This document shows, in pieces, positions 1 to 64,000 of a DNA stretch of 64,000 nucleotides. Made by a program: the position numbers and the translations under genes. Below the pieces are notes generated by a model. The model did no database searches. It saw only the letters and a program-made list of their open reading frames with translations, and was not told where the DNA came from. This DNA comes from Verrucomicrobiota bacterium (lineage in GTDB: Bacteria > Verrucomicrobiota > Kiritimatiellia > JAKQHR01): positions 5,613 through 69,612 of the forward strand of contig JAKQHR010000070.1 in assembly GCA_029557905.1 (NCBI GenBank). Reading direction: 5' to 3'. Numbering within the stretch: position 1 is the first letter of the stretch; every line of letters begins with the position of its first letter.

Positions 1-375
1 TCGCGGAAGCGCTTCAAGATCCGAAAGCACGGAAGCCCCTGTGGTGGTGAAGCCCGAGATGGTCTCAAACACGGCGGATACCGGATGAAGGATCACCCCG
101 GAAAAAACATAGGGCAGCGCGCCGAACAGCGCCGCGGAAAGCCAGCCGATGGTCACCACCCCGAAACCGTCCCGCCGGGAAAGATTGATGTCGCCGTGTG
201 TGAGCACCCCGACAAGGCCCGACACCGCAATGGTGATAACCCCGGAGTGGATGAAGGCATTGATCACCGTGAAGGTGTCGCCATAGTACCAGGAAACGGC
301 CGCGCAGGCCGTGATGGCGAGACCGATAACAAGGGTCATATAGGCCACCAGATGGAATACAGCGCGTTTGTTCAT
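1..375 (-). CDS. trkH: Trk-type K+ uptake membrane subunit TrkH, N-terminal part; gene runs off window start
   Basis: ATG on minus strand at 373-375, 11 nt after trkA stop. Translation MNKRAVFHLVAY...ETISGFTTTGASVL contains the TrkH-like GFTTTGA motif. The plus-strand ORF 85..393 is antisense to it. Confidence 0.55.
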   Translation of the reverse strand, partial: MNKRAVFHLVAYMTLVIGLAITACAAVSWYYGDTFTVINAFIHSGVITIAVSGLVGVLTHGDINLSRRDGFGVVTIGWLSAALFGALPYVFSGVILHPVSAVFETISGFTTTGASVLSDLEALPR

Positions 376-385
376 GGAGTTCCCG

Positions 386-1738
386 TCACTTGATGAACAT
401 GGACTGGATTTTTTTCACGGCGGAGGAATCCGCGAACACCAGCAGCCGGTCATCCGCCATGATGGTGAGATCCCCGGTGGCCGGGAGAATTTCATTCCCC
501 CGCAGCGCGACCGCCAAGACGGCCTCACGCGGAAACTTGATGTCCTGCACGGCCTGTCCGATGTATTTGTTCCCCGGCATGACGATGATGTCAAGAAGTT
601 CGCCGGGAAGGTTGTGCAGGAGTGTGGCCGCCCGGACGTTCCGGCTTCGGAGATAGTGCAGGATGCCTCGCGTGGTGGATACAAACGGACTGATGATCCG
701 GTCCACCAGCCCGAGGCTTTCCACCACCGGAATGTAATCCGTGCGGGCAATCTGCGTAATGGTGTAGTCCGCGCCTTTTTTGCGGGCCATAAGACAGTTC
801 ATGACGTTGTTCTCGTCGTCGCCGGTCACACCGACAAATGCGGTGCGCGGCACGATGCCCGTTTCCTCGAGCGCGGATCCGGAAAGCGCGTCGGCGCGCA
901 GGACCAGCGTGTGCTTGAGTTCGCCGGAACAGAACAGCGCCCGGTCCTCATCCTGCTCCAGCATCACGATTTCGGCATCCGAATGTTCTTCCAGAGTCTG
1001 GGCAATGGTGAGTCCGATATCCCCGCCGCCTGCCACAATCACTTTCATGAACGGCGTCTGGCTGGGGTTCATCCAGATCGAGAAAGTGCGTATGTCATCC
1101 GGACTTCCAACCAGATAAATGGAATCCTGCGGGGCAAAAGATGTGTCCCCGCGCGGAATAATCAGTTTCTCCTTCCGGCGGACAGCCATGATCCGCAGCT
1201 TGCGGACCAGCGCCTGATCCGGCAGTGTGGCCGGTGTCAGACCAAGAATCGGGCTGTCGGCCGAAATATTGAACCCAGCCACCATCACGCGGCCCTCAAA
1301 CAGGTCGAAGGATTCGATGGCTCCGGGCAGAGCCAGCGCGCTGCAGATTTCCTCGGCGCAGGCCTGTTTCTGGTTGATCACGAGGTTGATGCCCATGTTC
1401 TTGAGATTGTATTTGGATGACGAGCGCAGGTACTGGGCGCTGCCTACCCGCGCCACCACACGCGGCACTCCGACGGAATGAGCCAGCAGGCAGGCTATAA
1501 TGTTGATTTCATCCCGGTCGGTTACAGCGATCAGAAGATCGGCCTTGTCGGTGCCCGCTCTTTCCAGCAGCACCGGATCTGAGCCGGAACCGCAAAGGGT
1601 CAGCACGTCCAGCGAAGCTTCCGCCTGCATCAGGACGTCCATGCGTTCATCAATCATCACCACGCTGTGACGCTCTTCGCAGAGACGTTCCGCAAGCTGT
1701 GTTCCGGCATTGCCGGCTCCAATTATTACGATTTTCAT
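386..1738 (-). CDS. trkA: Trk system K+ uptake NAD-binding protein TrkA
   Basis: Rossmann motif KIVIIGAGNAGTQLAERL at the N-terminus and a second NAD-binding half (KVIVAGGGDIGL). About 450 aa, as for TrkA. Start taken at the internal ATG (MKIVIIGAG). Confidence 0.8.
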   Translation of the reverse strand: MKIVIIGAGNAGTQLAERLCEERHSVVMIDERMDVLMQAEASLDVLTLCGSGSDPVLLERAGTDKADLLIAVTDRDEINIIACLLAHSVGVPRVVARVGSAQYLRSSSKYNLKNMGINLVINQKQACAEEICSALALPGAIESFDLFEGRVMVAGFNISADSPILGLTPATLPDQALVRKLRIMAVRRKEKLIIPRGDTSFAPQDSIYLVGSPDDIRTFSIWMNPSQTPFMKVIVAGGGDIGLTIAQTLEEHSDAEIVMLEQDEDRALFCSGELKHTLVLRADALSGSALEETGIVPRTAFVGVTGDDENNVMNCLMARKKGADYTITQIARTDYIPVVESLGLVDRIISPFVSTTRGILHYLRSRNVRAATLLHNLPGELLDIIVMPGNKYIGQAVQDIKFPREAVLAVALRGNEILPATGDLTIMADDRLLVFADSSAVKKIQSMFIK

Positions 1739-1807
1739 GGGATTCCGCTTTAAACGGCCCCCAATATTGAGCATTATGCGGGCCTAATCAACTAAAAAGG
1801 GCTTGAA

Positions 1808-2257
1808 ATGGAGTCGGACGGCATCAGAAGCAGATATTTGGAGGCGCTGAAGGCAAAACTGGGCGAAAAATCCGCCGATTTGGTTTATCCGCCGCCGGTT
1901 TATACGGCCATGAAGGGTGAAATGCTGGATTTCGATCTCGGCGCAGGTATACTAACCAACCGGTTTCCCGTCCTGAGGGAATATCTGAACCCCTATGGAA
2001 GTCTTCAGGGCGGAATCATTGCGACACTGCTGGATGACACGATCGGACCGCTCAGCCTGCTGGTTGCCCCGGCCAACGTCACGCGTAACCTGGAAGTGAA
2101 ATTCCGCCGGCCTGTGACCCCGGATCTGGGCGCGGTGACCGTCACAGCCCGGTTCACCGGACAGAATGACCGGCAGCTGTTCTTCGAAGCCGAAATGAAA
2201 AGCGGCGACGGAACGATCCGGGCGCAGGCCCGGGCTGTTCACTGGATTCTTGCCTAG
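1808..2257 (+). CDS. PaaI/YbgC-type hotdog-fold acyl-CoA thioesterase
   Basis: 149 aa. Hotdog thioesterase signature region GSLQGGIIATLLDDTIGP. Confidence 0.55.
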   Translation: MESDGIRSRYLEALKAKLGEKSADLVYPPPVYTAMKGEMLDFDLGAGILTNRFPVLREYLNPYGSLQGGIIATLLDDTIGPLSLLVAPANVTRNLEVKFRRPVTPDLGAVTVTARFTGQNDRQLFFEAEMKSGDGTIRAQARAVHWILA

Positions 2258-2278
2258 GCGGCGGGCTCCCTGCGGTTT

Positions 2279-4345
2279 TCAGAACTGGAAACCGGCCAGG
2301 ATCGGATCATGGTCGCTTTGTCCGCGCCGGGGATATTTTTCGCTGCCGGCAAAGTCGCTGTTGATGTGCACGGCGTTCACGTGCTTCAGCTTTTTGTGCA
2401 GGCTTTCCGTCACGAAGAGATGATCCAGCGTCTGGGCCTGTCCCTTGAAGACATAACTATAGGCATTCTCCGGCCGGGTTCTGAGCATTTCGTCATACAG
2501 GTTGACCATATCGGCCGCGTAGAGCCCGCCCAGCTGATCCGTCGGCAGCATCGGATCAGGCTCGTCCGGCCGGGGGAATGTGTTCAAGTCACCGCCCACT
2601 GCAGCCAGAACCTTTTTGTCATCTTTGCGCAGAGCGCGAACCAGATCGGCGCTGAATTGCGCCTGATTCTGGCGCTCGGGCACATAGTTCTGCGGCTGGC
2701 TCTTGAAGTGATTGTTCAGCAGATAAATGCGGCGGGCCTGCTCCCCGGCGCCGAAATCGAATGCGGCCATCTGCGGTCCGCGCTCATGCACCACGCCCAG
2801 GATGTCATGCAGAAGATTGAATGCCTTGGGATTTCCAGCCCGACCGCAGTAGGTCATGGTCCGCCCCGCAGACGGCACACACGGCATCACGCCCATCACG
2901 GGATGATCTTCGCTAATCTCCGCGAGCGCGACCCGATCGGGCCGATAAAGGAAGGCCGTGATGATTCCCCGGTCGTCGGCGGCGGCGCGATCGCTGACGG
3001 GTTCATAGGCCGGTCCGCCCAGCCTGCTGATTTCCAGCGCCAGTTCCTGCAGCACGTCGAGTTTCCCGTCGCGGTTGTTGATGTCCCCGACGACCAGTTT
3101 CCCCTCCTCCACCGCGCCGATATCCTGATCTTCCACCTCCTGCAGCATCAGAATGTCGGGCGCCTGAAGATCTTCAATGATTTGACCGGCCAGTCCGCTC
3201 AGCCTGGCCTTGTAGGCATCTTTGGAGGCGGGAACATAGTCATACAGTTTGAGGCCGGAGTAGCCCTGGAATTTACCGTCCGCATCCAGAATGGGCAGCG
3301 CATCCTTTCGGTCAAAATAGTCGCGGTCATCAAAGGGATCGTCACGGTGGTCATAGAGATTTTCAACATTGAAAGTCGCGATCCGCAGCACACTTTCATC
3401 TCCCGCATCAGCATCCGACCGGTTGGCGGAAGGATCTGTGCCGACCTCAAACACAGGCAGGCTGTCCACCTGCACCATGTACTGGCCCATGAAGCGCGCC
3501 ACCGCGCCCATCACCGGCTCTTTAAGAACTTCAAAGGTGCAGGTTTCGGGAAACAGCGGCATGGGGTCGCCGTCGGCACGATCGAGACCCAGCGGCCCGA
3601 GCCCGATGAGATAGCCGTTCTGGTTGTCGAAGATTTCCTCCCGGTCGTCCAGCGGGTGCGGATCGCGGAACGCGCGGCGGGCATAGTTGTTTTCACGGCG
3701 GAGCAGCGGATGCGAAGGATGGATCAGATAAACCATGGATCCCATGCTGTCGCGGTGCGCGCCGGACACCACCGCGCCCGCGGGAACTTTGCAGCGCATG
3801 CCTTCATGCCTGCGCCAGTAGATTTCCGCCTCGCCGGCGTCATCCGGGGGATTGGCCACAAAAGCCTTCAGTTCTGAATCAATGTTGAGCCTGCTCCGCA
3901 TCAGCTTCCTGAACTCGGCCTGCTGCAGCACGGTCTGGCCCGCGCTGGTTCCCATCACCCCTTTCAGGAGGACGTCATCGCCGACATGCGGACGATAAAT
4001 GCCGCCGGACGAGGTGCGCAGAAATCCGTTTGTATGCATATCCACATAAAGACCGTCGGACGTGGACGGATCGCGGTCAGCCGCATCGGCCGGATTCTGG
4101 ATCACAAAACCGTAATAAGAGGGTGTGCTCTTTGAGCTGAACACCAGGACCTGATGGACAATGCCCCGCACAGAAACCGCTTCGCCGGCCGGCGGCGTGG
4201 TTCCGCTCTCCATGCGGTGATGAATGTAACCGGCACTTTCGGTGCCCAGCCCTGCGCATCCGGCCAGAAGCATGGCTGCCAGAGGAATTGCGCATACCGC
4301 GGTTAGGGCTGCATTTGCTTTTTTATATGTCATGCGCATCCTCAT
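2279..4345 (-). CDS. Secreted lipoprotein, endonuclease/exonuclease/phosphatase (EEP) family nuclease-like
   Basis: Lipoprotein signal (AMLLAGCAG). EEP-type region IATFNVENLYD ... ILMLQEVED ... SDHDPILAGF. 688 aa. Confidence 0.5.
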   Translation of the reverse strand: MRMRMTYKKANAALTAVCAIPLAAMLLAGCAGLGTESAGYIHHRMESGTTPPAGEAVSVRGIVHQVLVFSSKSTPSYYGFVIQNPADAADRDPSTSDGLYVDMHTNGFLRTSSGGIYRPHVGDDVLLKGVMGTSAGQTVLQQAEFRKLMRSRLNIDSELKAFVANPPDDAGEAEIYWRRHEGMRCKVPAGAVVSGAHRDSMGSMVYLIHPSHPLLRRENNYARRAFRDPHPLDDREEIFDNQNGYLIGLGPLGLDRADGDPMPLFPETCTFEVLKEPVMGAVARFMGQYMVQVDSLPVFEVGTDPSANRSDADAGDESVLRIATFNVENLYDHRDDPFDDRDYFDRKDALPILDADGKFQGYSGLKLYDYVPASKDAYKARLSGLAGQIIEDLQAPDILMLQEVEDQDIGAVEEGKLVVGDINNRDGKLDVLQELALEISRLGGPAYEPVSDRAAADDRGIITAFLYRPDRVALAEISEDHPVMGVMPCVPSAGRTMTYCGRAGNPKAFNLLHDILGVVHERGPQMAAFDFGAGEQARRIYLLNNHFKSQPQNYVPERQNQAQFSADLVRALRKDDKKVLAAVGGDLNTFPRPDEPDPMLPTDQLGGLYAADMVNLYDEMLRTRPENAYSYVFKGQAQTLDHLFVTESLHKKLKHVNAVHINSDFAGSEKYPRRGQSDHDPILAGFQF

Positions 4346-4348
4346 TTC

Positions 4349-4969
4349 TCAGTTAAAAAAGTCCGCAAACCATGTGGCGGCCCGGTCCTCCGCAGACTGC
4401 ATGAACCGCATCTTACGCCTGCCGCAGATTTTTACAAGGCCATCCGCATCCATATCGGGCCAGTTGATCCGGCACCGCTCCAGAAGAATCTGAAAGACAT
4501 GCCCGCAGTAAAGCGCATCCTCCGCGGCCCGGTGGAACCGGCCGCAGGGCACCTGAAACACGCGCACCAGCGTGCCAAGCTGATAGTTTGGAAGTCCGGG
4601 CCACAGCTTCCGGCTCAGCGTCAGAGTGTCCAGCACCAGGCCCGTCGGAGCCGCGCAGGCCAGTCTCCGCACGGCCGCGTTGATGAATTTGAAGTCGAAT
4701 CGTGCATTGTGCGCCACCAGCGGGAGATCTCCGCAGAACTCCGCGAAACGCGGCAGCACTTCTCCAATCTGCGGACTGCTGCTCACCATCTCGTCCGTGA
4801 TCCCGTGTATTCTGGTCGCCCCTCGAGGAATGGGCCGGCCCGGATCAATCAGCTCGCTGAAAGATTCCCCCGGGATGCCGTCGCTGAACCGCACCGCGCC
4901 TATTTCAATGACGGCATCGCGGTGCGGAGATATCCCGGTTGTTTCGGTGTCGAATGCGACGAAATCCAT
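4349..4969 (-). CDS. DnaQ-like DEDDh 3'-5' exonuclease (DNA pol III epsilon family)
   Basis: Exo I motif FVAFDTETTG, Exo II VAHNARFDFKF, Exo III HRAAEDALYCGHV. Overlaps the upstream MazG-like gene by 1 nt. Confidence 0.75.
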   Translation of the reverse strand: MDFVAFDTETTGISPHRDAVIEIGAVRFSDGIPGESFSELIDPGRPIPRGATRIHGITDEMVSSSPQIGEVLPRFAEFCGDLPLVAHNARFDFKFINAAVRRLACAAPTGLVLDTLTLSRKLWPGLPNYQLGTLVRVFQVPCGRFHRAAEDALYCGHVFQILLERCRINWPDMDADGLVKICGRRKMRFMQSAEDRAATWFADFFN

Positions 4970-5319
4970 TATTCCACGCTCAGGTATTCCGTGTATTTCA
5001 GCGCCTTGCCCCGCACTTTGTCCGCCGGGTACTTTGCGCGGTTCTTTACCAGCTTCTGGCGGGCGGCTTCAATCGGATCAATGCCCATCTGATCGGCCAG
5101 GTGGGCCAGAAGGATCTGCACATCGCCGATCTCGTCCATGATCACGTTTTTTTTCTTTTCAGGCAGATTGCGGCTCTGCTCCCCCGTCAGCCACAGAAAA
5201 TGCTCCATCACTTCGGCCACCTCCACCGAAAGGGCCATGATGAGATTACGGGGCGAGTGATACTGTTCCCAGTCGCGCTCCTGCGCGAACTGCTTGATGT
5301 CTCTGATCAGCGCTTCCAT
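4969..5319 (-). CDS. MazG-like nucleotide pyrophosphohydrolase (small, single-domain)
   Basis: 116 aa with EVAEVMEHF ... DEIGDVQILL-type MazG motifs. Translationally coupled to the downstream exonuclease gene. Confidence 0.6.
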   Translation of the reverse strand: MEALIRDIKQFAQERDWEQYHSPRNLIMALSVEVAEVMEHFLWLTGEQSRNLPEKKKNVIMDEIGDVQILLAHLADQMGIDPIEAARQKLVKNRAKYPADKVRGKALKYTEYLSVE

Positions 5320-5366
5320 AGTTGATTCCTTTTTTTACCGGCGCATCATGAACGGAATGGAACACC

Positions 5367-5798
5367 GTGACAATAATGTTGTTTAAATATATGGCATCAC
5401 CTAGTCTTGGACTGATGAAATTTACAGCCCTTGCTGGCGGTCTGATGATCATGCTGGCCTCCGGTTGCGCCACACGGGGTCCCCGGAGCATACTCCCGCC
5501 GCCGCTGATCACCTATGACGGCCAGGGAAGGATTCTGCGTCAGGTGCAGTATAATCCCGACCACAGCGTGAACACCGTTAAAGCGTATCAGTATCCTGAC
5601 GGCGGGGTGACGCTTGAGACCGTCACTGTCTATGACAGCACCAACGGCTGGACCGTGACTGAAACCTACAACATGACGGACAGCGCCGTCGGGCTCAAAA
5701 ACGTCAAACAGTACGATGCCGGCGGCAACCTGCTCAGCGACCGGAATGCTCTCGTCAATCCCGGCAGCCGTTCCGTCAGAATCAACAATAGCCCGTGA
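5367..5798 (+). CDS. Small secreted lipoprotein, paralog A (unknown function)
   Basis: Signal peptide plus lipobox (MLASGCA). True start may be the ATG at 5415 (MKFTALAGG). Shares motifs with the ORF at 6009-6407 (YDGQGRILRQV..., GWTVTE..., NPGSRSVRI). Confidence 0.5.
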   Translation: MTIMLFKYMASPSLGLMKFTALAGGLMIMLASGCATRGPRSILPPPLITYDGQGRILRQVQYNPDHSVNTVKAYQYPDGGVTLETVTVYDSTNGWTVTETYNMTDSAVGLKNVKQYDAGGNLLSDRNALVNPGSRSVRINNSP

Positions 5799-6008
5799 AG
5801 CCTTGTTTCGCGGCGGGGGTGTAGGGATAGGCTCTGTCCCGTCCATTTCTGAACGCGCCCCCGGCGGGCTTCTCACGATAAATCCGGGATTTCTGCGCTC
5901 CGCGCATTATTCGGAAAGTTGATGTATATTTAGTGCTCGGACAGAGAGCGTGCAAGATGTGACGCGGGTCGCAATGAGCAGACCATCGTCATATCGGGAG
6001 GCGCTTTC

Positions 6009-6407
6009 ATGAAGATAAAGCGGTTATGGTGGTTATGGACGGCTCTGCTGACAGGCGCCGTTGCGGTCGGACAGGATATCATGCCGCCGGGCGGCGACGC
6101 ATCTCCACTTCCCCTTGTGACCCATGACGAACAGGGCCGCATGATCCGGCATGTCATCTTTGATCCCGACGGGAATGTGCTCCAGATGACAACCTATGAA
6201 TATATCGATAAAGACATCACACTGCAGACCATCACCGTGATTCATGGCGCCAGCGGCTGGACGGTCACGGAATCCTTAAGCATGGCAGACACGGGCGTGC
6301 GACTCAACAGTGTCAGAGAATACGATGCCGAGGGGGAATTGATGGACGAGAAACTGGTGGTTATCCATCCCGGCAGCCGGCCTTTCAGGATTCCTGAAGA
6401 CTTGTAA
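6009..6407 (+). CDS. Small secreted protein, paralog B of 5367-5798
   Basis: Signal peptide. Collinear similarity to the upstream paralog (HDEQGRMIRHV, GWTVTES, HPGSRPFRI). Confidence 0.5.
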   Translation: MKIKRLWWLWTALLTGAVAVGQDIMPPGGDASPLPLVTHDEQGRMIRHVIFDPDGNVLQMTTYEYIDKDITLQTITVIHGASGWTVTESLSMADTGVRLNSVREYDAEGELMDEKLVVIHPGSRPFRIPEDL

Positions 6408-6454
6408 CCCGGACTCAAGTGCGATAGCTTTGGTGCTTTACGGAAAAGGAATAC

Positions 6455-7522
6455 ATGAATCTAGGCATCATTGGACTGCCCCAGACGGGCAAAAAAACCG
6501 TTTTTGAGCTGCTGACCGGCATCCACGCGCAGAAGGCTGTCACGAAGGACGGCATCGCCTATGCCATGGCAGCCGTGCGCGACCCGCGCGTGGATAAACT
6601 TTCGGCCATGTACAAGCCCAAGCGCACGCGCTATGCGGAGTTCGAGATGGCGCTGCCTCCCGACATCCAGCCCGATGCCAGCCGCAATGCCGGCTGGATC
6701 GAGCCGCTCCGGCGCGTGGATGCCCTGCTCCATGTCGTCCGCGCCTTCGAAGCCCCGGAGGTTTTCCATATCAAAGGGGATGTGAACCCGGCGCGCGATT
6801 ATGATCTGGTCGAGACCGAACTGCTGCTGGCCGATCTGGGAACCGTCGAGACGCGCCTGACCCGCATGGCGAAGGAAATCAAGAAGAAGGGCGACACCAC
6901 CAGCGACCGCGAGGAGGCCGTTCTGAAACGGTGCCAGCAGCACCTCGAAACCGGCGCGCCGCTGCTGACCATGCAGTTCTCCGATGAGGAACTTAAACTT
7001 GTTGCCAGCCTGAAATTTCTAACTCTGAAGCCCGTCATCACCGTCTTCAATACCGGTGAAAACATTTCCAAAGCGCGCGAAGCATTGAAGGACACCGAAA
7101 CGCGGATCAAAAAGCATGGTGCGGAGCCCGTGTATCTGAGCGCATCCATTGAGAAGGAAATGCTTGAGCTTTCAGAAGAAGAACGCGCGATGTTCATGGC
7201 TGATCTTGGGATTGAAGAGCCGGCCGCTCACCGCCTGTCGCGCGCGGTGTACGCAAGTCTGGGCCTGATCAGTTTCTTCACCGTCGGACCGGATGAAGTC
7301 AAGGCGTGGCCGCTCCGCGCGGGCACAAGAGCCCCGCAGGCGGCCGGGAAAATTCACACCGATCTTGAGCGCGGATTCATTCGGGCCGTGACCATCTCCT
7401 ATGATCACCTCATCGAGGCCGGCTCCGAACACACCGCCAAAGAGAAGAATTACTATGTCCTGAACGGCAAGGATTATGTCGTCAAGGACGGCGACGTCAT
7501 CGAAATCAGATTCAATGTTTAG
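6455..7522 (+). CDS. ychF: Ribosome-binding ATPase YchF (Obg family GTPase)
   Basis: G1 motif GLPQTGKKT, 355 aa, conserved C-terminal TGS-like end KDYVVKDGDVIEIRFNV. Confidence 0.85.
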   Translation: MNLGIIGLPQTGKKTVFELLTGIHAQKAVTKDGIAYAMAAVRDPRVDKLSAMYKPKRTRYAEFEMALPPDIQPDASRNAGWIEPLRRVDALLHVVRAFEAPEVFHIKGDVNPARDYDLVETELLLADLGTVETRLTRMAKEIKKKGDTTSDREEAVLKRCQQHLETGAPLLTMQFSDEELKLVASLKFLTLKPVITVFNTGENISKAREALKDTETRIKKHGAEPVYLSASIEKEMLELSEEERAMFMADLGIEEPAAHRLSRAVYASLGLISFFTVGPDEVKAWPLRAGTRAPQAAGKIHTDLERGFIRAVTISYDHLIEAGSEHTAKEKNYYVLNGKDYVVKDGDVIEIRFNV

Positions 7523-7527
7523 TTATT

Positions 7528-7860
7528 ATGAAAAAAGCGCTGTGTTTTATCCTGCTGTCACTGTTTACCGGCTGTTCCTCCCTGATCACACAGTTTGGAA
7601 CGGATAAAGACGATATGTATGAATGCGGCCCGCCGGTAAAGGTCAAACAGATCTACAGCGGAACTGCGTGCAACATTCTTCATGCGAAAGCCGTCATCAA
7701 CGGGACCACAGGAATGGATGACCCGGGCCGGGCCATTGAAGTGTGCATATTCCCCTTCTACTATGTATTTGAATTCCCGCTTTCACTGGTCATGGACACC
7801 GTCCTGCTTCCCATGACGATTTGCAAACAGATTATCTACGGAGACTTGACCATAGACTGA
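7528..7860 (+). CDS. Small lipoprotein (unknown)
   Basis: Signal peptide with lipobox LFTGCSS. 110 aa. Confidence 0.4.
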   Translation: MKKALCFILLSLFTGCSSLITQFGTDKDDMYECGPPVKVKQIYSGTACNILHAKAVINGTTGMDDPGRAIEVCIFPFYYVFEFPLSLVMDTVLLPMTICKQIIYGDLTID

Positions 7861-7976
7861 TGAAGTGGATCGCCTATATTCTGGCCGTCTTCGTTGTCTG
7901 GCTGCACGTGTATTCCTATGTGCACACACATTCAGATAAGGTGACTTCTGAATCAACCATGTTTGAAGCCTTTTAG
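7860..7976 (+). CDS. Putative 38-aa single-TM His-rich micropeptide (MKWIAYILAVFVVWLHVYSYVHTHSDKVTSESTMFEAF)
   Basis: Not in the ORF track (under 60 aa). Its ATG overlaps the TGA of the upstream lipoprotein gene (ctgATGAag), suggesting translational coupling. Hydrophobic core followed by HxYxYxHxH. Confidence 0.25.
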   Translation: MKWIAYILAVFVVWLHVYSYVHTHSDKVTSESTMFEAF

Positions 7977-8008
7977 GGGGATATCATTGATTTGGCTGGA
8001 GGACTTCG

Positions 8009-9388
8009 ATGTCACGAAAATACCGATTAATGCATAAACTGCATGCAGCACTCGCATGTTTTCTCACACTGGCTTGCTGCGCAACGGCACAAACACAGGA
8101 TCTGCAGGCTGAACTCATGGCCGCCGCTCAAAAAGGGGAACTCGCGAAGATTGAAGAACTGATGGATGCGGGCGCTGATCCTCACGCCTGCAGCAAATAC
8201 AGTGAAAGTCCGTTCGGCAGAGCGGCACGGGCCGGTCATACTGAGGCCGCACACCTGATGCTGGATAAAGGCGGAGTCACTCAGAATCCGGAGAAACAGA
8301 ATTGCCCCACTCCTCTCATGATGGCGGCCATGACGGACTGCACGAACCTGATCGCACGACTTCTTGAAGCGGGGGCTGATGTCAACGAAAAGCGCATAGG
8401 CGGGCGGACGCCTCTCATTCTGGCCGCGCAGAATGGACACAATGAAGCCGTGCGCATGCTGCTCGATAACGGCGCCGACATGAACGTGACGGTGGGGCTG
8501 GATAACATGACGGTTGTGCAATGGGCCATATTCACGGGGAAAAAGGACACGGTGGAACTTCTGCTGGATCGAGGGGCGGATCCCGGCCCCACTCCGCTGA
8601 TGGGCCCAGCCTGCCAGGGGAATCTGGAAATGATGGAAGTACTGGTTTCCCGAGGAGCGGATGTCAATGCACGACGTTTGGCGGCGACTTCAGTGAGGAA
8701 TAATCAGGAATGGGAAGCCGCCCTTCATGCGGCCGCAACCTGCTGCCGGACAGACTCCATGGCATGGCTTCTGGAGCACGGGGCACCGGTGGATGATCCG
8801 GGCGCGTATGGCAAAACGCCTCTCATGTCTGCGATCACAGACCGCTGTCACGACGGGGCACTGCTTCTGATTGAGAAAGGAGCAAACGTCAATGCCGTTG
8901 ACCGGCTCAACCTGACGCCATTGATTTATGCTGCAAGGGGAGGTGATCCAAATGTCATCCAAATGCTTCTCAAACACGGGGCAGATGTAAACTTCAAGGG
9001 GAAATCCGGCATGACCGCCCTGGACGCAGCCTTGGAATGGGAACACGATCACATTGCAGTGCTGTTGATCAAATCCGGCGCAGATGTGACGGCCGACACG
9101 CTGCTGCGCGCGGCGCAGGAACGCAGCGCGGCATGGGATAATGGTGAACTCATGCAGAGCATTCTGGATCGGGGTGTTGATGTCAACAGCACAAGCGATC
9201 TGGGAGAAACCGCGCTTATGGCTGCAGTCCAGAAAGGCCTAACAGATAATGTTCAATGGCTTCTTTCTCGGGGCGCGGACGCGACACTTAAAGACAACAG
9301 CGGGAAAACAGCCGAGGATTATACAAAGGATCCAAAGATCCTTGAAGCACTGCGCCGGTCGCGGGAAGAAAATGTTTCCACAGAATGA
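8009..9388 (+). CDS. Secreted ankyrin-repeat protein (about 12 ANK repeats)
   Basis: Signal peptide. Repeated TPLMxAAxxGHxxxVxLLLxxGADVN ankyrin consensus throughout 459 aa. Confidence 0.8.
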   Translation: MSRKYRLMHKLHAALACFLTLACCATAQTQDLQAELMAAAQKGELAKIEELMDAGADPHACSKYSESPFGRAARAGHTEAAHLMLDKGGVTQNPEKQNCPTPLMMAAMTDCTNLIARLLEAGADVNEKRIGGRTPLILAAQNGHNEAVRMLLDNGADMNVTVGLDNMTVVQWAIFTGKKDTVELLLDRGADPGPTPLMGPACQGNLEMMEVLVSRGADVNARRLAATSVRNNQEWEAALHAAATCCRTDSMAWLLEHGAPVDDPGAYGKTPLMSAITDRCHDGALLLIEKGANVNAVDRLNLTPLIYAARGGDPNVIQMLLKHGADVNFKGKSGMTALDAALEWEHDHIAVLLIKSGADVTADTLLRAAQERSAAWDNGELMQSILDRGVDVNSTSDLGETALMAAVQKGLTDNVQWLLSRGADATLKDNSGKTAEDYTKDPKILEALRRSREENVSTE

Positions 9389-9465
9389 TTGCAGATTGCA
9401 CAAGCGGACTTGATATTCCCGCGCATTCAGTCAATATTTATCGAAAAGTTAACCAGGAGCAGAAT

Positions 9466-10368
9466 ATGCATATACCGCAAGCCATGTTGCAGGGAACGAT
9501 TTGTCCAGTGACGGCCGCCGCCAGCGCGGCCGGGATCGCCGGAGCAGCCTTTGCCGCTGTTAAGTCAAAGTTCAAACCGGTCGCCGGACGTTTCGCTGCG
9601 GTTACCGCGCTGATCTTCGCGGCGCAGATGATCAACTTCCCCATCTCCGGGGGCACATCCGGCCATCTGCTGGGCGGCGTGCTGGCCTCCTCGCTGCTGG
9701 GCACCCCGCTGGGCATGCTGAGCATCGCCCTCGTGGTGGCCGTGCAGGCCCTTGTCTTCTCCGATGGCGGGCTCACGGTGCTCGGAGCAAACATTTTCAA
9801 CATGTCTATCGTCGGCACGGGGCTGGGCGGACTGATTCACAGCACGCTGAGCGCAAAGAATAATACCAGAATCTTCACGGCTGCTTCCGCGGGCATTGCC
9901 GCATGGATATCCGTTGTGGCGGCCTCTTTTGCGGTTTCCGTTGAACTCAGCGTTGCCGGAACCATCCCCTTCTCCACGGTCATTGCGGCCATGATTTCGA
10001 CCCACGCGGTGATCGGCATCGGTGAAGGCCTGATCACTGCCGCCGCGGTTTATGCGCTGGCCTCCCGGCCCGCAGAAGAGAAAGTCCGCGGCAGCGTTGC
10101 CATCCCGCTCTCCGCGGCGGCAGTCCTCGGACTGATGATCAGTCCGTTTGCGTCCTCTCTGCCCGACGGGCTGGAATGGGTGGCGGAGAAGTACAGCTTC
10201 CTTCATGAGAGCGCCCCGGCCTTCGTGGCGGTCATGCCGGACTACACCATCCCGGTCATATCGTTTGAAATGCTTTCAACAGGCCTTGCGGGCCTTGCGG
10301 GCGTCGTGATCTGCTTCGGCATCGCATGGATCTCGGCTCAAACTCTGCTTGCCCGCGCCCGGAGATGA
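9466..10368 (+). CDS. cbiM: CbiM/NikM-like ECF-type cobalt/nickel transporter substrate-capture subunit (possibly CbiMN fusion)
   Basis: Begins MHIPQAML (CbiM-type MHIPDG N-terminus). Multi-TM. AGGAGC RBS 6-11 nt upstream. Longer than a typical CbiM, so may include a CbiN-like C-terminus. Confidence 0.6.
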   Translation: MHIPQAMLQGTICPVTAAASAAGIAGAAFAAVKSKFKPVAGRFAAVTALIFAAQMINFPISGGTSGHLLGGVLASSLLGTPLGMLSIALVVAVQALVFSDGGLTVLGANIFNMSIVGTGLGGLIHSTLSAKNNTRIFTAASAGIAAWISVVAASFAVSVELSVAGTIPFSTVIAAMISTHAVIGIGEGLITAAAVYALASRPAEEKVRGSVAIPLSAAAVLGLMISPFASSLPDGLEWVAEKYSFLHESAPAFVAVMPDYTIPVISFEMLSTGLAGLAGVVICFGIAWISAQTLLARARR

Positions 10369-10841
10369 AAATGAACCGTGTGTGGCTGTTTGTCGTGACA
10401 GCGCTGCTGGCCGGCTGCGGCGGGTCAAAGGACAAATCCATGCTTCTGAAGGACTGGGACAGCGTATTCGTTCCACTCGGCATCGAAACGCTGACCTCCA
10501 TGGATGACGCCCTGAAGGAAAAGGGCATCGGCAATGTAAAAAGTTCCGACATGAAGCTGGTCTTCACCTATATGGATTCCGAATTCAGCGACGGGATCGG
10601 CCCCGGAGCAATCGTGTATTCCGACATCTATGCCGTCCCCCCAAGAACCATGTTCATGGAAATGCGGGTCTGGCAGTGCTACGAGGCCATTTTGAATGAT
10701 CCGCGGGCGAAAGGCATCCATGTGAACCCCGACGCGCCCAACAAGAAACCCTACACGGTTTCCGCGACCGAAATGCGCGGGGCGCTGGATAAACTTCCAA
10801 GACAGCCGCGCATGCCGATGGATATCTCCATCAAGAATTAG
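10365..10841 (+). CDS. Lipoprotein of unknown function
   Basis: Start ATGAAAATG overlaps the cbiM stop. Signal peptide plus lipobox LLAGCGG. Confidence 0.4.
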   Translation: MKMNRVWLFVVTALLAGCGGSKDKSMLLKDWDSVFVPLGIETLTSMDDALKEKGIGNVKSSDMKLVFTYMDSEFSDGIGPGAIVYSDIYAVPPRTMFMEMRVWQCYEAILNDPRAKGIHVNPDAPNKKPYTVSATEMRGALDKLPRQPRMPMDISIKN

Positions 10842-10848
10842 GACCGGT

Positions 10849-11835
10849 TCAGCCGCGATTTTTCCGGAAGAGTTTTCTAAGTCCGGTTCCTCCCAGCCCG
10901 GCCAGAAGCAGCGTCAAGCCTGTCGCCGCAGTGCCCTTTGCGCTGCCGGCCTTGCGCCGGTTGTAGGTTTCGACCGATTCGGTGGTGATGATGCCAATGC
11001 GCGCGGGCACCGGGACGTCCAGCACCGTTGCGAAGTCGTCGTACAGATGCGAGGGATCAGGATCAAGAATGCCCGTCACGTCAAACGGCTCCGTGCCTGG
11101 AAGAACCTCGTGCGGGAGCATGACGAACAGCCGGCCGCCCATGCCCTCCGCCACGGGATAATAGCGGAGGGGCTTGAAATCCCATGAATAATCCGTGATC
11201 AGCAGCAGCGCATCCTCCGGGATCTCCTGCCCGTACTCCTTTTCCGCCACCGCAAGGATATCCTTCAGGTCGTGCTCCAGTTCAGGCCACGGCATGTTTT
11301 TCTTGAGTTCCGCCAGACGTGTCAGCGGTCCTTCATGCTCCTGTGCCCGGAGCCATGATTTTCCTGCCGCTTCATCTGCTTTGAAAACCGGCGACAAAGC
11401 CCAGAGCGAAAGACCGCTGCCTCGGACGGGCGCCAGCAGGCGCTCGCGCAGCACCTCATCTGCCTTCCCTTTCTTCCGGCTCAGAATCTGCAGCCGCAGA
11501 TACTCGGCTTCCAGCGGCTTGGTGATATGCACAACTGTACCCAGAAACGCCAACGCATCGGACGGCAGCCCCGCCGCGAGATCCAGCGGATAGCGCTGAT
11601 CGGTCGGCCGGCCGGTGTAAACCGGGCGAACAGACGCGGTGGGATAAATCACATGATCCGTATCAAGCTGAACGCTCATGCGGACATAATGGTTGTCATC
11701 CTCACTGAGCAGGATTTCCGCCTGCTGCACCGACAGCGTCTCCGGCGTCAACGGCAGCGGCGGATACTTGTGAAACATCATCGCGGCCAGCGCGAGCAGA
11801 ACACTTCCGGCAATCATCATCAACCATCTGAACAT
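10849..11835 (-). CDS. Membrane-anchored protein of unknown function with C-terminal TM plus basic tail
   Basis: N-terminal TM (MFRWLMMIAGSVLLALAAMM). C-terminus GTAATGLTLLLAGLGGTGLRKLFRKNRG resembles a C-terminal sorting-type anchor. Start could instead be at 11931. Confidence 0.35.
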   Translation of the reverse strand: MFRWLMMIAGSVLLALAAMMFHKYPPLPLTPETLSVQQAEILLSEDDNHYVRMSVQLDTDHVIYPTASVRPVYTGRPTDQRYPLDLAAGLPSDALAFLGTVVHITKPLEAEYLRLQILSRKKGKADEVLRERLLAPVRGSGLSLWALSPVFKADEAAGKSWLRAQEHEGPLTRLAELKKNMPWPELEHDLKDILAVAEKEYGQEIPEDALLLITDYSWDFKPLRYYPVAEGMGGRLFVMLPHEVLPGTEPFDVTGILDPDPSHLYDDFATVLDVPVPARIGIITTESVETYNRRKAGSAKGTAATGLTLLLAGLGGTGLRKLFRKNRG

Positions 11836-11952
11836 AAAATCCTCTTCATGGGCGCAGTCTATAAAAACAGCCCCGCGCGTCCAGCCTGATATTTGCCCCC
11901 GGAACAAAAACATTGGTCCCAATAGCCGCAATGGCTTCTTGGCGGATATTTC

Positions 11953-12065
11953 GAAAAATCAATGAAAAAAGGCTATTTTTCAGCATTTTAGGCCGTTTTG
12001 GGCACTTTTTGGTCGTTTTGTGGCATTTTTTCGTTGTTTTTTTAGACTTTTCGGCTGTTTTCTTC
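11953..12065. promoter_or_regulatory. Phased A/T-tract element (about 10-bp periodic T4-7 tracts): predicted intrinsically curved DNA upstream of arsR1
   Basis: ggctattttt/cagcatttta/ggccgttttg/ggcacttttt/ggtcgttttg/tggcatttttt/cgttgttttttt/agacttttc/ggctgtttt. 9-10 T-tracts at helical phasing. Similar element at 52590-52700. Followed by TTGACA at about 12088. Confidence 0.5.
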
Positions 12066-12109
12066 ACCGGCGGAATGCCGCCAGAAGTATTTGACATTTT
12101 CGCCAAATA

Positions 12110-12424
12110 GTGCATTTTATTTGCATGAACAATAAACGGAAAAGCAGACTGGACGGCCGCGCCAAAATCATGAAGGCCCTCGCCCACCCCGCGCGCCTGC
12201 TCATCGTTGAGGAACTCTCCGGAGGCGAGCGGTGCGTGTGTGAATTCGTGGATATGATCGGCGGCGATTTTTCCACCGTGTCCAAGCATCTCTCCGTGCT
12301 GAAGAAAGCCGGACTGGTCATGGACCGGAAAAGCGGTCTGCAGGTCTACTATTCTCTCCGCTGTCCATGCGTGCTGAAGTTTTTTGACTGCCTCGCCGAT
12401 GTGATTGCTGAACAGAAAGGCTGA
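12110..12424 (+). CDS. arsR: ArsR/SmtB-family metalloregulator
   Basis: HTH region with ELSGGERCVCEFVDMIG (ArsR ELCVC-type As(III) site) and FSTVSKHLSVLKKAGLV. Confidence 0.8.
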   Translation: MHFICMNNKRKSRLDGRAKIMKALAHPARLLIVEELSGGERCVCEFVDMIGGDFSTVSKHLSVLKKAGLVMDRKSGLQVYYSLRCPCVLKFFDCLADVIAEQKG

Positions 12425-12426
12425 CG

Positions 12427-13812
12427 ATGGACTGGAGAACTGAATCAAAGAAACTGGCGCTGATTCTGGGAGTGTTCCTGGCTATATTCTATCTTCCTGT
12501 CGGCTATGCGCGATTTGACGGCGCGGTGATGGAGGCGCTGCATCTTGTGAAATGGTACGCGCGCGAGCACGTGCTTTTGTGCCTGGTACCGGCTTTTTTC
12601 ATCGCCGGCGCCATCGGGGTTTTTGTAAGCCAGAATGCGGTGATGAAATATTTCGGGCCGAAGGCCCGCAAGCTTCTTTCCTACGGCGTGGCCTCGGTTT
12701 CCGGAACCATTCTAGCCGTTTGCTCCTGCACGGTCCTCCCCATCTTCGGCGGAATCTACATGCGCGGCGCGGGGCTTGGACCAGCCATTGCCTTTCTCTA
12801 TTCCGGCCCCGCGATCAACGTGCTGGCGATTGTGCTGACCGCGCGAGTGCTCGGCTGGCAGCTTGGCCTGGCGCGCGCTGTCGGCGCCGTAGCCTTCAGT
12901 ATTTTGATCGGGCTGCTGATGCATCTGATCTTCCTTAAAGAAGAACGCGCAAGGCATGCGGAACCGCAGGATGTCTTCATCGGCGATGATGACAAGCCGC
13001 CCCGCCCGCTTTGGCAGACCGCACTTTATTTTTTCAGCATGGCGGCCGTGCTCGTGTTTGCCAACTGGGCCAAACCGTCTGAAGCCACAGGCGTCTGGCA
13101 TGCGATTTTCGCTTCGAAGTGGATCATTACCGCTGTTTTTGGTCTCCTGCTGGTTTTCACGCTGTGGAAGTTCATGGGAGTCAAGCCGCGGCACCTGGCT
13201 GCCGGAATTGTCGCCGTGACAGCCGCTGTCCTCCTCGCTCCGGATCATCCTGTTGTTGCGTTCACCGCCGGATGCATCGCCCTTGCCGTAATCACATCGG
13301 TCAGCACACGGGAAATGAAGGACTGGCGCGACCAGACCTGGGGCTTCGCAAAACAGATCACGCCCCTTCTGCTGGGCGGCGTGCTGGCGGCGGGATTTTT
13401 CCTCGGCAGTCCGGAATCCAGCGATGCGGGCATCATCCCCAGCCGCTGGATTCAGGCGCTGGTCGGAGACAGCCCTTCTGTATTCTGGAGCTATGCGGCC
13501 GGATCCGATGCGGCGGTTCCCGGGTGGCTGTCATTCATCTGGCCGCTGTGGACCAGTTTCTTTGCGTCCATCACCGGGGCGCTGATGTATTTCGCAACAC
13601 TAACCGAAGTTCCGATCCTGCGCGGCCTGATGGACAGCGGCATGGGCCAGGGTCCCGCGCTTGCCCTGCTTCTGGCAGGGCCGGCGCTTTCGCTCCCCAA
13701 CATGCTGGTCATCAACTCCATCATCGGCCCAAAGAAAACGCTGGTGTATGTGGTGCTGGTTGTGGTGATGGCAACCGCAACAGGAATGCTGTTCGGAGCA
13801 GTGGCGGGATGA
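12427..13812 (+). CDS. arsP: ArsP-like (DUF318) permease, putative organoarsenical efflux
   Basis: Multi-TM permease with AVCSCTVLP, matching the ArsP TPFcSCSxxP motif. Lies between arsR and a redox-active disulfide protein 2 gene, a known arrangement. 461 aa suggests internal duplication. Confidence 0.6.
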   Translation: MDWRTESKKLALILGVFLAIFYLPVGYARFDGAVMEALHLVKWYAREHVLLCLVPAFFIAGAIGVFVSQNAVMKYFGPKARKLLSYGVASVSGTILAVCSCTVLPIFGGIYMRGAGLGPAIAFLYSGPAINVLAIVLTARVLGWQLGLARAVGAVAFSILIGLLMHLIFLKEERARHAEPQDVFIGDDDKPPRPLWQTALYFFSMAAVLVFANWAKPSEATGVWHAIFASKWIITAVFGLLLVFTLWKFMGVKPRHLAAGIVAVTAAVLLAPDHPVVAFTAGCIALAVITSVSTREMKDWRDQTWGFAKQITPLLLGGVLAAGFFLGSPESSDAGIIPSRWIQALVGDSPSVFWSYAAGSDAAVPGWLSFIWPLWTSFFASITGALMYFATLTEVPILRGLMDSGMGQGPALALLLAGPALSLPNMLVINSIIGPKKTLVYVVLVVVMATATGMLFGAVAG

Positions 13813-13848
13813 GGAATGGAATAATGGAATGATGGGAGAAAAGCGCAT

Positions 13849-14082
13849 ATGAAACTGATCCAGATTCTCGGGACGGGATGCCAAAAATGCAAACAGCTGT
13901 ACGCCAATACAGAAGCGGCAGTTAAGGCACTGGGCATTGAAGCGCGTATCGAAAAGGTCGAAAAGATTCCGGAAATCATGAAGTACGGCGTGATGACCAC
14001 TCCGGCCCTTGTGGTGGACGGGAAAGTAAAAAGCGCGGGGAAACTGCTTGCCCCGGAAGACATCCAGAAACTTTTGAACTGA
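13849..14082 (+). CDS. Thioredoxin-fold redox-active disulfide protein 2 (small CxxC protein)
   Basis: 77 aa, MKLIQILGTGCQKCKQL ... TTPALVVDGK. Family typically paired with DUF318/ArsP permeases. Confidence 0.7.
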   Translation: MKLIQILGTGCQKCKQLYANTEAAVKALGIEARIEKVEKIPEIMKYGVMTTPALVVDGKVKSAGKLLAPEDIQKLLN

Positions 14083-14085
14083 ACC

Positions 14086-14484
14086 ATGAAGACCTCTGCA
14101 AGAATTATCATTGTCGTCCTGCTGGCCGCGGCGGTCGCCGGGGTCATCATGGCCAGGCAGAACCGCACGGTGCCGGAGTCTGCTGATACAACGCCGCCCG
14201 TCTCCGCCCTGCCCCGTCTCGTGGATCTGGGCGCGGACAAGTGCATCCCGTGCAAAATGATGGCGCCCATTCTTGATGAGCTGAAGGAGACCTATGCCGG
14301 GAAACTGGAAGTGGAATTCATTGATGTCTGGAAAAATGAAACCGCGGGACAGGAATACGGAATTCAAATGATCCCCACGCAAATATTTTTCTCTCCTGAC
14401 GGTGAAGAGCTTTTCCGGCACGAAGGATTCTTCTCGCTCGACGAGATTCTGGCGAAGTGGAAAGAACTCGGGTATGCGCTGTGA
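14086..14484 (+). CDS. Membrane-anchored/periplasmic thioredoxin
   Basis: N-terminal TM anchor then thioredoxin CxxC: GADKCIPCKMMAPILDEL. Confidence 0.7.
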   Translation: MKTSARIIIVVLLAAAVAGVIMARQNRTVPESADTTPPVSALPRLVDLGADKCIPCKMMAPILDELKETYAGKLEVEFIDVWKNETAGQEYGIQMIPTQIFFSPDGEELFRHEGFFSLDEILAKWKELGYAL

Positions 14485-15179
14485 TTGAGCTTTTCACACA
14501 ACTCAGCCATGCCATCGAAGGGACCCCGCTCATTGCAGCAGGGGCATCCCTGCTCTGGGGCGTCCTGAGCATCCTGCTGAGCCCCTGCCACCTCGCCAGC
14601 ATCCCGCTGATCGTGGGGTTCATTGACGAACAGGGCAGCATATCAACCAAACGCGCCTTCCAGATTTCGCTGCTCTTTTCAGTCGGCATATTGATCACCA
14701 TTGCGCTGATCGGGGTGCTGACGGCGCTGGCGGGCCGCATGATGGGCGATGTTGGACGTTACGGGAACTGGTTTGTAGCCGCTGTCTTCTTTGTGGTCGG
14801 GCTGCATCTGATGGAAGTGATCCCGCTCAAGTTCACGGCGCCGGAACAGGTGAACATGAAGCGCAGGGGCTATCTGGCCGCCTTAATTCTGGGCCTTGTC
14901 TTCGGAGTGGCTCTGGGCCCCTGCACGTTTGCCTACATGGCGCCGATGCTGGCGATCACCTTCAAAATGTCGGCCACCCGCTGGCTCTATGGCGCATTCC
15001 TGCTGCTGATGTACGGCCTTGGCCATTGCGGAGTTATTGTGCTGGCGGGAACTTCTTATGAATGGATTGAGCATTATCTGAACTGGAACGAGAAATCGAA
15101 GGGAGCCGTCATCCTGAAAAAACTTTGCGGCCTGCTGGTCATTCTTGGCGGGCTCTGGCTGATTTGGAGTGCTCCATGA
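14481..15179 (+). CDS. ccdA: CcdA/DsbD-family transmembrane thiol-disulfide electron transporter
   Basis: Two conserved membrane cysteines (LLSPCHLASIPL, ALGPCTFAYMAP). GTG start overlaps the upstream Trx stop (GTGA). ORF track starts at 14457. Confidence 0.7.
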   Translation: MIELFTQLSHAIEGTPLIAAGASLLWGVLSILLSPCHLASIPLIVGFIDEQGSISTKRAFQISLLFSVGILITIALIGVLTALAGRMMGDVGRYGNWFVAAVFFVVGLHLMEVIPLKFTAPEQVNMKRRGYLAALILGLVFGVALGPCTFAYMAPMLAITFKMSATRWLYGAFLLLMYGLGHCGVIVLAGTSYEWIEHYLNWNEKSKGAVILKKLCGLLVILGGLWLIWSAP

Positions 15180-15616
15180 GAACAATGCTTGCCTTGCTCC
15201 TTGCCGTCGTTGCGGGAATGCTTCTTCCCTCCCCGGACAGCTGTGCGCAGTCTCCAACCAATGCACCGTCGGACAGCGGTCTCGTGATGTACTATTTCCA
15301 TCGCACCGGCCGCTGCCAGGGATGCCTGGAGATTGAGCGCCTGACCCGAAAAACGGCGGACGAATTCAAGGAGGAATATCCGCTGGATCTTTTCACTCTC
15401 GAAGTGAAGAACCTGGACGAGCCGGAGAATGAGCGCTTTGCAGATGATTTCAAGGTCACCTTCAACACGGTGGTCATTGCAAGCCGGAAAGACGGCGTTG
15501 TGGCCGGTTGGACCAATCTGAACGATCGGGTCTGGAATCTGTATTCCGACGAAGGCAGTTTTGTGGACTGCATCAAGGAAGAACTGCGAAAACGGCAGCC
15601 GGACCAGCCGGAGTAA
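15176..15616 (+). CDS. Secreted thioredoxin-like CxxC lipoprotein (TlpA-like?)
   Basis: ATG overlaps the ccdA stop (ATGA). Signal peptide MRTMLALLLAVVAG..SC. CxxC in YYFHRTGRCQGCLEIERL. Confidence 0.4.
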   Translation: MRTMLALLLAVVAGMLLPSPDSCAQSPTNAPSDSGLVMYYFHRTGRCQGCLEIERLTRKTADEFKEEYPLDLFTLEVKNLDEPENERFADDFKVTFNTVVIASRKDGVVAGWTNLNDRVWNLYSDEGSFVDCIKEELRKRQPDQPE

Positions 15617-15669
15617 TTTCTTCATTTTTCGCGTTGACGCACTGCGTCCCCTGTTCTATATTTCGTTAT

Positions 15670-16053
15670 ATGGCTAAATATAGAAATATGAATCTTCGCG
15701 GGGCGGAGGCTGTTTTTCAGGCCCTGTCGGACAAGGGCCGCCTTCGCATCCTGTGCGCGCTCCGCCACGGGGAACTGTGCATCTGCTGGATTGTCGAAAT
15801 GCTGGGCTTCGCCCCCTCCACCGTATCCAGGCACCTTTCGGTTCTCCGCAGCGCCGGACTGATCCAAACCCGCAAGCAGGAGCGCTGGGTTTACTGCTCG
15901 CTGCCCTCCATGCCCGTTTCTCCAATCATTGGAAAAATACTCCCGCAGATATTCCAATCACTGGAAAATTCACCGGAAGTCCGGGCGGATGCGCGGCTGA
16001 TTAAACGAATCCTTAAAAAAGAGGCATCGAAGTGCAAAATCCGGAAAAAATGA
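15670..16053 (+). CDS. arsR: ArsR-family As(III)-responsive repressor (second copy)
   Basis: HGELCICWIVEMLG (ELCVC-type site) and STVSRHLSVLRSAGLI HTH. Start at the internal ATG (MAKYRN). Confidence 0.75.
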   Translation: MAKYRNMNLRGAEAVFQALSDKGRLRILCALRHGELCICWIVEMLGFAPSTVSRHLSVLRSAGLIQTRKQERWVYCSLPSMPVSPIIGKILPQIFQSLENSPEVRADARLIKRILKKEASKCKIRKK

Positions 16054-16478
16054 AAATCCTGTTTCTCTGCACCGGAAACTCCTGCCGGAGCCAGATGGCC
16101 GAGGGCTGGGCTCGGCATCTGAAGGGCGATGTGATTGAGGCGTATTCCGCGGGCATTGAAACGCACGGGCTGAATCCGCTGGCCGTGAAGGTCATGAATG
16201 AGGCCGGAGTGGATATTGCCGGACACCACTCAAAGAACCTTTCTGATCTGGCCGACGTACAATTTGATTATGTGATCACCGTCTGCGACAACGCCCACGA
16301 GTCCTGCCCGATCTTTCCGGGAAAAACAAAAGTGGTGCATGCCGGATTCGACGATCCGCCGAGGCTGGCGAAGGACGCAATATCTGAGGCGGAAGCCCTC
16401 GCCCATTACCGGCGCGTGCGGGATGAAATCAGAGCGTTTGTCGAATCACTGCCGGAGAAACTGGAAATAATGGAATGA
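16050..16478 (+). CDS. arsC: Arsenate reductase, LMW-PTP/thioredoxin-coupled type
   Basis: P-loop MKILFLCTGNSCRSQMAEG (CX5R) and CDNAHESCP with downstream Cys. Alternative start at 16032. Confidence 0.8.
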   Translation: MKILFLCTGNSCRSQMAEGWARHLKGDVIEAYSAGIETHGLNPLAVKVMNEAGVDIAGHHSKNLSDLADVQFDYVITVCDNAHESCPIFPGKTKVVHAGFDDPPRLAKDAISEAEALAHYRRVRDEIRAFVESLPEKLEIME

Positions 16479-16557
16479 TGGAATATTGGAATAATGGAGA
16501 AGCCATGAAATCAGCCGGAAGCAGTTTATATCCTCGTCTTCCCACCATTCCAATATT
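16479..16557. promoter_or_regulatory. 14-bp inverted repeat (TGGAATATTGGAAT ... ATTCCAATATTCCA) between arsC and arsM: hairpin/attenuator or operator
   Basis: Perfect 14-nt arms at about 16489-16502 and about 16539-16552, separated by about 36 nt. The left flank shares the 17-mer AATAATGGAATGATGG with 13813-13840. Confidence 0.45.
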
Positions 16558-16574
16558 CCAACCCGACAGGAGCC

Positions 16575-17351
16575 TTGACCATGTCCTCAAGAAATAAAGA
16601 CAAGATCAGACAGAATGTACGCGGCCGCTATGCCGGCATTGCGGAAGGCAAGAGCTGTTCCTGCTGCTCCGCGCCGCAGGAATCGGCAAAGCTTGGCTAC
16701 ACGGAACAGGACCTTCGCGATGTTCCCGAAGGATCCGACATGGGACTTGGATGCGGAAATCCGCAGGCGATAGCGGCACTCAGGCCCGGCGAAACCGTGC
16801 TGGATCTCGGATGCGGCGGAGGATTCGACTGCTTTCTCGCTGCTCGGCAGGTTGGTGATTCCGGACTCGTGATCGGCATAGACATGACCGCCGAAATGAT
16901 TTCCAAGGCGCGCGCCAATGCCGAGAAATGCGGCGCAAGAAATGTTTCCTTCCGGCTGGGCGAGATCGAATATCTGCCCGTGGCGGATTCATCCGTGGAC
17001 GTCATCATATCCAACTGCGTGATCAATCTTTCGCCAGACAAGGAACAGGTTTTTGCGGAAGCATTTCGCGTGCTGAAGCCGGGGGGGCGGCTGGCCATTT
17101 CGGATGTAGTGGCCGTCAAACCCCTGCCCGAGAATACAATCCGCAACATGGATCAGTACTGCGGATGCGTATCGGGAGCCATGGCCATCGCTGAACAGGA
17201 GCGCATTCTAAGAAAAACCGGCTTCACAAGCGTCAAAGTCACACCCAAACCGGAGAGCCGGGAATTCATCCACACCTGGTTCCCGGGAACCGGAATTGAA
17301 GATTGCGTTTTATCGGCAGATATTACCGCTGTAAAATCAGGAGGCAAATGA
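16575..17351 (+). CDS. arsM: Arsenite S-adenosylmethionine methyltransferase ArsM
   Basis: SAM-MTase motif [10 protein letters not shown]. Conserved ArsM cysteines (N-terminal CSCCS, C-terminal YCGCVSGA). 258 aa. Confidence 0.8.
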
Positions 17352-18523
17352 TGCAGGACAGAAAAATGACAAGCATTTTTGAACGGTATCTGACCGTTTG
17401 GGTGCTGCTGTGCATAGCAGGCGGAATCATTCTTGGCAAGGTCGCCCCCCACCTGGCCAAAACTCTGGACGGAATGGCCATTTATGTCCAGGGCGCGCCG
17501 GTGGTGTCCATCCCGATTGCGATCTGCCTGTTCTTCATGATGTACCCCATCATGGTGAAGATTGACTTTGCGTCGGTGGTGAAGGCCGGCAAAAGCGGAA
17601 AACCCGTCTGGCTGACGCTGTTTGTGAACTGGGCCATCAAGCCGTTTACGATGTACGGCATCGCCCTGCTGTTTCTGGGAGTCCTGTTCCGCGGGTTCAT
17701 CGGTGCCGATGCCGTTGATCTGGTCAAAATGCCGTTCGGGCTTGACCTGCCGGTCGGGGCGGAGCATGGCGCGGGCGTGGTGATCCTTCAGGACGGGATT
17801 AAAATGCTCCAGGTTCCGCTCTGGCGAAGCTATCTGGCTGGATGCATTCTGCTGGGCATCGCGCCCTGCACGGCGATGGTGCTGGTGTGGGGCTATCTGG
17901 CCAAGGGCAATGACGGCCTGACGCTCGTTATGGTGGCCATCAATTCGCTGACGATGCTGGCGCTCTACGGGGTGCTGGGCGGCTTCCTGCTGGGCGTTGG
18001 ACGTCTTCCTGTGCCGTGGCAGGCGCTTGTTCTGTCCATTGGCATCTACGTTGCCCTGCCGCTGGTGGCGGGCTATTTCTCGCGCCGATGGATAATCGCC
18101 TCAAAAGGCGAAACATGGTTCAAGGAGAAGTTCCTGCATGTGCTGACCCCGGTCACCATCATCGCACTGCTGATCACGCTGGTGCTTTTGTTCAGCTTCA
18201 AGGGCGAAGTGATCCTGAACAATCCTCTGACCATTTTGTGGATAGCGATTCCTCTTTTCATCCAGACGAATCTGATCTTTGCACTGGGCTACTGGATGGC
18301 GCGGCTGCTGAAACTGTCCTATGAAGACGCCGCGCCGGCGGCCATGATCGGAGCCTCCAATCACTTCGAAGTTGCCATTGCCACCGCGACCATGCTTTTC
18401 GGACTGTCATCAGGTGCGGCGCTGGCCACGGTGGTTGGAGTGCTGATCGAAGTGCCGGTCATGCTGATGCTGGTGCGCATCTGCACATCCACTCAGAAGT
18501 GGTTTGCAAAAGAAACTTTGTGA
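17348..18523 (+). CDS. acr3: Arsenite efflux permease ACR3 family
   Basis: Multi-TM. ATGATG start overlaps the arsM stop, with AGGAGG RBS. ACR3-type length and conserved Cys in TM4 region (GIAPCTAMV). Confidence 0.75.
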
Positions 18524-18552
18524 GGCGGCACTCTTTATGCTAGGGATGCGTC

Positions 18553-19674
18553 ATGGATCAGATTCATGATTTCTTTGCGTCCTGCATCGCCGGCACGGAA
18601 AATGTGCTTTGCGATGAGCTGCGCGAGCTGAAAATCCCGAGTGTCCGCCTGAACCGGGGCGGCATACCTTTTCGGGGCGAATGGCGCGACGGCTGGCGGG
18701 CCTGCCTTGAGAGCCGCATCGCCCAGCGCATCCAGCTTCTTCTGGCGCGGTTCCCCTGCCCCGACGAGAACGCCCTCTACAGGGGCATCCGTGAAATCGC
18801 ATGGCAGGAGTATCTCACCCCGCAGAAATCCTTTGCCGTGAGCGCGGTGCTGCGGGCCAGCAAGTTGACGCACAGTGGATTCGCCGCGCTCAAGGTCAAG
18901 GACGCGATTGTGGACCACATCCGCGATCTTGAAAACAAGCGTCCGTCTGTAGACCGGGATGATCCTGATGTCCGCGTCTTTCTGTACATGGCCAATGACA
19001 AGGCCTCCGTTTATCTCGATATGTCGGGCGAATCGCTTCATATTCGCGGATATCGCACGGCTGCCGGCGAAGCGCCGCTGCGCGAGACTCTTGCAGCGGC
19101 TCTCCTGCGAATGTCCGGCTGGGACCGTAAAACAGCCCTTCTGGATCCCATGTGCGGTTCAGGAACCCTTGCCATTGAAGCGGCGCAGTGGGCGATCAAC
19201 AAGGCCCCGGGTCTGGAGCGCAGGCAGTTCGGGTTTGAACGGTGGGCAAATTTTACCTCTGAAATGGCTCATGCCCTTCGCGTTTTGAAGGGCGAACTGC
19301 GCGGCGCCATCTCAGGCACCAGCCCGAAAATTCAGGCCGCGGACATTGACTCCGCCATGGTTGAAATCGCCCGGAAAAATGCCCGCACAGCAGGCGTCAG
19401 GCTTTCCTTTAAGCAGCGGTCGCTGTTTGAAACCCAGTTTGACGGCGGACGGCAACTGGTCATTTTCAATCCGCCCTACGGCGAACGGCTGGAGGCGGAT
19501 CAGGAGTTCATCCGCAAAACAGCCGCGGCGGTCAGCCGGATGCACGGCTGGAGGGTCTGCATCCTTGCCGGAAGTCCTGAATACCAGCGCATGATTCCGG
19601 CCAAACCCGAGGCCGTAATCTCCCTGAAAAACGGGGATATTCCCTGCGATTTTCTTGTGTACGAAATTGATTGA
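18553..19674 (+). CDS. THUMP-domain class I SAM-dependent RNA methyltransferase (RlmL/RlmK N-terminal-type, NPPY family)
   Basis: Motif I DPMCGSGTLAIEAA. Motif IV IFNPPYGERL. Confidence 0.7.
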   Translation: MDQIHDFFASCIAGTENVLCDELRELKIPSVRLNRGGIPFRGEWRDGWRACLESRIAQRIQLLLARFPCPDENALYRGIREIAWQEYLTPQKSFAVSAVLRASKLTHSGFAALKVKDAIVDHIRDLENKRPSVDRDDPDVRVFLYMANDKASVYLDMSGESLHIRGYRTAAGEAPLRETLAAALLRMSGWDRKTALLDPMCGSGTLAIEAAQWAINKAPGLERRQFGFERWANFTSEMAHALRVLKGELRGAISGTSPKIQAADIDSAMVEIARKNARTAGVRLSFKQRSLFETQFDGGRQLVIFNPPYGERLEADQEFIRKTAAAVSRMHGWRVCILAGSPEYQRMIPAKPEAVISLKNGDIPCDFLVYEID

Positions 19675-19750
19675 CACAAAGCCCCGACGGGGAGAAACTG
19701 CAAATAGAGCGGGATGCAGTTTGGGGTGCGTTTCGCGGGGAGGTTGTGTC

Positions 19751-22402
19751 ATGAAAAGCAGTACTGTTCTTCTCTTTTCGGCATGTTTTCTGTACTCGGC
19801 GGTTTCAGCATTCGGGGGGCCTTCACTTCCAGTCACCAAGCCGCCCGTCGCGGATCAAAGTATACTGACCGGGCCTCCGGTTGATCCAGCGGCCACGAAC
19901 GGGCAGTGGTTCCTCGATTATGCCAGCGGTGTTGAACATTATCGCACACATGAGTTCCACGACAACCTGTTCGGCGGCCTGATGGGGGTCAATGCCATCA
20001 CGGGATTTGTAAGCAGCATTACCTATCTGGCCGGACCCGGTTCGCCGATCACGGCATTCAGCATTCAGGCAACGGTCTGGAATGACAACACCCCCGTCGG
20101 GGAATATATGGGCGGCACGAACAGCCATGGCGAATCACTTCTGTATATAGAAGCTCCTTACACGGACACACTGTACAACGTGAAGCTGACGGCCTCGTTT
20201 GCGGTCACAGACACGACCAACCTGCCTTCTCCGTCTCCCATCGGGCCGTATCCGCCGTATCTGGATCAGCAGCCGTACATTGAAGCCACGAATGAAGACC
20301 AGGCCGCATGGTACTGCTGGTCACCGGAAAGTGTTGAGTCTCCGACCGGCGGTTATTTCGTGCCGACCTGGGACTTTGGCGACATCCTCCCCGGACAGTC
20401 CTCGACCCGGCAGCTTGACTTTATTGTTCCCGCCACGATGTCCCCGATAGATTTCCGCTACAGCGTGCTTGTGCAGTCGCAGGCCACGCAGGCGGATATT
20501 CTGCTGAACCGGAGCACCTCGCTGAAAATCAGCACCTGGATGGATACCATATACTTCGATACTGGGGCCCCTTATCCGGAAGAACCCTTCCGCGGGAGCG
20601 ATGTGTCGGTGTTTCACAGCATCCCGGAAGAGGAGGAAGAGCCGGAACAGGATTTCGGCGATGCGCCGGATCCCAACTATCCGACACTGCTGGTTAATGA
20701 CGGCGCGCGGCACATCATCGTCCCGGGGATACAAATGGGATCCGCCATTGACGCTGAAGCCGATGGACAGCAGTCTCCCAATGCGGACGGCGATGACAAT
20801 GCGGGTATTGCCGACGAAGACGGGGTCAGCTTCATGGGGCTGAATTATGCTGGACAGATCAGCACCGTGGCGGTGAGCTGCTCCACATCAGGCTGGCTCT
20901 ACATCTGGGTGGACTTTGACGCCAACGGCAGCTGGGGTGATTTCGGCGAACATCAGAACCAGTGGGCCACACAGGGTCTGAATTATGCTCAAATCGCCTT
21001 CCCCACCAACGCCGCCATCGGAAACACCTGTGCCCGCTTCCGTTTCACCACCGACACCAATTCATTGAACAACACCGGCCAGGCCCGCGACGGAGAAGTG
21101 GAAGACTATCTCATCACGATTAAAAAAGAGGAAGAAGAGCAGCTCGATTTCGGCGACGCGATGGACAATGCGCTGATGCCTGTCTATCCGACGCTCGCAG
21201 CGAACGCCGGCGCGTGTCACACCATTGTGCCGGGGGTGATGCTCGGAACCGCTGTGGACGGGGAGCCGGACGGGCAGCCAGCGCCAAACGCCGACGGAGA
21301 CGACAACAACCCGCCTCCTCCGGGGGGCATTGATGACGAGGACGGCGTGACGCTGCCGTCGGTTTTTGTTGCTGGTGCCAGTCCGGTCATTTCCGTTGTG
21401 GCTTCCACCGGAGGTTTTCTTGACGCGTGGATTGACTGGAACTGCGACAACGACTGGGCCGATCCGGGGGAGCAAGTGTTCACAAGCACACCGCTCAGCG
21501 CAGGACTCAACGTCCTGACCCTGCTTGTGCCGCAGCCCCCCGTGCTGGCTGCCGGCGGCCCGCATTCCCGATGGCGGTTCACCACGAACGCGACCGCCTC
21601 GGTTTCGTACACGGGATGGATTGACCATGGCGAAGTGGAAGACTATGAAGTTCGTCTCGAAGTCCTCGATTTCGGCGACGCGCCGGACCCGTCCTATCCC
21701 ACTCTTCTCGCAAGCGACGGGGCGCGCCATCGGGTTCCTTCGGTCTATTACCTGGGGGCGACGGCGCCCGACAGCGATCCGGACGGACTCCCCGCCCCCA
21801 GCGCAGACGGGGATGATCTGTCCAATCTGCCGGACGAAGACGGGGTTTCTCTCGGGTCGGCCCTGTTTCGCGGGCAGACAACCATGTCCACTGTTTCCGC
21901 GTCGATTGGCGGCCTGCTGGATGCATGGATGGACTTCAATGCGGACGGAGACTGGTCCGACGCCGGTGAAAACATAGCGGCATCCCATCCGCTGTCCGCG
22001 GGCGCAAATCCCTTCAACATCACCGTCCCCGCATCCGCTGCGCTGGGCCCGACCTATGCGCGTTTCCGCTTCAGCAGCGGCGGCGGCCTCAGTTATACCG
22101 GGCTGGCTTCAGACGGAGAGGTGGAGGATTACATGTTTACCATCCACCAGCAGTCACCAGACACCAACACCTTCGCCGTCACCAGCATGGTGCTTTCGGC
22201 GGGCAGCGTTTTCACCATCCAATGGGCGGGCGAAAGCAACGTGACCTATGAAACACAGACGCTGGGCGATCTGCTGACGACGGCCGCGCCGCCCTGGACG
22301 GCATGGGGGCCCCGCATCACCGGCGGACCCTATACGCTGACGTTCACCAATATTCTGGAAACGACCCGGTTCTTCCGCGTCGTGGCGCCCTTCGCCCAGT
22401 AG
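19751..22402 (+). CDS. Large secreted protein with 3-4 repeated GEVED-type modules
   Basis: Signal peptide MKSSTVLLFSACFLYSAVSAFG. Module repeated: DFGDAPDPxYPTL..DGARH ... DGxPxxNADGDD ... DEDGV ... RFRF(T/S) ... GEVEDY. Found at about aa 330, 490 and 660. Confidence 0.6.
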   Translation: MKSSTVLLFSACFLYSAVSAFGGPSLPVTKPPVADQSILTGPPVDPAATNGQWFLDYASGVEHYRTHEFHDNLFGGLMGVNAITGFVSSITYLAGPGSPITAFSIQATVWNDNTPVGEYMGGTNSHGESLLYIEAPYTDTLYNVKLTASFAVTDTTNLPSPSPIGPYPPYLDQQPYIEATNEDQAAWYCWSPESVESPTGGYFVPTWDFGDILPGQSSTRQLDFIVPATMSPIDFRYSVLVQSQATQADILLNRSTSLKISTWMDTIYFDTGAPYPEEPFRGSDVSVFHSIPEEEEEPEQDFGDAPDPNYPTLLVNDGARHIIVPGIQMGSAIDAEADGQQSPNADGDDNAGIADEDGVSFMGLNYAGQISTVAVSCSTSGWLYIWVDFDANGSWGDFGEHQNQWATQGLNYAQIAFPTNAAIGNTCARFRFTTDTNSLNNTGQARDGEVEDYLITIKKEEEEQLDFGDAMDNALMPVYPTLAANAGACHTIVPGVMLGTAVDGEPDGQPAPNADGDDNNPPPPGGIDDEDGVTLPSVFVAGASPVISVVASTGGFLDAWIDWNCDNDWADPGEQVFTSTPLSAGLNVLTLLVPQPPVLAAGGPHSRWRFTTNATASVSYTGWIDHGEVEDYEVRLEVLDFGDAPDPSYPTLLASDGARHRVPSVYYLGATAPDSDPDGLPAPSADGDDLSNLPDEDGVSLGSALFRGQTTMSTVSASIGGLLDAWMDFNADGDWSDAGENIAASHPLSAGANPFNITVPASAALGPTYARFRFSSGGGLSYTGLASDGEVEDYMFTIHQQSPDTNTFAVTSMVLSAGSVFTIQWAGESNVTYETQTLGDLLTTAAPPWTAWGPRITGGPYTLTFTNILETTRFFRVVAPFAQ

Positions 22403-22463
22403 GCTTAATCAAGCTTCCTGCTCGACTTGCGCGGCCGCTTCGCTTAATTTGGCGGCATGGTAT

Positions 22464-22556
22464 TTCAAAAGTTCCAATCATTGGAAGTTTCTGCGCGAAA
22501 AGTTCCAATGATTGGAAGTTTTTTTGCAAAAAGTTCCAGCCATTGGAAGTTTTGAA
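22464..22556. repeat. Array of 3 near-palindromic units (AAAGTTCCAAT-SA-TTGGAAGTTTTT), 31-bp period, ending 13 nt before the glycogen synthase ATG
   Basis: GTTCC cores at 22471, 22502 and 22533. Inverted repeat TTCCAAT/ATTGGAA around each core. Second, similar array at 43941-44030. Confidence 0.8.
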
Positions 22557-22568
22557 AGGGGTCGAGAC

Positions 22569-24395
22569 ATGAGTGCGAAAGCGCCACACGACAAGAATTC
22601 GTCATCGGTTGCGGAAAATCTGCGGCCGCTTCTTTTTGAGGCGGCATGGGAAGTCTGCCAGAAAATCGGGGGCATTTATACCGTGATTCGAAGCAAGGTC
22701 CCGGAGATCATGTCCACCTGGGGGCAGCGTTACTGCCTGCTGGGCCCCTATAATCCCGAGGTATCGCCGCTGGAATTCGAGGAAACAGAACTGGACGGCC
22801 CTCTCGCCCCGGTGATCGCCAAAATGCGCGAAAAGGGGTTCGTGGTGCATACCGGCTACTGGCTGGTGACCGGCCGGCCGCGAGTGATCCTGTTTGAATA
22901 CAAGCAGTTTGAATCGCGCCTGCCGGAAATCCGCAAGATGATGCAGGACCATCACGGCATTCCCGTGGCGCCGGAGGACAGCCTCACCAGCGAGGTTGCG
23001 CTGTTCGGCTGGGTGCTGACGGAGTTCTACACGATGCTGAACGACCTCAAGTCGCTCAAGAATCCTGTTATTGCGCATTTCCATGAGTGGATGTCGGCCA
23101 CGGCCATTCCCGAGCTGCGCCGCCGCGGCAACCGCGCAGGCATTGTTTTCACCACGCACGCGACGATGCTCGGACGCTACCTTGCGATGAACAACCCTGA
23201 GTTCTACACCCACATGACCGGCATCGACTGGCAGGCGCAGTCCCATCATTTCAACATCATGGGCCCTGTCATGATCGAGCGTGCCGCCGCGCACGGGGCG
23301 CATGTCTTCACGACGGTCAGCAAGGTGACCGGCCGCGAGTGCGAGGCGCTGCTGGACCGCGCGCCGGACGTGCTGCTCCCGAACGGCCTGAACCTGCGCC
23401 GCTTCGTGGCGATGCACGAATTCCAGAACCTTCACCGCAGCTACAAGGAGAAGATCCACCAGTTCGTTATGGCGCACTTCTTCCCCAGCTACACGTTCGA
23501 TCTCGACAACACGCTGTATTTCTTCACCGCCGGCCGCTACGAATACCGCAACAAGGGCTTCGACATGACCCTCGAGGCGATGGCCCGCCTGAATTACCGC
23601 ATCAAGCTCAGCGGCCTCAACCGCACCGTCGTGTTTTTCCTGATCACGCGGCAGGCCTACAAGTCGGCCAGCGCCGAAGTGTTCCGCCGCCAGGCGATGC
23701 TCGAGGAAATGCACGGCGCGTGCGAATCCATCAAGGATTCGCTGGGAAGCAGGCTTCTGATGGCGGCGGCAAAGGGACATATTCCCGAATACGAAACACT
23801 GGTGGACGAGACATCCCGCATGAGGCTGCGCCGCATCATGCACGCGTGGCCGTCCAGCGTCCTGCCCCCGTTTGTGACCCATGACCTTGTGAACGATGAC
23901 GAGGTGCTGCAGAAAATCCGGGCCTGCAAACTGATTAACCGGCCCGATGATCCCGTGAAGGTGATCTACTACCCTGAATTTGTTTCCACCAGCGACGGCC
24001 TCCTCGGCATTGAATACGACAACTTCGTGCGCGGCTGCCATCTGGGAATATTCCCGAGCTATTATGAGCCGTGGGGTTATACCCCGCTCGAGTGCGTGGC
24101 CTGCGGTGTGCCCGCCGTCACCAGCGACCTGAGCGGCTTTGGAAGCTATCTCAACCGCTGCATGCCGGACTGGGCCGAGCGCGGGCTTTATGTGGCCCCG
24201 CGCCGCGATAAAACCGAAGATGAATCCGTCAACGAGCTTACGGGCTGGCTCTACAATTTCGCACAGATGGACCGCCGTGAACGCATATCTCTCCGCAACA
24301 AGGTGGAGCGCTCCTCGGATGAGTTCGACTGGCACAATCTGGGCAGGAACTACACCGAGGCCTATGAAACAGTCTGCCGGCGAGCGGGGTTTTGA
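22569..24395 (+). CDS. Glycogen synthase, eukaryotic-type (GT3 family)
   Basis: N-terminus LFEAAWEVCQKIGGIYTVIRSK (GT3 hallmark). Length about 610 aa. C-terminal EPWGYTPLEC. The six-frame start at 22512 lies inside the repeat array, so the start was moved to the ATG at 22569. Confidence 0.65.
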   Translation: MSAKAPHDKNSSSVAENLRPLLFEAAWEVCQKIGGIYTVIRSKVPEIMSTWGQRYCLLGPYNPEVSPLEFEETELDGPLAPVIAKMREKGFVVHTGYWLVTGRPRVILFEYKQFESRLPEIRKMMQDHHGIPVAPEDSLTSEVALFGWVLTEFYTMLNDLKSLKNPVIAHFHEWMSATAIPELRRRGNRAGIVFTTHATMLGRYLAMNNPEFYTHMTGIDWQAQSHHFNIMGPVMIERAAAHGAHVFTTVSKVTGRECEALLDRAPDVLLPNGLNLRRFVAMHEFQNLHRSYKEKIHQFVMAHFFPSYTFDLDNTLYFFTAGRYEYRNKGFDMTLEAMARLNYRIKLSGLNRTVVFFLITRQAYKSASAEVFRRQAMLEEMHGACESIKDSLGSRLLMAAAKGHIPEYETLVDETSRMRLRRIMHAWPSSVLPPFVTHDLVNDDEVLQKIRACKLINRPDDPVKVIYYPEFVSTSDGLLGIEYDNFVRGCHLGIFPSYYEPWGYTPLECVACGVPAVTSDLSGFGSYLNRCMPDWAERGLYVAPRRDKTEDESVNELTGWLYNFAQMDRRERISLRNKVERSSDEFDWHNLGRNYTEAYETVCRRAGF

Positions 24396-24447
24396 CAAAT
24401 TCGCGCGGGGCGGCTATGTTGACCGGATTAAAACAGGAGAAACGTGA

Positions 24448-25623
24448 ATGAAAGCGATTGTGATTGTTCTGGATTCAGTGGGTATCGGCGAAGCGCCTGA
24501 CGCGGCGGATTTCGGTGATGCCGGCGCCGCCACCCTTCCCCATCTGGCCAAGGCTGTCGGCGGCATAAAGGCTCCCACGCTTGAGGCCATGGGTCTGGGC
24601 AACATCCAGAAACTTTTTCCCGGGGGCAAGCCCATTGCCGGAGTTAATGCCGTTGAGAAGCCCATCGCATCCTTTGCCGCCATGGAAGAAGTCTCGGTCG
24701 GCAAGGACACGATCACGGGCCACTGGGAGTTTGCGGGTCTGGAAATCAATCCGGGATTCACCAATTTCCCACTGGAATACCCATCCTTCCCCGACGACCT
24801 GCTGAAGGCCTTTGAGAAGCAGACCGGCCGCGGAACCATCGGGAACAAGGGAGCGAGCGGAACCGCCATTCTTGACGAACTGGGCGAAGAGCACATGAAG
24901 ACGGGGAAGTGGATTGTGTACACCAGTGCCGACTCCGTCTTCCAGATTGCCGCGCACAATGACGTTGTTCCGCTGAAGGAGCTTTACAAAGCCTGCGAGA
25001 TCGCCCGCAAGCTCTGCGATCCGCTGCGCGTCGGCCGCATCATCGCGCGGCCGTTCATCGGGAAGCCGGGGGCATTTGAACGCACGCATGACCGCAAGGA
25101 TTATGCCTTCGAGCCCACCGAGCCCACCATTCTTGAGCGGCTGAAGGACGCAGGGGTTCCGGTTTACGCCGTGGGCAAGATCGAGGACATTTACGTCCAT
25201 CGCGGCATCACCGAGTCAGTTCACACCGGCAACAACGTGACGTCGCAGGCACAGGTTGAGAAATTCACAAAGGAGAAGAAGGATGGCCTGATCTTCGCGA
25301 ACTACATTGACTTCGACATGGTATACGGCCACCGGCGCGACTCGGAGGGCTACGCCAAATCCATAGAGCAGACCGACGAGTGGCTGGCGGGCTATCTGCC
25401 GATGCTCACGGAAGACGACATGCTGATCGTCACCGCCGACCACGGAAACGATCCGACCTTCAAGGGAACGGACCACACGCGCGAATATGTGCCGCTGCTG
25501 GTGTATCGCAAAGGACAGCCGGGACGGTCGCTGGGAATTCGCAAAGGCTTCTACGACATTGCGCAGACGCTGGCGGACTTTTTCAAGATCAGCCCGATGC
25601 CCCGCGGAAAAAGCTGGCTGTGA
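24448..25623 (+). CDS. deoB: Phosphopentomutase
   Basis: N-terminus MKAIVIVLDSVGIGEAPDAADFGD and TADHGNDPT metal-binding motif. 391 aa. Confidence 0.85.
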   Translation: MKAIVIVLDSVGIGEAPDAADFGDAGAATLPHLAKAVGGIKAPTLEAMGLGNIQKLFPGGKPIAGVNAVEKPIASFAAMEEVSVGKDTITGHWEFAGLEINPGFTNFPLEYPSFPDDLLKAFEKQTGRGTIGNKGASGTAILDELGEEHMKTGKWIVYTSADSVFQIAAHNDVVPLKELYKACEIARKLCDPLRVGRIIARPFIGKPGAFERTHDRKDYAFEPTEPTILERLKDAGVPVYAVGKIEDIYVHRGITESVHTGNNVTSQAQVEKFTKEKKDGLIFANYIDFDMVYGHRRDSEGYAKSIEQTDEWLAGYLPMLTEDDMLIVTADHGNDPTFKGTDHTREYVPLLVYRKGQPGRSLGIRKGFYDIAQTLADFFKISPMPRGKSWL

Positions 25624-25667
25624 TACTCCATTGACACCCGCGCGGGAAACGGCTACTCTGCGCGCAT

Positions 25668-26981
25668 ATGGTACCTCAATGGATTATTGAAAAGAAACGA
25701 GACGGCGAGGCCCTTTCACGCGAGGAAATAGAATTCTTCATCAACGGCTTCACCGACGGAAGCATCCCCGACTATCAGATGGCCGCCATGGCCATGGCGA
25801 TTTATCTCAAGGGAATGACTTTCGACGAGGTCGCGGTCCTGACCGAGACCATGATGAACTCCGGCGATATTGTCGACACCTCGGCCATCGAACGCCCGAA
25901 AGTGGACAAGCACTCCACGGGCGGCATAGGCGACAAGGTGTCTCTGATCCTGGCCCCTCTTGTGGCATGCTGCGGCGGCGGTGTCCCCATGATTTCCGGA
26001 CGCGGACTGGGCATCACCGGCGGAACACTGGACAAGTTCGAGGCCATTCCGGGCTATCGCACCGATTTGAGCGTCGAGGAGTTCATTGGCGTCGTCAACA
26101 AGTGCGGATGTTCCATCATTGGCCAGACCGGCCGGCTTGCTCCGGCCGACAAGAAGCTCTATGCGCTTCGCGATGTCACTGGGACCGTTCCCTCCATCCC
26201 TCTCATCACGGCCAGCATCATGAGCAAGAAGATGGCCGCCGGGCTGGACGCGCTCGTGCTGGATGTGAAATGGGGCAAGGGCGCATTCATGAAGACCCGC
26301 GAAAATGCCAAGGCACTCGCCCTGAGCATGGTGGAAGTGGGCACCCGCATGGGCAAGGGAATGGCAGCCCTCATCACCGACATGAACCAGCCTCTCGGAC
26401 GCACGGCCGGAAACACGGTTGAAATCATAGAAACGGTCAAAGCGCTCTCGGGCGAAGGGGCAGAGGATCTGATGATTGTGACCATGGCCCTGTCGGCGCA
26501 AATGCTGACGCTGACCGGCCTGGCGCCGGGTGAAAATGCCGCCATGCTGATGCTGGAGGAAAAGATCCGGTCCGGCGAGGCACTGGAAAAGTTCAAGGAA
26601 ATGGTTCAACTGCATGGCGGGGACGTTTCTTCGCTGGAAGACTTCAGAAAGCTGCCGACAGCCAAAACCATTCAGCCCATGCTGTCGCCGAAAAACGGTT
26701 ATATCGCCGCCGTGGATGCCGAGAAGATCGGCAAGGCGGTTCTGCTGCTCGGCGCGGGCCGCATGAAAACCACCGATACGGTGGACCATGCGGTCGGAGC
26801 CACGGACCTGCTTAAGATCGGCGAGCAGGTTTCGAAGGGCGATCCCCTGCTTACAATGCACATCAACAGCACAAACCGGCTGGCGGAAGCAGAAAAGCTT
26901 TTCATGGATGCCTTTATATTTTCTGATGCGCCTGTGTCCCCGCCCCCTTTTATTAACGAACTCATACTGCCGGAGGAATAG
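25668..26981 (+). CDS. deoA: Thymidine/pyrimidine-nucleoside phosphorylase
   Basis: IIEKKRDGEALSREEIEFFINGF ... DKHSTGGIGDKVSLILAP ... classic TP/PyNP motifs. 437 aa. Confidence 0.85.
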   Translation: MVPQWIIEKKRDGEALSREEIEFFINGFTDGSIPDYQMAAMAMAIYLKGMTFDEVAVLTETMMNSGDIVDTSAIERPKVDKHSTGGIGDKVSLILAPLVACCGGGVPMISGRGLGITGGTLDKFEAIPGYRTDLSVEEFIGVVNKCGCSIIGQTGRLAPADKKLYALRDVTGTVPSIPLITASIMSKKMAAGLDALVLDVKWGKGAFMKTRENAKALALSMVEVGTRMGKGMAALITDMNQPLGRTAGNTVEIIETVKALSGEGAEDLMIVTMALSAQMLTLTGLAPGENAAMLMLEEKIRSGEALEKFKEMVQLHGGDVSSLEDFRKLPTAKTIQPMLSPKNGYIAAVDAEKIGKAVLLLGAGRMKTTDTVDHAVGATDLLKIGEQVSKGDPLLTMHINSTNRLAEAEKLFMDAFIFSDAPVSPPPFINELILPEE

Positions 26982-26984
26982 ACC

Positions 26985-27827
26985 ATGACCATCAGCTACG
27001 ACGTACTGGAACGGGCGCTTCAGAGCATCAAACAGGCATGGCCTGAAGCCAAGCCATCCTGCGGGCTGATTCTGGGATCCGGCTGGAGTGACGTGGCAGA
27101 GGCCTTTACCGTGAAATCCACCATTGCCTATGAAGACATTCCAGGCCTTGGCGCGCCTGGCGTGGTCGGGCATTCCGGCCGGCTCATCTGGGCTGAACAC
27201 GCCGGACTGGAGACGTTCGTGTTCCAGGGCCGCCGTCACTGGTATGAAGGCGAGGGATGGACTCCGGTTTCCCTGCCCATCTATGTCCTGAAAAAGCTGG
27301 GATGCACCCGCCTGATGGTTACCAATGCCGCGGGCGGCATCAATTCCGATTTCCAGGTCGGGGATCTGATGGTCATCACGGATCACATTAATGCCATGTG
27401 CGCGCACCCGCTCATCGGGAAGGCCAACTCAATCTGGGGGCCGCGGTTTCCCGATCAGACGTATCTCTATAACGCTAAACTGCGCGACCAGCTGGCGCTG
27501 GCCGCGCGCAAGTGCAATATCCGCCTCAAGCAGGGTGTTTATCTGGCTGCATCCGGACCGACCTATGAAACCCCCGCCGAAATACGCTCCTATAAGACGT
27601 GGGGCGCGGATGCGGTGGGCATGTCCACCGTGCCGGAAGCCATGCTGGCAAACGCCGCGGGCATCAAGGTCGTGGGGCTGTCCTGCATTACTAATTTTGC
27701 AGCCGGAATCCTGGATCAGCCGCTTTCGCACAAAGAAGTCACTGAGGCCACGCGGGTCGCCATGCCTAAAATGACATCCCTCGTACTGCAGTTCTGGGGC
27801 GAGATGGCGGAAGCCGGCCTCGACTGA
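26985..27827 (+). CDS. punA: Purine nucleoside phosphorylase (PunA/MTAP trimeric family)
   Basis: 280 aa. VGMSTVPEA and GLSCITNFAAG conserved PNP-I motifs. Confidence 0.8.
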   Translation: MTISYDVLERALQSIKQAWPEAKPSCGLILGSGWSDVAEAFTVKSTIAYEDIPGLGAPGVVGHSGRLIWAEHAGLETFVFQGRRHWYEGEGWTPVSLPIYVLKKLGCTRLMVTNAAGGINSDFQVGDLMVITDHINAMCAHPLIGKANSIWGPRFPDQTYLYNAKLRDQLALAARKCNIRLKQGVYLAASGPTYETPAEIRSYKTWGADAVGMSTVPEAMLANAAGIKVVGLSCITNFAAGILDQPLSHKEVTEATRVAMPKMTSLVLQFWGEMAEAGLD

Positions 27828-27870
27828 TCCATGTCTTTTGAGGCTGCGGGAGGCTGTTTTTGCGGAGTTT

Positions 27871-28287
27871 CTAATCTCCCGTCACCGTCACGACAATCCT
27901 GCGGCTTCTGGATTTGACGTCGCATTCCAGATGGAAAATCTGCTGCCATGTCCCCAGCACGAGCCCGCCGTTCTCCACCGGGACTATAAGCGACGGGCCC
28001 ATCAGGGCCGCCTGAAGATGTGAATGTCCGTTGCCGTCATGCCAGGTCTGCTCATGCCCATATTCGCAGGATGGCGGAATCAGGCGATCCAGCATTTCAG
28101 GCAGATCCCGCTCCAAGCCCGGTTCGAATTCAATCGTGCCTATCACCGCCGTGCTGCCCACATTGAACACATTCACAAGACCGGTCCGAATGCCGGATTC
28201 TGCCACAGCATCCGCAACCTGTGACGTGATGTCATGTATGTCGCGATGACCGTTTGTCGGGACGGTTATATTTTTCCGGTACACCAT
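27871..28287 (-). CDS. yjbQ: YjbQ/UPF0047 family protein (secondary thiamine-phosphate synthase-like)
   Basis: 138 aa starting MVYRKNITVPTNG..DITSQV..ESGIRTGLVNVF. The ORF-track start at 28446 overlaps the tRNA, so the start was moved to the internal ATG at 28287. Confidence 0.65.
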   Translation of the reverse strand: MVYRKNITVPTNGHRDIHDITSQVADAVAESGIRTGLVNVFNVGSTAVIGTIEFEPGLERDLPEMLDRLIPPSCEYGHEQTWHDGNGHSHLQAALMGPSLIVPVENGGLVLGTWQQIFHLECDVKSRSRRIVVTVTGD

Positions 28288-28335
28288 GACCTGAAGCCTA
28301 TGCGGCAACTCCTTTGAGAAACAAGAGCAAAATGA

Positions 28336-28360
28336 AAAGACCCGCTTCCGCGGGCCTTCA
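28336..28360 (-). terminator. Rho-independent terminator downstream of tRNA-Met
   Basis: Minus-strand GGCCCGCGGAAGCGGGTC hairpin followed by TTTTCATTTT. Confidence 0.55.
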
Positions 28361-28364
28361 AAAT

Positions 28365-28441
<77 letters not shown>

Positions 28442-28509
28442 ATCAAATATCACGGGAGAACATAATGCACACACGCTGAGATGCAAGCGAAAAAATATTT
28501 ATTCCTCGG

Positions 28510-29010
28510 CTATTTCTTCATCAAGATGCGAAGTGCGCGGATCTGCAGACGGATGAAGTCTCTTTCCATGCCGTCCATATCATGTTCCGCGAAGGCGGTT
28601 TCCAGCACCGGACTGTTTTCCCCTTGCGAGGTCCTTAAAAGCTCGTTGCGAACAACTTTCCCGTCCAGCCCGCAGCCGGTGAAGAACTCATGCAGCCGCC
28701 CGAAAATAGTACGGCACTTGTCTCCGCTGGGAGAGTGATCGCGCCTGGTCTCAAACGCCACCATCAGCGTGGATCCGCAAGCACAGTTCCGCAACAGGTC
28801 CACAACGCTCCCACTGGCATAGTCTTCATCAATAAAAAGCCCGCGGCCATCTTCCACGCTTTGGGTCCCCGCGATAAATTCATCCAGATTCGCATAGCTC
28901 CTGCCGCAGGAGCATTGCTTGGGAAAAGACTCTTTCGCAATGGTGATCAGGTCCCTCTGAATCGCCGAGATGATCGCCTGACGCTCCTGTCTGTTCAAAT
29001 TCTTCCCCAT
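28510..29010 (-). CDS. Hypothetical protein with paired CxCG motifs (QCSCGRS / NCACGST)
   Basis: About 166 aa from the internal ATG at 29010. The upstream part of the six-frame ORF overlaps the protease gene. No recognisable family. Confidence 0.3.
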   Translation of the reverse strand: MGKNLNRQERQAIISAIQRDLITIAKESFPKQCSCGRSYANLDEFIAGTQSVEDGRGLFIDEDYASGSVVDLLRNCACGSTLMVAFETRRDHSPSGDKCRTIFGRLHEFFTGCGLDGKVVRNELLRTSQGENSPVLETAFAEHDMDGMERDFIRLQIRALRILMKK

Positions 29011-29060
29011 AAGAATCCATTTCCCCCAATCGCGCTTCCCTTGCCGGTTCCTCTTCCGCT

Positions 29061-30590
29061 TCAATCCGGATCTACGAATGCCTTGTAATAACGATATATA
29101 AGATTCGTGGCTTTTGCATCCACAAAGGTCCACAGGCTGGTCGACGGGATCTGCGTGGCCAGATTGGTCCAGGATGATCCGTCCATCAGGTTGGTGGTGG
29201 CTTGAATCCCGTAAAAGACATTCGGCGACGTGCTGACTTTGATTACAAACCCCGTGTTGGAATGATAAGAAGTTTCAGTAAATTCCGGTATGGCGGCCGG
29301 GGCCTTGTGCCAGGCGAGACCGTATTCCGCTTCGGCATCCGATGTGACTTTCAGGGCGTAGCGGCCGGGCGGAAGGGCTCCCTGAAAAATGTGCTCCACA
29401 TTGTCCACCTGGCTGGTGCTCATATCCACCAGATCATTCGTGGCGAATCCGTCTGCCTCGTACAAATAAAGGTTGAGATTGGCTAAAAATGCCTGCGGGT
29501 TGAATCCGCCGCCGGGGGGATCGGAGATCTTTCGATGCCACGTCAGCACGACAGAAAACCGCGAGGGGGCATGGCTGTCCGGCGAGTCAAAGAAATACCA
29601 GTTGGTTCCCGCAGCGGGAAGTTCGCTGTAATCCCATCCTATATGATTCACCAGCGAGGTGGCACTGGCGTTCTGTTCTCCGTTGGTGAGAATATGCCAG
29701 CTGTTGTAAATGTTGATCTCTCCCGCTCCATAGTGTTCATCCAGCGGGCGAGAAGCAGTTCGATTCCAGTTCGTCCCGAATTCGGTCTTGGTCGCGCCGG
29801 CCAGCAGAAGAGCCTTGATGGTTTGCGGCATGGTCGCACTGGTCAAGGCATGCTTGTCTGCCGTTTCCATCAGGAGCGCGGCGCAGCTGCCAACCGCCGG
29901 TGTGGCATAGCTGGTGAATGTGAACGGGGCCACAATATCCGGTTTCACCCGCCCGGCCTCATCGAACAGCGTGGGGCCCGCGCTGTGACTGCCATCTGTC
30001 CTCCCGACAACGATTCCGTTATAGGTATGTCCCAGAAGGCCGGGGATCGCATCATTGGTGTTGTTGAGTCCCGCCACACAGGTGAAACCATCCCGGTCAA
30101 TGGCGTAATCCAGGCGCCGGACATAGTTGGAGTCACTGCCGGAATTTCCGATCCAGCTGTGATTTTGAATCCGGTTGGTCTCTACTGCCGGGCCGCCGCC
30201 ATCTCCCCCGGAAAGGAACCCGGCATCTCGCCAGTCCTCCTCCCAGTAGCAGTCCACATGATTGATGTTCGGCGAAATGCTGCTGCTGCGCCCGTAGAAA
30301 TATTTCCCGACCATTGTGGCATGCAGGGAGGAGCCTGTTGCCATAGCCGTCTTGTCGACGAAAGTTTTTCCCGAAAATTCATTGGTGTAGATGTCCGGAT
30401 AGTAATTGCCCAGGTAAGATCCCTCAATCTGTGAAACCGTGATATTCGTCCCGGTGGGTTTTGAGGCGCCCAGCTCAGCAAACAGGGAAACGGCGCCAAT
30501 ATCATGGGTCCAGGCCGCTTTGACTTTTGCCGTGCCCGTAAACAGCGCCAGAATCAGCGCCATCGTCATTCGAGTGCACAACTGCTTCAT
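29061..30590 (-). CDS. Secreted subtilisin-like (S8) serine peptidase-like protein
   Basis: Signal peptide. S8-like regions (DGxGHGTxxAG-like GLLGHTYNGIVVG, ...TSYATPAVGSCAALL). Catalytic Ser context is atypical. Confidence 0.45.
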   Translation of the reverse strand: MKQLCTRMTMALILALFTGTAKVKAAWTHDIGAVSLFAELGASKPTGTNITVSQIEGSYLGNYYPDIYTNEFSGKTFVDKTAMATGSSLHATMVGKYFYGRSSSISPNINHVDCYWEEDWRDAGFLSGGDGGGPAVETNRIQNHSWIGNSGSDSNYVRRLDYAIDRDGFTCVAGLNNTNDAIPGLLGHTYNGIVVGRTDGSHSAGPTLFDEAGRVKPDIVAPFTFTSYATPAVGSCAALLMETADKHALTSATMPQTIKALLLAGATKTEFGTNWNRTASRPLDEHYGAGEINIYNSWHILTNGEQNASATSLVNHIGWDYSELPAAGTNWYFFDSPDSHAPSRFSVVLTWHRKISDPPGGGFNPQAFLANLNLYLYEADGFATNDLVDMSTSQVDNVEHIFQGALPPGRYALKVTSDAEAEYGLAWHKAPAAIPEFTETSYHSNTGFVIKVSTSPNVFYGIQATTNLMDGSSWTNLATQIPSTSLWTFVDAKATNLIYRYYKAFVDPD

Positions 30591-30690
30591 ATTTCCTCTA
30601 TATCCTTAATTATGATCCCGATATCACGGCAGTTCAAGGCCGGAAGAGGATTATTGCATGAGTGGGATATTTTATATTCCCCCCTTGATA

Positions 30691-30706
30691 TTGAACTATA
30701 GTTCAA
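30691..30706. promoter_or_regulatory. SOS box, Cheo-type (GAAC-N4-GTTC): perfect 16-bp palindrome TTGAACTATAGTTCAA
   Basis: Seen directly in sequence, 30 nt upstream of the lexA-like ATG (30736), in the divergent promoter region shared with the S8 peptidase gene. Confidence 0.7.
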
Positions 30707-30735
30707 TTATATTCCGGACAGAAAAGGAATCGGTC

Positions 30736-31323
30736 ATGCCCAGAAAACTTAATCTTGAGAATATACTGAAAAAATTGCGGGTGTTCATCCGCGTGGAAAG
30801 ACGGATGCCGGGTTATGCCGAGATGCTGGAACTGTTCGGCTATCGCTCCAAGAATGCCGTTCACAACCTGCTCTGCAGACTGGAGCGGCTCGGCTATATC
30901 ACCAAAAACAGCAGAGGCAAACCCGCATGGACCGACAAGCTGATCGGATCCATTCGGCTGCTGGGCGCCGTGCAGGCGGGATTCCCCTCCCCGGCCGAAG
31001 AGGAACTGGTGGACACACTCAGCCTGGACGAATTCCTGGTGCGCCAGCCGGAGGCCACGTTTATGCTGACCGTATCCGGCGATTCTATGATTGAGGCAGG
31101 GATTCATCCCGGTGACCTCGTGCTGGTTGAACGCGGAACCGCCCCGAAAAAGAATGACATCGTGGTCGCGCAGGTGGACGGCGAGTGGACCCTCAAGTAT
31201 TTTGGACGCGACCGGCATGGCATCTATCTGGACCCCGCCAACAGCCGATATCAGCGGATTCGGCCCCGGAACTCCCTGACCGTTGGAGGGGTGGTCAGGG
31301 CCGTGGTCCGGAAATATCATTGA
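30736..31323 (+). CDS. lexA: LexA-like repressor / UmuD-like S24 peptidase with N-terminal wHTH
   Basis: N-terminal wHTH (LELFGYRSKNAVHNLLCRLERLGYI). Cleavage-site-like GAVQAG. S24 catalytic Ser in TVSGDSMIEAGI and Lys in LKYFGR. The six-frame start at 30658 would read through the SOS box, so the start was moved to the ATG at 30736. Confidence 0.7.
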   Translation: MPRKLNLENILKKLRVFIRVERRMPGYAEMLELFGYRSKNAVHNLLCRLERLGYITKNSRGKPAWTDKLIGSIRLLGAVQAGFPSPAEEELVDTLSLDEFLVRQPEATFMLTVSGDSMIEAGIHPGDLVLVERGTAPKKNDIVVAQVDGEWTLKYFGRDRHGIYLDPANSRYQRIRPRNSLTVGGVVRAVVRKYH

Positions 31324-31335
31324 GAGGCCGAGCCT

Positions 31336-32652
31336 ATGTCCCCGCAGGATCAGATACTGGTTTTCGGGACTTTCCCCGGGGCCATTGTTCATTTCGATGG
31401 CGACGCGTTCTTTGCCTCCGTGGAACAGGCCGCCGATCCTTCACTGAAGGGCCGGCCGGTGGTGACCGGCCGGGAGCGCGGCATCATCGCCTGCGCCAGC
31501 TACGAGGCCAAAGCCCTTGGGGTCAGGCGCGGCATTTCACTCCGGGATGCCCGAAAGATCTGCCCGCAGCTTGTGGTGCTTCCCAGCGACTATGAGACCT
31601 ACAGTCTCTATTCCCGCCGCATGTTTGACATTGCACGCCGGTTTACCCCCATCGTCGAAGAATATTCCATTGACGAGGGCTTTGCGGACATTGGGGGGCT
31701 GCGGCGTGTTTTTCACGTTTCTTATCAGGACATTGCAAAGCAAATCCAGAATACCGTGAGGGAAGAGTTGAACCTGACCGTTTCGATCGGCCTGAGTCTC
31801 ACCAAAAGCCTTGCCAAGCTGGCCTCCGATTTCAGGAAACCGGCAGGGTTTACCGCCGTGGCCGGCATGCATCTGCATCTGTTTCTCCAGCGCATACCGC
31901 TCGATAACGTCTGGGGCTTCGGCGCCAATACCGTTCAGCTGCTCAGGAAGCACGGACTGAAAACCGCATATGATTTTATCCTGAAGCCGGAAGCATGGGC
32001 TCAGAAAATGCTGGGGAAGCCCGGCCATGAGATATGGAGGGAACTTCGGGGACAAACGGTCTGGCCTGTCACCACGGAGGAGAAGTCCAGCTATGCCAGT
32101 ATCAGCAAATGCAAAACTTTCAGCGAGCCTTCAGCGGATCGTGATTACATCTGTGCCCGGCTGGTGCGCAATCTGGAATCCGCCTTTATCAAAGTCCGCC
32201 GGCATAAACTCAGGGTGAGGGAAATCACCGTTGCACTGCGTAAAGACGATTATTGTCAGGAGGGACTGAGGACGGCGCTGAACCGCCCCACGTCTTCCAC
32301 TCAGGAGGCACTCCCCCTGGTGCTGGATCTGTTCGGCTGGCTGTTCCGGCCGGATTGGAAATATCGCAGCACCATGGTGGTGCTCGGCAGGCTCGAAGAG
32401 GATCGCGAAGAGCAGTACGATCTTTTTGAAGACCGCATTCGGATTGAAAAACTTCACAAGGCTTCAGCAGTCATGGATGAAGTGAACGGGCAGTTCGGCA
32501 AGCACAGACTGCATATCGGGACAGGACAGTTCCTTGAAATGCCGCGTCCCTCACGGGATCGCGATATTCTGCCCTGGCGGAAAACGGATCTCCTGAAAGG
32601 CGAAACAGACCGCCGGCGACTGGCACTCCCCCGACTGAAAATAACAGTTTGA
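31336..32652 (+). CDS. umuC: Y-family translesion DNA polymerase, UmuC-like
   Basis: N-terminus HFDGDAFFASVEQ..., GIIACASYEAKALGV (UmuC-like) and SIDEGFADIGG. 438 aa. Immediately follows the S24-peptidase gene. Confidence 0.7.
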   Translation: MSPQDQILVFGTFPGAIVHFDGDAFFASVEQAADPSLKGRPVVTGRERGIIACASYEAKALGVRRGISLRDARKICPQLVVLPSDYETYSLYSRRMFDIARRFTPIVEEYSIDEGFADIGGLRRVFHVSYQDIAKQIQNTVREELNLTVSIGLSLTKSLAKLASDFRKPAGFTAVAGMHLHLFLQRIPLDNVWGFGANTVQLLRKHGLKTAYDFILKPEAWAQKMLGKPGHEIWRELRGQTVWPVTTEEKSSYASISKCKTFSEPSADRDYICARLVRNLESAFIKVRRHKLRVREITVALRKDDYCQEGLRTALNRPTSSTQEALPLVLDLFGWLFRPDWKYRSTMVVLGRLEEDREEQYDLFEDRIRIEKLHKASAVMDEVNGQFGKHRLHIGTGQFLEMPRPSRDRDILPWRKTDLLKGETDRRRLALPRLKITV

Positions 32653-32671
32653 CCGCCTGAGCATAAAAACA

Positions 32672-32697
32672 GCAAAGCCGGCCGGAGCCGGCTTTGC
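32672..32697 (-). terminator. Intrinsic terminator of rpsT (11-bp stem GCAAAGCCGGC/GCCGGCTTTGC, loop CGGA)
   Basis: Perfect hairpin. On the minus strand it is followed by TGTTTTTATGC. Lies between convergent umuC-like and rpsT. Confidence 0.6.
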
Positions 32698-32718
32698 CCA
32701 TTAAAGCTGAAAGAATCT

Positions 32719-32988
32719 TCAGGAGGCTTTTTTCACGCGGATGCGGTTTGCCGCGCGGGTTTTACGGCGCTGGGCCGTATTCCGGGAAATCACGCCCTTC
32801 TTGGCGGCCTTGTCCAGCTCTGAACAGTACTTCTTGTAAACAGCCTGAGGATCAGCGCCCTCGGCAACTTCAAATGACTCAAAAAACTTGCGGCGGGTGT
32901 TTTTCACCCGGGTTTTCACGCTCTGGTTGCGCTGGCGCGCCTCAACGGACTGCCGCAAACGCTTTTCTGCACTCTTATTGTTCGGCAT
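32719..32988 (-). CDS. rpsT: 30S ribosomal protein S20
   Basis: MPNNKSAEKRLRQS...RNQSVKTRVKN. 89 aa, basic. Confidence 0.9.
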   Translation of the reverse strand: MPNNKSAEKRLRQSVEARQRNQSVKTRVKNTRRKFFESFEVAEGADPQAVYKKYCSELDKAAKKGVISRNTAQRRKTRAANRIRVKKAS

Positions 32989-33113
32989 CTGACAAATCTC
33001 CTAACTGATCTCACGCAGCGGCCATAGAGGCCGCCCTTCCCTTTGAAAACTGTGTCATACTATCCATAAGAGGATCGAAGTCAACCGCATTTGCAAAAAA
33101 ATACTCATTCCAG

Positions 33114-34049
33114 ATGTTGCAAGCCGAAGCCGCCTTGTGCAGAATCCGTGCCATGGAAACAGGCAGAAGCCAGAATGATTATCAGCCCCCGGCCCGCGAA
33201 ACCTGCAGGCGGGCACGGGCTCTTTATCGCACCGCCCTTCAAACCGCAGCGCTGAAAATCCACACGGACGGGAAAACCCTCTCCGGCTGCTGGACCGACC
33301 GCCCGGACATGGCCCCTTCAGAACTGCTCATGCTGGTCCGAGAGGCGGTGACCCGGCCGGATTCCCGCATCATCAAGCAGACCGGGCGCATTACCGTCAC
33401 TCGCGCACACCTGGAGGGCCGGGAAGTCATCATCAAACGCTATGATCTTGACGGACCGCTGGAACGGATCAGATATCTTTTCCATCCTTCGCGCGCGCGC
33501 CGTTTCTGGGCTGCCGCCAGCACACTCCGGAAACTTGGAATCCCCACGCCGCAGCCACTGGGCTTTCTTGAACGCTGGGAGAGAGGCATTCCTGCTTCCA
33601 GCTGTATGATCACCGCCTTTGTGCCCGGCACCGACGATGCCAGCCACTGGCTGGGATGGACTTCGGGCACGAGGCCGGACGATATCAAGCGGGCGCTGGC
33701 GAAGGATCTGGCCCGAGCCATTGTAACCCTCTACCGGAGCGGAATTTATCACCGCGACACAAAAACCTCCAACCTCCTGCTCGAACATCCGCTGGATCCC
33801 GAGCGGCGAAATTATCTCTGGCTGGACCTCGAATGTGCCGTCTGCGGTGTCCGGCCCGGCCGTCACCAGATCATCCGCAATGTCGTGCAGGTTGCAGGAT
33901 CGCTTGGTAAAGAAGCCACCTGCGCCGAGCGTGAGCTGATCATTCGTGAATTTGCCGCCTGGTTCCCCTGGCTGATGGACCGGCAGGCGCTTCGGCACAT
34001 TCACTGCTGGACTGACCGGCGGATGCACAAGGAACGGAGATGCTGCTGA
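33114..34049 (+). CDS. Lipopolysaccharide kinase (Kdo/WaaP)-family protein-kinase-like protein
   Basis: Catalytic-loop-like YHRDTKTSNLLL and Lys-containing EVIIKRY. Kdo/RIO-like size. Confidence 0.45.
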   Translation: MLQAEAALCRIRAMETGRSQNDYQPPARETCRRARALYRTALQTAALKIHTDGKTLSGCWTDRPDMAPSELLMLVREAVTRPDSRIIKQTGRITVTRAHLEGREVIIKRYDLDGPLERIRYLFHPSRARRFWAAASTLRKLGIPTPQPLGFLERWERGIPASSCMITAFVPGTDDASHWLGWTSGTRPDDIKRALAKDLARAIVTLYRSGIYHRDTKTSNLLLEHPLDPERRNYLWLDLECAVCGVRPGRHQIIRNVVQVAGSLGKEATCAERELIIREFAAWFPWLMDRQALRHIHCWTDRRMHKERRCC

Positions 34050-34726
34050 AGTTTCTGAAGTTTTGCATTGCGGTTCTGCTTCTTCCCGCCTGCGCCGTTG
34101 TCTGTCTCAGCCTCTTTCATCTCATCCTCGCGCTTCAGCCGGAGTCATCCCGTCAGATTCCTCCTTCTTTCTGGGGGCTCGCCATCGGCTTCTTCCTGTG
34201 GCTTTTTCTCTTCATCGTCTGCCAGAAGCCCGTCCGGACCTATGTCCTTGGCCATGAACTGACCCATGCCCTCTGGGCTGCGGTTACCGGCGCGCGTGTT
34301 TCCCGTCTGCGGGTGAGCGGGAAAGGAGGATCCGTCCAGGTCAGCAAAAGCACCTTTCTGATCACTCTCGCGCCCTATTTTTTCCCCTTCTACACTTTCT
34401 GTGTTTTGCTCCTCTACGCAGTTATCTCCGCCTTTCACAATCAGCGCATATATGAGCCTTTCTGGCTGGGACTGGTCGGCCTGACCTGGGCTTTCCATCT
34501 GACGTTCACCGTCCACATGCTCCTGCAGCACCAGCCGGATATTCACGAGAACGGGAGGCTCTTTTCCTGCGTCATCATCCTGCTCTTTAATGCAGCCGGC
34601 CTGTGCGTATGGATTGTGTGCATGTCCTCTGTCACCTTCGATCAGCTTCTGGCAATTATAACAGCCGACAGCCGGACCATGCTGAATGCGGGGCTCCGCC
34701 TGCTGCAGACCGCTTATTCAGGATAG
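34040..34726 (+). CDS. Polytopic membrane protein with HExxH motif (putative zinc metallopeptidase-like)
   Basis: GHELTHALW within/adjacent to TM segments. 10-nt overlap with the upstream kinase-like gene. Confidence 0.35.
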   Translation: MLLKFLKFCIAVLLLPACAVVCLSLFHLILALQPESSRQIPPSFWGLAIGFFLWLFLFIVCQKPVRTYVLGHELTHALWAAVTGARVSRLRVSGKGGSVQVSKSTFLITLAPYFFPFYTFCVLLLYAVISAFHNQRIYEPFWLGLVGLTWAFHLTFTVHMLLQHQPDIHENGRLFSCVIILLFNAAGLCVWIVCMSSVTFDQLLAIITADSRTMLNAGLRLLQTAYSG

Positions 34727-35961
34727 CGCTTCCGGATGGCCGCAAGGATATCGCGGATTGAAAGGAAGATATCAACCAGTTCCGGATCGAAGTGTTTTCC
34801 AGACTCTTCCCGGATAACCTTTAAAGCATCATCTTCAGACCAGGCCTCCTTGTAGACCCGGCGTGAAACCAGGGCATCATAGACATCTGCCAGCCCGACG
34901 ATGCGTCCGAAAAGCGGTATTTCCGTTCCACGCCGAGGTCGCGCCTCGCTGGTTTGATCATCCACAAAGGATGGATATCCGGTTCCATCCCATTTCTGGT
35001 GATGATTGATAGCCACCTCCTGAGCTGCACGATCGTAAGCGGTCATATGACCAATGAAAATATCCGCCCCCTGCTCCGCATGGGTCTTCATCACATCGAA
35101 CTCCTCCGGCGTGAGCCTTCCGGGCTTCTTCAGAATCAGATCCGAAATGGCCACCTTGCCGACATCGTGCAGCATGGCGGCAATGCGCAGGACATCCTTT
35201 TCCTCCTCAATCCTGCTTTCCGGAAGCCCGTGCTTTATCGCCCAGCGCTCATAGAGTTCCACTGCATAGGCCGCCACGCGGTTCACATGCGCTCCCGTTT
35301 CACGCGGATCGCGCAGTTCGGACATTTTGACCATGCGGAGAATAATCGAGCGCGTCATCACCGCGCGCTCCAGCGCAGCAGCGGCCAGGCCCGCAAACAT
35401 CTCCATCTGACGCTGGATTTCCGGGGAGAAAGGGATGGTTCTGCCCTCCCGGTCCACCGCATTGATCAGTTGAAGCACTCCAAGCACCTGCTGCTCTGCC
35501 GCCAGGAGCGGCAGGGCAAGGATAGATTTCGTGCGGTAACCGGACGACACATCAAAACCCTGTTCAAACCGATAGGGCGCTTCCGGATCAATTGCATAGG
35601 CATCAGGGATGTTGATCGTCTCCTTCGTGCAGGCGGAATAGCCGGCAATGGAGGTTCTGTCAACGGGAAGTGAAAAACAATCATAGATCAGTTTTGCATC
35701 AGGCTGGAGTTTACTTTCCAGCGTTGAGTTCTGAGTGTAACTGAAATGCAGGCGATGGTTGTCCAGCAGATAAATTGATCCGGCATCGGCTCCGGCAAAA
35801 GCGCGGGCGCTGCGCAGTATGCGCTCCATGAGGAGGTCCATATCCTTTACCCGGTTAAAGTCCGTCCCGAGTTTTTCCAGCATCGCGATTTTTTCTTCCG
35901 GCGTCATCTTCCCTCCGGCTTCCCCCACAATATAACCATCCCGCTTAAAAAGATAATGCAA
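34714..35961 (-). CDS. GAF-domain HD-GYP phosphodiesterase (c-di-GMP signalling)
   Basis: HD motif AAMLHDVGK and GYP motif HHQKWDGTGYP. N-terminal GAF-like region. Confidence 0.7.
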   Translation of the reverse strand: MHYLFKRDGYIVGEAGGKMTPEEKIAMLEKLGTDFNRVKDMDLLMERILRSARAFAGADAGSIYLLDNHRLHFSYTQNSTLESKLQPDAKLIYDCFSLPVDRTSIAGYSACTKETINIPDAYAIDPEAPYRFEQGFDVSSGYRTKSILALPLLAAEQQVLGVLQLINAVDREGRTIPFSPEIQRQMEMFAGLAAAALERAVMTRSIILRMVKMSELRDPRETGAHVNRVAAYAVELYERWAIKHGLPESRIEEEKDVLRIAAMLHDVGKVAISDLILKKPGRLTPEEFDVMKTHAEQGADIFIGHMTAYDRAAQEVAINHHQKWDGTGYPSFVDDQTSEARPRRGTEIPLFGRIVGLADVYDALVSRRVYKEAWSEDDALKVIREESGKHFDPELVDIFLSIRDILAAIRKRYPE

Positions 35962-35991
35962 ACTTTGCCAGATTTTCTTCCGAATTTCCGG

Positions 35992-37188
35992 TCATCCCTT
36001 CAGCACTCCAAGCGGGCGGAGGTGGACAGCTGTTTCCACAAGATCGGACTGGGACTCCATGACCTCATGGATATCCTTGTAGGCGGCAGGGGCTTCGCCC
36101 AGGTCATATTCTCCGGCGCTGCGGTTCCGGCCGCTAATGCGGCTCCAGCCGTCAAACTCGATGCCGCGCATGGCCCGGTCGCAGGCATCCTTGTCCAGTT
36201 TCCGGCAGGCTTCTTTTCTTCCAAGGCGACGGCCGGCGCCATGCGAGCACGACTGAAACGAGTCCGCATTTCCGAGGCCCCGGACAATGCACGAACTCGA
36301 GCCCATGCTCCCGGGAATGATTCCCCATTCTCCTTCGCGAGCAGACGTGGCCCCCTTGCGGTGCACCCACACCATGCGGCCGAAATGGTCTTCCTGCGCT
36401 GCATAGTTGTGATGGATATTGATCTCCAGGGTAAAACCAGGAGACAAATGCTCCTGCACGGCATCCTTGAAGCGCTTCATCATCCGTGCACGGTTTTCGC
36501 GGGCGTAGGCCAGCGCAAAGTTCATGTCCCGGATGTAGTTCTGTCCTTCCTGCGAGGCCGCCGGAAGCGAAGCCAAATCCATTGTCGGCAATTCGATTTT
36601 CCTGTCTGCAGCATAACTTCTGGCAATGCCGTGATGCCATTCAGCAATCCGGTAGCCCAGATTGCGCGAGCCGGAATGAAGCATCATCCACAGGAATCCA
36701 TCGTCTCCAGCCTGCAGTTCAATAAAATGATTGCCCCCTCCCAGTGTGCCCAGGTTCCGCCAGGCCAGTTCCCGCGCGCGGGCGTCCATCCAGTTCCCCG
36801 AGGCCTCGAATTCGTCCAGCTCAGTCCATTCCTGAGGCACCCTGTGGCCGTGGCCCTCGCCCAGCGGGATCATCCGTTTGAGGCTTTCCAGTATGTCGCG
36901 GATGGTTCCCTTTGTGACCCCTGCCGCTTCGCAGTCAGTCCGGACAGCGCCCATTCCGCATCCGATGTCCACTCCCACCGCATTGGGAATCACATGATCC
37001 GGGCAGGCAATCACCCCGCCGATCGGCATGCCGTAGCCGGGATGGCAGTCCGGCATCAGGGCTATGTGATGAAAGACATGCGGATGGCGCGCGAGATCAC
37101 GCGCCTGACTCATCGCTTTGTCATCCACGTGCCGGCACCAGGATAGAATCGGCACGCGATACGATTCATCTGTGTCCCGCCATTCCAT
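35992..37188 (-). CDS. rtcB: RNA-splicing ligase RtcB
   Basis: 398 aa. RtcB metal/GMP-His region GHGMPIGGV..., HNYAA, HRKGAT, CSHGAGR. Confidence 0.8.
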   Translation of the reverse strand: MEWRDTDESYRVPILSWCRHVDDKAMSQARDLARHPHVFHHIALMPDCHPGYGMPIGGVIACPDHVIPNAVGVDIGCGMGAVRTDCEAAGVTKGTIRDILESLKRMIPLGEGHGHRVPQEWTELDEFEASGNWMDARARELAWRNLGTLGGGNHFIELQAGDDGFLWMMLHSGSRNLGYRIAEWHHGIARSYAADRKIELPTMDLASLPAASQEGQNYIRDMNFALAYARENRARMMKRFKDAVQEHLSPGFTLEINIHHNYAAQEDHFGRMVWVHRKGATSAREGEWGIIPGSMGSSSCIVRGLGNADSFQSCSHGAGRRLGRKEACRKLDKDACDRAMRGIEFDGWSRISGRNRSAGEYDLGEAPAAYKDIHEVMESQSDLVETAVHLRPLGVLKG

Positions 37189-37191
37189 GGC

Positions 37192-38154
37192 TCAATAGTA
37201 CGTTGTTCGGAACACCGGCTGGAAGAGTTTTGTGCTCCTGGCGCAAATATGGCGCACAGGGCATGCCGCGCATTGCGGTTCTGTCATCTCCGGACAGCCT
37301 GTTCGGTTTTTGAAGAAAAACCAGTCCACGGCCGCCACAGAGAGCCCGGACAAGCGCACCAGCGCAACTATTGACTCATACACCACTGAGCGGATAAGAG
37401 CCTCCTCTCCTGCAGTCGCCTCTTCGCGGGCTTCGAGTCTGGCACGCAGCGCCGGATCTTCAACAACCACGAGCCCCGTCCTCAGCGCGCTTCGTTGCAG
37501 GTGATAATCAATAATGGGACGGGCCGAATCGGGGTCGGTGACATTCAGGAAATGCTCCGGCCGGTTTTCGAGAACAATTGCAAGCAGCATGGCTTTTTTC
37601 TGGAGAGGATCCTCGGCATAACCGGGCACTTCAGCAAGCAAATCCAGAAGCATCTGCAGGGGCCTGCGGGCCGCGGCGGCGCGGTGCAGAATATCTGCGG
37701 GCTGCAGTTTTCTGGTTGTAAACCAATCCGCATACTGCCGAGTAAGCTCCAAATGTTCCGGCCACATCGGCAGAGGATTCGCCGCGCCGTCATCCAGAAA
37801 CAGATCATTCAGTTCATTGCCGTTCAAGTTCGCGAGCGCATGGGGACTGAAGATATCCGGGTTTTTCCGTAGTGCGCGCGTCGCGGCCGTCCAGACATAA
37901 TCTGATCCCTTCAGATCCCGGCCGTCAAGCCGGGCGATCATTGGCGAGATCCACCGGCCATTCTGAAGGTTCCAGAATCCAAACTGATGCGCGCAGCAGA
38001 AAAAGAAATATTCAAGCACGCCGTCAAGTCCCGGCGCCGGATAGGTGATGCCCGCATTCAGGCTGCAGAAATCAAACGGCGCGGGGCGACCCTCTGCGGA
38101 AAGGTATTCCGCAAACGCCCTGATCCTGTCTGCGTCAGTCCGAACTTTTTTCAT
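37192..38154 (-). CDS. Queuosine salvage protein (DUF2419/Qng1-like)
   Basis: YFFFCCAHQFGFW-type N-terminal region and length about 320 aa consistent with the DUF2419 family. Assignment from memory of family features. Confidence 0.45.
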   Translation of the reverse strand: MKKVRTDADRIRAFAEYLSAEGRPAPFDFCSLNAGITYPAPGLDGVLEYFFFCCAHQFGFWNLQNGRWISPMIARLDGRDLKGSDYVWTAATRALRKNPDIFSPHALANLNGNELNDLFLDDGAANPLPMWPEHLELTRQYADWFTTRKLQPADILHRAAAARRPLQMLLDLLAEVPGYAEDPLQKKAMLLAIVLENRPEHFLNVTDPDSARPIIDYHLQRSALRTGLVVVEDPALRARLEAREEATAGEEALIRSVVYESIVALVRLSGLSVAAVDWFFFKNRTGCPEMTEPQCAACPVRHICARSTKLFQPVFRTTYY

Positions 38155-39031
38155 CCGCGGCCGCCGGTCCTGGTTTTGTGCGCCAGCGTCTGTGAATCCA
38201 TATCCACTGTTCAGGGCGCTCCCGAATCATCTCCTCAAGAATGGTGGTGTACTGCTGCGTGGCTGCCCGGATGGTCTCAGGCTCGCGGTCCAAAGGCGGT
38301 TCAATGACCGGCTGCACATGAATTTCGTGATGACCGGCTCCGGTGCGATATATGCTGACCGGGACAACGGGCGCGCCCGATTGAGCGGCCATGAAGGCCA
38401 GCCCGGGCGTCGTGCAGGCAGGCCGGCCGAAGAATTCCACAAATACACCCTCCCGGGCGATCATGTTCTGATCAAGAATAAATCCGACCATTTCATTGTT
38501 TTTCAGGGCTGCGCGGCAGGCCCGGTAGGAATTGTGCGCAGGCACGATGCGCAGGCCGTATTCCTTGCGCATGCCCATCCAGAAGTCGTTAAGCGGCCTG
38601 TTTTTCACATCCTTTGAAATGATGGTCAGCGGCGGAAGTTTTGCAATCAGCGACATAATGCTCAGCAGATCCCAGTTCCCCAGATGCGCCGTGAGCAGCA
38701 GTACCCCCCTTCCCCGCGCCAGCGCCTGATCAATGTGTTCCTTCCCGCTGACGGAGATCATGCCCTCCACCTGCTCCCGTCGTCCTCCGGCCAGCCGAAG
38801 CGACTCGATGAGGTTCATGCCGAGATGGGCATACATCGAAGCGATGATGGCAGCAATTTCAGCGGCTGGCTTCTCCGGGAAAGCGCGGCGCAGCGCATCA
38901 GCCGCATCTGCGCGATGATAGCGCAGCACCGAACCGATGAACCATCCCAGCCCCCTGCCGAAGCGAAGCGCCGACTCCAGCCGGAGCCATGAGACAAAAC
39001 GGCTTATGGTCTTCAGTAAAAACAACAGCAT
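38135..39031 (-). CDS. lpxL: Lipid A biosynthesis late acyltransferase (LpxL/HtrB family)
   Basis: N-terminal TM. Acyltransferase HX4D-type region LLTAHLGNWD. 298 aa. Confidence 0.6.
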   Translation of the reverse strand: MLLFLLKTISRFVSWLRLESALRFGRGLGWFIGSVLRYHRADAADALRRAFPEKPAAEIAAIIASMYAHLGMNLIESLRLAGGRREQVEGMISVSGKEHIDQALARGRGVLLLTAHLGNWDLLSIMSLIAKLPPLTIISKDVKNRPLNDFWMGMRKEYGLRIVPAHNSYRACRAALKNNEMVGFILDQNMIAREGVFVEFFGRPACTTPGLAFMAAQSGAPVVPVSIYRTGAGHHEIHVQPVIEPPLDREPETIRAATQQYTTILEEMIRERPEQWIWIHRRWRTKPGPAAADEKSSD

Positions 39032-39054
39032 GATAATGAAATCCTGCTGTCACC

Positions 39055-41247
39055 CTACTTCAATTGGACGCAGATATCCACCGATTTATTGGCCGAGGAA
39101 ACGGCGACTTCGCAGAACCGGCGGCCCGAATTCACGGTTCCGGCCAGGTTCTGACGTACAATCCTGTGTTTAATGTCTGCACAGGCCCCTTTGCCTGTTT
39201 TTGCGCAAACACCCCTTATCGCATCACCGTCATTGAGCAGGAAGCGGACCACATATTTCCGCTTCTTCGGCATGCCCCGATAGGTGCCGGCCGGAGCCGA
39301 TATGGAAAAGCAGATGCAGTCTTCCTTCCGGCAGCCCTTCAGAGTCAGACGGGCACAGCGGCCCTCCTGATAATCCAGGGTCTCGCCGTCATCCTCGTAC
39401 AGCACATAGCTGGAGGGATTCAGTGAATCCGGATAGTAGTCGAAATGGATTTCTTCCGGGACACGGCAGCCGAGCGCCTCACCCACGGGCTGACACGGAA
39501 TGATGGCGCCCTCGCGCACATAGGTCGGGATGCAGTCCACGGGGATATTGATCCAGCGGTCCTGCGTGCCCTGCACCACTTCATCTGATTCCAGCGCATG
39601 CCAGCGGCCTTTCGGGAAATAGACCCGCTTGCGGAGCATGCCGGTTTTTCTATCCACCGGCTCATCGGCGGGCACCACCAGCAGATCGCCGCCCAGCATG
39701 TACTGGTGCTTCCGCCAAAGCGCGCCGCCATCGTTGTGACTGTGATCAAGATAGAGCGGGCGTGCAATCGGGAGCCCCTCGTCGTGAGCCTCGCGCGCCA
39801 GCGTGTAAAAATACGGGGCCAGCGCATAGCGGATGTGCACCTGTTTGCGGAATAGCTTCATGACGCGGCTGCTGTACTTCCACGGCTCACGGTCGCCGTG
39901 GTCGCTGTGTGTGCGCAGGATCGGGCTCATTGCGCCGAACTGCATCCACCGGATCAGGAGCTCCTCATCCACCTGCCGCCCGAAGAATCCACCGATATCA
40001 TGCGACCAGTAGGCCGCGCCCAAATTGCCGGACCGGGCTGTGAATTCGATCTGGTGCTTCAGAACGCCCCATTCGGAGGCCGTGTCGCCAGAGAACTGCA
40101 CCGGATAGCGGTGAGACCCGACGCCGCCCCAGCGGGCCAGAATCATGCCGCGTTTTCCGAGCCGCTCCTCCGCCAGTTCGAAATAGACCCGGTTGGCCCA
40201 GTACTGGCTGTCGGTGGAACCAAAGGGGCCTTTGATCCAGCCGTCAATCCACCAGAAATCCATGCCCTGGTCAAAGAACGGACCCAGAATGTCATCCTTC
40301 CAGACCTGAACGGCCTTCTTGCTGGACCAGTCGCAGGCCCACTGGCCCTGATGCGGAAGGGCGCCAAGTTTCTTCTCGATCACCGCGATATGACTGTCAT
40401 TTTCCGGCAGCGCATCGTAGTTGCCATAACCCGGATGGTCATTCAGGCTGGAATGCACATTCATGCTGTGCAGTTTCTTCAAGAGCTTCTCGGGGTTCGG
40501 GAAATACTTTTTCGACCAGTCATAACCGCCCCAGCCGTCGCGCCAGTCTGTGTCGATGATCATAACATCTATGGGAATTTTGTTTTTACGATACTTCTCC
40601 ACGAGGCCGACAATTTCTTTGTCTGTATATGCGTACCAGCGGGAATACCAAAAGCCAAAGGTCCAGCGGGGAACCATGGGGATGCGCCCGAAGACCGTCA
40701 CGAAATCCTTGAGGGCCTGTTTGTACTTGTCACCATAGGCAAAGAAATAGCCATCGAACCACACAATGCTGCTGAGGCATTCCGGCCATTCATGCCTGGT
40801 GTTCCAGTACACCCGCGGCTCATCAAAAACCAGATGTCCTCCGTCCGTGCTGAGAATGCCTTCGACCGGATAATGCTCCGGTCCGCCGCACCACTGCCAC
40901 TGATCAAGGCAGCGGCGCACCGACCCGAGATTGCCGCGGTCCTGCTTTCCGGGCTGCCAGATTTCACGGCCGCCGTTGCTGTTTTTGTGTTCGATCTTCA
41001 GATTCTCCGCCGAAAAGTTCTGGCCGTTGTCCTCGTAGTGCAGAACGAAATCTTCGGTGCGGATGATTACTTTCCCGCCCTTGATGTCCACATCAGCCTT
41101 CGCAGGCTTTGCAGGCCTGCGGCCCGTGAGAAGGGACGGATACGGACTGAAACGACCGTCCTTTGCATATTCCAGACGGACGCAACCGCTGGAATATACA
41201 GTGAAGCGCGCATTGCCGAGGACGACGGGAGTCTTTACATTTGCCAT
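39055..41247 (-). CDS. Glycoside hydrolase family 31 (alpha-glucosidase/xylosidase-like)
   Basis: 730 aa. GH31-type catalytic regions (DFWWIDGW..., VQFSGDTASEW). Confidence 0.6.
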   Translation of the reverse strand: MANVKTPVVLGNARFTVYSSGCVRLEYAKDGRFSPYPSLLTGRRPAKPAKADVDIKGGKVIIRTEDFVLHYEDNGQNFSAENLKIEHKNSNGGREIWQPGKQDRGNLGSVRRCLDQWQWCGGPEHYPVEGILSTDGGHLVFDEPRVYWNTRHEWPECLSSIVWFDGYFFAYGDKYKQALKDFVTVFGRIPMVPRWTFGFWYSRWYAYTDKEIVGLVEKYRKNKIPIDVMIIDTDWRDGWGGYDWSKKYFPNPEKLLKKLHSMNVHSSLNDHPGYGNYDALPENDSHIAVIEKKLGALPHQGQWACDWSSKKAVQVWKDDILGPFFDQGMDFWWIDGWIKGPFGSTDSQYWANRVYFELAEERLGKRGMILARWGGVGSHRYPVQFSGDTASEWGVLKHQIEFTARSGNLGAAYWSHDIGGFFGRQVDEELLIRWMQFGAMSPILRTHSDHGDREPWKYSSRVMKLFRKQVHIRYALAPYFYTLAREAHDEGLPIARPLYLDHSHNDGGALWRKHQYMLGGDLLVVPADEPVDRKTGMLRKRVYFPKGRWHALESDEVVQGTQDRWINIPVDCIPTYVREGAIIPCQPVGEALGCRVPEEIHFDYYPDSLNPSSYVLYEDDGETLDYQEGRCARLTLKGCRKEDCICFSISAPAGTYRGMPKKRKYVVRFLLNDGDAIRGVCAKTGKGACADIKHRIVRQNLAGTVNSGRRFCEVAVSSANKSVDICVQLK

Positions 41248-41346
41248 ATCATTTTCTCCATAAAATCATTCAAGTAAAACGCTCTAACTGTCTGGGCGGA
41301 ATTTCTAGTATGTTGTTTGAAAGGAAGCAAAAACAAAATGCGAAAA

Positions 41347-42147
41347 TCAGCAGGAAACCAGGCCGGCTCTGCGGAGGGCTTCCTCCGCGCGCGGGACATC
41401 TTCCGGGGTGTCCACCCCCGGGCCCGGGCTCTCTGCCTGCAGCACTTTCATCCGCGCCCCGATATGCAGCGCCCGGAGCTGCTCCAGCCTTTCCGCTGTT
41501 TCGAGATCACAGGGCGGCGTTTTGACCAGCCGCTCCAGAAACAGCCGCTGATAGCCGTAGATGCCGATATGTCTCCAGTAACGGCCAGCCCCTGCGCAGA
41601 CGCTTGCCCTGGCGTCACGCATGAAAGGGATAACCGCCCGCGAAAAATACAGCGCCCGGCCGTCTTCGCAGAATACGGCCTTCACCACCGAGGGGTCATG
41701 GAGCATGTCGTCATTTTCCATGGGAGTCACGGCGGTCGCCATGTCCCAGTCCGCGCCGTCGAGAAGTACTTCCGCCACACGATCAATCAGCGCAGGATCC
41801 ACGAGCGGTTCATCACCCTGCACATTCACAACCACATCGGCTTTTGTGCCCCGGACGGCCTCTGCAATCCGGTCTGTTCCTGACGGATGGTTCTGCTTTG
41901 TCATGATCACGCGCCCGCCGAACTGTTCAACCGCGGCAGCAATGCGCCTGTCATCGGTTGCAACCATCAAATCGGTGAGATTCTTTGCGAGGCTTGCGCG
42001 CTCCCAGACCCACTGAATGAGCGGCCGGCCCGCAATGTTCACCAGCGCCTTGCCCGGAAGCCGGGTGGAGCCCCAGCGTGCGGGTATTACGCCGACGGCA
42101 TTCACGTGCCCGCCCTCACGCTCTTCAGTAGTTCTGACGCCGAGCAC
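41347..42147 (-). CDS. kdsB: 3-deoxy-manno-octulosonate cytidylyltransferase (CMP-KDO synthetase)
   Basis: VIPARWGSTRLPGK N-terminus. VNVQGDEP. About 260 aa. Confidence 0.85.
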   Translation of the reverse strand: MLGVRTTEEREGGHVNAVGVIPARWGSTRLPGKALVNIAGRPLIQWVWERASLAKNLTDLMVATDDRRIAAAVEQFGGRVIMTKQNHPSGTDRIAEAVRGTKADVVVNVQGDEPLVDPALIDRVAEVLLDGADWDMATAVTPMENDDMLHDPSVVKAVFCEDGRALYFSRAVIPFMRDARASVCAGAGRYWRHIGIYGYQRLFLERLVKTPPCDLETAERLEQLRALHIGARMKVLQAESPGPGVDTPEDVPRAEEALRRAGLVSC

Positions 42148-43112
42148 GTGGCGGTGCCGAGCTTGCCCACTACAACACCCGCGGCAAAATTGGCCAGTTC
42201 GGCGGCTTCGCGATGAGTAGCGCCTGCCGCCAGTGCCAGCACTGTGGCGGCAACCACAGTATCGCCTGCGCCGCTCACGTCGAACACTTCCTGTGCGCGC
42301 GTGGGAATATGAACGGTTCTGCCCTTTTTCGGCATCATCAGCATTCCGAGACTCCCCAGCGTGATCACAAGAAATTCCGGCGACCAGGACTTGAGCAGGC
42401 GCTGGCCGGCCTGCAGCAGGTTGGCGTCCTTCAGCGGACTTCCGGATACGGGGGTTTCCTTCATGCCCGCGCCCATAAACGCCTCGCGGTGATTCGGCAT
42501 GGCCACGGTGATGCCGTGGACATTCAGGTCGCAGTTGTCTTTTGGATCAAAACCGACGGGAATGCCCTTTTTCCCCGCCGCCTCCAGCACCACATCAACC
42601 ACGGCCTGCCGGACCACGCCTTTGCCATAGTCCTCGATAATGACGCCCGTGGAGCGACGGATTTCTCTGCGGAGCTTTTCCGCAAACAAGTCGAAATCAG
42701 CATTTTTGTAGTCGGGTTCAGCGTCCCAGTCCACGCGGCACACCTGCTGATGTTCGGCAATGATGCGGGTTTTGACCGTTGTACAGCTGCCGGGCACGGC
42801 GAGCACGCCGTCCACTCCAACGCGGCCTTTCGAAAGCACCCCTCGCAGTTCCGCGGCCGCCGGGTCGTCGCCTGCAAACCCGCTCACGGCGCTGCGGCCC
42901 CCCAGCGACTGAATATTCCAGGCCACGTTGCTGGCGCCGCCCGGCATATTGCTTTCGCTCACGACGCGCACCACGGGAACCGGGGCTTCCGGGGAGATTC
43001 GACTCACCGATCCATAAATGAAGCGGTCGAGCATCAAATCCCCGACCACAAGAATCCGCTGTTTTCCAAATGAAGCAATCAGCTTCCTGGCCCTACTGAC
43101 TGAGAGCGACAT
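42102..43112 (-). CDS. rfaE: PfkB-family sugar kinase, RfaE/HldE domain-I-like (heptose 7-phosphate kinase)
   Basis: ILVVGDLMLDRF ... DVSGAGDTVVA PfkB motifs. Adjacent to kdsB. Confidence 0.6.
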   Translation of the reverse strand: MSLSVSRARKLIASFGKQRILVVGDLMLDRFIYGSVSRISPEAPVPVVRVVSESNMPGGASNVAWNIQSLGGRSAVSGFAGDDPAAAELRGVLSKGRVGVDGVLAVPGSCTTVKTRIIAEHQQVCRVDWDAEPDYKNADFDLFAEKLRREIRRSTGVIIEDYGKGVVRQAVVDVVLEAAGKKGIPVGFDPKDNCDLNVHGITVAMPNHREAFMGAGMKETPVSGSPLKDANLLQAGQRLLKSWSPEFLVITLGSLGMLMMPKKGRTVHIPTRAQEVFDVSGAGDTVVAATVLALAAGATHREAAELANFAAGVVVGKLGTATCSASELLKSVRAGT

Positions 43113-43926
43113 CCTGCGCCTCCTCTTCCTCACGTTCTTTCGCATCCGGGATTCGTATAATCATGTTCTCGCCCGAGCTTCGCACCTCGGCCAGCAGCAG
43201 ATGAACGCTGGCCACGGGCACTTTTGCCTGCATCTTCGTCATCAGGCGGCTGTCATCATCCGATATCCACATCCACATCCGGCCTTTTCGGACAAACAGC
43301 CCATCGAACTTGGCGACCGGCTCAAGCCGGATGCTGCGGATGCGGCTGTCATCGGCGATTTTCACGTCTTCAATCTTCTGGACATCCAGCTGCAGTTCGT
43401 AAAGCTTTTCGTCCGAAATCACCTCAAACCGGCTTGTGCTTCCCGGGACGAAATCCAGCGCGCGGGAGAAATACATGAATGAAATCACATCGCGGCTGTC
43501 CGGGCCGATCTCAAAAACTTTTTTACTGTCGCGGCCCGCCCGCTGCATGACGGCCTGCCCTTTTTCGTGATCGTAGTCGGTGACCTCATTGGCGTGGTAC
43601 CGGCCTTCGTTGACCTGCTTGGAGTACCGCACCGGGAGAAAGGTTTGCGGATCAATGAAGCACTCATGGATGTCATTCACCGGGTAAATTTTGCTGAGCA
43701 CTTTTCCGGTTACCACGCGGAAACGAACGCTGAGAAGCCGGCGGCCGTCCAATTCGGCCCATTCCGTGCGCACCCGGGCCTCGCCGACGGGGATCTTTCC
43801 CCAGTAAATGTTGTAGACCAGGTACTCTCCCAGCGGGAAATTGAATTCGACGGCCGGAACGCCCTGCGGCAGCATCAGAACCAGACCGCCCATAAGCAGG
43901 AACCACCTTTTCCAAAAAGAAGTCAT
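43093..43926 (-). CDS. DUF3108-family secreted protein
   Basis: Signal peptide MTSFWKRWFLLMGGLVLMLP. The six-frame start at 44001 runs into the repeat array, so the internal ATG at 43926 is preferred. Confidence 0.45.
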   Translation of the reverse strand: MTSFWKRWFLLMGGLVLMLPQGVPAVEFNFPLGEYLVYNIYWGKIPVGEARVRTEWAELDGRRLLSVRFRVVTGKVLSKIYPVNDIHECFIDPQTFLPVRYSKQVNEGRYHANEVTDYDHEKGQAVMQRAGRDSKKVFEIGPDSRDVISFMYFSRALDFVPGSTSRFEVISDEKLYELQLDVQKIEDVKIADDSRIRSIRLEPVAKFDGLFVRKGRMWMWISDDDSRLMTKMQAKVPVASVHLLLAEVRSSGENMIIRIPDAKEREEEEAQDVALSQ

Positions 43927-43940
43927 GCGGCAGAATCTAG

Positions 43941-44030
43941 CGTTTTTTCCAATGATTGGAAGTTTTTTCGGGAAAAGTTCCAATGATTGGAAGTTTTTCA
44001 AGCGAAAGTTCCAATGGTTGGAACTTTTTA
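43941..44030. repeat. Second array of 3 near-palindromic TTCCAAT-N2-ATTGGAA units, 31-bp period, 15-18 nt upstream of the DUF3108/rfaE/kdsB operon start
   Basis: TTCC cores at 43947, 43978 and 44009. Unit is about 85-90% identical to the array at 22464-22556. Confidence 0.8.
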
Positions 44031-45170
44031 CGGCCGGACCAGCCGGCCCATGAAGAGAATCGCGCCGGTCTGCCGGTCACGAATGATGTAAATGAACGGA
44101 TGGTCGGCGCGAAAGACCGGCTGGCGTCTTGCTGCGGTTTTGACCATGACAACCGCCGTGGCCGCGGCCGCTTCGGTGCCCTCCTCATTCACCTCGACCA
44201 GCGCGGAATGGATCACATCCGAGATGAAGAGTTCCGGCTCGCCGGTGATGCCGCTGAAATCGGCCCGGGCTGAGAACGCGATACCCATGCCCATTTCAGA
44301 GAGGACTTCCTTCAGGCCGGCGTTCTGCTGCGCGGTGAAGCGAGGGATGCTGACGTCCACTTGTGTTTTTTTCAGGTTGTCAATGCACTGCTTCAGCAAA
44401 GTCTCGTCCAGCTTCTGTTCCAGATCGCTGATCCCGTCCCGTTCGCGCGGGAGCAGAAGCAGCATGGCGACGCGCTCGCCGATGTACGGCATTTCCAGCG
44501 CCTGGAAACTGGCGGCATCGGCATAAAGAAACTCGCCGTTCTGCTTCATCATCGGGACTTTCACCGGCGCTGATCCTGAATGAAAAAGTTCTTCGCGCGT
44601 GTCAGTCTCAGCAAAAGCCTTCGCCCATTTCCCCTTGAACCAGATTGTGTTGGTGAGAACCAGCCGCGCAAGAGCATTGAGCGCCCCGGCCGGGAGAAGC
44701 TCCCTGATCCGGCCGGCCGTGGCCAGGCCGATCCAGCTGTTGATTGTCTGCCGGGCCGCTTCGGCATCCGCCTTGAAGTCCACGGGCTGGATGTCGGCAT
44801 CGAACACCTGCTGCAGCGCATTTTCATAGACCTCCCGAATATAGAAACCCTCCTGCGGCCACATGCGGTTGGATATCTGCATCCGCGGGCCGCCGAACGA
44901 TGATATTTCGCGCAGAGACCTGATCCGGGCTGTCATCTGCGCATCGTACTCCGCGGGATCGGCCGGGACACCGAGGGTGGCGGCCATGACCGAGGCGGTT
45001 TCGGCGCGCGCACCCTTGAAGGCCATGCCCAGGGCGGTGCTAATACTGTGGGGCGAGCACGCCACATTTCCCTCCGTTGCGGCGAGCCGGTGATAGAGCT
45101 TGAGCGCGAAAGCGCTATCGTCCCCTCGGACAGAGATGGCAAACAAAAGAAGTAGAATCAGTTTTTTCAT
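44028..45170 (-). CDS. Serpin (serine protease inhibitor), secreted
   Basis: Signal peptide. Reactive-centre-loop hinge GTEAAAATAVV and C-terminal FRADHPFIYIIRD. Confidence 0.85.
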   Translation of the reverse strand: MKKLILLLLFAISVRGDDSAFALKLYHRLAATEGNVACSPHSISTALGMAFKGARAETASVMAATLGVPADPAEYDAQMTARIRSLREISSFGGPRMQISNRMWPQEGFYIREVYENALQQVFDADIQPVDFKADAEAARQTINSWIGLATAGRIRELLPAGALNALARLVLTNTIWFKGKWAKAFAETDTREELFHSGSAPVKVPMMKQNGEFLYADAASFQALEMPYIGERVAMLLLLPRERDGISDLEQKLDETLLKQCIDNLKKTQVDVSIPRFTAQQNAGLKEVLSEMGMGIAFSARADFSGITGEPELFISDVIHSALVEVNEEGTEAAAATAVVMVKTAARRQPVFRADHPFIYIIRDRQTGAILFMGRLVRP

Positions 45171-45177
45171 AATCACC

Positions 45178-45498
45178 TCAATAATAAACGGCCAGCCAGA
45201 TGGTATGCTGAGACTCATCGGTGCGCGCCACACGGTGCCGGCAGCGGGCAGGAATGTTAACATAGTCCCCCGGCCGGAGTTCGACCGGTTCAGTCCGTCC
45301 TTCTACTTCCAGCGTGGCGGAGCCCTGAATCAGGATCACCCATTCAGGCTGGTCCTGGTCGTACCAGAAATCCTCCGGGGAGTTGTGTCCCTCGGAAACA
45401 ATGCGCTCGATCCGCACGGGTCCGGAATGCACAAGCGTGTTGATGATCTCCATTTCCAGGCCGGAAGTGATGTTGTCAAAGATGCTGCGCCGGTTCAT
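45178..45498 (-). CDS. Cupin-domain protein
   Basis: Cupin_2-like GSATLEVEG...LRPGDYVNIPARCRHRV. About 106 aa from the internal ATG. Confidence 0.5.
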   Translation of the reverse strand: MNRRSIFDNITSGLEMEIINTLVHSGPVRIERIVSEGHNSPEDFWYDQDQPEWVILIQGSATLEVEGRTEPVELRPGDYVNIPARCRHRVARTDESQHTIWLAVYY

Positions 45499-45593
45499 TC
45501 CGCAATAATAACCCGGGCCCGGCCCAGTACAACTCGAAAACTTCCGGATACTGGGGATAGACAGAATCAGCGAAGGAAGGTAGTTTATGCCGC

Positions 45594-46337
45594 ATGGTTG
45601 CAAAGAAACAGATTGCTGTGCTCACGGCCGTGTATATCGGGCTGATCGGACTCTTTTTCCTGTACTGGGGGATTCACAGAATCTCGCCGGAGTTTCACAT
45701 GAATTACATGCAGGGAGAAGACCGTGCCGCGGAATGGCTGACATTCATCGGTTTTGCCGGGGCCGCGGCGATGAGCTGGGCGACCCTCCGTTTCCGGGCG
45801 GTGATGGGGAGAAAGACCATTGCGTTTTTTGCGCTGCTGGGGCTCTTCATGTTTGTTTGCGCCGGAGAGGAAATCAGCTGGGGTCAGCGGATATTCGGGT
45901 TCGGCACGCCGGAGGCCATGGTGGAGGTCAACGAGCAGAACGAATTCAACCTGCATAATCTTTCCTTTGAACACCTTCACCCGAAGGATATTGTCTCGTG
46001 GTTCATGAAGATATACGGGATCATTCTCCCGCTGGTGTTTCTCCGGCGCTATATTCGCGGGGAAAATGAGATATTCAAGTTCATCCCGGCGCCTGTCTGC
46101 ACCCCGGCCTTTGTGATTCCTGAACTGATTAACGTGTTTGAGGATCAGCTTGCGGCTTTCGTTGCGCGGTATTTCGGCCCGTTCACGCTGCCGCCGGTCT
46201 GTCCGTCTGTTTCCGTCCTGATCAAGCGCCAGTGCGAAGAACTGATCGAGATGTACTGGGGTCTCGCCATATTCATGGCCCTGCTGATGATCTGGGCCGC
46301 ATGGAAACAAAGCGTCAGACCGGCTTCGGCGCAATAA
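45594..46337 (+). CDS. Polytopic membrane protein, unknown function
   Basis: 247 aa, about 5-6 hydrophobic segments. No recognisable motif. Confidence 0.35.
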   Translation: MVAKKQIAVLTAVYIGLIGLFFLYWGIHRISPEFHMNYMQGEDRAAEWLTFIGFAGAAAMSWATLRFRAVMGRKTIAFFALLGLFMFVCAGEEISWGQRIFGFGTPEAMVEVNEQNEFNLHNLSFEHLHPKDIVSWFMKIYGIILPLVFLRRYIRGENEIFKFIPAPVCTPAFVIPELINVFEDQLAAFVARYFGPFTLPPVCPSVSVLIKRQCEELIEMYWGLAIFMALLMIWAAWKQSVRPASAQ

Positions 46338-46833
46338 CCCCAAAAGACGAACGGGCCTGAAGATGGCAGACCGCCAGCGCCAGCGCATCGGCCTCGTCAT
46401 CTGTCGGATCGGTCCCTTTGATTCCCAGCAAACTGACAATCATGCGGATGATCTGCTCCTTGGAGGCTGTTCCGGAACCGGTCAGGGCCTGCTTGACCCG
46501 GCGCGGCGCATATTCGTAGACCGCAAGATGCTTCTGCGCGGCGGCCGCCATCACAACCCCGCGGGCCTGACCCAGCGTCATGGCTGTGGCCGCATTGCGG
46601 AAGTAGAATGAGCCCTCAATGGCCACGGCATCCGGAGAGCAGCGGCCAATCCATTCCATTACGGACTGATGCAAAAAAGCGAGAGATTCGGAGTGAATCC
46701 GGCTCTGGGGATTCTTAATGGTGCCGAATTCAATGATCCTGAAGGTGTTTCCCCGGGCCTCGACCACTCCAATGCCGGTGGAACGCAGGGAGGTGTCCAC
46801 CCCCATAATGCGCACTCCGGCAGGGGCCGGCAT
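46315..46833 (-). CDS. ruvC: Holliday junction resolvase RuvC
   Basis: IMGVDTSLRSTGIGVV and DPTDDEADALALAV catalytic acidic residues. Start may be at the internal ATG at 46806. Confidence 0.85.
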   Translation of the reverse strand: MPAPAGVRIMGVDTSLRSTGIGVVEARGNTFRIIEFGTIKNPQSRIHSESLAFLHQSVMEWIGRCSPDAVAIEGSFYFRNAATAMTLGQARGVVMAAAAQKHLAVYEYAPRRVKQALTGSGTASKEQIIRMIVSLLGIKGTDPTDDEADALALAVCHLQARSSFGVIAPKPV

Positions 46834-47585
46834 CAGCCTTCAATCTCCGTCATCATTTCGTCACTGATGTCGGCATTGTGCCATACATTCTGCACGTCAT
46901 CCAGGTCATCGAGCGCCTCGACAAACTTGAGAAGCGAGGCCGCCTGCCCTTTGTCGGACACGGGCGTCCAGTTCAGCGGGAGCATCGTCAGTTCGGAACT
47001 GGCCATCGCGATCCCGGCCTTGTTCAAGGCATCGGCCACATTCATGAACGAAGCCGGCGAGGTCAGGATTTCAAAATGATCGCCCTCGTTGGTCATGTCG
47101 TCGGCGCCGGCATCCAGGGCCAGTTCCATGAGCTGGTCTTCGGTCGCCGCATCCCCGCTCACAATGATTTGCCCGCGGCGCTCAAACAGCCGGCTGACGC
47201 TTCCCGTCGCCGAGAGATTCCCGTTATAGCGGGTGAAGAGATGACGAACTTCGGCGGCACTGCGGTTTTTATTGTCGGTCAGAACTCCCACCAGGATTGC
47301 CACGCCGCCGGGCGCATAACCCTCATAAGTCAGCTCTTCAAGAGCCGCCCCGCCGAGGTCCCCGGTCCCCTTCTTGATGGCCCGCTCGATATTGTCGCTG
47401 GGCATGTTGGCCGAACGGGCCTTCTGCAGCAAAGCGCGGAGCGTGACATTGGCATTGGGGTCGCCGCCGCCGGACCGGGCCGCCACCATGATTTCGCGGG
47501 CGATCTTGCTGAACACCTTGCCCCGCTTGGCATCGGAGGCCGCCTTCTTATGCTTGATGGTTGACCATTTGCTGTGACCGCTCAT
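46833..47585 (-). CDS. yebC: YebC/PmpR-family transcriptional regulator
   Basis: MSGHSKWSTIKHKKAASDAKRGKVFSKIAREI N-terminus. 250 aa. Confidence 0.9.
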   Translation of the reverse strand: MSGHSKWSTIKHKKAASDAKRGKVFSKIAREIMVAARSGGGDPNANVTLRALLQKARSANMPSDNIERAIKKGTGDLGGAALEELTYEGYAPGGVAILVGVLTDNKNRSAAEVRHLFTRYNGNLSATGSVSRLFERRGQIIVSGDAATEDQLMELALDAGADDMTNEGDHFEILTSPASFMNVADALNKAGIAMASSELTMLPLNWTPVSDKGQAASLLKFVEALDDLDDVQNVWHNADISDEMMTEIEG

Positions 47586-47599
47586 ACATCAAACCCCTT

Positions 47600-49630
47600 T
47601 TATTCTTCATCTTCCTTGAGCTTCTCTGCCGCCGCAATAACTTTCTGGGCAATGTTGGCGGGAACGACATCGTAGCGAGAGAATTCCATTTCAAACGATC
47701 CGCGGCCGCCGGTCATGCTGCGAAGCTGCGGGCAGTACTGGAAAAATTCGGCCTGCGGCACCTCCGCGGTGATCACCTGCATGCCGTCTTCAGAACCCAT
47801 GCCGAGAATGCGTCCGCGCTTGTGGTTCAGATCGCCGGTGACGTCGCCCATATACTGGTCGGGCACCATGACCTTCAGTTTCATGATGGGCTCCAGCAGA
47901 ACAGGCTTTGCATTGGCCATGCCTTCGCGGAACGCGCGCTGGGCTGCGATTTTGAAGGCGATTTCGGAGGAGTCCACGTCATGGAAGGAGCCGTCATAGA
48001 CCGTAACCTTCACATTGGTCACGGGATAGCCGGCCACTGCGCCCTTGTTCATGCCCTCGACGAGGCCTTTCTCGATGGCGGGAATGAAGTTGCCGGGGAT
48101 GGCTCCACCGACGATGGCATTCACAAACCATTCTTCTTCCGAGGGGTCGCGGCGCTCGATGCGCAGATACACCTCGCCATACTGCCCGCGGCCGCCGGAC
48201 TGCTTTTTGTGCTTGTAGTGCCCCTCGCCGCGCCCCGTCACCGTTTCCTTGTAGGAAACTTTCGGGGTCTGCAGCAGGACATCCACGTTGCTGCGCTCTT
48301 TCAGGCGTTTCACGGCGGCATCCAGATGCACGTCGCCGAGGCCGGAAAGGATCAGCTCATGCGTGTCCGAAGTCCGTTCGACCTTGAGCGTCGGGTCATC
48401 TTCACAGATGCGATGAAGCCCCGAGCCCAGCTTGTCTTCATCGCCCTGTGTCTTGGCGACCACGGCGTAGGACATGACGGGATGCGGGAATACAATGACG
48501 GGCAGCTTGCGGGTGGTTCCCGGCGCGCCAAGGGTGTCGTTCAGGGCCGTGTGCTTCAGCTTGGCAATGGCCACGATGTCGCCGGCCTGCACTTCGGGCA
48601 CGGTTTCCTGCTTCTTCCCGCGTGAAAGATAGAGGGCGCCCACGCGCTCCTTTTCACCGCGAGTCACATTGAACAGCTCGCGATCGGCGCTGATGGTGCC
48701 GCCATAGACGCGCACGTAGGTGAGCTGCCCCACGAAGGGATCGTTGACCGAGCGCCACACCAGGCCTATCGCAGGAGCCCCCGCTGAAGCATCCACCACT
48801 TTGTCTTCAATGTCTTTCGCCGGACGGACGGAGGGATCCGGAAACAGGCGCCTGATGCCGTCCAGCAGCTCAACGAGTCCCACGCCTTTTTTGGCATCTG
48901 TCACAAAGACGGGAATCAGTTTGCCGGAAGCCACGGCTCCGCGCAGACCGGCTGATATCTCATCCGGCGTGAGTTCGGCGCCGCCAAGATACTTCTCAAT
49001 CAGCGCGTCATCGGTTTCCGCGGCGGCCTCCACCAGACTGCCCTTGATGGCGGAGACCTGATCGGCGATTTCCGCCGGCACAGATTTGGATGCCAGCACA
49101 TCCACGACCTGCGCGCCGCCAGAGGGAATCACAACCGGGACACAGCGGGCGCCCCAGACTTCCTGAATGGCGGCCAGGGCCCTGTCAAAATTCGCGTTTT
49201 CCTTGTCCATTCCAGTGATGACGACTCCGCGCGGGAGCTGCAGGTCCTCGCAGCGGCGCCACACGCGGGCGGTTCCGACCTGAATGCCGCTGTTGACATC
49301 CACGGCCACCAGAGCGGCGTCTGCGACCGATGTGGCCGCGACGACCTGGCCGTAGAAATCGGCATAGCCCGGGGTGTCCATGAACACCATGCGCGTAATC
49401 CGTCCTGCCGCATCCTTGTAAGATCCGTCAAAAGGCTTGGCTGAAGTCGAAATCTTGCGGGTCTTCTCCTCTTCAGTCCAGTCCGCCATGCTGGACCCGT
49501 CATCAACGGAACCCAGGCGGTCATTGATTCCCATCTTGTAGAGCAGAGCATCCACCAGGGTCGTTTTGCCGCTTCCGGTATGCCCCAGCAGCACAAAATT
49601 CCTCATATCGGCAATGGCTATGTTCTTCAT
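47600..49630 (-). CDS. fusA: Elongation factor G-like translational GTPase (EF-G paralog)
   Basis: G1 VLLGHTGSGKTTL, G3 DTPGYADF. 676 aa with EF-G domains II-V. GHTGSGKT instead of AHIDAGKT suggests an EF-G2-type paralog. Confidence 0.7.
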   Translation of the reverse strand: MKNIAIADMRNFVLLGHTGSGKTTLVDALLYKMGINDRLGSVDDGSSMADWTEEEKTRKISTSAKPFDGSYKDAAGRITRMVFMDTPGYADFYGQVVAATSVADAALVAVDVNSGIQVGTARVWRRCEDLQLPRGVVITGMDKENANFDRALAAIQEVWGARCVPVVIPSGGAQVVDVLASKSVPAEIADQVSAIKGSLVEAAAETDDALIEKYLGGAELTPDEISAGLRGAVASGKLIPVFVTDAKKGVGLVELLDGIRRLFPDPSVRPAKDIEDKVVDASAGAPAIGLVWRSVNDPFVGQLTYVRVYGGTISADRELFNVTRGEKERVGALYLSRGKKQETVPEVQAGDIVAIAKLKHTALNDTLGAPGTTRKLPVIVFPHPVMSYAVVAKTQGDEDKLGSGLHRICEDDPTLKVERTSDTHELILSGLGDVHLDAAVKRLKERSNVDVLLQTPKVSYKETVTGRGEGHYKHKKQSGGRGQYGEVYLRIERRDPSEEEWFVNAIVGGAIPGNFIPAIEKGLVEGMNKGAVAGYPVTNVKVTVYDGSFHDVDSSEIAFKIAAQRAFREGMANAKPVLLEPIMKLKVMVPDQYMGDVTGDLNHKRGRILGMGSEDGMQVITAEVPQAEFFQYCPQLRSMTGGRGSFEMEFSRYDVVPANIAQKVIAAAEKLKEDEE

Positions 49631-49796
49631 ACTCTCATCCTCGCATTCATTACAGGGATAATCCCGGTTCACAATAAACAAGTCTGATATAGATACACAA
49701 AGCTTCCCTGCGGGGCAACCGTTTTCGGCATTTTTCAGGGTTTCAGAGTGTCTGCGCTTCTCCGGGCGGAAAGGTTTTCCTCACTGCGCATTTGCG

Positions 49797-50870
49797 TTAT
49801 GAGCGCCGAATGAAGTTGCGGCTGTCACGGCGCTGCTTGAGCTTGACGCCGGCATACGCCAGCGCCCCGACTCCAAGCCCCGCCAGCAGGCCTGTCCAGA
49901 ATCCGCCGCATCCGCCGCCTGCGGGCGGAAGATCCTGCGGCTCGTTTTCCAGCTCCAGGTCATCCGCTTCTTCCGGCACAGCAGGAAGCTGGCTTGCCGC
50001 GACGGGCGCGGCAGGCGGGATCACGGGCTGCGGCGTGGAAAGGGCATTCGCGAGACCAATGGAGAGCAGTTCGCGGGCCTTTGCGTCGCGAACCTGTTTT
50101 GAGACACTGCCCAGCACCACCGCAATCACCCGCCGGCCTTCACGTTCGGCGGTGGCGGCAATGGAATAGCCCCCGGCGCGGAAATAGCCGGTCTTGAAAC
50201 CGTCGCAGCCGGGGAAAACGCCCAGCAGGTTGTTGTGGTTGCGCATAATGAAGGTGCCGTCACGGAAGTCCCTTTCACGCGCAGACGTAAAACGGAAGAT
50301 ATCGGGATGCCTGCATAGCTCCCGGCAGAGTTTGGCAAAATCGCGCGCGGTGGTGACATCCGGACTCTGGCCTTCCCCCGGCGGCAGGCCGTGAGGCGAG
50401 AAGAAACGCGTCGAATCCATGCCGAGTTCCTGCGCTTTCTGATTCATTAAATGAACAAAACCGTCCTTGGCGCCCGCGAAATGCTCGGCCAGCGCCAGCG
50501 CGGCGTCATTGGCCGACTGGATCATCAGGGCATAGAGCATGTCTTCCAGAGAGAAGACTTCATGCTCCTTCAGATACACCTGCGAACCGCCCATCCGCGA
50601 TGCCGCCGCCGAAGTCGTCACCCGGGCATCATAGCCGACCAAACCCGATTGCACGCGCTCAAGAATGATGAGCATATCCATCAGTTTGAGCATGCTGGCG
50701 GGATATCCCGTGCGGTCCGCATTGTCCTCAAAGAGAGTTTCGCCGGTGGCGGCATCAATCACAATGGCGCCGATATACGGATCACGGGCGATCACGGGAA
50801 GCGCGGCAGATGTGGTGAACACGCTCAGCCCGAAAACGGCCGCCGCGCACAGGGACAGTGATTTCTTCAT
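49797..50870 (-). CDS. dacA: D-alanyl-D-alanine carboxypeptidase (S11, PBP5/6-like)
   Basis: Signal peptide. SxxK (PASMLK), SxN (QSANDAA), KTG (FKTGYF) motifs. Confidence 0.8.
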   Translation of the reverse strand: MKKSLSLCAAAVFGLSVFTTSAALPVIARDPYIGAIVIDAATGETLFEDNADRTGYPASMLKLMDMLIILERVQSGLVGYDARVTTSAAASRMGGSQVYLKEHEVFSLEDMLYALMIQSANDAALALAEHFAGAKDGFVHLMNQKAQELGMDSTRFFSPHGLPPGEGQSPDVTTARDFAKLCRELCRHPDIFRFTSARERDFRDGTFIMRNHNNLLGVFPGCDGFKTGYFRAGGYSIAATAEREGRRVIAVVLGSVSKQVRDAKARELLSIGLANALSTPQPVIPPAAPVAASQLPAVPEEADDLELENEPQDLPPAGGGCGGFWTGLLAGLGVGALAYAGVKLKQRRDSRNFIRRS

Positions 50871-51154
50871 GCATCTCCTTGCCCGCGAGGGGGAAAATCG
50901 AAGTGATATTCAAACAGTTTGACCAGTTTGTCGCAATACGCTTCATCATCGGGGCCCTCCACATTGATGAAGACGGTGGTTCCTCTGGACAGACACAGCG
51001 CCATCAGGTCGAGAACAGAGTCCAGGGGGCTTTCGCCGTTGTCGCATTCCACAAGCACTTTGCCCGGATATGACGCCACCTCCTTGAGAATCACGGCGGC
51101 GGGCCGGCAGTGAATCCCCTGCTCATTCTGAATGACCGCCTTCTTTCTCGCCAT
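50867..51154 (-). CDS. ptsH: HPr-like phosphocarrier protein
   Basis: 95 aa. Active-site region NEQGIHCRPAAV (His15 context). Confidence 0.6.
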   Translation of the reverse strand: MARKKAVIQNEQGIHCRPAAVILKEVASYPGKVLVECDNGESPLDSVLDLMALCLSRGTTVFINVEGPDDEAYCDKLVKLFEYHFDFPPRGQGDA

Positions 51155-51159
51155 GATAC

Positions 51160-52275
51160 TTAGGCTCCCCCGGGCTGCACGAAGTCATCCGGCTTTTCCA
51201 GGCTGTAGCGGATCACCACCGGGATCTGCTCCGGCGCGATTCCGCGCCAGAAGACGCGCCAGCGCCCGGACCGTTGAAAACCGTCGGCCTGCTTTTCGTA
51301 CCAGTGGTTGATGGGATTGTCCTCCCGCGCGCGCCAGAACAGGGCGGGATGGTCCCGGGTGACGTCCTGCCACAGTTCATTGGCCAGCCCCTCCCCGCGC
51401 GCTTCCGTGCCCACGGCAAATTTGGAAAGGTAGCGGCCCGCGGGATGGGTTTCCAGCAGCGCGGCCCCGGTGTAATTTTCCTCAACGTAGATCCCGGTGA
51501 CCCGTCCGGCGAAAGTGGCCGGACTGGCCAGTTTTTTGCCAAAGCTGTTTTCCATCAGGGCGCCAAGCCGGACGGTGTCGCATTCGCTGATACTCCCGAA
51601 GCGCAGGATGCGGCTTCCCCGGCGAAAAACACAGCCCGCGCCCTTGACGGTGAAAAGCTCCTGCAGAAGCCGCCAGGGGGATGCCACGGAGATATGCACT
51701 CCGGGGCGGGCCTCCAGCAGTGTGGCCGCGAGGCGAACCAGTTCCGCATCCTCCGGGGCAATTTCGACGGGATTCTCCTTCTGGGTGTAATAGTAGAATA
51801 TCTCCCGCCCCGCAGTGTCCCGCAGAATGCCCTGAAGGCGTATCAAATGAACGCGCGAAGAGATAAACGGCACAAGGCTCAGCAGCGCGTCGGTGCGGGT
51901 TTCTTTTGGATAGCACAGAACCGGAATCCGGCCGGCGCGACGGCTGACCTCCAGCAGTTTGGTGATGTCCTCTTCACGATGGCTGATTTCGCAGAAATTG
52001 TAGCACGGCTGGCTCTCCTCGAGGATCCGCTTGAGCGCCATCCCATCCTCGCCGGCCAGCAGGATAACCGGGAGAAGTTCCAGTCGCAGGAGGAAGTCCA
52101 GGTCAAAGGTGAAAACGGACGCCACCTCTTCAAACCCCGCGCGGTCCGGGCAGAGTATGGCAAACGCCTGCGACTGCCCTGACTGGAACTTGTTGAGATA
52201 GAATTCGTATTCATCCCTCCGGCCGATGCTGTCCAGAAACAAACGCAGTGTTTTATTGAGTAAAATAGTCATCAA
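51160..52275 (-). CDS. Amino-acid N-acetyltransferase-like protein (AAK-like N-domain plus C-terminal GNAT)
   Basis: 371 aa. C-terminal GNAT-like region (VGTEARGEGLANELW). Overall N-acetylglutamate-synthase-like architecture. Weak. Confidence 0.3.
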   Translation of the reverse strand: MMTILLNKTLRLFLDSIGRRDEYEFYLNKFQSGQSQAFAILCPDRAGFEEVASVFTFDLDFLLRLELLPVILLAGEDGMALKRILEESQPCYNFCEISHREEDITKLLEVSRRAGRIPVLCYPKETRTDALLSLVPFISSRVHLIRLQGILRDTAGREIFYYYTQKENPVEIAPEDAELVRLAATLLEARPGVHISVASPWRLLQELFTVKGAGCVFRRGSRILRFGSISECDTVRLGALMENSFGKKLASPATFAGRVTGIYVEENYTGAALLETHPAGRYLSKFAVGTEARGEGLANELWQDVTRDHPALFWRAREDNPINHWYEKQADGFQRSGRWRVFWRGIAPEQIPVVIRYSLEKPDDFVQPGGA

Positions 52276-52390
52276 TAGTCCTGTTCCGGCAGAAGATTTA
52301 CACTCCGCAGCAAAAAAGTCAATTTGCCGTAAACGGAATCTTGCCCGGCAGGCATCAAGACTGTAGATTGAGGGGTGAAATCAGGAAATC

Positions 52391-52582
52391 ATGGAGATAC
52401 ATATGAAGGATCATAAACTGGTATGCGCGGGGGATCACAAGGGGCATATCTGTCTGCTGGCCAGCCAGAACAAATTTGACCAGATCATGGAAATCACAAA
52501 GAAACCCGCCTTCATCTGCTTCAACTGCGGCCGGGTGGCGGACAATGCCTGCAATTTGTGCAATCCGATGCCCTTGAAGTAA
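52391..52582 (+). CDS. Small Cys/His-rich zinc-ribbon-like protein
   Basis: 63 aa with CAGDHKGHIC and CFNC...CNLC pairs. RBS-like GAGG upstream of the alternative ATG at 52403. Confidence 0.35.
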   Translation: MEIHMKDHKLVCAGDHKGHICLLASQNKFDQIMEITKKPAFICFNCGRVADNACNLCNPMPLK

Positions 52583-52589
52583 TCTGCAT

Positions 52590-52700
52590 AAAAAAGCTGT
52601 TTTTTAGTCATTTTTAAGCGTTTTTTGTTGATTTTACGGCATTTTTTGCCTTTTTAGGCCATTTTTTCGCGTTTTTAGGCCATTTTTGGAACTTTTTAGC
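52590..52700. promoter_or_regulatory. Phased T-tract element (10 T5-6 tracts at about 10.3-bp period): predicted curved DNA immediately upstream of nadA
   Basis: gctgtttttt/agtcattttt/aagcgtttttt/gttgatttt/acggcatttttt/gcctttttag/gccatttttt/cgcgttttt/aggccattttt/ggaacttttt. Shares the GGC(C)ATTTTT decamer with 11953-12065. Confidence 0.5.
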
Positions 52701-52717
52701 AAAGAAAGGCTGTTCCA

Positions 52718-53752
52718 ATGTCTGCAGGCAGAATGTATGAAATACTGAAGGCTAAACTCGCGCGCGTGGTGCCGGATATCGAACTGCGCTACAAAGCCGA
52801 AATCGCCGAAGAAATTGTCGAACTCAAAAAGAAGCGCAATGCCGTCATCCTTGCGCACAACTACATGGAGCCGGCTCTGTTCTACAGCATCGCCGATTTC
52901 ACAGGCGATTCGCTTGATCTGAGCCGCAAGGCCGCCACCACGGACAAGGATATCATTGTTTTCTGCGGAGTCCGCTTCATGGCAGAGACCGCCAAGATTC
53001 TGAGCCCGGACAAGACCGTTCTTCTTCCGGCTGAAAAAGCGGGCTGCTCCCTGGCTGAAAGCATTACCGCCGATGATGTGCGGGAAATACGCCGCCAGTT
53101 TCCCGACGCGCCGGTGGTGACGTATGTAAACACCTATGCCGATGTGAAGGCGGAAACGGACATTTGCTGCACTTCCGGCAACGCCCGCGCCGTCATTGAA
53201 TCTTTGAACAGCAAGCGGATCATTTTCATTCCTGACCGCTACCTGGCGGCCAACACCGCGCGCACGATGGGGAAAAATATTGTATTCCCAAAGCGCACCG
53301 AGAAAGGATTCTCTTTTGACCCGATTGATTCCGGCTTTATCGGCTGGGACGGTTCCTGCGAAGTGCACGAGCGCTTTACGGTGGCGGATGTCAGCAATGC
53401 GCGCCGGCAGTTTCCCGATGTGCTGGTACTCGCCCACCCCGAATGTCCCGAATCTGTCTGCCAGGCTTCCGATTACTCGGGCGGGACGAATGGAATGATT
53501 AAATTTATCCAGAATTCCAAGGCAAACCACATTCTACTCCTGACAGAATGCTCCATGGCTGACAACGTCGCGGCGGCCAATCCGGACAAGGACTTGATCA
53601 GGATTTGCTCCATCCGCTGTCCGCACATGAATCTGATCACCCTCGAGGACACCCTTGCCGCGCTGCAGCAGAACCGTTTCGAAATCACCGTTCCGGAAGA
53701 CATCAGCCGGCGGGCCCGCAAGGCGGTCGAGCGCATGATCGCCATCGGATAG
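52718..53752 (+). CDS. nadA: Quinolinate synthase A
   Basis: VILAHNYMEPALFY ... conserved Cys (CGVRFMAETAKIL, CTSGNARAV, CSIRCPHM). 344 aa. Confidence 0.85.
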   Translation: MSAGRMYEILKAKLARVVPDIELRYKAEIAEEIVELKKKRNAVILAHNYMEPALFYSIADFTGDSLDLSRKAATTDKDIIVFCGVRFMAETAKILSPDKTVLLPAEKAGCSLAESITADDVREIRRQFPDAPVVTYVNTYADVKAETDICCTSGNARAVIESLNSKRIIFIPDRYLAANTARTMGKNIVFPKRTEKGFSFDPIDSGFIGWDGSCEVHERFTVADVSNARRQFPDVLVLAHPECPESVCQASDYSGGTNGMIKFIQNSKANHILLLTECSMADNVAAANPDKDLIRICSIRCPHMNLITLEDTLAALQQNRFEITVPEDISRRARKAVERMIAIG

Positions 53753-53761
53753 GAGTTTATT

Positions 53762-55180
53762 ATGGCAGACAATCTCAAGGTGCAGCTTGCCGTGGTCGGC
53801 GCCGGCCCGGCTGGATATCCCGCCGCGTTCCGTGCGGCGGACCTGGGCATGAGCGTTGCCCTGATTGACCAGAGATCCGCTCTCGGGGGAACCTGCCTGC
53901 ATGAAGGCTGTATTCCCTCCAAAGCCCTTCTGCATGCGGCCCTGATCAAGAATGAGGCCAAAAGCGCATCGGCATTCGGGCTTTATTTCACGGAACCCCG
54001 GCTGGACATTGATGCCCTTCGCATATGGAAAAATGGACTCGTCGGCCAGCTTTCCGGGGGGCTCGGCATGCTCTGCAAACAGCGGGCCGTGCAGTTCATT
54101 CAGGGCCGCGCGCGCTTCACTGGTCCAAATTCAATCCTTGTGGAACAGGCCGGCGAAGAGCGGTCAGTTGAATTCGACAGGGCGATCATCGCCACCGGCT
54201 CGCGGCCTCTTGAAATTCCCGGACTAAAGACGGAATCCGACCGTATTATGACGGCGCGCGGCGCGCTGGAGCTCAATCGCGTTCCGGAATCCATGCTGGT
54301 CATCGGCGGCGGATACATCGGCCTTGAACTGGGGTCCGTTTACGCCTCGCTGGGCGCGCGTGTCAGCGTGGCAGAAATGACGGATGGACTCCTTCCCGGA
54401 GCCGACCGCGACCTTGTGCGCATCCTCAGCCGCAGCCTGGAACCCCGATTTGAGGCCCTCATGCTTCAAACGCGCGTGGCAGGCCTAACTGAAGATAACG
54501 CAGGCCTGCGCGCAAAACTCATTTCTGCGCAGGGTGACACTGTTGAAAAAAGCTTCAACAGTATCCTTGTGGCCGCCGGACGAAGGCCGGCCACAGAGGA
54601 TCTCGGCCTGGAAAACACAAAGGTTAAACTGGATGACAAGGGCTTCATCATAACCGATGAACGCCGCCAAACCGGGGAGCCCTCCATTTTTGCGGCCGGA
54701 GACGCGGCCGGCCAGCCCATGCTGGCGCACAAGGCCATGCATGAGGCCCTCGCGACAGCCGAGTACATTGCGACCGGCAAGGGCGGCCCGTTTACGCCCC
54801 GCGCCATTCCTGCCGTGGTGTTCACCGATCCCGAAATTGCATGGTGCGGCCTGACCGAAGATCAGGCCCGCGCGGAGAATCAGAACATCAAAGTCGGCCG
54901 CTTCCCCTGGAGCGCCTCGGGCCGGGCCAAGACGCTTCATCGGGCTGACGGTATGACCAAAGTCATCGCGAATGCTGAAAGCGGAGCGATCCTGGGCCTT
55001 GCCATCGCGGGGCCCGGAGCAGGCGATCTTATTGCCGAGGGTGTGCTGGCCGTTGAATCAGGTGTCACCGTCGAAACGCTCAGTCGGGTCATTCACCCCC
55101 ACCCCACGTTGTCAGAAACCGTTATGGAAGCCGCGGAAGCCCTGCTGGGCCGAAGTGTTCATGCCGCCCGGCCGCGATAA
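53762..55180 (+). CDS. lpdA: Dihydrolipoyl dehydrogenase
   Basis: FAD motif VVGAGPAGY. Redox disulfide GGTCLHEGCIPSK. NAD motif VIGGGYIGLE. C-terminal HPHPTLSE. Confidence 0.9.
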   Translation: MADNLKVQLAVVGAGPAGYPAAFRAADLGMSVALIDQRSALGGTCLHEGCIPSKALLHAALIKNEAKSASAFGLYFTEPRLDIDALRIWKNGLVGQLSGGLGMLCKQRAVQFIQGRARFTGPNSILVEQAGEERSVEFDRAIIATGSRPLEIPGLKTESDRIMTARGALELNRVPESMLVIGGGYIGLELGSVYASLGARVSVAEMTDGLLPGADRDLVRILSRSLEPRFEALMLQTRVAGLTEDNAGLRAKLISAQGDTVEKSFNSILVAAGRRPATEDLGLENTKVKLDDKGFIITDERRQTGEPSIFAAGDAAGQPMLAHKAMHEALATAEYIATGKGGPFTPRAIPAVVFTDPEIAWCGLTEDQARAENQNIKVGRFPWSASGRAKTLHRADGMTKVIANAESGAILGLAIAGPGAGDLIAEGVLAVESGVTVETLSRVIHPHPTLSETVMEAAEALLGRSVHAARPR

Positions 55181-55185
55181 AGAAA

Positions 55186-55216
55186 AAGCCGGCCGCGTGA
55201 CACGGCCGGCCTTTCC
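55186..55216. terminator. Bidirectional intrinsic terminator between convergent lpdA and the 1525-aa coiled-coil gene
   Basis: AAAAAGCCGGCCGcgtgacaCGGCCGGCCTTTCC: 8-bp GC stem with an A-tract on one side and T-rich on the other. Confidence 0.6.
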
Positions 55217-55229
55217 GGAAAGAAATCCG

Positions 55230-58200
55230 CTATTCCCTGTCGGCATCCTGAAGGATGGTTTCCAGGCGTGAGTTCAACTGCATAATGCGCTGCTTGAGTT
55301 CCTCCGATGTAACCTCATCAACCCCCTGCCCGGCGCGCTCCAGCTTGCGAAGCTCGCGGCTCATTCTTACGCTTTCACGGGAGAGTTCATCCACCTGATT
55401 GCGGACTTCTCCCAGACGGGTAATGGTCTGTTCCGACTCTTCCAGCCTCTTCTGCAGCTTCTCGTTTTCCTTCTGGAGCACACCGATACGGTCCGAGGCC
55501 CGTGCGGCCTGACCGTTGAGATCCGAAATCTTCGCTTCAGACTGGCTCAGCAGAGTCTGCAGTTCAGCGGCGCGATCCGCCACCTTCTCCGCATTTTCAA
55601 GGGCATTGGATGTTTCGAGCAGCCTTGCCTGGAGGGTTCGCGCTTCAGCTCTAGCCGTCTCAGCCGCACCGGAAGCGGCCTGTTCAGACTCACGAAGCGC
55701 GGCAATCTCCGCATCACGCCGGCCCAGTTCCGACTGCAGCGATGTGTTGCTGCGGCGCAGATCATCGGCCGCCGCATTGGCTTCCGTGGCGGCGGCCTGC
55801 CACTGCGCGGCATCCCGGGTCAGTCCAGTCATCTGCTCTCTCAGACTGTCAATCCGGGCACGCAGTTCGCCGGCTTCCTCAACCTCGCGCGACAGCTCCC
55901 AAAGCTCGCTTTTCAGCTCCTTGATGCGCGCCTCCTGCTGCGCGCTGTTGTCCGCTGCGGTCTTCAGGGCATTGTTGGCCTCCGTAAGGTTCGCCACAGT
56001 GGCATTTGCGGCATCCAAAGACTCCGCGGATTCGGCCAGGCGGCTTCTCAGTTCTCCGGTCTGGGCCGTCAGCCGGTCGCGTTCCGCCGACAGGGCCGTA
56101 TTCAGCTCATTGAGCCTGGCCATGCGGTCTTCAAACGCGCTCCTGTTCTGCTGAAGAGACGCAATCTCTGCAACCGCTTCCGCATGTTTTCCGCGGGTCT
56201 CTGCCAGCTCAGTATTTGCCCTGTCCAGCGCTGCCTTGAATTTCTGCATTTCGGCGGCGAGGCTGTCTTTCTTTCCGGCGGCGGCGGCTTCCGCCTTCTC
56301 AAGCAGCGCAATCCGTGTATTGGCCGCGCGCAGCGCCTCATTGGCCTGTTTCAGAGAGGCTTCAAGCTGTCCTGCGCGAGACTCGAGATTCTTCACTGTT
56401 TCTTCAGCCCGGTCCGTCTGCGCCGCCCTGCGCTCCGCATCCAGAAGCCGGCTCTTAACCTCCTGCACCTCTTTTTTCACCGCGGCATAATCTTCCAGGG
56501 ACGCCTGCAGTTCAACCATCCGGGAAGCCAGTCCGGAGCGCTCGATGGACAGCTGGCGCACCTGCTCCTCCAGCTTCTTCACATTGTCGGCAGCAAGCTT
56601 CTCCGCCTCGATCAGAGTGGCCTTCTCCGCTTCATAAGCCGCCAGTTTCTCCCGGAGGCCTGCGCAGTCCTTCTCCAGAAGATCCTTTGATTTCGCGAGT
56701 TCATTCAGCTGATCCCGAAGCGGGAGAAGTTCCGCCTCGCGGGCAGCGGCATCGGCCAGGCTTTTTTCCAGTTTCGCTTTTTCACTGTCCATGGACATCA
56801 GCCGGGCATCCTTCTGTTTGACAACCTCCTGCACGGCCTCGATTTCCTTCGAACAGCGGCGAATTTCCTTCTCGGCATCCATCACCTGCGCAAAGAGTTC
56901 TTCTTTCTTGACCAGCAGGGCATCCCGCTCCGTCAGCAGAGAGGCCATCTCTTTTTCCCTGTCTGCCAGCCGGCGAGTCGCATCCTTTAAGGCGGATTCC
57001 AGATCCTGTTTAGTTTTCGAGAGATCCGTCTGCGCGCTCTGGAGCGCGGCAAGCTCCACGCTCAGCTTGTCCCTTTCCTGCCGGAGCGCTTCAAGCGATT
57101 TGGTCGCATTCGACGCTTCAGAACGGATCGCCAGCAGGGCCTTTGAACTTTCCGCAAGCTGCACCCCCAGACCGGCGGCATCGGCCGTCACGCGGTTTTT
57201 CTCTTCGGTCAGCCGCGTGACCGCAGCGGTCAGATTCCGGACATCGGCAGAGAGACTATCCTTTTCCTTCTGCGCCTGAACCAGATCATCCTGTGTCGCC
57301 TTAATCTGATCCCGGGCAGCCTTCAAATCCCGCTGGGATTTGCTGAAATCCGCCTGCAGTTTGCTCATGGCGGCTTCCTTTGCCTCCGACTGCTTCTTAA
57401 TTCCCGCCAGTTCGCGGGTCAGCGCATCGTTGCGGCTCTTTTCAGACTTCAGCGCATCCGCAGCAGCGGATGCTTCAGCCTGAAGCGCAGACAGAGCGGT
57501 TTCCATTTCCGCTTTGGCTCCGGCAAGCTGTGTCGCGTTCTTTTCCAGATCGGAGGAAAGACTGCGGACCTGCGCCAGATCTTTCTGGGTCTGCGTGAGT
57601 TCGGCTGCCAGTGTGTCCCTGCTCTGCTTCAGCGCATCCAGTTCGCCCGCCAGCGCATCTCTTTTGGCGGCTGTTTCGGCCTGTGCCTTCTGCAGGGCAT
57701 CCAGCGCGTTCTGCGACACCTTCAAATCTTTCGCCAGTGCCTCAGCCTTCTGGCGTGCCGGCTTGATGGCGCCCTCTGCCTCAACCAGCTTCTTCTCGGT
57801 TTTTTCAAGGGCCGAGGAAAGGCTCGATTTCTCCTTCCCGAGCGCGGCAATTTCTTTGCGCGCGGCCTTCAAATCATCCTGAGCGACGGCAAGTTCAGCC
57901 AGCCGGGCGTCCATGTCAGCCAGTTTGGCCGCAAGGGCTGTCTTTTCCTTTTCAAGTTCCGACGCGCGGGCCTCTTCGGACTTCAACCGGGATACCGTCT
58001 GCTCGAGCTCAGAGGCACGAGTTCCAGCCTCCGCGCGAGCCGCCGAAACCTGTTCCCCCAGCTGTTCGATCTGCCCTTCCAGCGAACTTTTTGAATCAGC
58101 AAGGCTCTTGACCTGCGATATGACCATATCCCGTTCGGCCGTCAGTGCGGCAACCGTATCTGCAAGCGCCTTGTTTGCATTCTCCAGTTCATTTGCGCGC

Positions 58201-59807
58201 TCGCCCTTCTTTTCTGCCGCGGAGAGATCTTTTGCAAGTTTCTGATTCTGCTGTCCCAGAGCCCTGATTTCCTGCTGCAGCCCGGACATGGCGGCAGACT
58301 GATCCTGTGTGAGCTTTTCCAGTTCGGCGGCCTGAATCCCAAGCTCTTTTGCATCCGCGAGCTGCTTTGAAAGGTCTTTGTTGGCGGATTTCAGCCCGGC
58401 AATCTGATCTTCCAGCGCCTTGAGGCTTTCCACTTTTTTCTGCAAAGAAGCAATCTGTCCGGTCAGAGACTTGTTCGTCTTCAGCGCCGCATCCAGTTCC
58501 TTTCTGACAGCGGCAATCCGGTCATCCATTTCCTTCACAGAGGCTTCTGCTGCGGCTTTGGCTGCATCAATTGCGGCTTTTTCGGCCGCCGTTTTCTCCA
58601 AAGCGGAGTTCAGTTCCGCCTTGTCCTTTTCCAGCTGCTCACGGGCTTTTACCAGCCCCGAAAGTTCCTGCTGGCGGGACAGCAATTCCTCCTTAAGCGC
58701 CGCCGCCTGCGCAGACAGCTCTCCAGCGGTCTTTTCCAGCGCGGTTCGGGCATCGGTCAGCGTTTTCACCTCCGCCCGGGAAGAAGACAGCTGCGCATTC
58801 AGGTCCTTGTTCGAGGACTTCAGCCCCGAAATTTCATCCTTCAGTTCCGGAAGGGTCGTCAGCTTCTTTTCCAGCGCGGCCCGGGCATCAGCCAGATCCT
58901 TTGACTCCGCCTTCGATGCAGAGAGCTGCGCGTTCAGATCCTTGTTGGAAGATTTCAGCTTCTCGATTTCCTCCTTAAGGCCCGGGACTGCGGCAAGCTG
59001 CTTATCCAAATCAGCCACCTGTTCTGCAAGCGCCAGCTTCTCCTTTGCCGCGCGCTGGATTTCGCCGTCGCGGTCCTTCACGTTCGAAGCCAGGACCCCC
59101 AGCTGTTCTTTCAGAGAATCCATTTCCCCCTGCATTCCTGCCATCGCCTGATCCCGCTGCGCCAGGGCGGCCTGGGATTTTTCCACGTCCTGCGCCAGCG
59201 CCTTCAACGACTTCTCCAGCAAGGACTTTTCCTTCCCCACAGCCTTGACCTGGTCCTCAAGGGCATCCACCGTATTCAACCGGGCCTGCATTTTTTCAAC
59301 ACTGGCCTGCAGCGTGTCTCTTTCTTTGGAGAGCACCGATATGCTTTTAGTTTTCTGCTTGAGGTCTTCCGACATATCCGACAGCTTTTTGTCCAGCGCC
59401 TGATTCTGTCCGGTCATATCCGCAATTTTCTTTTCTGACGCCTCAATCTGAGCCTGCAGATCCTTCAGGCGGCCCGAAGCCGCCTTTGCCGCGTCCCTCA
59501 TGCTTGCGCGCCGCTCACGGGCCGCCTGTTCCTCGCGGGCCACGGCCGCCTGCTTTTCCTTTTCAAGGCGGTCGAGGGCGGCCTGCATATCCGCCGCCTG
59601 TGCTTTCAGGGAGGCATGCTCCGCCGACAGGTTTTGAAGCTTAGTCCTCGCATCGGAAAGCTCCTGCTGGAGCTGCTGAACCTTGCGCACCGCCGCACTG
59701 GCCACCTCTCCCACCTGCGGGAAAGATTCTTCGGCCGCGCGCAGAAAACCCGGGCATGCCAGCAGCATCGCGGCGATCAGATATACATGTGTCTTAAGCA
59801 TCTTCAT
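55230..59807 (-). CDS. Giant secreted coiled-coil protein (1525 aa), no ATPase motifs
   Basis: Signal peptide MKMLKTHVYLIAAMLLACPGFLRAAEE. The rest is A/E/K/L/Q-rich heptad-like sequence with internal repeats. No Walker A seen, so not SMC. Confidence 0.7.
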   Translation of the reverse strand: MKMLKTHVYLIAAMLLACPGFLRAAEESFPQVGEVASAAVRKVQQLQQELSDARTKLQNLSAEHASLKAQAADMQAALDRLEKEKQAAVAREEQAARERRASMRDAAKAASGRLKDLQAQIEASEKKIADMTGQNQALDKKLSDMSEDLKQKTKSISVLSKERDTLQASVEKMQARLNTVDALEDQVKAVGKEKSLLEKSLKALAQDVEKSQAALAQRDQAMAGMQGEMDSLKEQLGVLASNVKDRDGEIQRAAKEKLALAEQVADLDKQLAAVPGLKEEIEKLKSSNKDLNAQLSASKAESKDLADARAALEKKLTTLPELKDEISGLKSSNKDLNAQLSSSRAEVKTLTDARTALEKTAGELSAQAAALKEELLSRQQELSGLVKAREQLEKDKAELNSALEKTAAEKAAIDAAKAAAEASVKEMDDRIAAVRKELDAALKTNKSLTGQIASLQKKVESLKALEDQIAGLKSANKDLSKQLADAKELGIQAAELEKLTQDQSAAMSGLQQEIRALGQQNQKLAKDLSAAEKKGERANELENANKALADTVAALTAERDMVISQVKSLADSKSSLEGQIEQLGEQVSAARAEAGTRASELEQTVSRLKSEEARASELEKEKTALAAKLADMDARLAELAVAQDDLKAARKEIAALGKEKSSLSSALEKTEKKLVEAEGAIKPARQKAEALAKDLKVSQNALDALQKAQAETAAKRDALAGELDALKQSRDTLAAELTQTQKDLAQVRSLSSDLEKNATQLAGAKAEMETALSALQAEASAAADALKSEKSRNDALTRELAGIKKQSEAKEAAMSKLQADFSKSQRDLKAARDQIKATQDDLVQAQKEKDSLSADVRNLTAAVTRLTEEKNRVTADAAGLGVQLAESSKALLAIRSEASNATKSLEALRQERDKLSVELAALQSAQTDLSKTKQDLESALKDATRRLADREKEMASLLTERDALLVKKEELFAQVMDAEKEIRRCSKEIEAVQEVVKQKDARLMSMDSEKAKLEKSLADAAAREAELLPLRDQLNELAKSKDLLEKDCAGLREKLAAYEAEKATLIEAEKLAADNVKKLEEQVRQLSIERSGLASRMVELQASLEDYAAVKKEVQEVKSRLLDAERRAAQTDRAEETVKNLESRAGQLEASLKQANEALRAANTRIALLEKAEAAAAGKKDSLAAEMQKFKAALDRANTELAETRGKHAEAVAEIASLQQNRSAFEDRMARLNELNTALSAERDRLTAQTGELRSRLAESAESLDAANATVANLTEANNALKTAADNSAQQEARIKELKSELWELSREVEEAGELRARIDSLREQMTGLTRDAAQWQAAATEANAAADDLRRSNTSLQSELGRRDAEIAALRESEQAASGAAETARAEARTLQARLLETSNALENAEKVADRAAELQTLLSQSEAKISDLNGQAARASDRIGVLQKENEKLQKRLEESEQTITRLGEVRNQVDELSRESVRMSRELRKLERAGQGVDEVTSEELKQRIMQLNSRLETILQDADRE

Positions 59808-59837
59808 AATAAACCTCTCAACATCTTTCCTGCGCGG

Positions 59838-62800
59838 CTAGTTGGCCAGTTCCTGCAGGACTTTTGTGGCCTCGCGAAGTTCCGCTTCCAGGAGTTTGAC
59901 TTTTTCAACCAGCTCGGTGCGTTCGGATGCTGTCTTTTCCAGCTTCCCGGCGGTTTCTGCCAGTTGTTTCTGCAGCGCCGCATTCTCTTCTCCGGCCTTC
60001 TTCTGAAGTTTCTCTCCGGCGGCGGCCGCTTTCTTCAGCGCGGCGATTTCAGCGGACAGGGCTTTTGTTTCGTCACTCAGCGCGGCAGCCTGCCTGGCGG
60101 CGTCCGCATGGCGCTGCTGGGCAATTTTCAGCTCGTCCGCCATGGCCCTGGATTTTGCCACGGCTTCTTCGCCGCGCTTGACGGAGCCTTCCGATTTCTT
60201 GAGCGCTTTGCCAAGCTCATCCACCTGGCTCTGCATGTCTGCAATCTGCTGGCGGAGAATCCCCGCCGTTTTATCTCCATCGGCCTTTGCAGCGGCGAGG
60301 GCGTCTGCGGCGGCGGCCGCAGAAGCCTTGACTGCCGCAATTTCATCGGACAGGCTCTTGTTTTGAGCCTCCAATTTATTCCGTTCACCGGAAACAGCCT
60401 TGTTTTCTGCCATCAGGCTGTTGAGGCGCGATTCAAGCTCCTTGACCGCACCGGCCGAAGAGGCGGCGGCTTCCTGCATGGAGGTCTGTTCATTCAGCAG
60501 CGAGGCAATGCGCTTCTCCATTTGGGACGCGGCCTTCTGAAGTTCGCCCGCCTGTTTCTCAAGAACCTTGTTTCGGTCGCGCAGAGGGGCTGTGGCCTGA
60601 TACTGCTCTTCCAGTTTGGCCAGCTGCGACTGCAGTGCGGCCTTTTCATCCGAAACCGTTTTCAGCTGAGAACCAAGTTTTGTCGCCTCGGCTTTCAGGC
60701 GTTCTGCATCAGAAGCAGCGTCCTGCGAAGCTTTCACCGACGCGGCGGTTTCAGCCTGCAGAGCCTCAACAGTCTTCCGGAGGGCTTTGGCTTCCGCCTC
60801 CGCCTTTTCTATCTTCCCGGAGAGTCCCTTCTGGAGCGCATCGCGGGCACGGGCATTGCCTTCGGCCCGCAGTTCGGCGCTCTGCACGCGATCCTGCATT
60901 TCTTTGATTCGAGGCTCCACCGAATTCAAATCTTTGGTCAGCTTTTCAATCTGCGCGTTTCTGCCTTCAAGGTCCTTTGTGAGCGCGGTGATCTTCTGCT
61001 CAGCCTCGGCGGCCTGCCGGCCCGCCGTGTCTTCGCGGGCCTTGATTTCCTGCTGGAGAGCCTCCACGCGCTTGCGGTCGCCCTCACCCGCCTTGCGGAT
61101 ATCCTGCACCGACTTCTCAAAGCCGGCGGACCGGGCCTTTTCCTGGTCCAGTTTTGCGCGCAAATCACTGATTTGGGCTGTCAGTTCCGTATCCAGCGCG
61201 GCACGCTCCTGCTTCACCTGCTTGAGTTCCGCCGTCAGGCTTGCCGCCATATCCGAATTTTCGCGGGCATTGCGCTCTGCCTCCGCGGTCTTTGCCTGCA
61301 GATCGGCGGCCTTTTTCAGCTCGGCCTGATACTGTTTCTCCACATCGGCCTTTTCTGACTGCACCTGTTTGAGCTGCTCTTCAAGCGCAGAAGATGCCGC
61401 GGCCTTCCGCTCGGCCTCGGTGTATTTTTCCTGGAGAGAATCCCTCTCCATGCGGGCAGCTTCCAGGTCGGCCGCAAGCTTCTTTGCGGACTCGGCCTGT
61501 GGGAGCAGCGTCACCACCTGGGCTTTCAGCCGGTCGCGCTCCTGTTCCGCCTGGGCCAGCGCATCAGCCGCCTTTTTCAAATCAGATTTGACTGCCGCAG
61601 TTTCAGCCGCAGTATCAGCGGAACCCTGGGCCATTTTCAGATAGTCGCTCTTAACTTCTTCCAGCTGGCGGCGCATATCATCACGCTGGCTCAGCAGCGC
61701 CTTGCGTTCGGTTTCCGCCGCGGACAGCCGCTTGTCCATCGCATTGGAAGCCATGATCAGCCCGGTCATCTCATCATTCAGCCGGGCTTCCTTGTCCTCA
61801 GCCGCTTTCACGCGGGCCAGCAGATCCTTTTCCTTCCTCGCGTATTCAGACTGCGCGGATGCCTCGAATTTTTTCTGCCGCATACTCAAGTCTTCTGCCT
61901 GTTTCTGAAGTTCCTTGTCCTTTTTGGCAAGCTGTGCAGTCAAATCGGAAATCTGCGACTTCAACTCATCCGCTTTTTTCTGCTCTTCGCTCAGTGCCCT
62001 GGCGCTGCGCGACAGGGCTTCTTTTTCACGCTTTTCCGCATCGGCAAGCGCCTGAGCGCTTCGGGCCTGGGCCTCTTTTTCAACTCTCTCCATATCGGCC
62101 AGCCGGGCGGAAAGCTGATCTTTTTCCGTCACGAGCTTTTTGATGTCGGCATCGGCCTTGCGCAGAAGATCTTCGGCCACCGCCACCTTGGATTCCAGAG
62201 CCGGAATCGCCGTCGCGGCCTGCTGGGCCTGATTCAGCTGGTCCTCAGCCGCTCTGGCACGGGCCTCCGTTTTCCGCAGTTCCACTTCAAGCATCCCGGC
62301 ATCGCCCCGGACTTTCTTAAGCTCGTTGGCCACCTTGGTCAGATTGGCCCGCCATTTGGCGTTCACTTCCTCAATTTGTCCGGCAAGACCGTCCCGTTCG
62401 CTCTGGACAGCAGCCAGATCATTGCGGATCATCTGATTTTCCTGCTTCAGCGCATCCACGTCGCGTCCCCTCGCCTGCAGCTGCGCGTCCAGATCAGTGA
62501 CCTTCATGTTCAGCTGTTCTTCGCCGAGCATGGACCCCCGCAGGGCGCTCATTTCCGCATGGGCTTCGGCCAGCTTCTCCTGAATTTTCTGGTTGTCATC
62601 GGTCAGGGCCAGGATCTTCTGCCTCAACTGCTGGTCGCCGCCGGCCGAAACGCTGCTCTTCGCGCGAACGTCCTGCTCCAGCTGGGCGATCCGCTTCTGA
62701 AGCTCTTTGTTCTGGGCCGAGACGGCCTCATGCTGCGCGCGCCACTTCGCGCCATCATCCGCGACGGGAACAGGTGCGCTGTTGATCTGAGCCTGCAGAG

Positions 62801-63281
62801 AATCAATCTGCTCGCGCAGGTCCTCATTCTGCTCCAGCAGTTCTGAATACTTGGTCCGATAGAAATCCACGGACTGTGCGGAGGGAGCCGCCGCCGCACG
62901 GGCGGCCGGAGCCGGGGCTTTTGCAGGCGCCTTTTCTGCCGGGGCAGGAGCAGGTTTCGCCGCCGAAGCCGGCGCCGAGGCAATCTGCGGGCGCAGGGCA
63001 TCCATCTGGTCACGACAGTACGTCAGCCGGTACTGGACGATGTCCTTCTGCCAGTCGGGATGCGATTCGCTCAGCTCCTTATACAGGTTGTACGAGCGCT
63101 CATAGGCCTCGAACGCCGCGACCAGATCGTTGTTGCCCTTTGCCCTGTCGCCCGCCACGGTGGCGGAATAGGCGTTCAGCTGAAGCTGCTGTGCGGACTG
63201 TGCAGGCTGCGCCTGTGCAGGCACGCCGGCCGCAAGCAGGGCCAGCAGCAGTCCAAATGCGATAAATGTGTTTCTGTTCAT
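59838..63281 (-). CDS. Giant secreted coiled-coil protein (1147 aa), paralog-like partner of 55230-59807
   Basis: Signal peptide MNRNTFIAFGLLLALLAAGVPAQA. ATG at 63281 chosen over the six-frame start at 63548, which overlaps the TPR gene. Nearly continuous coiled-coil. 30-nt gap to the downstream gene. Confidence 0.65.
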   Translation of the reverse strand: MNRNTFIAFGLLLALLAAGVPAQAQPAQSAQQLQLNAYSATVAGDRAKGNNDLVAAFEAYERSYNLYKELSESHPDWQKDIVQYRLTYCRDQMDALRPQIASAPASAAKPAPAPAEKAPAKAPAPAARAAAAPSAQSVDFYRTKYSELLEQNEDLREQIDSLQAQINSAPVPVADDGAKWRAQHEAVSAQNKELQKRIAQLEQDVRAKSSVSAGGDQQLRQKILALTDDNQKIQEKLAEAHAEMSALRGSMLGEEQLNMKVTDLDAQLQARGRDVDALKQENQMIRNDLAAVQSERDGLAGQIEEVNAKWRANLTKVANELKKVRGDAGMLEVELRKTEARARAAEDQLNQAQQAATAIPALESKVAVAEDLLRKADADIKKLVTEKDQLSARLADMERVEKEAQARSAQALADAEKREKEALSRSARALSEEQKKADELKSQISDLTAQLAKKDKELQKQAEDLSMRQKKFEASAQSEYARKEKDLLARVKAAEDKEARLNDEMTGLIMASNAMDKRLSAAETERKALLSQRDDMRRQLEEVKSDYLKMAQGSADTAAETAAVKSDLKKAADALAQAEQERDRLKAQVVTLLPQAESAKKLAADLEAARMERDSLQEKYTEAERKAAASSALEEQLKQVQSEKADVEKQYQAELKKAADLQAKTAEAERNARENSDMAASLTAELKQVKQERAALDTELTAQISDLRAKLDQEKARSAGFEKSVQDIRKAGEGDRKRVEALQQEIKAREDTAGRQAAEAEQKITALTKDLEGRNAQIEKLTKDLNSVEPRIKEMQDRVQSAELRAEGNARARDALQKGLSGKIEKAEAEAKALRKTVEALQAETAASVKASQDAASDAERLKAEATKLGSQLKTVSDEKAALQSQLAKLEEQYQATAPLRDRNKVLEKQAGELQKAASQMEKRIASLLNEQTSMQEAAASSAGAVKELESRLNSLMAENKAVSGERNKLEAQNKSLSDEIAAVKASAAAAADALAAAKADGDKTAGILRQQIADMQSQVDELGKALKKSEGSVKRGEEAVAKSRAMADELKIAQQRHADAARQAAALSDETKALSAEIAALKKAAAAGEKLQKKAGEENAALQKQLAETAGKLEKTASERTELVEKVKLLEAELREATKVLQELAN

Positions 63282-63294
63282 TGGTTCGACTCCT

Positions 63295-64000
63295 CTATGG
63301 ATAGAGTATTTTTTCAAGATCCTGATTTCTTTCGCTGCCCAGACTGATTGCACTCTCATAATATTTTCGGGCGGACGTGATGTCCGAAGGACTCGATGTG
63401 GCCAGCACAACGGCCAGATTGAACTGTGCCTCCGCATGCCGGGGATCGAGCTCCACGGCCTGCCTGAATTCCTTTGCGGCCTCCTGGAGTTTCTGGCGGG
63501 AATGATGAACGATTCCCATGTAATTATGAAGCTGCGCGCTCTTTGCATCCAGCAGAAGCCCGCGGGACAGATACCGGTCCGCCTTCTCCAGATCGTTGTT
63601 GCGCCAGCTGATCATCCCCTTGAGGCCCATCGCTTCGGCATAGGTCGGATGGATATCCAGCAGCTGGTTCAGAATGCTTTCGGCATTTTTGAAATCCCAG
63701 ATGTTGTAGTAGCAGGAAGCCAGCCCCATCATTGCGCGCGCGTTGGAGGGATTCTGTTCCAGCAGAACTGAAAACACGGCCAGCGCCTCTTCCACACGAC
63801 CTTCCCCCAGAAGCTTCTCGCCATTGGCCATGAGCGCATCCTCATCGCGCGCCGCCTCCGCCTTCTCCTCGACAGGTACCGGCTGGATTTTCTCCTCTCT
63901 CACAGCCGGGGCCGGGAACGGTTCGGCGGCCGCCGTGCGAACAACCGTGGAGGGTTTCTCCGCGGGGGGCTCTTTCCGCGAGGGCTTCACCGCCTCTGGA
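63295..64000 (-). CDS. TPR-repeat protein; 5' end lies beyond the window
   Basis: Multiple TPR units (AEAQFNLAVVL, YAEAMGLKGMISW, ALAVFSVLLEQNPSNARAMMGLA). Ends 13 nt upstream of the coiled-coil gene start. Confidence 0.6.
   Translation of the reverse strand, partial: PEAVKPSRKEPPAEKPSTVVRTAAAEPFPAPAVREEKIQPVPVEEKAEAARDEDALMANGEKLLGEGRVEEALAVFSVLLEQNPSNARAMMGLASCYYNIWDFKNAESILNQLLDIHPTYAEAMGLKGMISWRNNDLEKADRYLSRGLLLDAKSAQLHNYMGIVHHSRQKLQEAAKEFRQAVELDPRHAEAQFNLAVVLATSSPSDITSARKYYESAISLGSERNQDLEKILYP

Follow-up and report, generated by a model that had tools for sequence, protein, structure and literature searches.

A helically phased palindrome array in a Kiritimatiellia genome as a probable local copy of a lineage-wide DNA signal

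Three copies of the 15-bp palindrome TTCCAATSATTGGAA, 31 bp apart, occupy positions 43947-44023 of the window (the whole stretch of 64,000 nucleotides analyzed here), with the stop codon of a serpin gene on one side and the start codon of a DUF3108 gene on the other. We consider it probable (roughly 0.6) that this array represents one local instance of a DNA signal shared across the lineage and read by a cooperative homodimeric putative DNA-binding protein. The element is a genome-wide signal and not, as a sequence-only reading of the window had proposed, an operator shared by two operons. Its motif is helically phased, under purifying selection, indifferent to the orientation and function of neighboring genes, and devoid of a hairpin signal.

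Array between the serpin and DUF3108 genes

Tandem Repeats Finder reported a tandem repeat at 43947-44034 (period 31, 2.8 copies, 82% matches, score 120), in agreement with the three 31-bp palindromic repeats that the sequence-only reading had placed at 43941-44030. The repeat holds three 15-bp boxes, and the features of the locus are as follows.

43924..43926, minus strand: DUF3108 start codon (ATG 43926-43924), first gene of the DUF3108-PfkB(rfaE-like)-kdsB operon
43927..43946, minus strand: probable leader or initiation region between box 1 and the DUF3108 ATG, 20 nt, its length conserved and its sequence largely so in relatives (alignment A1)
43947..43961, no strand: box 1, TTCCAATGATTGGAA, a perfect 15-bp palindrome, closest of the three to the DUF3108 start codon and kept in relatives
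43962..43977, no strand: spacer 1, GTTTTTTCGGGAAAAG, a T-run, a short G+C center, and an A-run; the better-conserved spacer of alignment A1
43978..43992, no strand: box 2, TTCCAATGATTGGAA, perfect, 31 bp from box 1
43993..44008, no strand: spacer 2, GTTTTTCAAGCGAAAG, its central 6 nt variable among relatives
44009..44023, no strand: box 3, TTCCAATGGTTGGAA, one mismatch (A9 to G), 31 bp from box 2
44028..44030, minus strand: serpin stop codon TAA, 4 nt from box 3, within its T-run flank

Between the DUF3108 ATG and the stop codon of the serpin gene lies a gap of 97 bp, which the array fills. The CTTTTT flank of box 3 extends into the stop codon, so that the overlap with the serpin stop region noted earlier is real. 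The spacing of 15 to 18 nt first given between the array and the start codon was roughly right, the ATG being 20 nt from box 1 and, counted to the T-run at 43941, 14 nt away. A leader or initiation region is the probable identity of the 20-nt stretch at 43927-43946. The genes are identified by the Pfam marks that relatives carry (Serpin, DUF3108, PfkB [rfaE-like], and CTP_transf_3 [kdsB]), which agree with the earlier placement of the array upstream of a DUF3108-rfaE-kdsB operon. An exact look-up of the window's DUF3108 protein returned no record; the closest record, 98% identical, is from GCA_028696205.1 (Kiritimatiellae MAG).

Other arrays and core sites in the window

Two further arrays and one solitary core site were located.

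15920..15966, no strand: third array, two boxes (15920-15934 and 15952-15966) with one mismatch each, period 32, flanks TTT-box-AAA
22472..22548, no strand: twin array, three boxes (starts 22472, 22503, and 22534), period 31, upstream of glycogen synthase
44493..44507, no strand: solitary core site in the serpin gene, TTCCAGCGCCTGGAA, 484 bp from box 3; core retained in all relatives, center varying

The twin array had been described at 22464-22556 as equal in unit, copy number, and period to the first, and so it proved; Tandem Repeats Finder placed it at 22467-22553 (period 31, 2.8 copies, 85%). Its last box ends at 22548 and the ATG of the downstream gene lies at 22569, a distance of 20 nt that equals the one between box 1 and the DUF3108 ATG. 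The array sits in the GEVED-glgA intergenic region, and the identity of the glycogen synthase gene is backed by the Pfam mark Glycogen_syn. The third array, at the 3' end of an arsR-like ORF and upstream of arsC, had been missed. Boxes with at most two mismatches number 8 in the window versus 0.23 expected by shuffling (0 of 100 shuffles reached 8), and all 8 fall in the three arrays; a search of the window for a degenerate-box tail found none.

Core motif and helical phasing

The recognized core is the two-fold symmetric TTCCA-N5-TGGAA, of which the box TTCCAATSATTGGAA is the strongest form. Within the window, TTCCA-Nn-TGGAA occurs 8 times at n = 5 and 0 or 1 time at each other n from 0 to 11, and the core with its halves swapped has zero occurrences. 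Base composition predicts about 0.04 core sites in the 64 kb of the window and about 0.02 in the 21 kb of each of loci L134 and L135, from two Pontiellaceae isolates, where 17 and 12 were found, again with enrichment at N5 only. Overall, the core is over-represented by an estimated ~200-fold to 900-fold relative to base composition. At n = 5, it was counted 306 times in bin-1020.

The half-site centers of the core lie 10 bp, or one helical turn, apart. Together with its A/T flanks (AAAAG/CTTTT or TTT/AAA), whose polarity is independent of gene direction, the box spans 19 to 25 bp. Of 569 boxes, 565 have G or C at the center. Arrays hold 2 to 7 boxes separated by spacers of 7 to 18 bp. The spacer centers are G+C rich and not conserved in sequence; the box alone is conserved.

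The centers of 346 neighboring boxes are 20 to 23 bp (34), 29 to 33 bp (309), 43 bp (2), or 64 bp (1) apart. Distances of 24 to 28, 34 to 42, and 44 to 51 bp were permitted by the search and none was found among these neighbors. The main periods, 22 or 30 to 33 bp, correspond to about two or three helical turns; periods of 22 and 30 bp alternate in rumen MAGs and sum to 52 bp, or five turns.

Distribution and gene context

The same box was found in about 21 Kiritimatiellia-type genomes ranging from 50 to 68% G+C, by a scan that demanded two perfect boxes and therefore over-sampled arrays and perfect boxes (437 of 569 boxes are perfect); the unbiased samples are the window and loci L127-L129, L132, L134, and L135 only. 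In array-type genomes, ~97% of sites are grouped in phased arrays of at least two boxes. The core motif of Pontiellaceae is dispersed and mostly intragenic, with 12 to 17 sites per 21 kb; one of the eight core sites in the window's lineage is intragenic, and that one is conserved. Abundance is very patchy between genomes, and 20 kb from each of three other Kiritimatiellia genomes contained no boxes. More distant DUF3108-rfaE-kdsB operons were examined for the array, and none carried it. One phage contig bears three arrays, and a typical rumen-Kiritimatiellae array was seen on one contig binned as Bacteroidales. A literature search found no paper describing the box or the core motif, or palindromic or intergenic repeats of Kiritimatiellae.

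Gene calls in the compared loci are crude; by these calls, about two-thirds of the bin-1020 intergenic gaps measuring 50 bp or more hold arrays, whether the flanking genes are co-directional (56/84), divergent (11/17), or convergent (9/13). Array positions relative to gene orientation match the background proportions, a spread that was also checked by eye. Eighty genes downstream of arrays matched 116 Pfam families, with at most 4 of the 80 in any one family, and hundreds of arrays adjoin functionally unrelated genes. The median distance of arrays is 23 nt to stop codons versus 42 nt to start codons.

Conservation and selection

At the DUF3108 locus, relatives whose protein is 98 to 77% identical retain all three boxes as well as the 20 nt that separate them from the ATG. 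At glgA, the boxes and the 20-nt distance are likewise conserved in JBFXGK and L133, where protein identity is 90 and 89%. The Pontiellaceae pair B1224 and B12227 keep the same codon for only ~50 to 55% of identical residues, yet at six of seven intragenic sites the 10 core bases are all retained in place, and the five central bases vary in four of those six. Because the core stays fixed while the surrounding synonymous sites diverge, selection acts on DNA inside genes. Intragenic sites are present in all three reading frames, and a PfkB kinase with two or three boxes has no added length versus its homologues.

Purifying selection on the arrays acts on the sequence of the DNA duplex. Among box variants, the change affects one side in 151 cases and both mirrored sides in 4. 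From column composition, more complementarity would be expected between the spacer halves than was observed (z = -4.6 and -3.9). Compensatory changes are absent, and there is no hairpin-preserving signal.

Proposed mechanism

From this pattern of sites, we infer protein binding, cooperativity, and an effect on transcription, that of the DUF3108 operon included. Each box would be occupied by one homodimer of a putative sequence-specific DNA-binding protein. The spacing of 22 or 30 to 33 bp would align the dimers along the same helical face and thereby let neighboring dimers bind cooperatively, and the phased A/T runs of the spacers may aid bending or wrapping of the DNA. An array would then be a high-affinity site for several dimers. 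When occupied, the present array would overlap the initiation region of the DUF3108-rfaE-kdsB operon and would also lie in the path of serpin read-through. Because the array fills the gap and ends 20 nt from the DUF3108 ATG, it should modulate that operon, one of many so marked. Candidate cellular roles are nucleoid or boundary organization, global regulation, or a DNA-uptake or self-recognition signal, any of which the array may serve.

Some observations count against this explanation. The information content is unusually high for operators, most boxes being perfect and the window lacking a degenerate tail, and the patchy abundance is more typical of mobile or drive-maintained repeats. Searches with E. 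coli Lrp and Fur (tblastn) gave no match in ~1 Mb of loci, which is a small fraction of each genome and makes the negative uninformative, and no DNA-binding gene recurred beside the arrays of array-poor genomes or beside long arrays, the neighbors there being unrelated enzymes.

A bolder proposal, for which we would put the odds slightly under even, is that Kiritimatiellia hold a previously unrecognized, lineage-wide, hyper-abundant signal, TTCCA-N5-TGGAA, with a dedicated putative reader protein and with phased arrays in most intergenic regions of many genomes. Such a signal, without a described counterpart, would either punctuate the chromosome with sequence-programmed nucleoprotein or act as a palindromic signal for uptake or self-recognition, and within genes it would constrain codon choice and even peptide motifs (FQSLE and SNDWK).

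Alternative explanations

It is possible, if rather unlikely, that the motif is a chromosome-level signal kept by drive or selection, either a palindromic uptake or self-recognition signal like USS/DUS or an iterated palindrome of the HIP1 kind with a link to methylation, repair, or the structure of the nucleoid. On this view, arrays would be places that tolerate many copies; a motif-reading protein would be shared with our main explanation, and the biological role would differ. USS/DUS occur at a density of ~1 per kb, to which the 12 to 17 mostly intragenic sites per 21 kb in Pontiellaceae are similar. The ~200-fold to 900-fold excess of the core compares with 15- to 300-fold for HIP1, and indifference to gene orientation and function also suits such a signal. 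Paired USS/DUS are often located in terminators, and the arrays here are likewise nearer to stop than to start codons (median, 23 versus 42 nt). In addition, the core contains CCAN5TGG, which we take to be a type II restriction-modification specificity. However, strict helical phasing and ~97% grouping in arrays are not known from USS, DUS, or HIP1 and point to cooperative binding, and the three arrays on a phage contig would be unexpected for a self-recognition signal.

We think it improbable that the boxes are REP/BIME/REPIN-like. In that reading, a transposase (RAYT-like or other) would have scattered a small palindromic repeat over intergenic sites that tolerate it, and any action would be through hairpins in DNA or RNA. 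The box is palindromic, of high copy number, mostly extragenic in array-type genomes, very different in abundance among genomes, and often close to stop codons, as such repeats would be. The arsR-arsC array shows another lineage's flank style and 32-bp period, which would fit foreign DNA. Some REP dimers have spacers alike in length and unlike in sequence, and intragenic REPs exist (PMC3733652). Nonetheless, the GTAG or CGTC tag is absent, the box is 15 bp versus 20 to 40 bp for REPs, and perfect boxes stand between randomized spacers with no compensatory changes. Arrays are stable at orthologous positions, divergent gaps carry them as often as others, intragenic sites evolve by substitution with no added length, and one box is common to genomes of 50 to 68% G+C. 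The single Y1 transposase seen (L128) lies in a box-free stretch; tblastn with this Y1_Tnp found no relative in the window or in ~1 Mb of compared loci (partial genomes), and no RAYT was seen.

An action at the RNA level, with tandem transcript hairpins between serpin and DUF3108 serving as an intrinsic terminator for both directions or stabilizing mRNA at its 3' end or between cistrons, is very improbable. Folding of the array RNA does yield hairpins that are long and nested (-38.3 and -49.2 kcal/mol; z = -4.7 and -5.5), but such folding is an automatic consequence of tandem palindromes, and we therefore did not use the z-scores as evidence. T-runs follow the boxes in the window's genome, and the median of 23 nt from stop codon to array would suit a terminator; yet the polarity of the A/T flanks is unrelated to the direction of transcription, arrays also lie between divergent genes, and there is no covariation. 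The helical quantization of spacing has no RNA rationale, and intragenic core sites with variable centers are conserved though the hairpin there is only 5 bp. Rfam matched only a tRNA (28368-28441) over the whole window and nothing at the arrays, and scans for sigma-70 and terminator consensus sequences found no match in the arrays.

Several narrower identities were rejected. Intrinsic terminators have a G+C-rich stem and then a U-run, are oriented with transcription, and are found only downstream of genes. An intrinsic terminator is contradicted by the A/T-rich stem, the lack of a scan match, the flanks unlinked to gene direction, and the arrays in divergent gaps. The string TTGGAA-N16/17-TCCAAT within adjacent boxes resembles a promoter, but its -10-like hexamer has no A at position 2, the scan reports no promoter, and arrays are not depleted between convergent genes. 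For a sigma-54 enhancer, the 20 nt to the ATG are too short to hold a downstream promoter. Iteron or plasmid-origin and coding-repeat readings are ruled out by repeat size, number of loci, and housekeeping context. CRISPR arrays adjoin cas genes. The present elements are not CRISPR arrays, having 2 to 7 repeats of 15 bp with spacers of 7 to 18 bp at hundreds of loci between housekeeping genes; CRISPR repeats are 24 to 48 bp with unique, regularly sized spacers (PMC3733652).

The sequence-only reading had argued that two arrays of identical geometry imply a function through a shared regulator and not chance, with glycogen synthase and the LPS core operon co-regulated by carbon status. Non-chance origin, selection, and protein-site geometry all stand, and a common trans-acting factor does so loosely. 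Even with the same geometry, the same 20-nt distance to the ATG, and conservation of both arrays in close relatives, a regulator dedicated to these two operons has hardly any likelihood given the third array at arsR/arsC, hundreds of arrays beside unrelated genes (116 Pfam families) in ~21 genomes, arrays in convergent gaps, intragenic cores, and the array-free DUF3108-rfaE-kdsB operons of more distant relatives.

Implications

If the reading as a protein-bound, lineage-wide signal is true, a whole bacterial class carries a hyper-abundant signal selected at the DNA level, comparable to HIP1 or USS/DUS, with an architecture, namely obligate helically phased arrays and free spacers, that has not been described for these systems. 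Cultured Pontiellaceae isolates carry the motif, so that the reader protein could be fished with a DNA probe. ORFs running through arrays and peptide motifs such as FQSLE, SNDWK, and PIIGK would be consequences of the DNA signal, which matters for annotation, and the motif may serve as a lineage marker in binning. Engineering and expression work in Kiritimatiellia, which are poorly studied polysaccharide degraders, would have to reckon with the signal.

Comparison with known systems

The REP/BIME unit is an imperfect palindrome of 20 to 40 bp, one end of which bears a GTAG or CGTC tag (PMC3733652). Like the boxes, REP/BIME/REPIN elements are clustered, interspersed extragenic palindromes of patchy abundance, some copies being intragenic and some having spacers of constant length and variable sequence (PMC3733652). 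The elements described here differ in their shorter unit, in the absence of a GTAG or CGTC tag from any logo or listing, in having no hairpin-preserving variation, and in intragenic sites that arise without insertion. Furthermore, one box is common to the whole class, and divergent gaps are equally occupied.

The uptake sequences of Pasteurellaceae (USS) and Neisseriaceae (DUS), which mark DNA for preferential uptake by competent cells, resemble the motif in several ways. The Pontiellaceae density of ~1 per 1 to 2 kb is similar, and both kinds of signal are lineage specific, occupy coding and noncoding sites, are enriched just downstream of genes, and have A/T tracts beside the core in helical phase. 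In contrast, USS and DUS are not known to be palindromic or to be arranged in phased tandem arrays, and arrays here are also present on a phage contig.

HIP1, GCGATCGC, is the highly iterated palindrome of cyanobacteria; its over-representation is 15- to 300-fold, it is conserved inside ORFs as well as between them, site conservation between genomes exceeds neutral expectation, and its role is thought to be related to the chromosome or nucleoid (PMC5861425). The motif is likewise a short palindrome that is hugely over-represented lineage-wide, and in Pontiellaceae its sites occur both inside ORFs and in the gaps separating them, with conservation from genome to genome. It differs from HIP1 in sequence, in being bipartite, and in being longer (10 specified bases over 15 bp). 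HIP1 is associated with cognate orphan methyltransferases. Most genomes here confine their sites to intergenic, helically phased tandem arrays, an arrangement not described for HIP1.

Phased operator arrays of oligomeric regulators, such as those of Lrp/AsnC, NrdR boxes, and NtrC enhancers, belong to limited regulons with degenerate sites, whereas the present signal has hundreds of near-perfect sites with no functional coherence; instead of a coherent regulon upstream of promoters, we found arrays also between convergent genes and sites also inside genes. The Fur-family 7-1-7 boxes share with the box a 15-bp 7-1-7 dyad and a similar inner AAT-N-ATT. The likeness to phased operators lies in at least two sites that share one helical face at a distance of 31 to 32 bp, or three turns, an arrangement that implies cooperative binding and DNA bending, and the arrays described here likewise consist of dyad-symmetric sites at integral helical turns.

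Phased palindrome arrays in the window

Two arrays of the same period and copy number, as proposed in the sequence-only reading, were recovered by Tandem Repeats Finder (31 bp and 2.8 copies each), and their repeat unit is built around a 15-bp palindrome, TTCCAATNATTGGAA, here called a box. Boxes with at most two mismatches occur eight times in the window against 0.23 expected, a number reached in 0 of 100 shuffles; 8 of 8 fall in three arrays, and beyond them the window holds only noise, with no tail of degenerate boxes. A third array in the window and the same box in many other genomes thus contradict the idea of a two-locus feature.

Arrays and adjacent features in the window
43947-44034: array on the DUF3108 side; period 31, 2.8 copies, 82% matches; boxes start at 43947 and 43978 (both perfect) and 44009 (one mismatch)
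44028-44030, minus strand: serpin stop codon
43926-43924, minus strand: DUF3108 ATG
22467-22553: twin array before glgA (glycogen synthase); period 31, 2.8 copies, 85% matches
15920-15966: third array; two boxes with one mismatch each, period 32; 3' end of an arsR-like ORF, just upstream of arsC

The DUF3108-side array takes up the whole space from the serpin stop to the DUF3108 ATG, with 20 nt from the end of box 1 to the ATG, and exactly 20 nt separate the last box of the twin array from the glycogen synthase ATG (22569). The distance to the DUF3108 start codon first given, 15 to 18 nt, is approximately right. Gene identities were confirmed by Pfam marks in relatives (Serpin, DUF3108, PfkB, CTP_transf_3, and Glycogen_syn), and "LPS operon" is a fair label, as DUF3108-PfkB-kdsB continues into kdsA, lptC, lptA-like, and lptB-like genes in more distant relatives.

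The third array encodes ...PIIGK...FQSLE... in the arsR-like ORF and has the style of the array-rich uncultured bacterium bin-1020 (32-bp period, TTT-box-AAA), whereas the other two have 31 bp and AAAAG-box-GTTTT. No ars genes are present at the corresponding position in JBFXGK, a closely related Kiritimatiellia MAG, and this absence, together with the deviating style, suggests that the ars island may be foreign DNA. Between the stop of the GEVED protein gene and the glgA array, about 35 nt within 22416-22460 (CTCGACTTGCGCGGC...GCGGCAT) are kept in two relatives; this stretch contains a small GCCGC/GCGGC inverted repeat and was weakly flagged in a terminator scan. Separately, T4-T7 tracts recur every 10 to 11 bp over about 80 to 110 bp at 11986-12065 and 52590-52700 (Tandem Repeats Finder periods 10 and 21), each run lying upstream of a plus-strand gene with a minus-strand called gene on its other side. 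By appearance these runs are intrinsically curved DNA, which would give the genome another type of phased A/T element.

Conservation at orthologous loci

Relatives with DUF3108 proteins at 98, 85, 78, and 77% identity to the window's protein retain the order serpin, three boxes, DUF3108, with identical 31-bp periods and 20-nt ATG distance and one spacer whose centre diverges freely. Similarly, the order GEVED, three boxes, glgA is kept in JBFXGK (90%) and a second relative (89%). A solitary site in the serpin gene (44493-44507), 484 bp from the array, retains TTCCA...TGGAA in 5 of 5 relatives, and its centre varies (GGCGC or GGCAT). More distant DUF3108 orthologues (43 to 54% identity) overlap an upstream holA-like gene, and the three 20-kb stretches around them contain zero boxes, so box abundance is patchy within the class. 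Adjoining the DUF3108 operon in one Kiritimatiellia MAG without boxes across 20 kb (L128) are a Y1 transposase gene (4242-5900) and a second, partial copy 99% identical to it (7429-8598), with a reverse transcriptase gene nearby. JBFXGK has a further three-box array between a DUF481 gene and a Mur ligase gene (L132 824-900); the annotated Mur ligase start (L132 891) is probably wrong, since it falls inside box 3.

Distribution and array anatomy

Our scan used one genome per species and required two perfect boxes 8 to 36 bp apart, which over-samples arrays and perfect boxes; the unbiased samples are the window plus a few stretches of 20 kb. At least 119 stretches matched. Those among the matches listed are all labelled as PVC bacteria in their records, many being Kiritimatiellae/Kiritimatiellia MAGs from rumen, sediment, and other sources, the others including a Pontiellaceae isolate (a family of Kiritimatiellia), a Pontiella MAG, "Verrucomicrobiota" MAGs, "Lentisphaerae GWF2_57_35", a "Spartobacteria" MAG, and bin-1020; they span 50 to 68% G+C. 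The window's DUF3108 protein is 98% identical to a Kiritimatiellae MAG counterpart, and its glycogen synthase matches the JBFXGK (Kiritimatiellia MAG) protein at 90% identity. A 5-kb "Bacteroidales" contig also matched, with the array architecture of rumen Kiritimatiellae. This contig (JAEEIJ010000041.1, 5.5 kb) carries a five-box array of 22/30/31 architecture whose box variants are those usually found in Kiritimatiellae MAGs from the rumen of sheep and goats, and it is probably mis-binned. The only matching viral contig, a phage or prophage (IMGVR_UViG_3300035698_006241, 18.9 kb; L130/L131), has three arrays (L131 650-767, L131 14358-14466, and L130 3429-3505) and genes for terminase, portal, protease, major head protein, and DNA methyltransferase.

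The loci from the scan hold at least 215 arrays of 2 to 7 boxes each. Centre-to-centre distances are sharply quantised, and the search pattern permitted the classes that came out empty.

Centre-to-centre distances between boxes, among the matches listed
20-23 bp: 34
29-33 bp: 309
43 bp: 2
64 bp: 1
24-28, 34-42, and 44-51 bp: 0

In bin-1020 the period is exactly 32 bp in 162 of 185 cases, and two sheep-rumen MAGs show alternating distances of 22 and 30 bp, which add up to 52 bp, or five helical turns. Beyond the box, conservation extends only to a few A/T positions on its flanks, the spacer centre being G+C-rich and free in sequence. Among the matches listed, 437 of 569 boxes are perfect and the centre base is G or C in 565 of 569; the commonest variant is T7 to C. 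Flanks differ by lineage: the window and JBFXGK have AAAAG-box-(G/C)TTTT, and most others have TTT-box-AAA.

A duplex DNA signal inside and outside genes

We counted TTCCA-Nn-TGGAA at n = 0 to 11, and the core signal is specific to the N5 spacing.

Core motif counts by spacing
Window: n = 5, 8; other n, 0-1
bin-1020: n = 5, 306; other n, at most 2
Pontiellaceae B1224 (21 kb): n = 5, 17; other n, 0-1
Pontiellaceae B12227 (21 kb): n = 5, 12; other n, 0-1

The two Pontiellaceae stretches, unselected except for a kinase gene, would hold about 0.02 sites by base composition. Fully intragenic are 11 of 17 core sites in B1224 and 11 of 12 in B12227. The two strains use the same codon at only about 50 to 55% of identical residues, yet of seven intragenic sites, located in the PfkB kinase, YacP, and Dus genes and covering all three reading frames, six have all ten core bases in place, the five central bases varying in 4 of these 6. 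Selection here acts on duplex DNA, on a bipartite dyad with half-site centres one helical turn apart. Two regimes are apparent: most genomes have about 97% of their core sites as full boxes within intergenic arrays, and in Pontiellaceae sites are scattered, variable in their centres, and mostly intragenic.

In a Pontiella MAG, two perfect boxes lie inside a PfkB-family hexose kinase gene and encode SNDWK...FQSLE, without insertion, as homologues are all 310 to 313 aa long. The B1224 and B12227 orthologues have identical codons at both boxes and a third box-like site 31 bp further. FQSLE occurs in 33 and SNDWK in 14 of 120 homologues, and the peptide motif appears to have been shaped by the DNA signal.

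Pontiellaceae PfkB hexose kinase genes with SNDWK-x5-FQSLE from two boxes 31 bp apart
L105: 1902-2837
L134 (B1224): 10001-10936
L135 (B12227): 10001-10933

Genomic context

Genes were called heuristically with a simple codon-usage model, and several cases were checked by eye, among them icd facing a large surface protein gene, an O-antigen-ligase-like gene facing murJ, and a divergent glycoside hydrolase gene pair with ATGs about 38 nt either side of the array. Co-directional, divergent, and convergent gaps carry arrays in background proportions. About two thirds of the 50- to 600-bp gaps in the bin-1020 loci have one regardless of type (co-directional, 56 of 84; convergent, 9 of 13; divergent, 11 of 17). 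As these loci were chosen for having an array, what is informative is that the share is equal for all three types. Within co-directional gaps, arrays lie closer to the upstream stop (median 23 nt) than to the downstream ATG (42 nt; P = 8e-4). A coherent regulon is ruled out, since 80 downstream genes spread over 116 Pfam families, with at most 4 of 80 genes in the top family.

Possible mechanism

The simplest model would be a single homodimeric, sequence-specific DNA-binding protein as the reader of the boxes. The putative dimer would reach TTCCA through one major groove and TGGAA through the next, most strongly at sites with an A/T-rich centre (AATSATT), and would bind cooperatively at boxes two or three turns apart on the same helix face, aided by phased A/T runs in the spacers. 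With only 20 nt to the ATG, an occupied array would overlap whatever starts DUF3108-rfaE-kdsB transcription and would also sit in the path of transcription arriving from the serpin gene; for both reasons, an effect on this operon is likely. The genes neighbouring arrays include no recurrent binder candidate, and tblastn with Escherichia coli Lrp and Fur gave no match in the small fraction of each genome covered. As leads only, the 7-1-7 layout with inner AAT-N-ATT recalls Fur-family boxes, and 15-bp dyads at 31 to 32 bp resemble Lrp/AsnC, NrdR, and NtrC sites.

Alternative explanations and relation to known signals

The strongest rival to such a dimer-read array is a chromosome-level signal, such as an uptake signal or a palindrome like HIP1 (PMC5861425), which agrees with the site density, the conservation inside genes, and the lack of preference for particular genes but explains neither the obligate phased arrays nor those on the phage contig with terminase, portal, and major head protein genes. 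A mobile repeat of the REP/BIME kind would account for patchy abundance and extragenic clustering, and spacers of REP dimers may likewise share length yet differ in sequence (PMC3733652). It fails, however, on tag and unit length, on the lack of covariation, on the arrays in divergent gaps, and on stable positions and intragenic sites without insertion.

An RNA terminator or stabiliser fails on orientation, covariation, and context. Folding energy is uninformative here, because tandem palindromes fold strongly by construction. Within individual arrays, the two spacer halves show less complementarity than expected from column composition (z = -4.6 for bin-1020 and -3.9 for the other genomes), within-box changes are single-sided in 151 cases and mirrored in 4, and the A/T polarity of the flanks has no relation to the direction of the neighbouring gene, all of which argue against hairpin selection. 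At the arrays, Rfam and consensus terminator and promoter scans returned nothing. Finally, the distribution of arrays rules against the regulator dedicated to two operons that had been proposed from the first two loci.

Our literature search found no paper on the box or core motif, nor on such repeats in Kiritimatiellae. The element belongs to a known broad kind, the lineage-wide iterated palindromic signals, but phased multi-box arrays with free spacers are described for none of these, and here the arrays occupy most intergenic regions in some genomes.

Follow-up and report, generated by a model that had tools for sequence, protein, structure and literature searches.

A three-gene locus of an uncultured Kiritimatiellia bacterium (MAG) encodes a TPR protein, A, and two giant coiled-coil proteins, CC1 and CC2, all of which are predicted to be Sec exported. 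On sequence grounds, the locus is an extreme, derived version of an uncharacterized gene pair that is spread across PVC bacteria, here termed A-B, in which the B-type protein has lost its TPR domain, its coil has grown, and CC2 has been added. We propose that the three proteins are nonenzymatic and assemble in the periplasm of a PVC-type diderm envelope, where they would act as a structural scaffold or tether, a reading that we consider about evenly poised between right and wrong. The window, meaning the whole stretch of DNA that was analyzed, is 64,000 nucleotides long. In it, the genes run along the minus strand in the order gene A, CC1, CC2, with the following features.

63295 to 64000, minus strand: 3' part of gene A, with its stop at 63295 and its 5' part beyond the window end
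63282 to 63294, minus strand: 13-nt spacer between gene A and CC1, with a Shine-Dalgarno-like AGAGGAG (read from the sequence)
59838 to 63281, minus strand: CC1, a B-type protein of 1147 aa (ORF reading)
63210 to 63281, minus strand: CC1 signal peptide, residues 1 to 24, predicted to be cleaved between MNRNTFIAFGLLLALLAAGVPAQA and Q (site kept in L009, L010, and L005)
62982 to 63200, minus strand: CC1 N-domain, residues 28 to 100, a predicted three-helix TPR/MIT-like bundle (AF2 pLDDT 94.7)
62871 to 62981, minus strand: CC1 Pro/Ala-rich linker, residues 101 to 137, ASAPASAAKPAPAPAEKAPAKAPAPAARAAAAPSAQS (from proline positions)
59841 to 62870, minus strand: CC1 rod, residues 138 to 1147, ~150 nm if extended, opening with the family motif FYRTKYSELLEQNEDLREQ
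59808 to 59837, minus strand: 30-nt spacer between CC1 and CC2, with a Shine-Dalgarno-like GAGAGG
55230 to 59807, minus strand: CC2, 1525 aa, ATG start (ORF reading)
55233 to 55406, minus strand: CC2 C-terminal block, residues 1468 to 1525, ...SRESVRMSRELRKLERAGQGVDEVTSEELKQRIMQLNSRLE.ILQ (from orthologue comparison)
55176 to 55216, minus strand: intrinsic terminator 3' of CC2, comprising a GC-rich hairpin and then a U tract

These coordinates bear out the first-pass annotation, which had described three codirectional genes with gaps of 13 and 30 nt, and they add that the strand is minus. The longest ORF for CC1 extends to 63548 and overlaps gene A; we placed the start at MNRNT because the Shine-Dalgarno-like AGAGGAG motif lies 8 nt upstream of it and the signal peptide begins there. 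Upstream of gene A, a promoter-like TTGCCT-N18-TATAAA and a conserved 5' untranslated region are present in four lineages. The terminator after CC2, which is common to CC2 and the convergent lpd gene, folds at -31.7 kcal/mol (z = -6.4), and none of 200 shuffled sequences folds as well. Gene A, CC1, and CC2 are predicted to be cotranscribed as one transcription unit. No tol-pal genes adjoin the locus, which is flanked by lpd, nadA, a radical SAM gene, and Memo/AMMECR1 genes. The triad occurs in four lineages with different flanks (L001 to L004; L009; L005/L006; L010/L018), and its dN/dS ratios of 0.12 to 0.25 against two orthologous loci indicate that the genes are real.

The products of gene A, CC1, and CC2 all begin with a Sec-type signal peptide built of 1 to 3 Lys or Arg residues, a 12-aa hydrophobic core (mean Kyte-Doolittle value of 2.0 to 2.8), and an AxA-type site. 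The signal peptides noted earlier on the two giant proteins recur across four orthologous sets, and counting protein A, signal peptide and site are kept in 12 of 12 proteins. The CC2 signal peptide comprises residues 1 to 24, with predicted cleavage between LRA and AEE, and protein A is probably cleaved after residue 27, between VFA and Q. The same 12 proteins contain no hydrophobic segment after residue 40. Since in addition the only domain matches were to coils or TPRs, the hydrophobic-segment and domain scans gave no sign of a second targeting signal. We considered and rejected a lipoprotein reading based on LTGC in A and LLAC in CC2: the AxA-type sites are conserved, whereas the cysteines are not. 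Cys21 of protein A gives way to Leu in L005; in L010, its context is AGFC, which is no lipobox, and the signal peptide cysteine of CC2 is also missing. We infer that the exported proteins reside in the periplasm.

Gene A had been recognized as a TPR gene in the operon. The TPR assignment stands and is the only TPR-domain HMM match within the window, but the gene is cut by the window end, with 231 to 234 of its 406 codons inside, and its own signal peptide and coil had been overlooked. The full 406-aa protein, read from L001:8767-9987, consists of the signal peptide, a coiled coil (residues ~40 to 160), a Pro/Glu/Ala-rich linker (~160 to 225), and a TPR region (228 to 400) of about five canonical repeats, and it ends in a conserved tail (...ARKYYESAISLGSERNQDLEKILYP). 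The TPRs form a domain of the canonical peptide-binding type, whose best PDB matches are consensus TPR, OGT, PEX5, and MamA. In L013, L014, L020, and L007, an orthologue of gene A immediately precedes a B-type gene. An alignment of protein A with the upstream genes of L013, L014, and L007 (A4) is invariant at 64 columns, AQ.H.Y.GIV and the C-terminal tail among them. When A4 was scanned against metagenomes, most of the matches were generic TPR proteins, and only L018, L020, L037, and L041 were informative.

CC1 had been described as almost wholly coiled coil, which holds from residue 138 on; residues 25 to 137 instead form a small globular domain and a Pro/Ala linker. The N-domain carries a signature, AY..L..AD.ARD.G....A...Y..AL..Y..L....PxWxPxIVxYRxxYC, and its 73-column family alignment is gapless. 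Foldseek matched it to MIT and SRP68-RBD structures with TMq values of 0.80 to 0.86 but E values of 0.02 or more, the Pfam matches (TPR_2, SRP68, and MIT) were all subthreshold, and a comparison with PDB sequences gave no significant match. AF2 assigned no secondary structure to residues 102 to 135 (pLDDT about 30). The full-length AF2 model has a mean pLDDT of 58 and, because of this low confidence, was used for secondary structure only; it shows helix, briefly interrupted in places, at residues 136 to 1146 and no strand. Four prolines of the rod (360, 594, 790, and 899) are kept in all four orthologues, and the C-terminal 40 aa are conserved.

CC2 is coiled coil from its signal peptide to its last residue, ~220 nm if extended, with prolines 275, 683, and 1029 kept in all four orthologues. 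A check of the coiled-coil assignment found both rods to be heptad periodic, as had been claimed: peaks at a period of 3.4 to 3.7 occur in 35 of 39 (CC1) and 51 of 53 (CC2) 56-aa windows. After register assignment, 75 to 78% of a/d positions are hydrophobic versus 25% elsewhere; shuffled sequences reach 61 to 62%. Position a is occupied by L/A/I/V plus K, R, and N, and position d is 40 to 50% Leu; register breaks number only 14 to 15 per rod and are mostly +3 or +4 stutters and stammers. Both rods are probably parallel two-stranded coiled coils. Among triad orthologues, conservation is far higher at the protein ends than in the rods, and the most conserved stretch of the triad is the C-terminal block of CC2, a candidate docking element that is ~90% invariant across three lineages. 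A recent internal tandem duplication of the rods was rejected, as self-BLAST gave no off-diagonal matches. CC1 and CC2 were likewise rejected as close paralogues, as they share only ~25% composition-level similarity, with a best match of 37 bits.

Using phmmer (E ≤ 1e-3), we found 323 representative proteins that match CC1 over residues ~10 to 130 only, with E values down to 4e-16. An HMM built on alignment A2, which includes the CC1 N-domain itself, gives this N-domain 89.3 bits (E = 3e-27). By these profile comparisons, the 73-aa N-domain is diagnostic of a new family outside Pfam and NCBIfam, whose members are labeled "hypothetical," "TPR repeat protein," or "PilF" in databases. The B-type plan consists of a signal peptide, the three-helix N-domain, a Pro/Ala linker, a coil, and a C-terminal TPR. 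The linker is common to CC1 and this family, as is the opening motif of the coil, YRxxYxxLxxENxxLRxx (also written YRxRYxxLxxENxYLRxR). An A-type TPR lies at the extreme C terminus of 78 of 149 representatives, separated from the N-domain by a spacer that ranges continuously from 20 to 769 aa; the other 71 have no TPR domain, some of them being fragments. CC1 is without the C-terminal A-type TPR (tail ARxxYxxxxxLG...D..LE..L.P) and is coil to the last residue, and its coil of ~1010 aa (1000 to 1300 aa in orthologues) is longer than the largest spacer elsewhere. The coil-only gene, CC2, is confined to this Kiritimatiellia clade.

Lentisphaerae and Verrucomicrobia keep the order A then B, which holds in L013, L014, L020, L007, and L041. 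The A-B pair recurs through Kiritimatiellia, Lentisphaerae, and Verrucomicrobia. The plan of the N-domain family, together with gene A as the conserved upstream partner, is the basis for regarding the window locus as derived from such a pair. A genome scan with a narrower alignment (A3) relied on one strict pattern and for that reason picked up just 5 loci. A word-indexed homologue search with full-length CC1 gave no match, coiled-coil words having swamped the search; the same search with the N-domain also gave none, a weak negative since the collection lacks CC1 itself. Single-chain family members have no conserved functional neighbors. The MUL1 proteins of Akkermansia (Amuc_0543/0544) might be an A-B pair; in secondary papers, MUL1 appears only as "Sus-like" or among "periplasmic protein complexes."

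In the proposed scaffold, CC1 and CC2 would be long rods that a few conserved proline hinges divide into segments. The conserved ends of both would dock on TPR-type modules, namely, the five-repeat TPR domain of A and the three-helix head of CC1, although this docking is conjecture, and the Pro/Ala linkers would serve as flexible or wall-crossing spacers. A normal periplasm is ~25 nm wide. Rods of 150 to 220 nm exceed this width 5- to 10-fold, and accommodating them would require an orientation parallel to the membrane, back-folding at the hinges, or an enlarged periplasm. Rod length varies widely within the family, which speaks against a role as a precise ruler. PVC bacteria have an enlarged periplasm and "selfish" glycan uptake, and we know of no protein scaffold in the PVC envelope architecture. 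Tentatively, A-B(-C) might be a previously unrecognized, PVC-specific periplasmic skeleton, with struts of lineage-specific length that brace an enlarged, glycan-storing periplasm and are coupled end to end or to envelope layers through TPR-peptide docking; the triad would be its most elaborate form. This wider idea is rather unlikely, and we hold it with less assurance than the scaffold itself.

The length of the rods can also be read differently, since 150 to 220 nm fits surface fibrils better than a 25-nm periplasm. By analogy with the coiled-coil surface fibrils of other bacteria, the rods might cross the outer membrane (for example, through a T2SS) and build up a coat of fibrils or a layer of adhesins, while A would serve in the periplasm as a chaperone or pilotin-like factor. 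In the window lineage, three T2SSE genes and one T2SSF gene occur upstream, at 3 to at least 9 kb, and gspK- and pilM-like genes adjoin the A-B pair or B alone in L007, L012, and L020. However, the T2SS neighbors are divergent or separated by unrelated genes, and T2SS/T4P-type genes are missing from the triad flanks in L005 and L010. The proteins also show no anchor, as judged from hydrophobic segments after residue 40 and conserved lipoboxes, and no match to a beta-barrel or other noncoil domain. We consider export to the surface unlikely.

The neighboring genes might instead point to an accessory role in a T2SS or type IV pilus, with A and B/CC1 as alignment, anchoring, or pilotin-like parts (compare PilF/PilW/Tgl and FimV) and the coils positioning the machine. 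T2SSK/PilM-like neighbors in three Verrucomicrobia loci, together with the T2SSE/F genes upstream in the window lineage, agree with this, as do an IMG label of "Tfp pilus assembly protein PilF" on one family member and subthreshold NCBIfam matches of A to PilW, Tgl, and GltE. Yet the TPR matches are generic and far below cutoff (PilW, 52.3 bits versus 154; Tgl, 40 versus 225), and the lipobox that defines pilotins is not conserved. Moreover, the triad moves among genomic contexts without pilus genes, and single-chain family members sit among housekeeping genes. We consider such a role improbable.

In parallel with GT-C-TPR fusion proteins, A and B could be partners of a periplasm-facing GT-C (PMT/ArnT-like) glycosyltransferase, the TPRs presenting substrates and the Pro/Ala/Ser-rich linkers perhaps being glycosylated. 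A PMT_2-type membrane protein is encoded immediately downstream of the A-B pair in L013, L014, and L020, and L085 contains a membrane protein ORF with a C-terminal TPR array, possibly such a fusion as judged by sequence reading of an ORF that came from weak N-domain HMM matches. The PMT_2-type gene is convergent, however, and this orientation is no evidence of cotranscription; no such gene is adjacent to the triad in the window, L009, or L010 (the L005 flanks are partly covered). With the rods of 1000 to 1500 aa left unexplained as well, we regard a glycosyltransferase partnership as very unlikely.

That the proteins are cytoplasmic SMC/Rad50/MukB-like chromosome or defense proteins, the label that automated annotation would likely attach, is in our view virtually certain to be wrong: the SMC_prok_B, Rad50, LmuB, JetC, and SbcC models do match, but subthreshold and over coil arms only (NCBIfam SMC/Rad50 matches of at most 170 bits versus cutoffs of 567 to 1087, with profile positions inside the arms), the N-terminal signal peptides are conserved, and CC1 and CC2 are coil up to the last residue, with no C-terminal head. 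The Walker A motif [AG]xxxxGK[ST] is absent from all 12 proteins of the four orthologous sets, SMC_N and AAA_23 gave no Pfam match, and Pfam and NCBIfam gave no significant domain match in the three proteins apart from coil or TPR. SMC-like ATPase heads were thus not found by HMM search, and the earlier view that the proteins are not SMC or RecN is borne out as far as sequence can tell. Defense system and phage origins were also rejected, as PADLOC and PHROGs matches cover coil arms only.

The sequence analysis supports the view that CC1 and CC2 are two exported, non-ATPase coiled-coil rods, cotranscribed with an exported TPR protein and claimed by no described family. What had been a single odd operon becomes a definable, testable family, with a 73-aa N-domain, a partner gene, and coils of tens to more than 1000 residues, and its lineages include genetically tractable relatives. 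If structural, the A-B(-C) proteins would amount to a novel cytoskeleton of the envelope; otherwise, the analysis would still correct likely misannotations as "chromosome segregation/SMC" or "PilF."

Among known systems, SMC, Rad50, and MukB resemble CC1 and CC2 in their long heptad-repeat arms, which account for the subthreshold matches and the likely automated labels, but the window rods have signal peptides and are without ATPase heads, hinge, zinc hook, and Walker A. Crescentin and intermediate filaments, like SpiroCoCo, are coiled-coil-rich bacterial structural proteins with weak matches here, all far below cutoff (Rod_CreS [PF19220], 36.9 bits versus 100; Filament [PF00038], 26.5 versus 40; SpiroCoCo_C, 70 versus 125); crescentin also differs in being cytoplasmic and without a signal peptide. 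The N-terminal lipobox and C-terminal Lys of Braun lipoprotein-type tethers were not found, the C termini being ...LAN/LAQ and ...DRE/GQE/EKE. Protein A shares with CpoB (YbgF) the plan of signal peptide, N-terminal coil, flexible linker, and C-terminal TPR, as well as a presumed periplasmic location. It is, however, ~150 aa longer, with a long Pro/Glu/Ala linker, five TPRs, giant-rod partners, and no adjacent tol-pal genes, and it scores 30.1 bits against TIGR02795 (CpoB/YbgF; cutoff, 90.1). Very few bacteria are known to have exported structural proteins of the coiled-coil kind. Among these proteins are CrvA and CrvB, which form curvature filaments in the Vibrio cholerae periplasm. CC1 and CC2 exceed them severalfold in length, belong to the PVC lineage rather than Vibrionaceae, are predicted from gene sequences, and come with a TPR partner and a TPR/MIT-like head that CrvA and CrvB are not known to have. 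By analogy, the systems would nonetheless be alike in being Sec exported and coil dominated, in the periplasmic structural role proposed here, and in being encoded by adjacent paralogous or partner genes.

Three genes at the window's end lie on the same strand, as follows.

55230-59807, minus strand: CC2, a coiled-coil protein of 1525 aa
59838-63281, minus strand: CC1, a coiled-coil protein of 1147 aa
Stop at 63295, continuing past the window end, minus strand: gene A, a TPR protein of 406 aa in full

We read the full gene A from metagenomic contigs with an identical CC1; its product is deposited as "tetratricopeptide repeat protein." For CC1, the MNRNT start was chosen because a longer alternative ORF, starting at 63548, runs into gene A. 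The first-pass annotation had described codirectional genes separated by gaps of 13 and 30 nt, which our reading of the sequence confirmed, and both spacers contain a Shine-Dalgarno-like motif. A GC-rich hairpin (-31.7 kcal/mol, z = -6.4) and its U tract stand directly 3' of CC2. The region 5' of gene A, beyond the window, has a TTGCCT-N18-TATAAA element in each of four lineages, along with a conserved ~45-nt 5' untranslated region (UTR). Together, the short spacers with their Shine-Dalgarno-like motifs, the hairpin, and the shared upstream element indicate that A, CC1, and CC2 form one operon. The dN/dS values of all three (0.12 to 0.25 against two orthologous loci) indicate real genes under purifying selection.

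The upstream element is promoter-like in an alignment of the window lineage (L001:8690-8766, outside the window) with orthologous loci L009, L005, and L010, and the 5' UTR there reads AGACGGCTTAAATGTCTG...TAAGGAA.CAGGTGCCG. Both are conserved above the level of the coding sequence in the four lineages, and this conservation hints at posttranscriptional control. Just 5' of the promoter-like element, three copies of a AAAACTTCCAAnnnnTTGGAACTTT palindrome (L001:8600-8700, outside the window; also L009:1-45) may constitute a regulator-binding array; L005 has other short repeats at this position.

The Sec signal peptides initially proposed for both giant proteins held up: at the N termini of A, CC1, and CC2, a short basic n-region leads into a hydrophobic core and then an AxA-type site, all kept in four orthologous sets, and no second hydrophobic segment was found in the three proteins across these sets. 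Since the lipobox-like cysteines of A (LTGC) and CC2 (LLAC) are not conserved among orthologues, cleavage by signal peptidase I is the parsimonious reading. An A-type protein from Verrucomicrobia (L020:9434-10672) has, unlike the Kiritimatiellia orthologues, a canonical lipobox (LALMAGC|K), and on this basis membrane anchoring of A may vary by lineage.

The description of both large proteins as almost entirely coiled coil holds for CC2, which is coiled from residue ~30 to its last, but not for CC1, in which a three-helix bundle (residues 28 to 100; AF2 pLDDT, 94.7) and a Pro/Ala-rich linker (residues 101 to 137) precede ~1,010 coil residues. This N-domain most resembles structures of MIT domains and of the TPR-like domain of SRP68 (TMq, 0.80 to 0.86), at E values of at least 0.02, so the likeness is one of fold only; Pfam similarities to TPR_2, SRP68, and MIT were all subthreshold. 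Heptad periodicity was present in 35/39 windows of CC1 and 51/53 of CC2. After register assignment, 75 to 78% of residues at a/d were hydrophobic versus 25% elsewhere, with Leu making up 40 to 50% of position d and L/A/I/V plus some N, K, and R at position a, a pattern that appears typical of parallel two-stranded coils. Only 14 to 15 register shifts, mostly stutters and stammers, interrupt each rod. The full-length AF2 model of CC1 is of low confidence (mean pLDDT, 58), its secondary structure being helix over residues 136 to 1146 with short breaks. Rod prolines kept in 4/4 orthologues (CC1 P360, P594, P790, and P899; CC2 P275, P683, and P1029) suggest fixed hinges. At the textbook rise of 0.1485 nm per residue, the fully extended rods would measure ~150 nm (CC1) and ~220 nm (CC2). 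Similarity between CC1 and CC2 is at the level of composition only.

In protein A, a signal peptide and a ~120-aa coil are joined through a Pro/Glu/Ala linker to five canonical TPRs, after which comes a conserved tail. Its TPR domain matched consensus TPR, OGT, PEX5, and MamA in the PDB, and its repeats are accordingly generic peptide-binding TPRs.

The A-CC1-CC2 triad recurs in three more Kiritimatiellia lineages.

Orthologous triads (lengths and identities in the order A, CC1, CC2)
L009: 409, 1144, and 1532 aa; 81%, 77%, and 70% identity to the window proteins
L005: 410, 1437, and 1531 aa; 66%, 49%, and 48% identity to the window proteins
L010/L018: 413, 1326, and 1453 aa

Different genes flank the triad at each of these loci, and it therefore behaves as a unit. 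Conservation is much higher at the protein ends than in the rods, with the last 58 residues of CC2 ~90% invariant; indels change CC1 length between orthologues, and CC2 hardly varies in length.

Searched exhaustively with phmmer, CC1 matched 323 representatives, nearly all over residues ~10 to 130 only. The family plan (B-type) is a signal peptide, the N-domain, a Pro/Ala linker, a coil of variable length opening with YRxRYxxLxxENxYLRxR, and a C-terminal TPR domain ending in the same tail as protein A, whose closest nonorthologous matches include B-type proteins. The TPR stands at the extreme C terminus in 78 of the 149 representatives with the N-domain, and N-domain-to-TPR spacing varies continuously between 20 and 769 aa. 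Named members are Verrucomicrobiota and Lentisphaerae, and an A orthologue lies immediately 5' of the B-type gene in one Lentisphaerae locus (L013) and four Verrucomicrobia loci (L014, L020, L007, and L041). Given this plan and gene order, the window locus is a derived A-B pair, in which CC1 is a B protein that lost its TPR, with a coil expanded past every representative seen, and CC2 a clade-specific addition.

The operon encodes three predicted Sec-exported, nonenzymatic proteins, two of them very long coiled-coil rods, a conclusion that sequence analysis establishes. The leading reading, at about even odds, is that these build a periplasmic structural scaffold or tether, with the conserved rod ends of CC1 and CC2 docking on TPR-type modules. 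The main difficulty for a periplasmic scaffold is rod size relative to a normal periplasm, which could be met by lateral arrangement of the rods, by folding at the conserved hinges, or by an enlarged periplasm, as PVC bacteria are reported to have. Glycan accumulation in the periplasm has been mentioned for Verrucomicrobiota (PMC13174399). Secretion of the same long, exported rods as surface fibrils appears unlikely.

Context clues to function are weak and lineage dependent. An accessory role in a T2SS/T4P machine, which we consider improbable, would fit T2SSK/PilM-like genes divergently 5' in three Verrucomicrobia loci and, in the window lineage, a set of three T2SSE genes with a single T2SSF gene at a distance of 3 to at least 9 kb 5' of the operon (L001:1-5471, outside the window). 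The T2SSE genes are consecutive and of PilB/GspE-type ATPases, the T2SSF gene is PilC/GspF, and a small ORF there has no assignment; an AMMECR1-Memo-radical SAM trio stands between them and the operon. At L013:3528-5465, L014:5676-7418, and L020:12040-13758, the gene immediately 3' of the A-B pair encodes a PMT_2-type (GT-C) membrane glycosyltransferase and runs convergently; partnership with such an enzyme is very doubtful. Elsewhere, rluD and lgt lie downstream (L007, L011, and L012), and housekeeping genes surround single-chain family members. The triad has no consistent companion among all these neighbors. Neighbors in the window include NadA, Lpd, GH31, and DinB, whose 90% clusters carry the NCBI name of a Kiritimatiellia bacterium MAG, and the remainder of the window encodes ordinary housekeeping functions. 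Other genes observed there were as follows.

8009-9388, plus strand: 459-aa protein, ankyrin repeats nearly throughout
19655-22402, plus strand: 915-aa protein, three GEVED domains, no other recognized
22512-24395, plus strand: PF05693 (Glycogen_syn) protein, E = 1e-193
43093-44001, minus strand: DUF3108 protein, adjoining the serpin gene
44028-45263, minus strand: full-length serpin, PF00079, E = 7e-110

We take the PF05693 protein to be a eukaryote-type (GT3) glycogen synthase, which is unusual for a bacterium.

The early exclusion of SMC/RecN on the lack of a Walker A motif proved correct: the motif is absent from A, CC1, and CC2, and SMC, Rad50, ASRP, LmuB, JetC, SbcC, and tape-measure models matched coil arms only, far under cutoffs, leaving SMC-like proteins a negligible prospect. 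Crescentin, intermediate-filament, and SpiroCoCo models were subthreshold, as were CpoB and PilW/Tgl models for protein A. Neither Pfam nor NCBIfam has a model for the N-domain or its family, and our literature search found no published work on it. Neither CC1 nor CC2 is present as an exact sequence in a 15-billion-protein cluster collection, although contigs that encode both have been indexed; giant low-complexity proteins may be underrepresented there, which weakens negative homology searches. We regard it as established that the operon belongs to a PVC-wide family without earlier description. CrvA/B and CpoB offer precedents, by analogy, for a structural coiled-coil protein that is exported and has a TPR partner, and no membership test placed A, CC1, or CC2 in the CpoB system.
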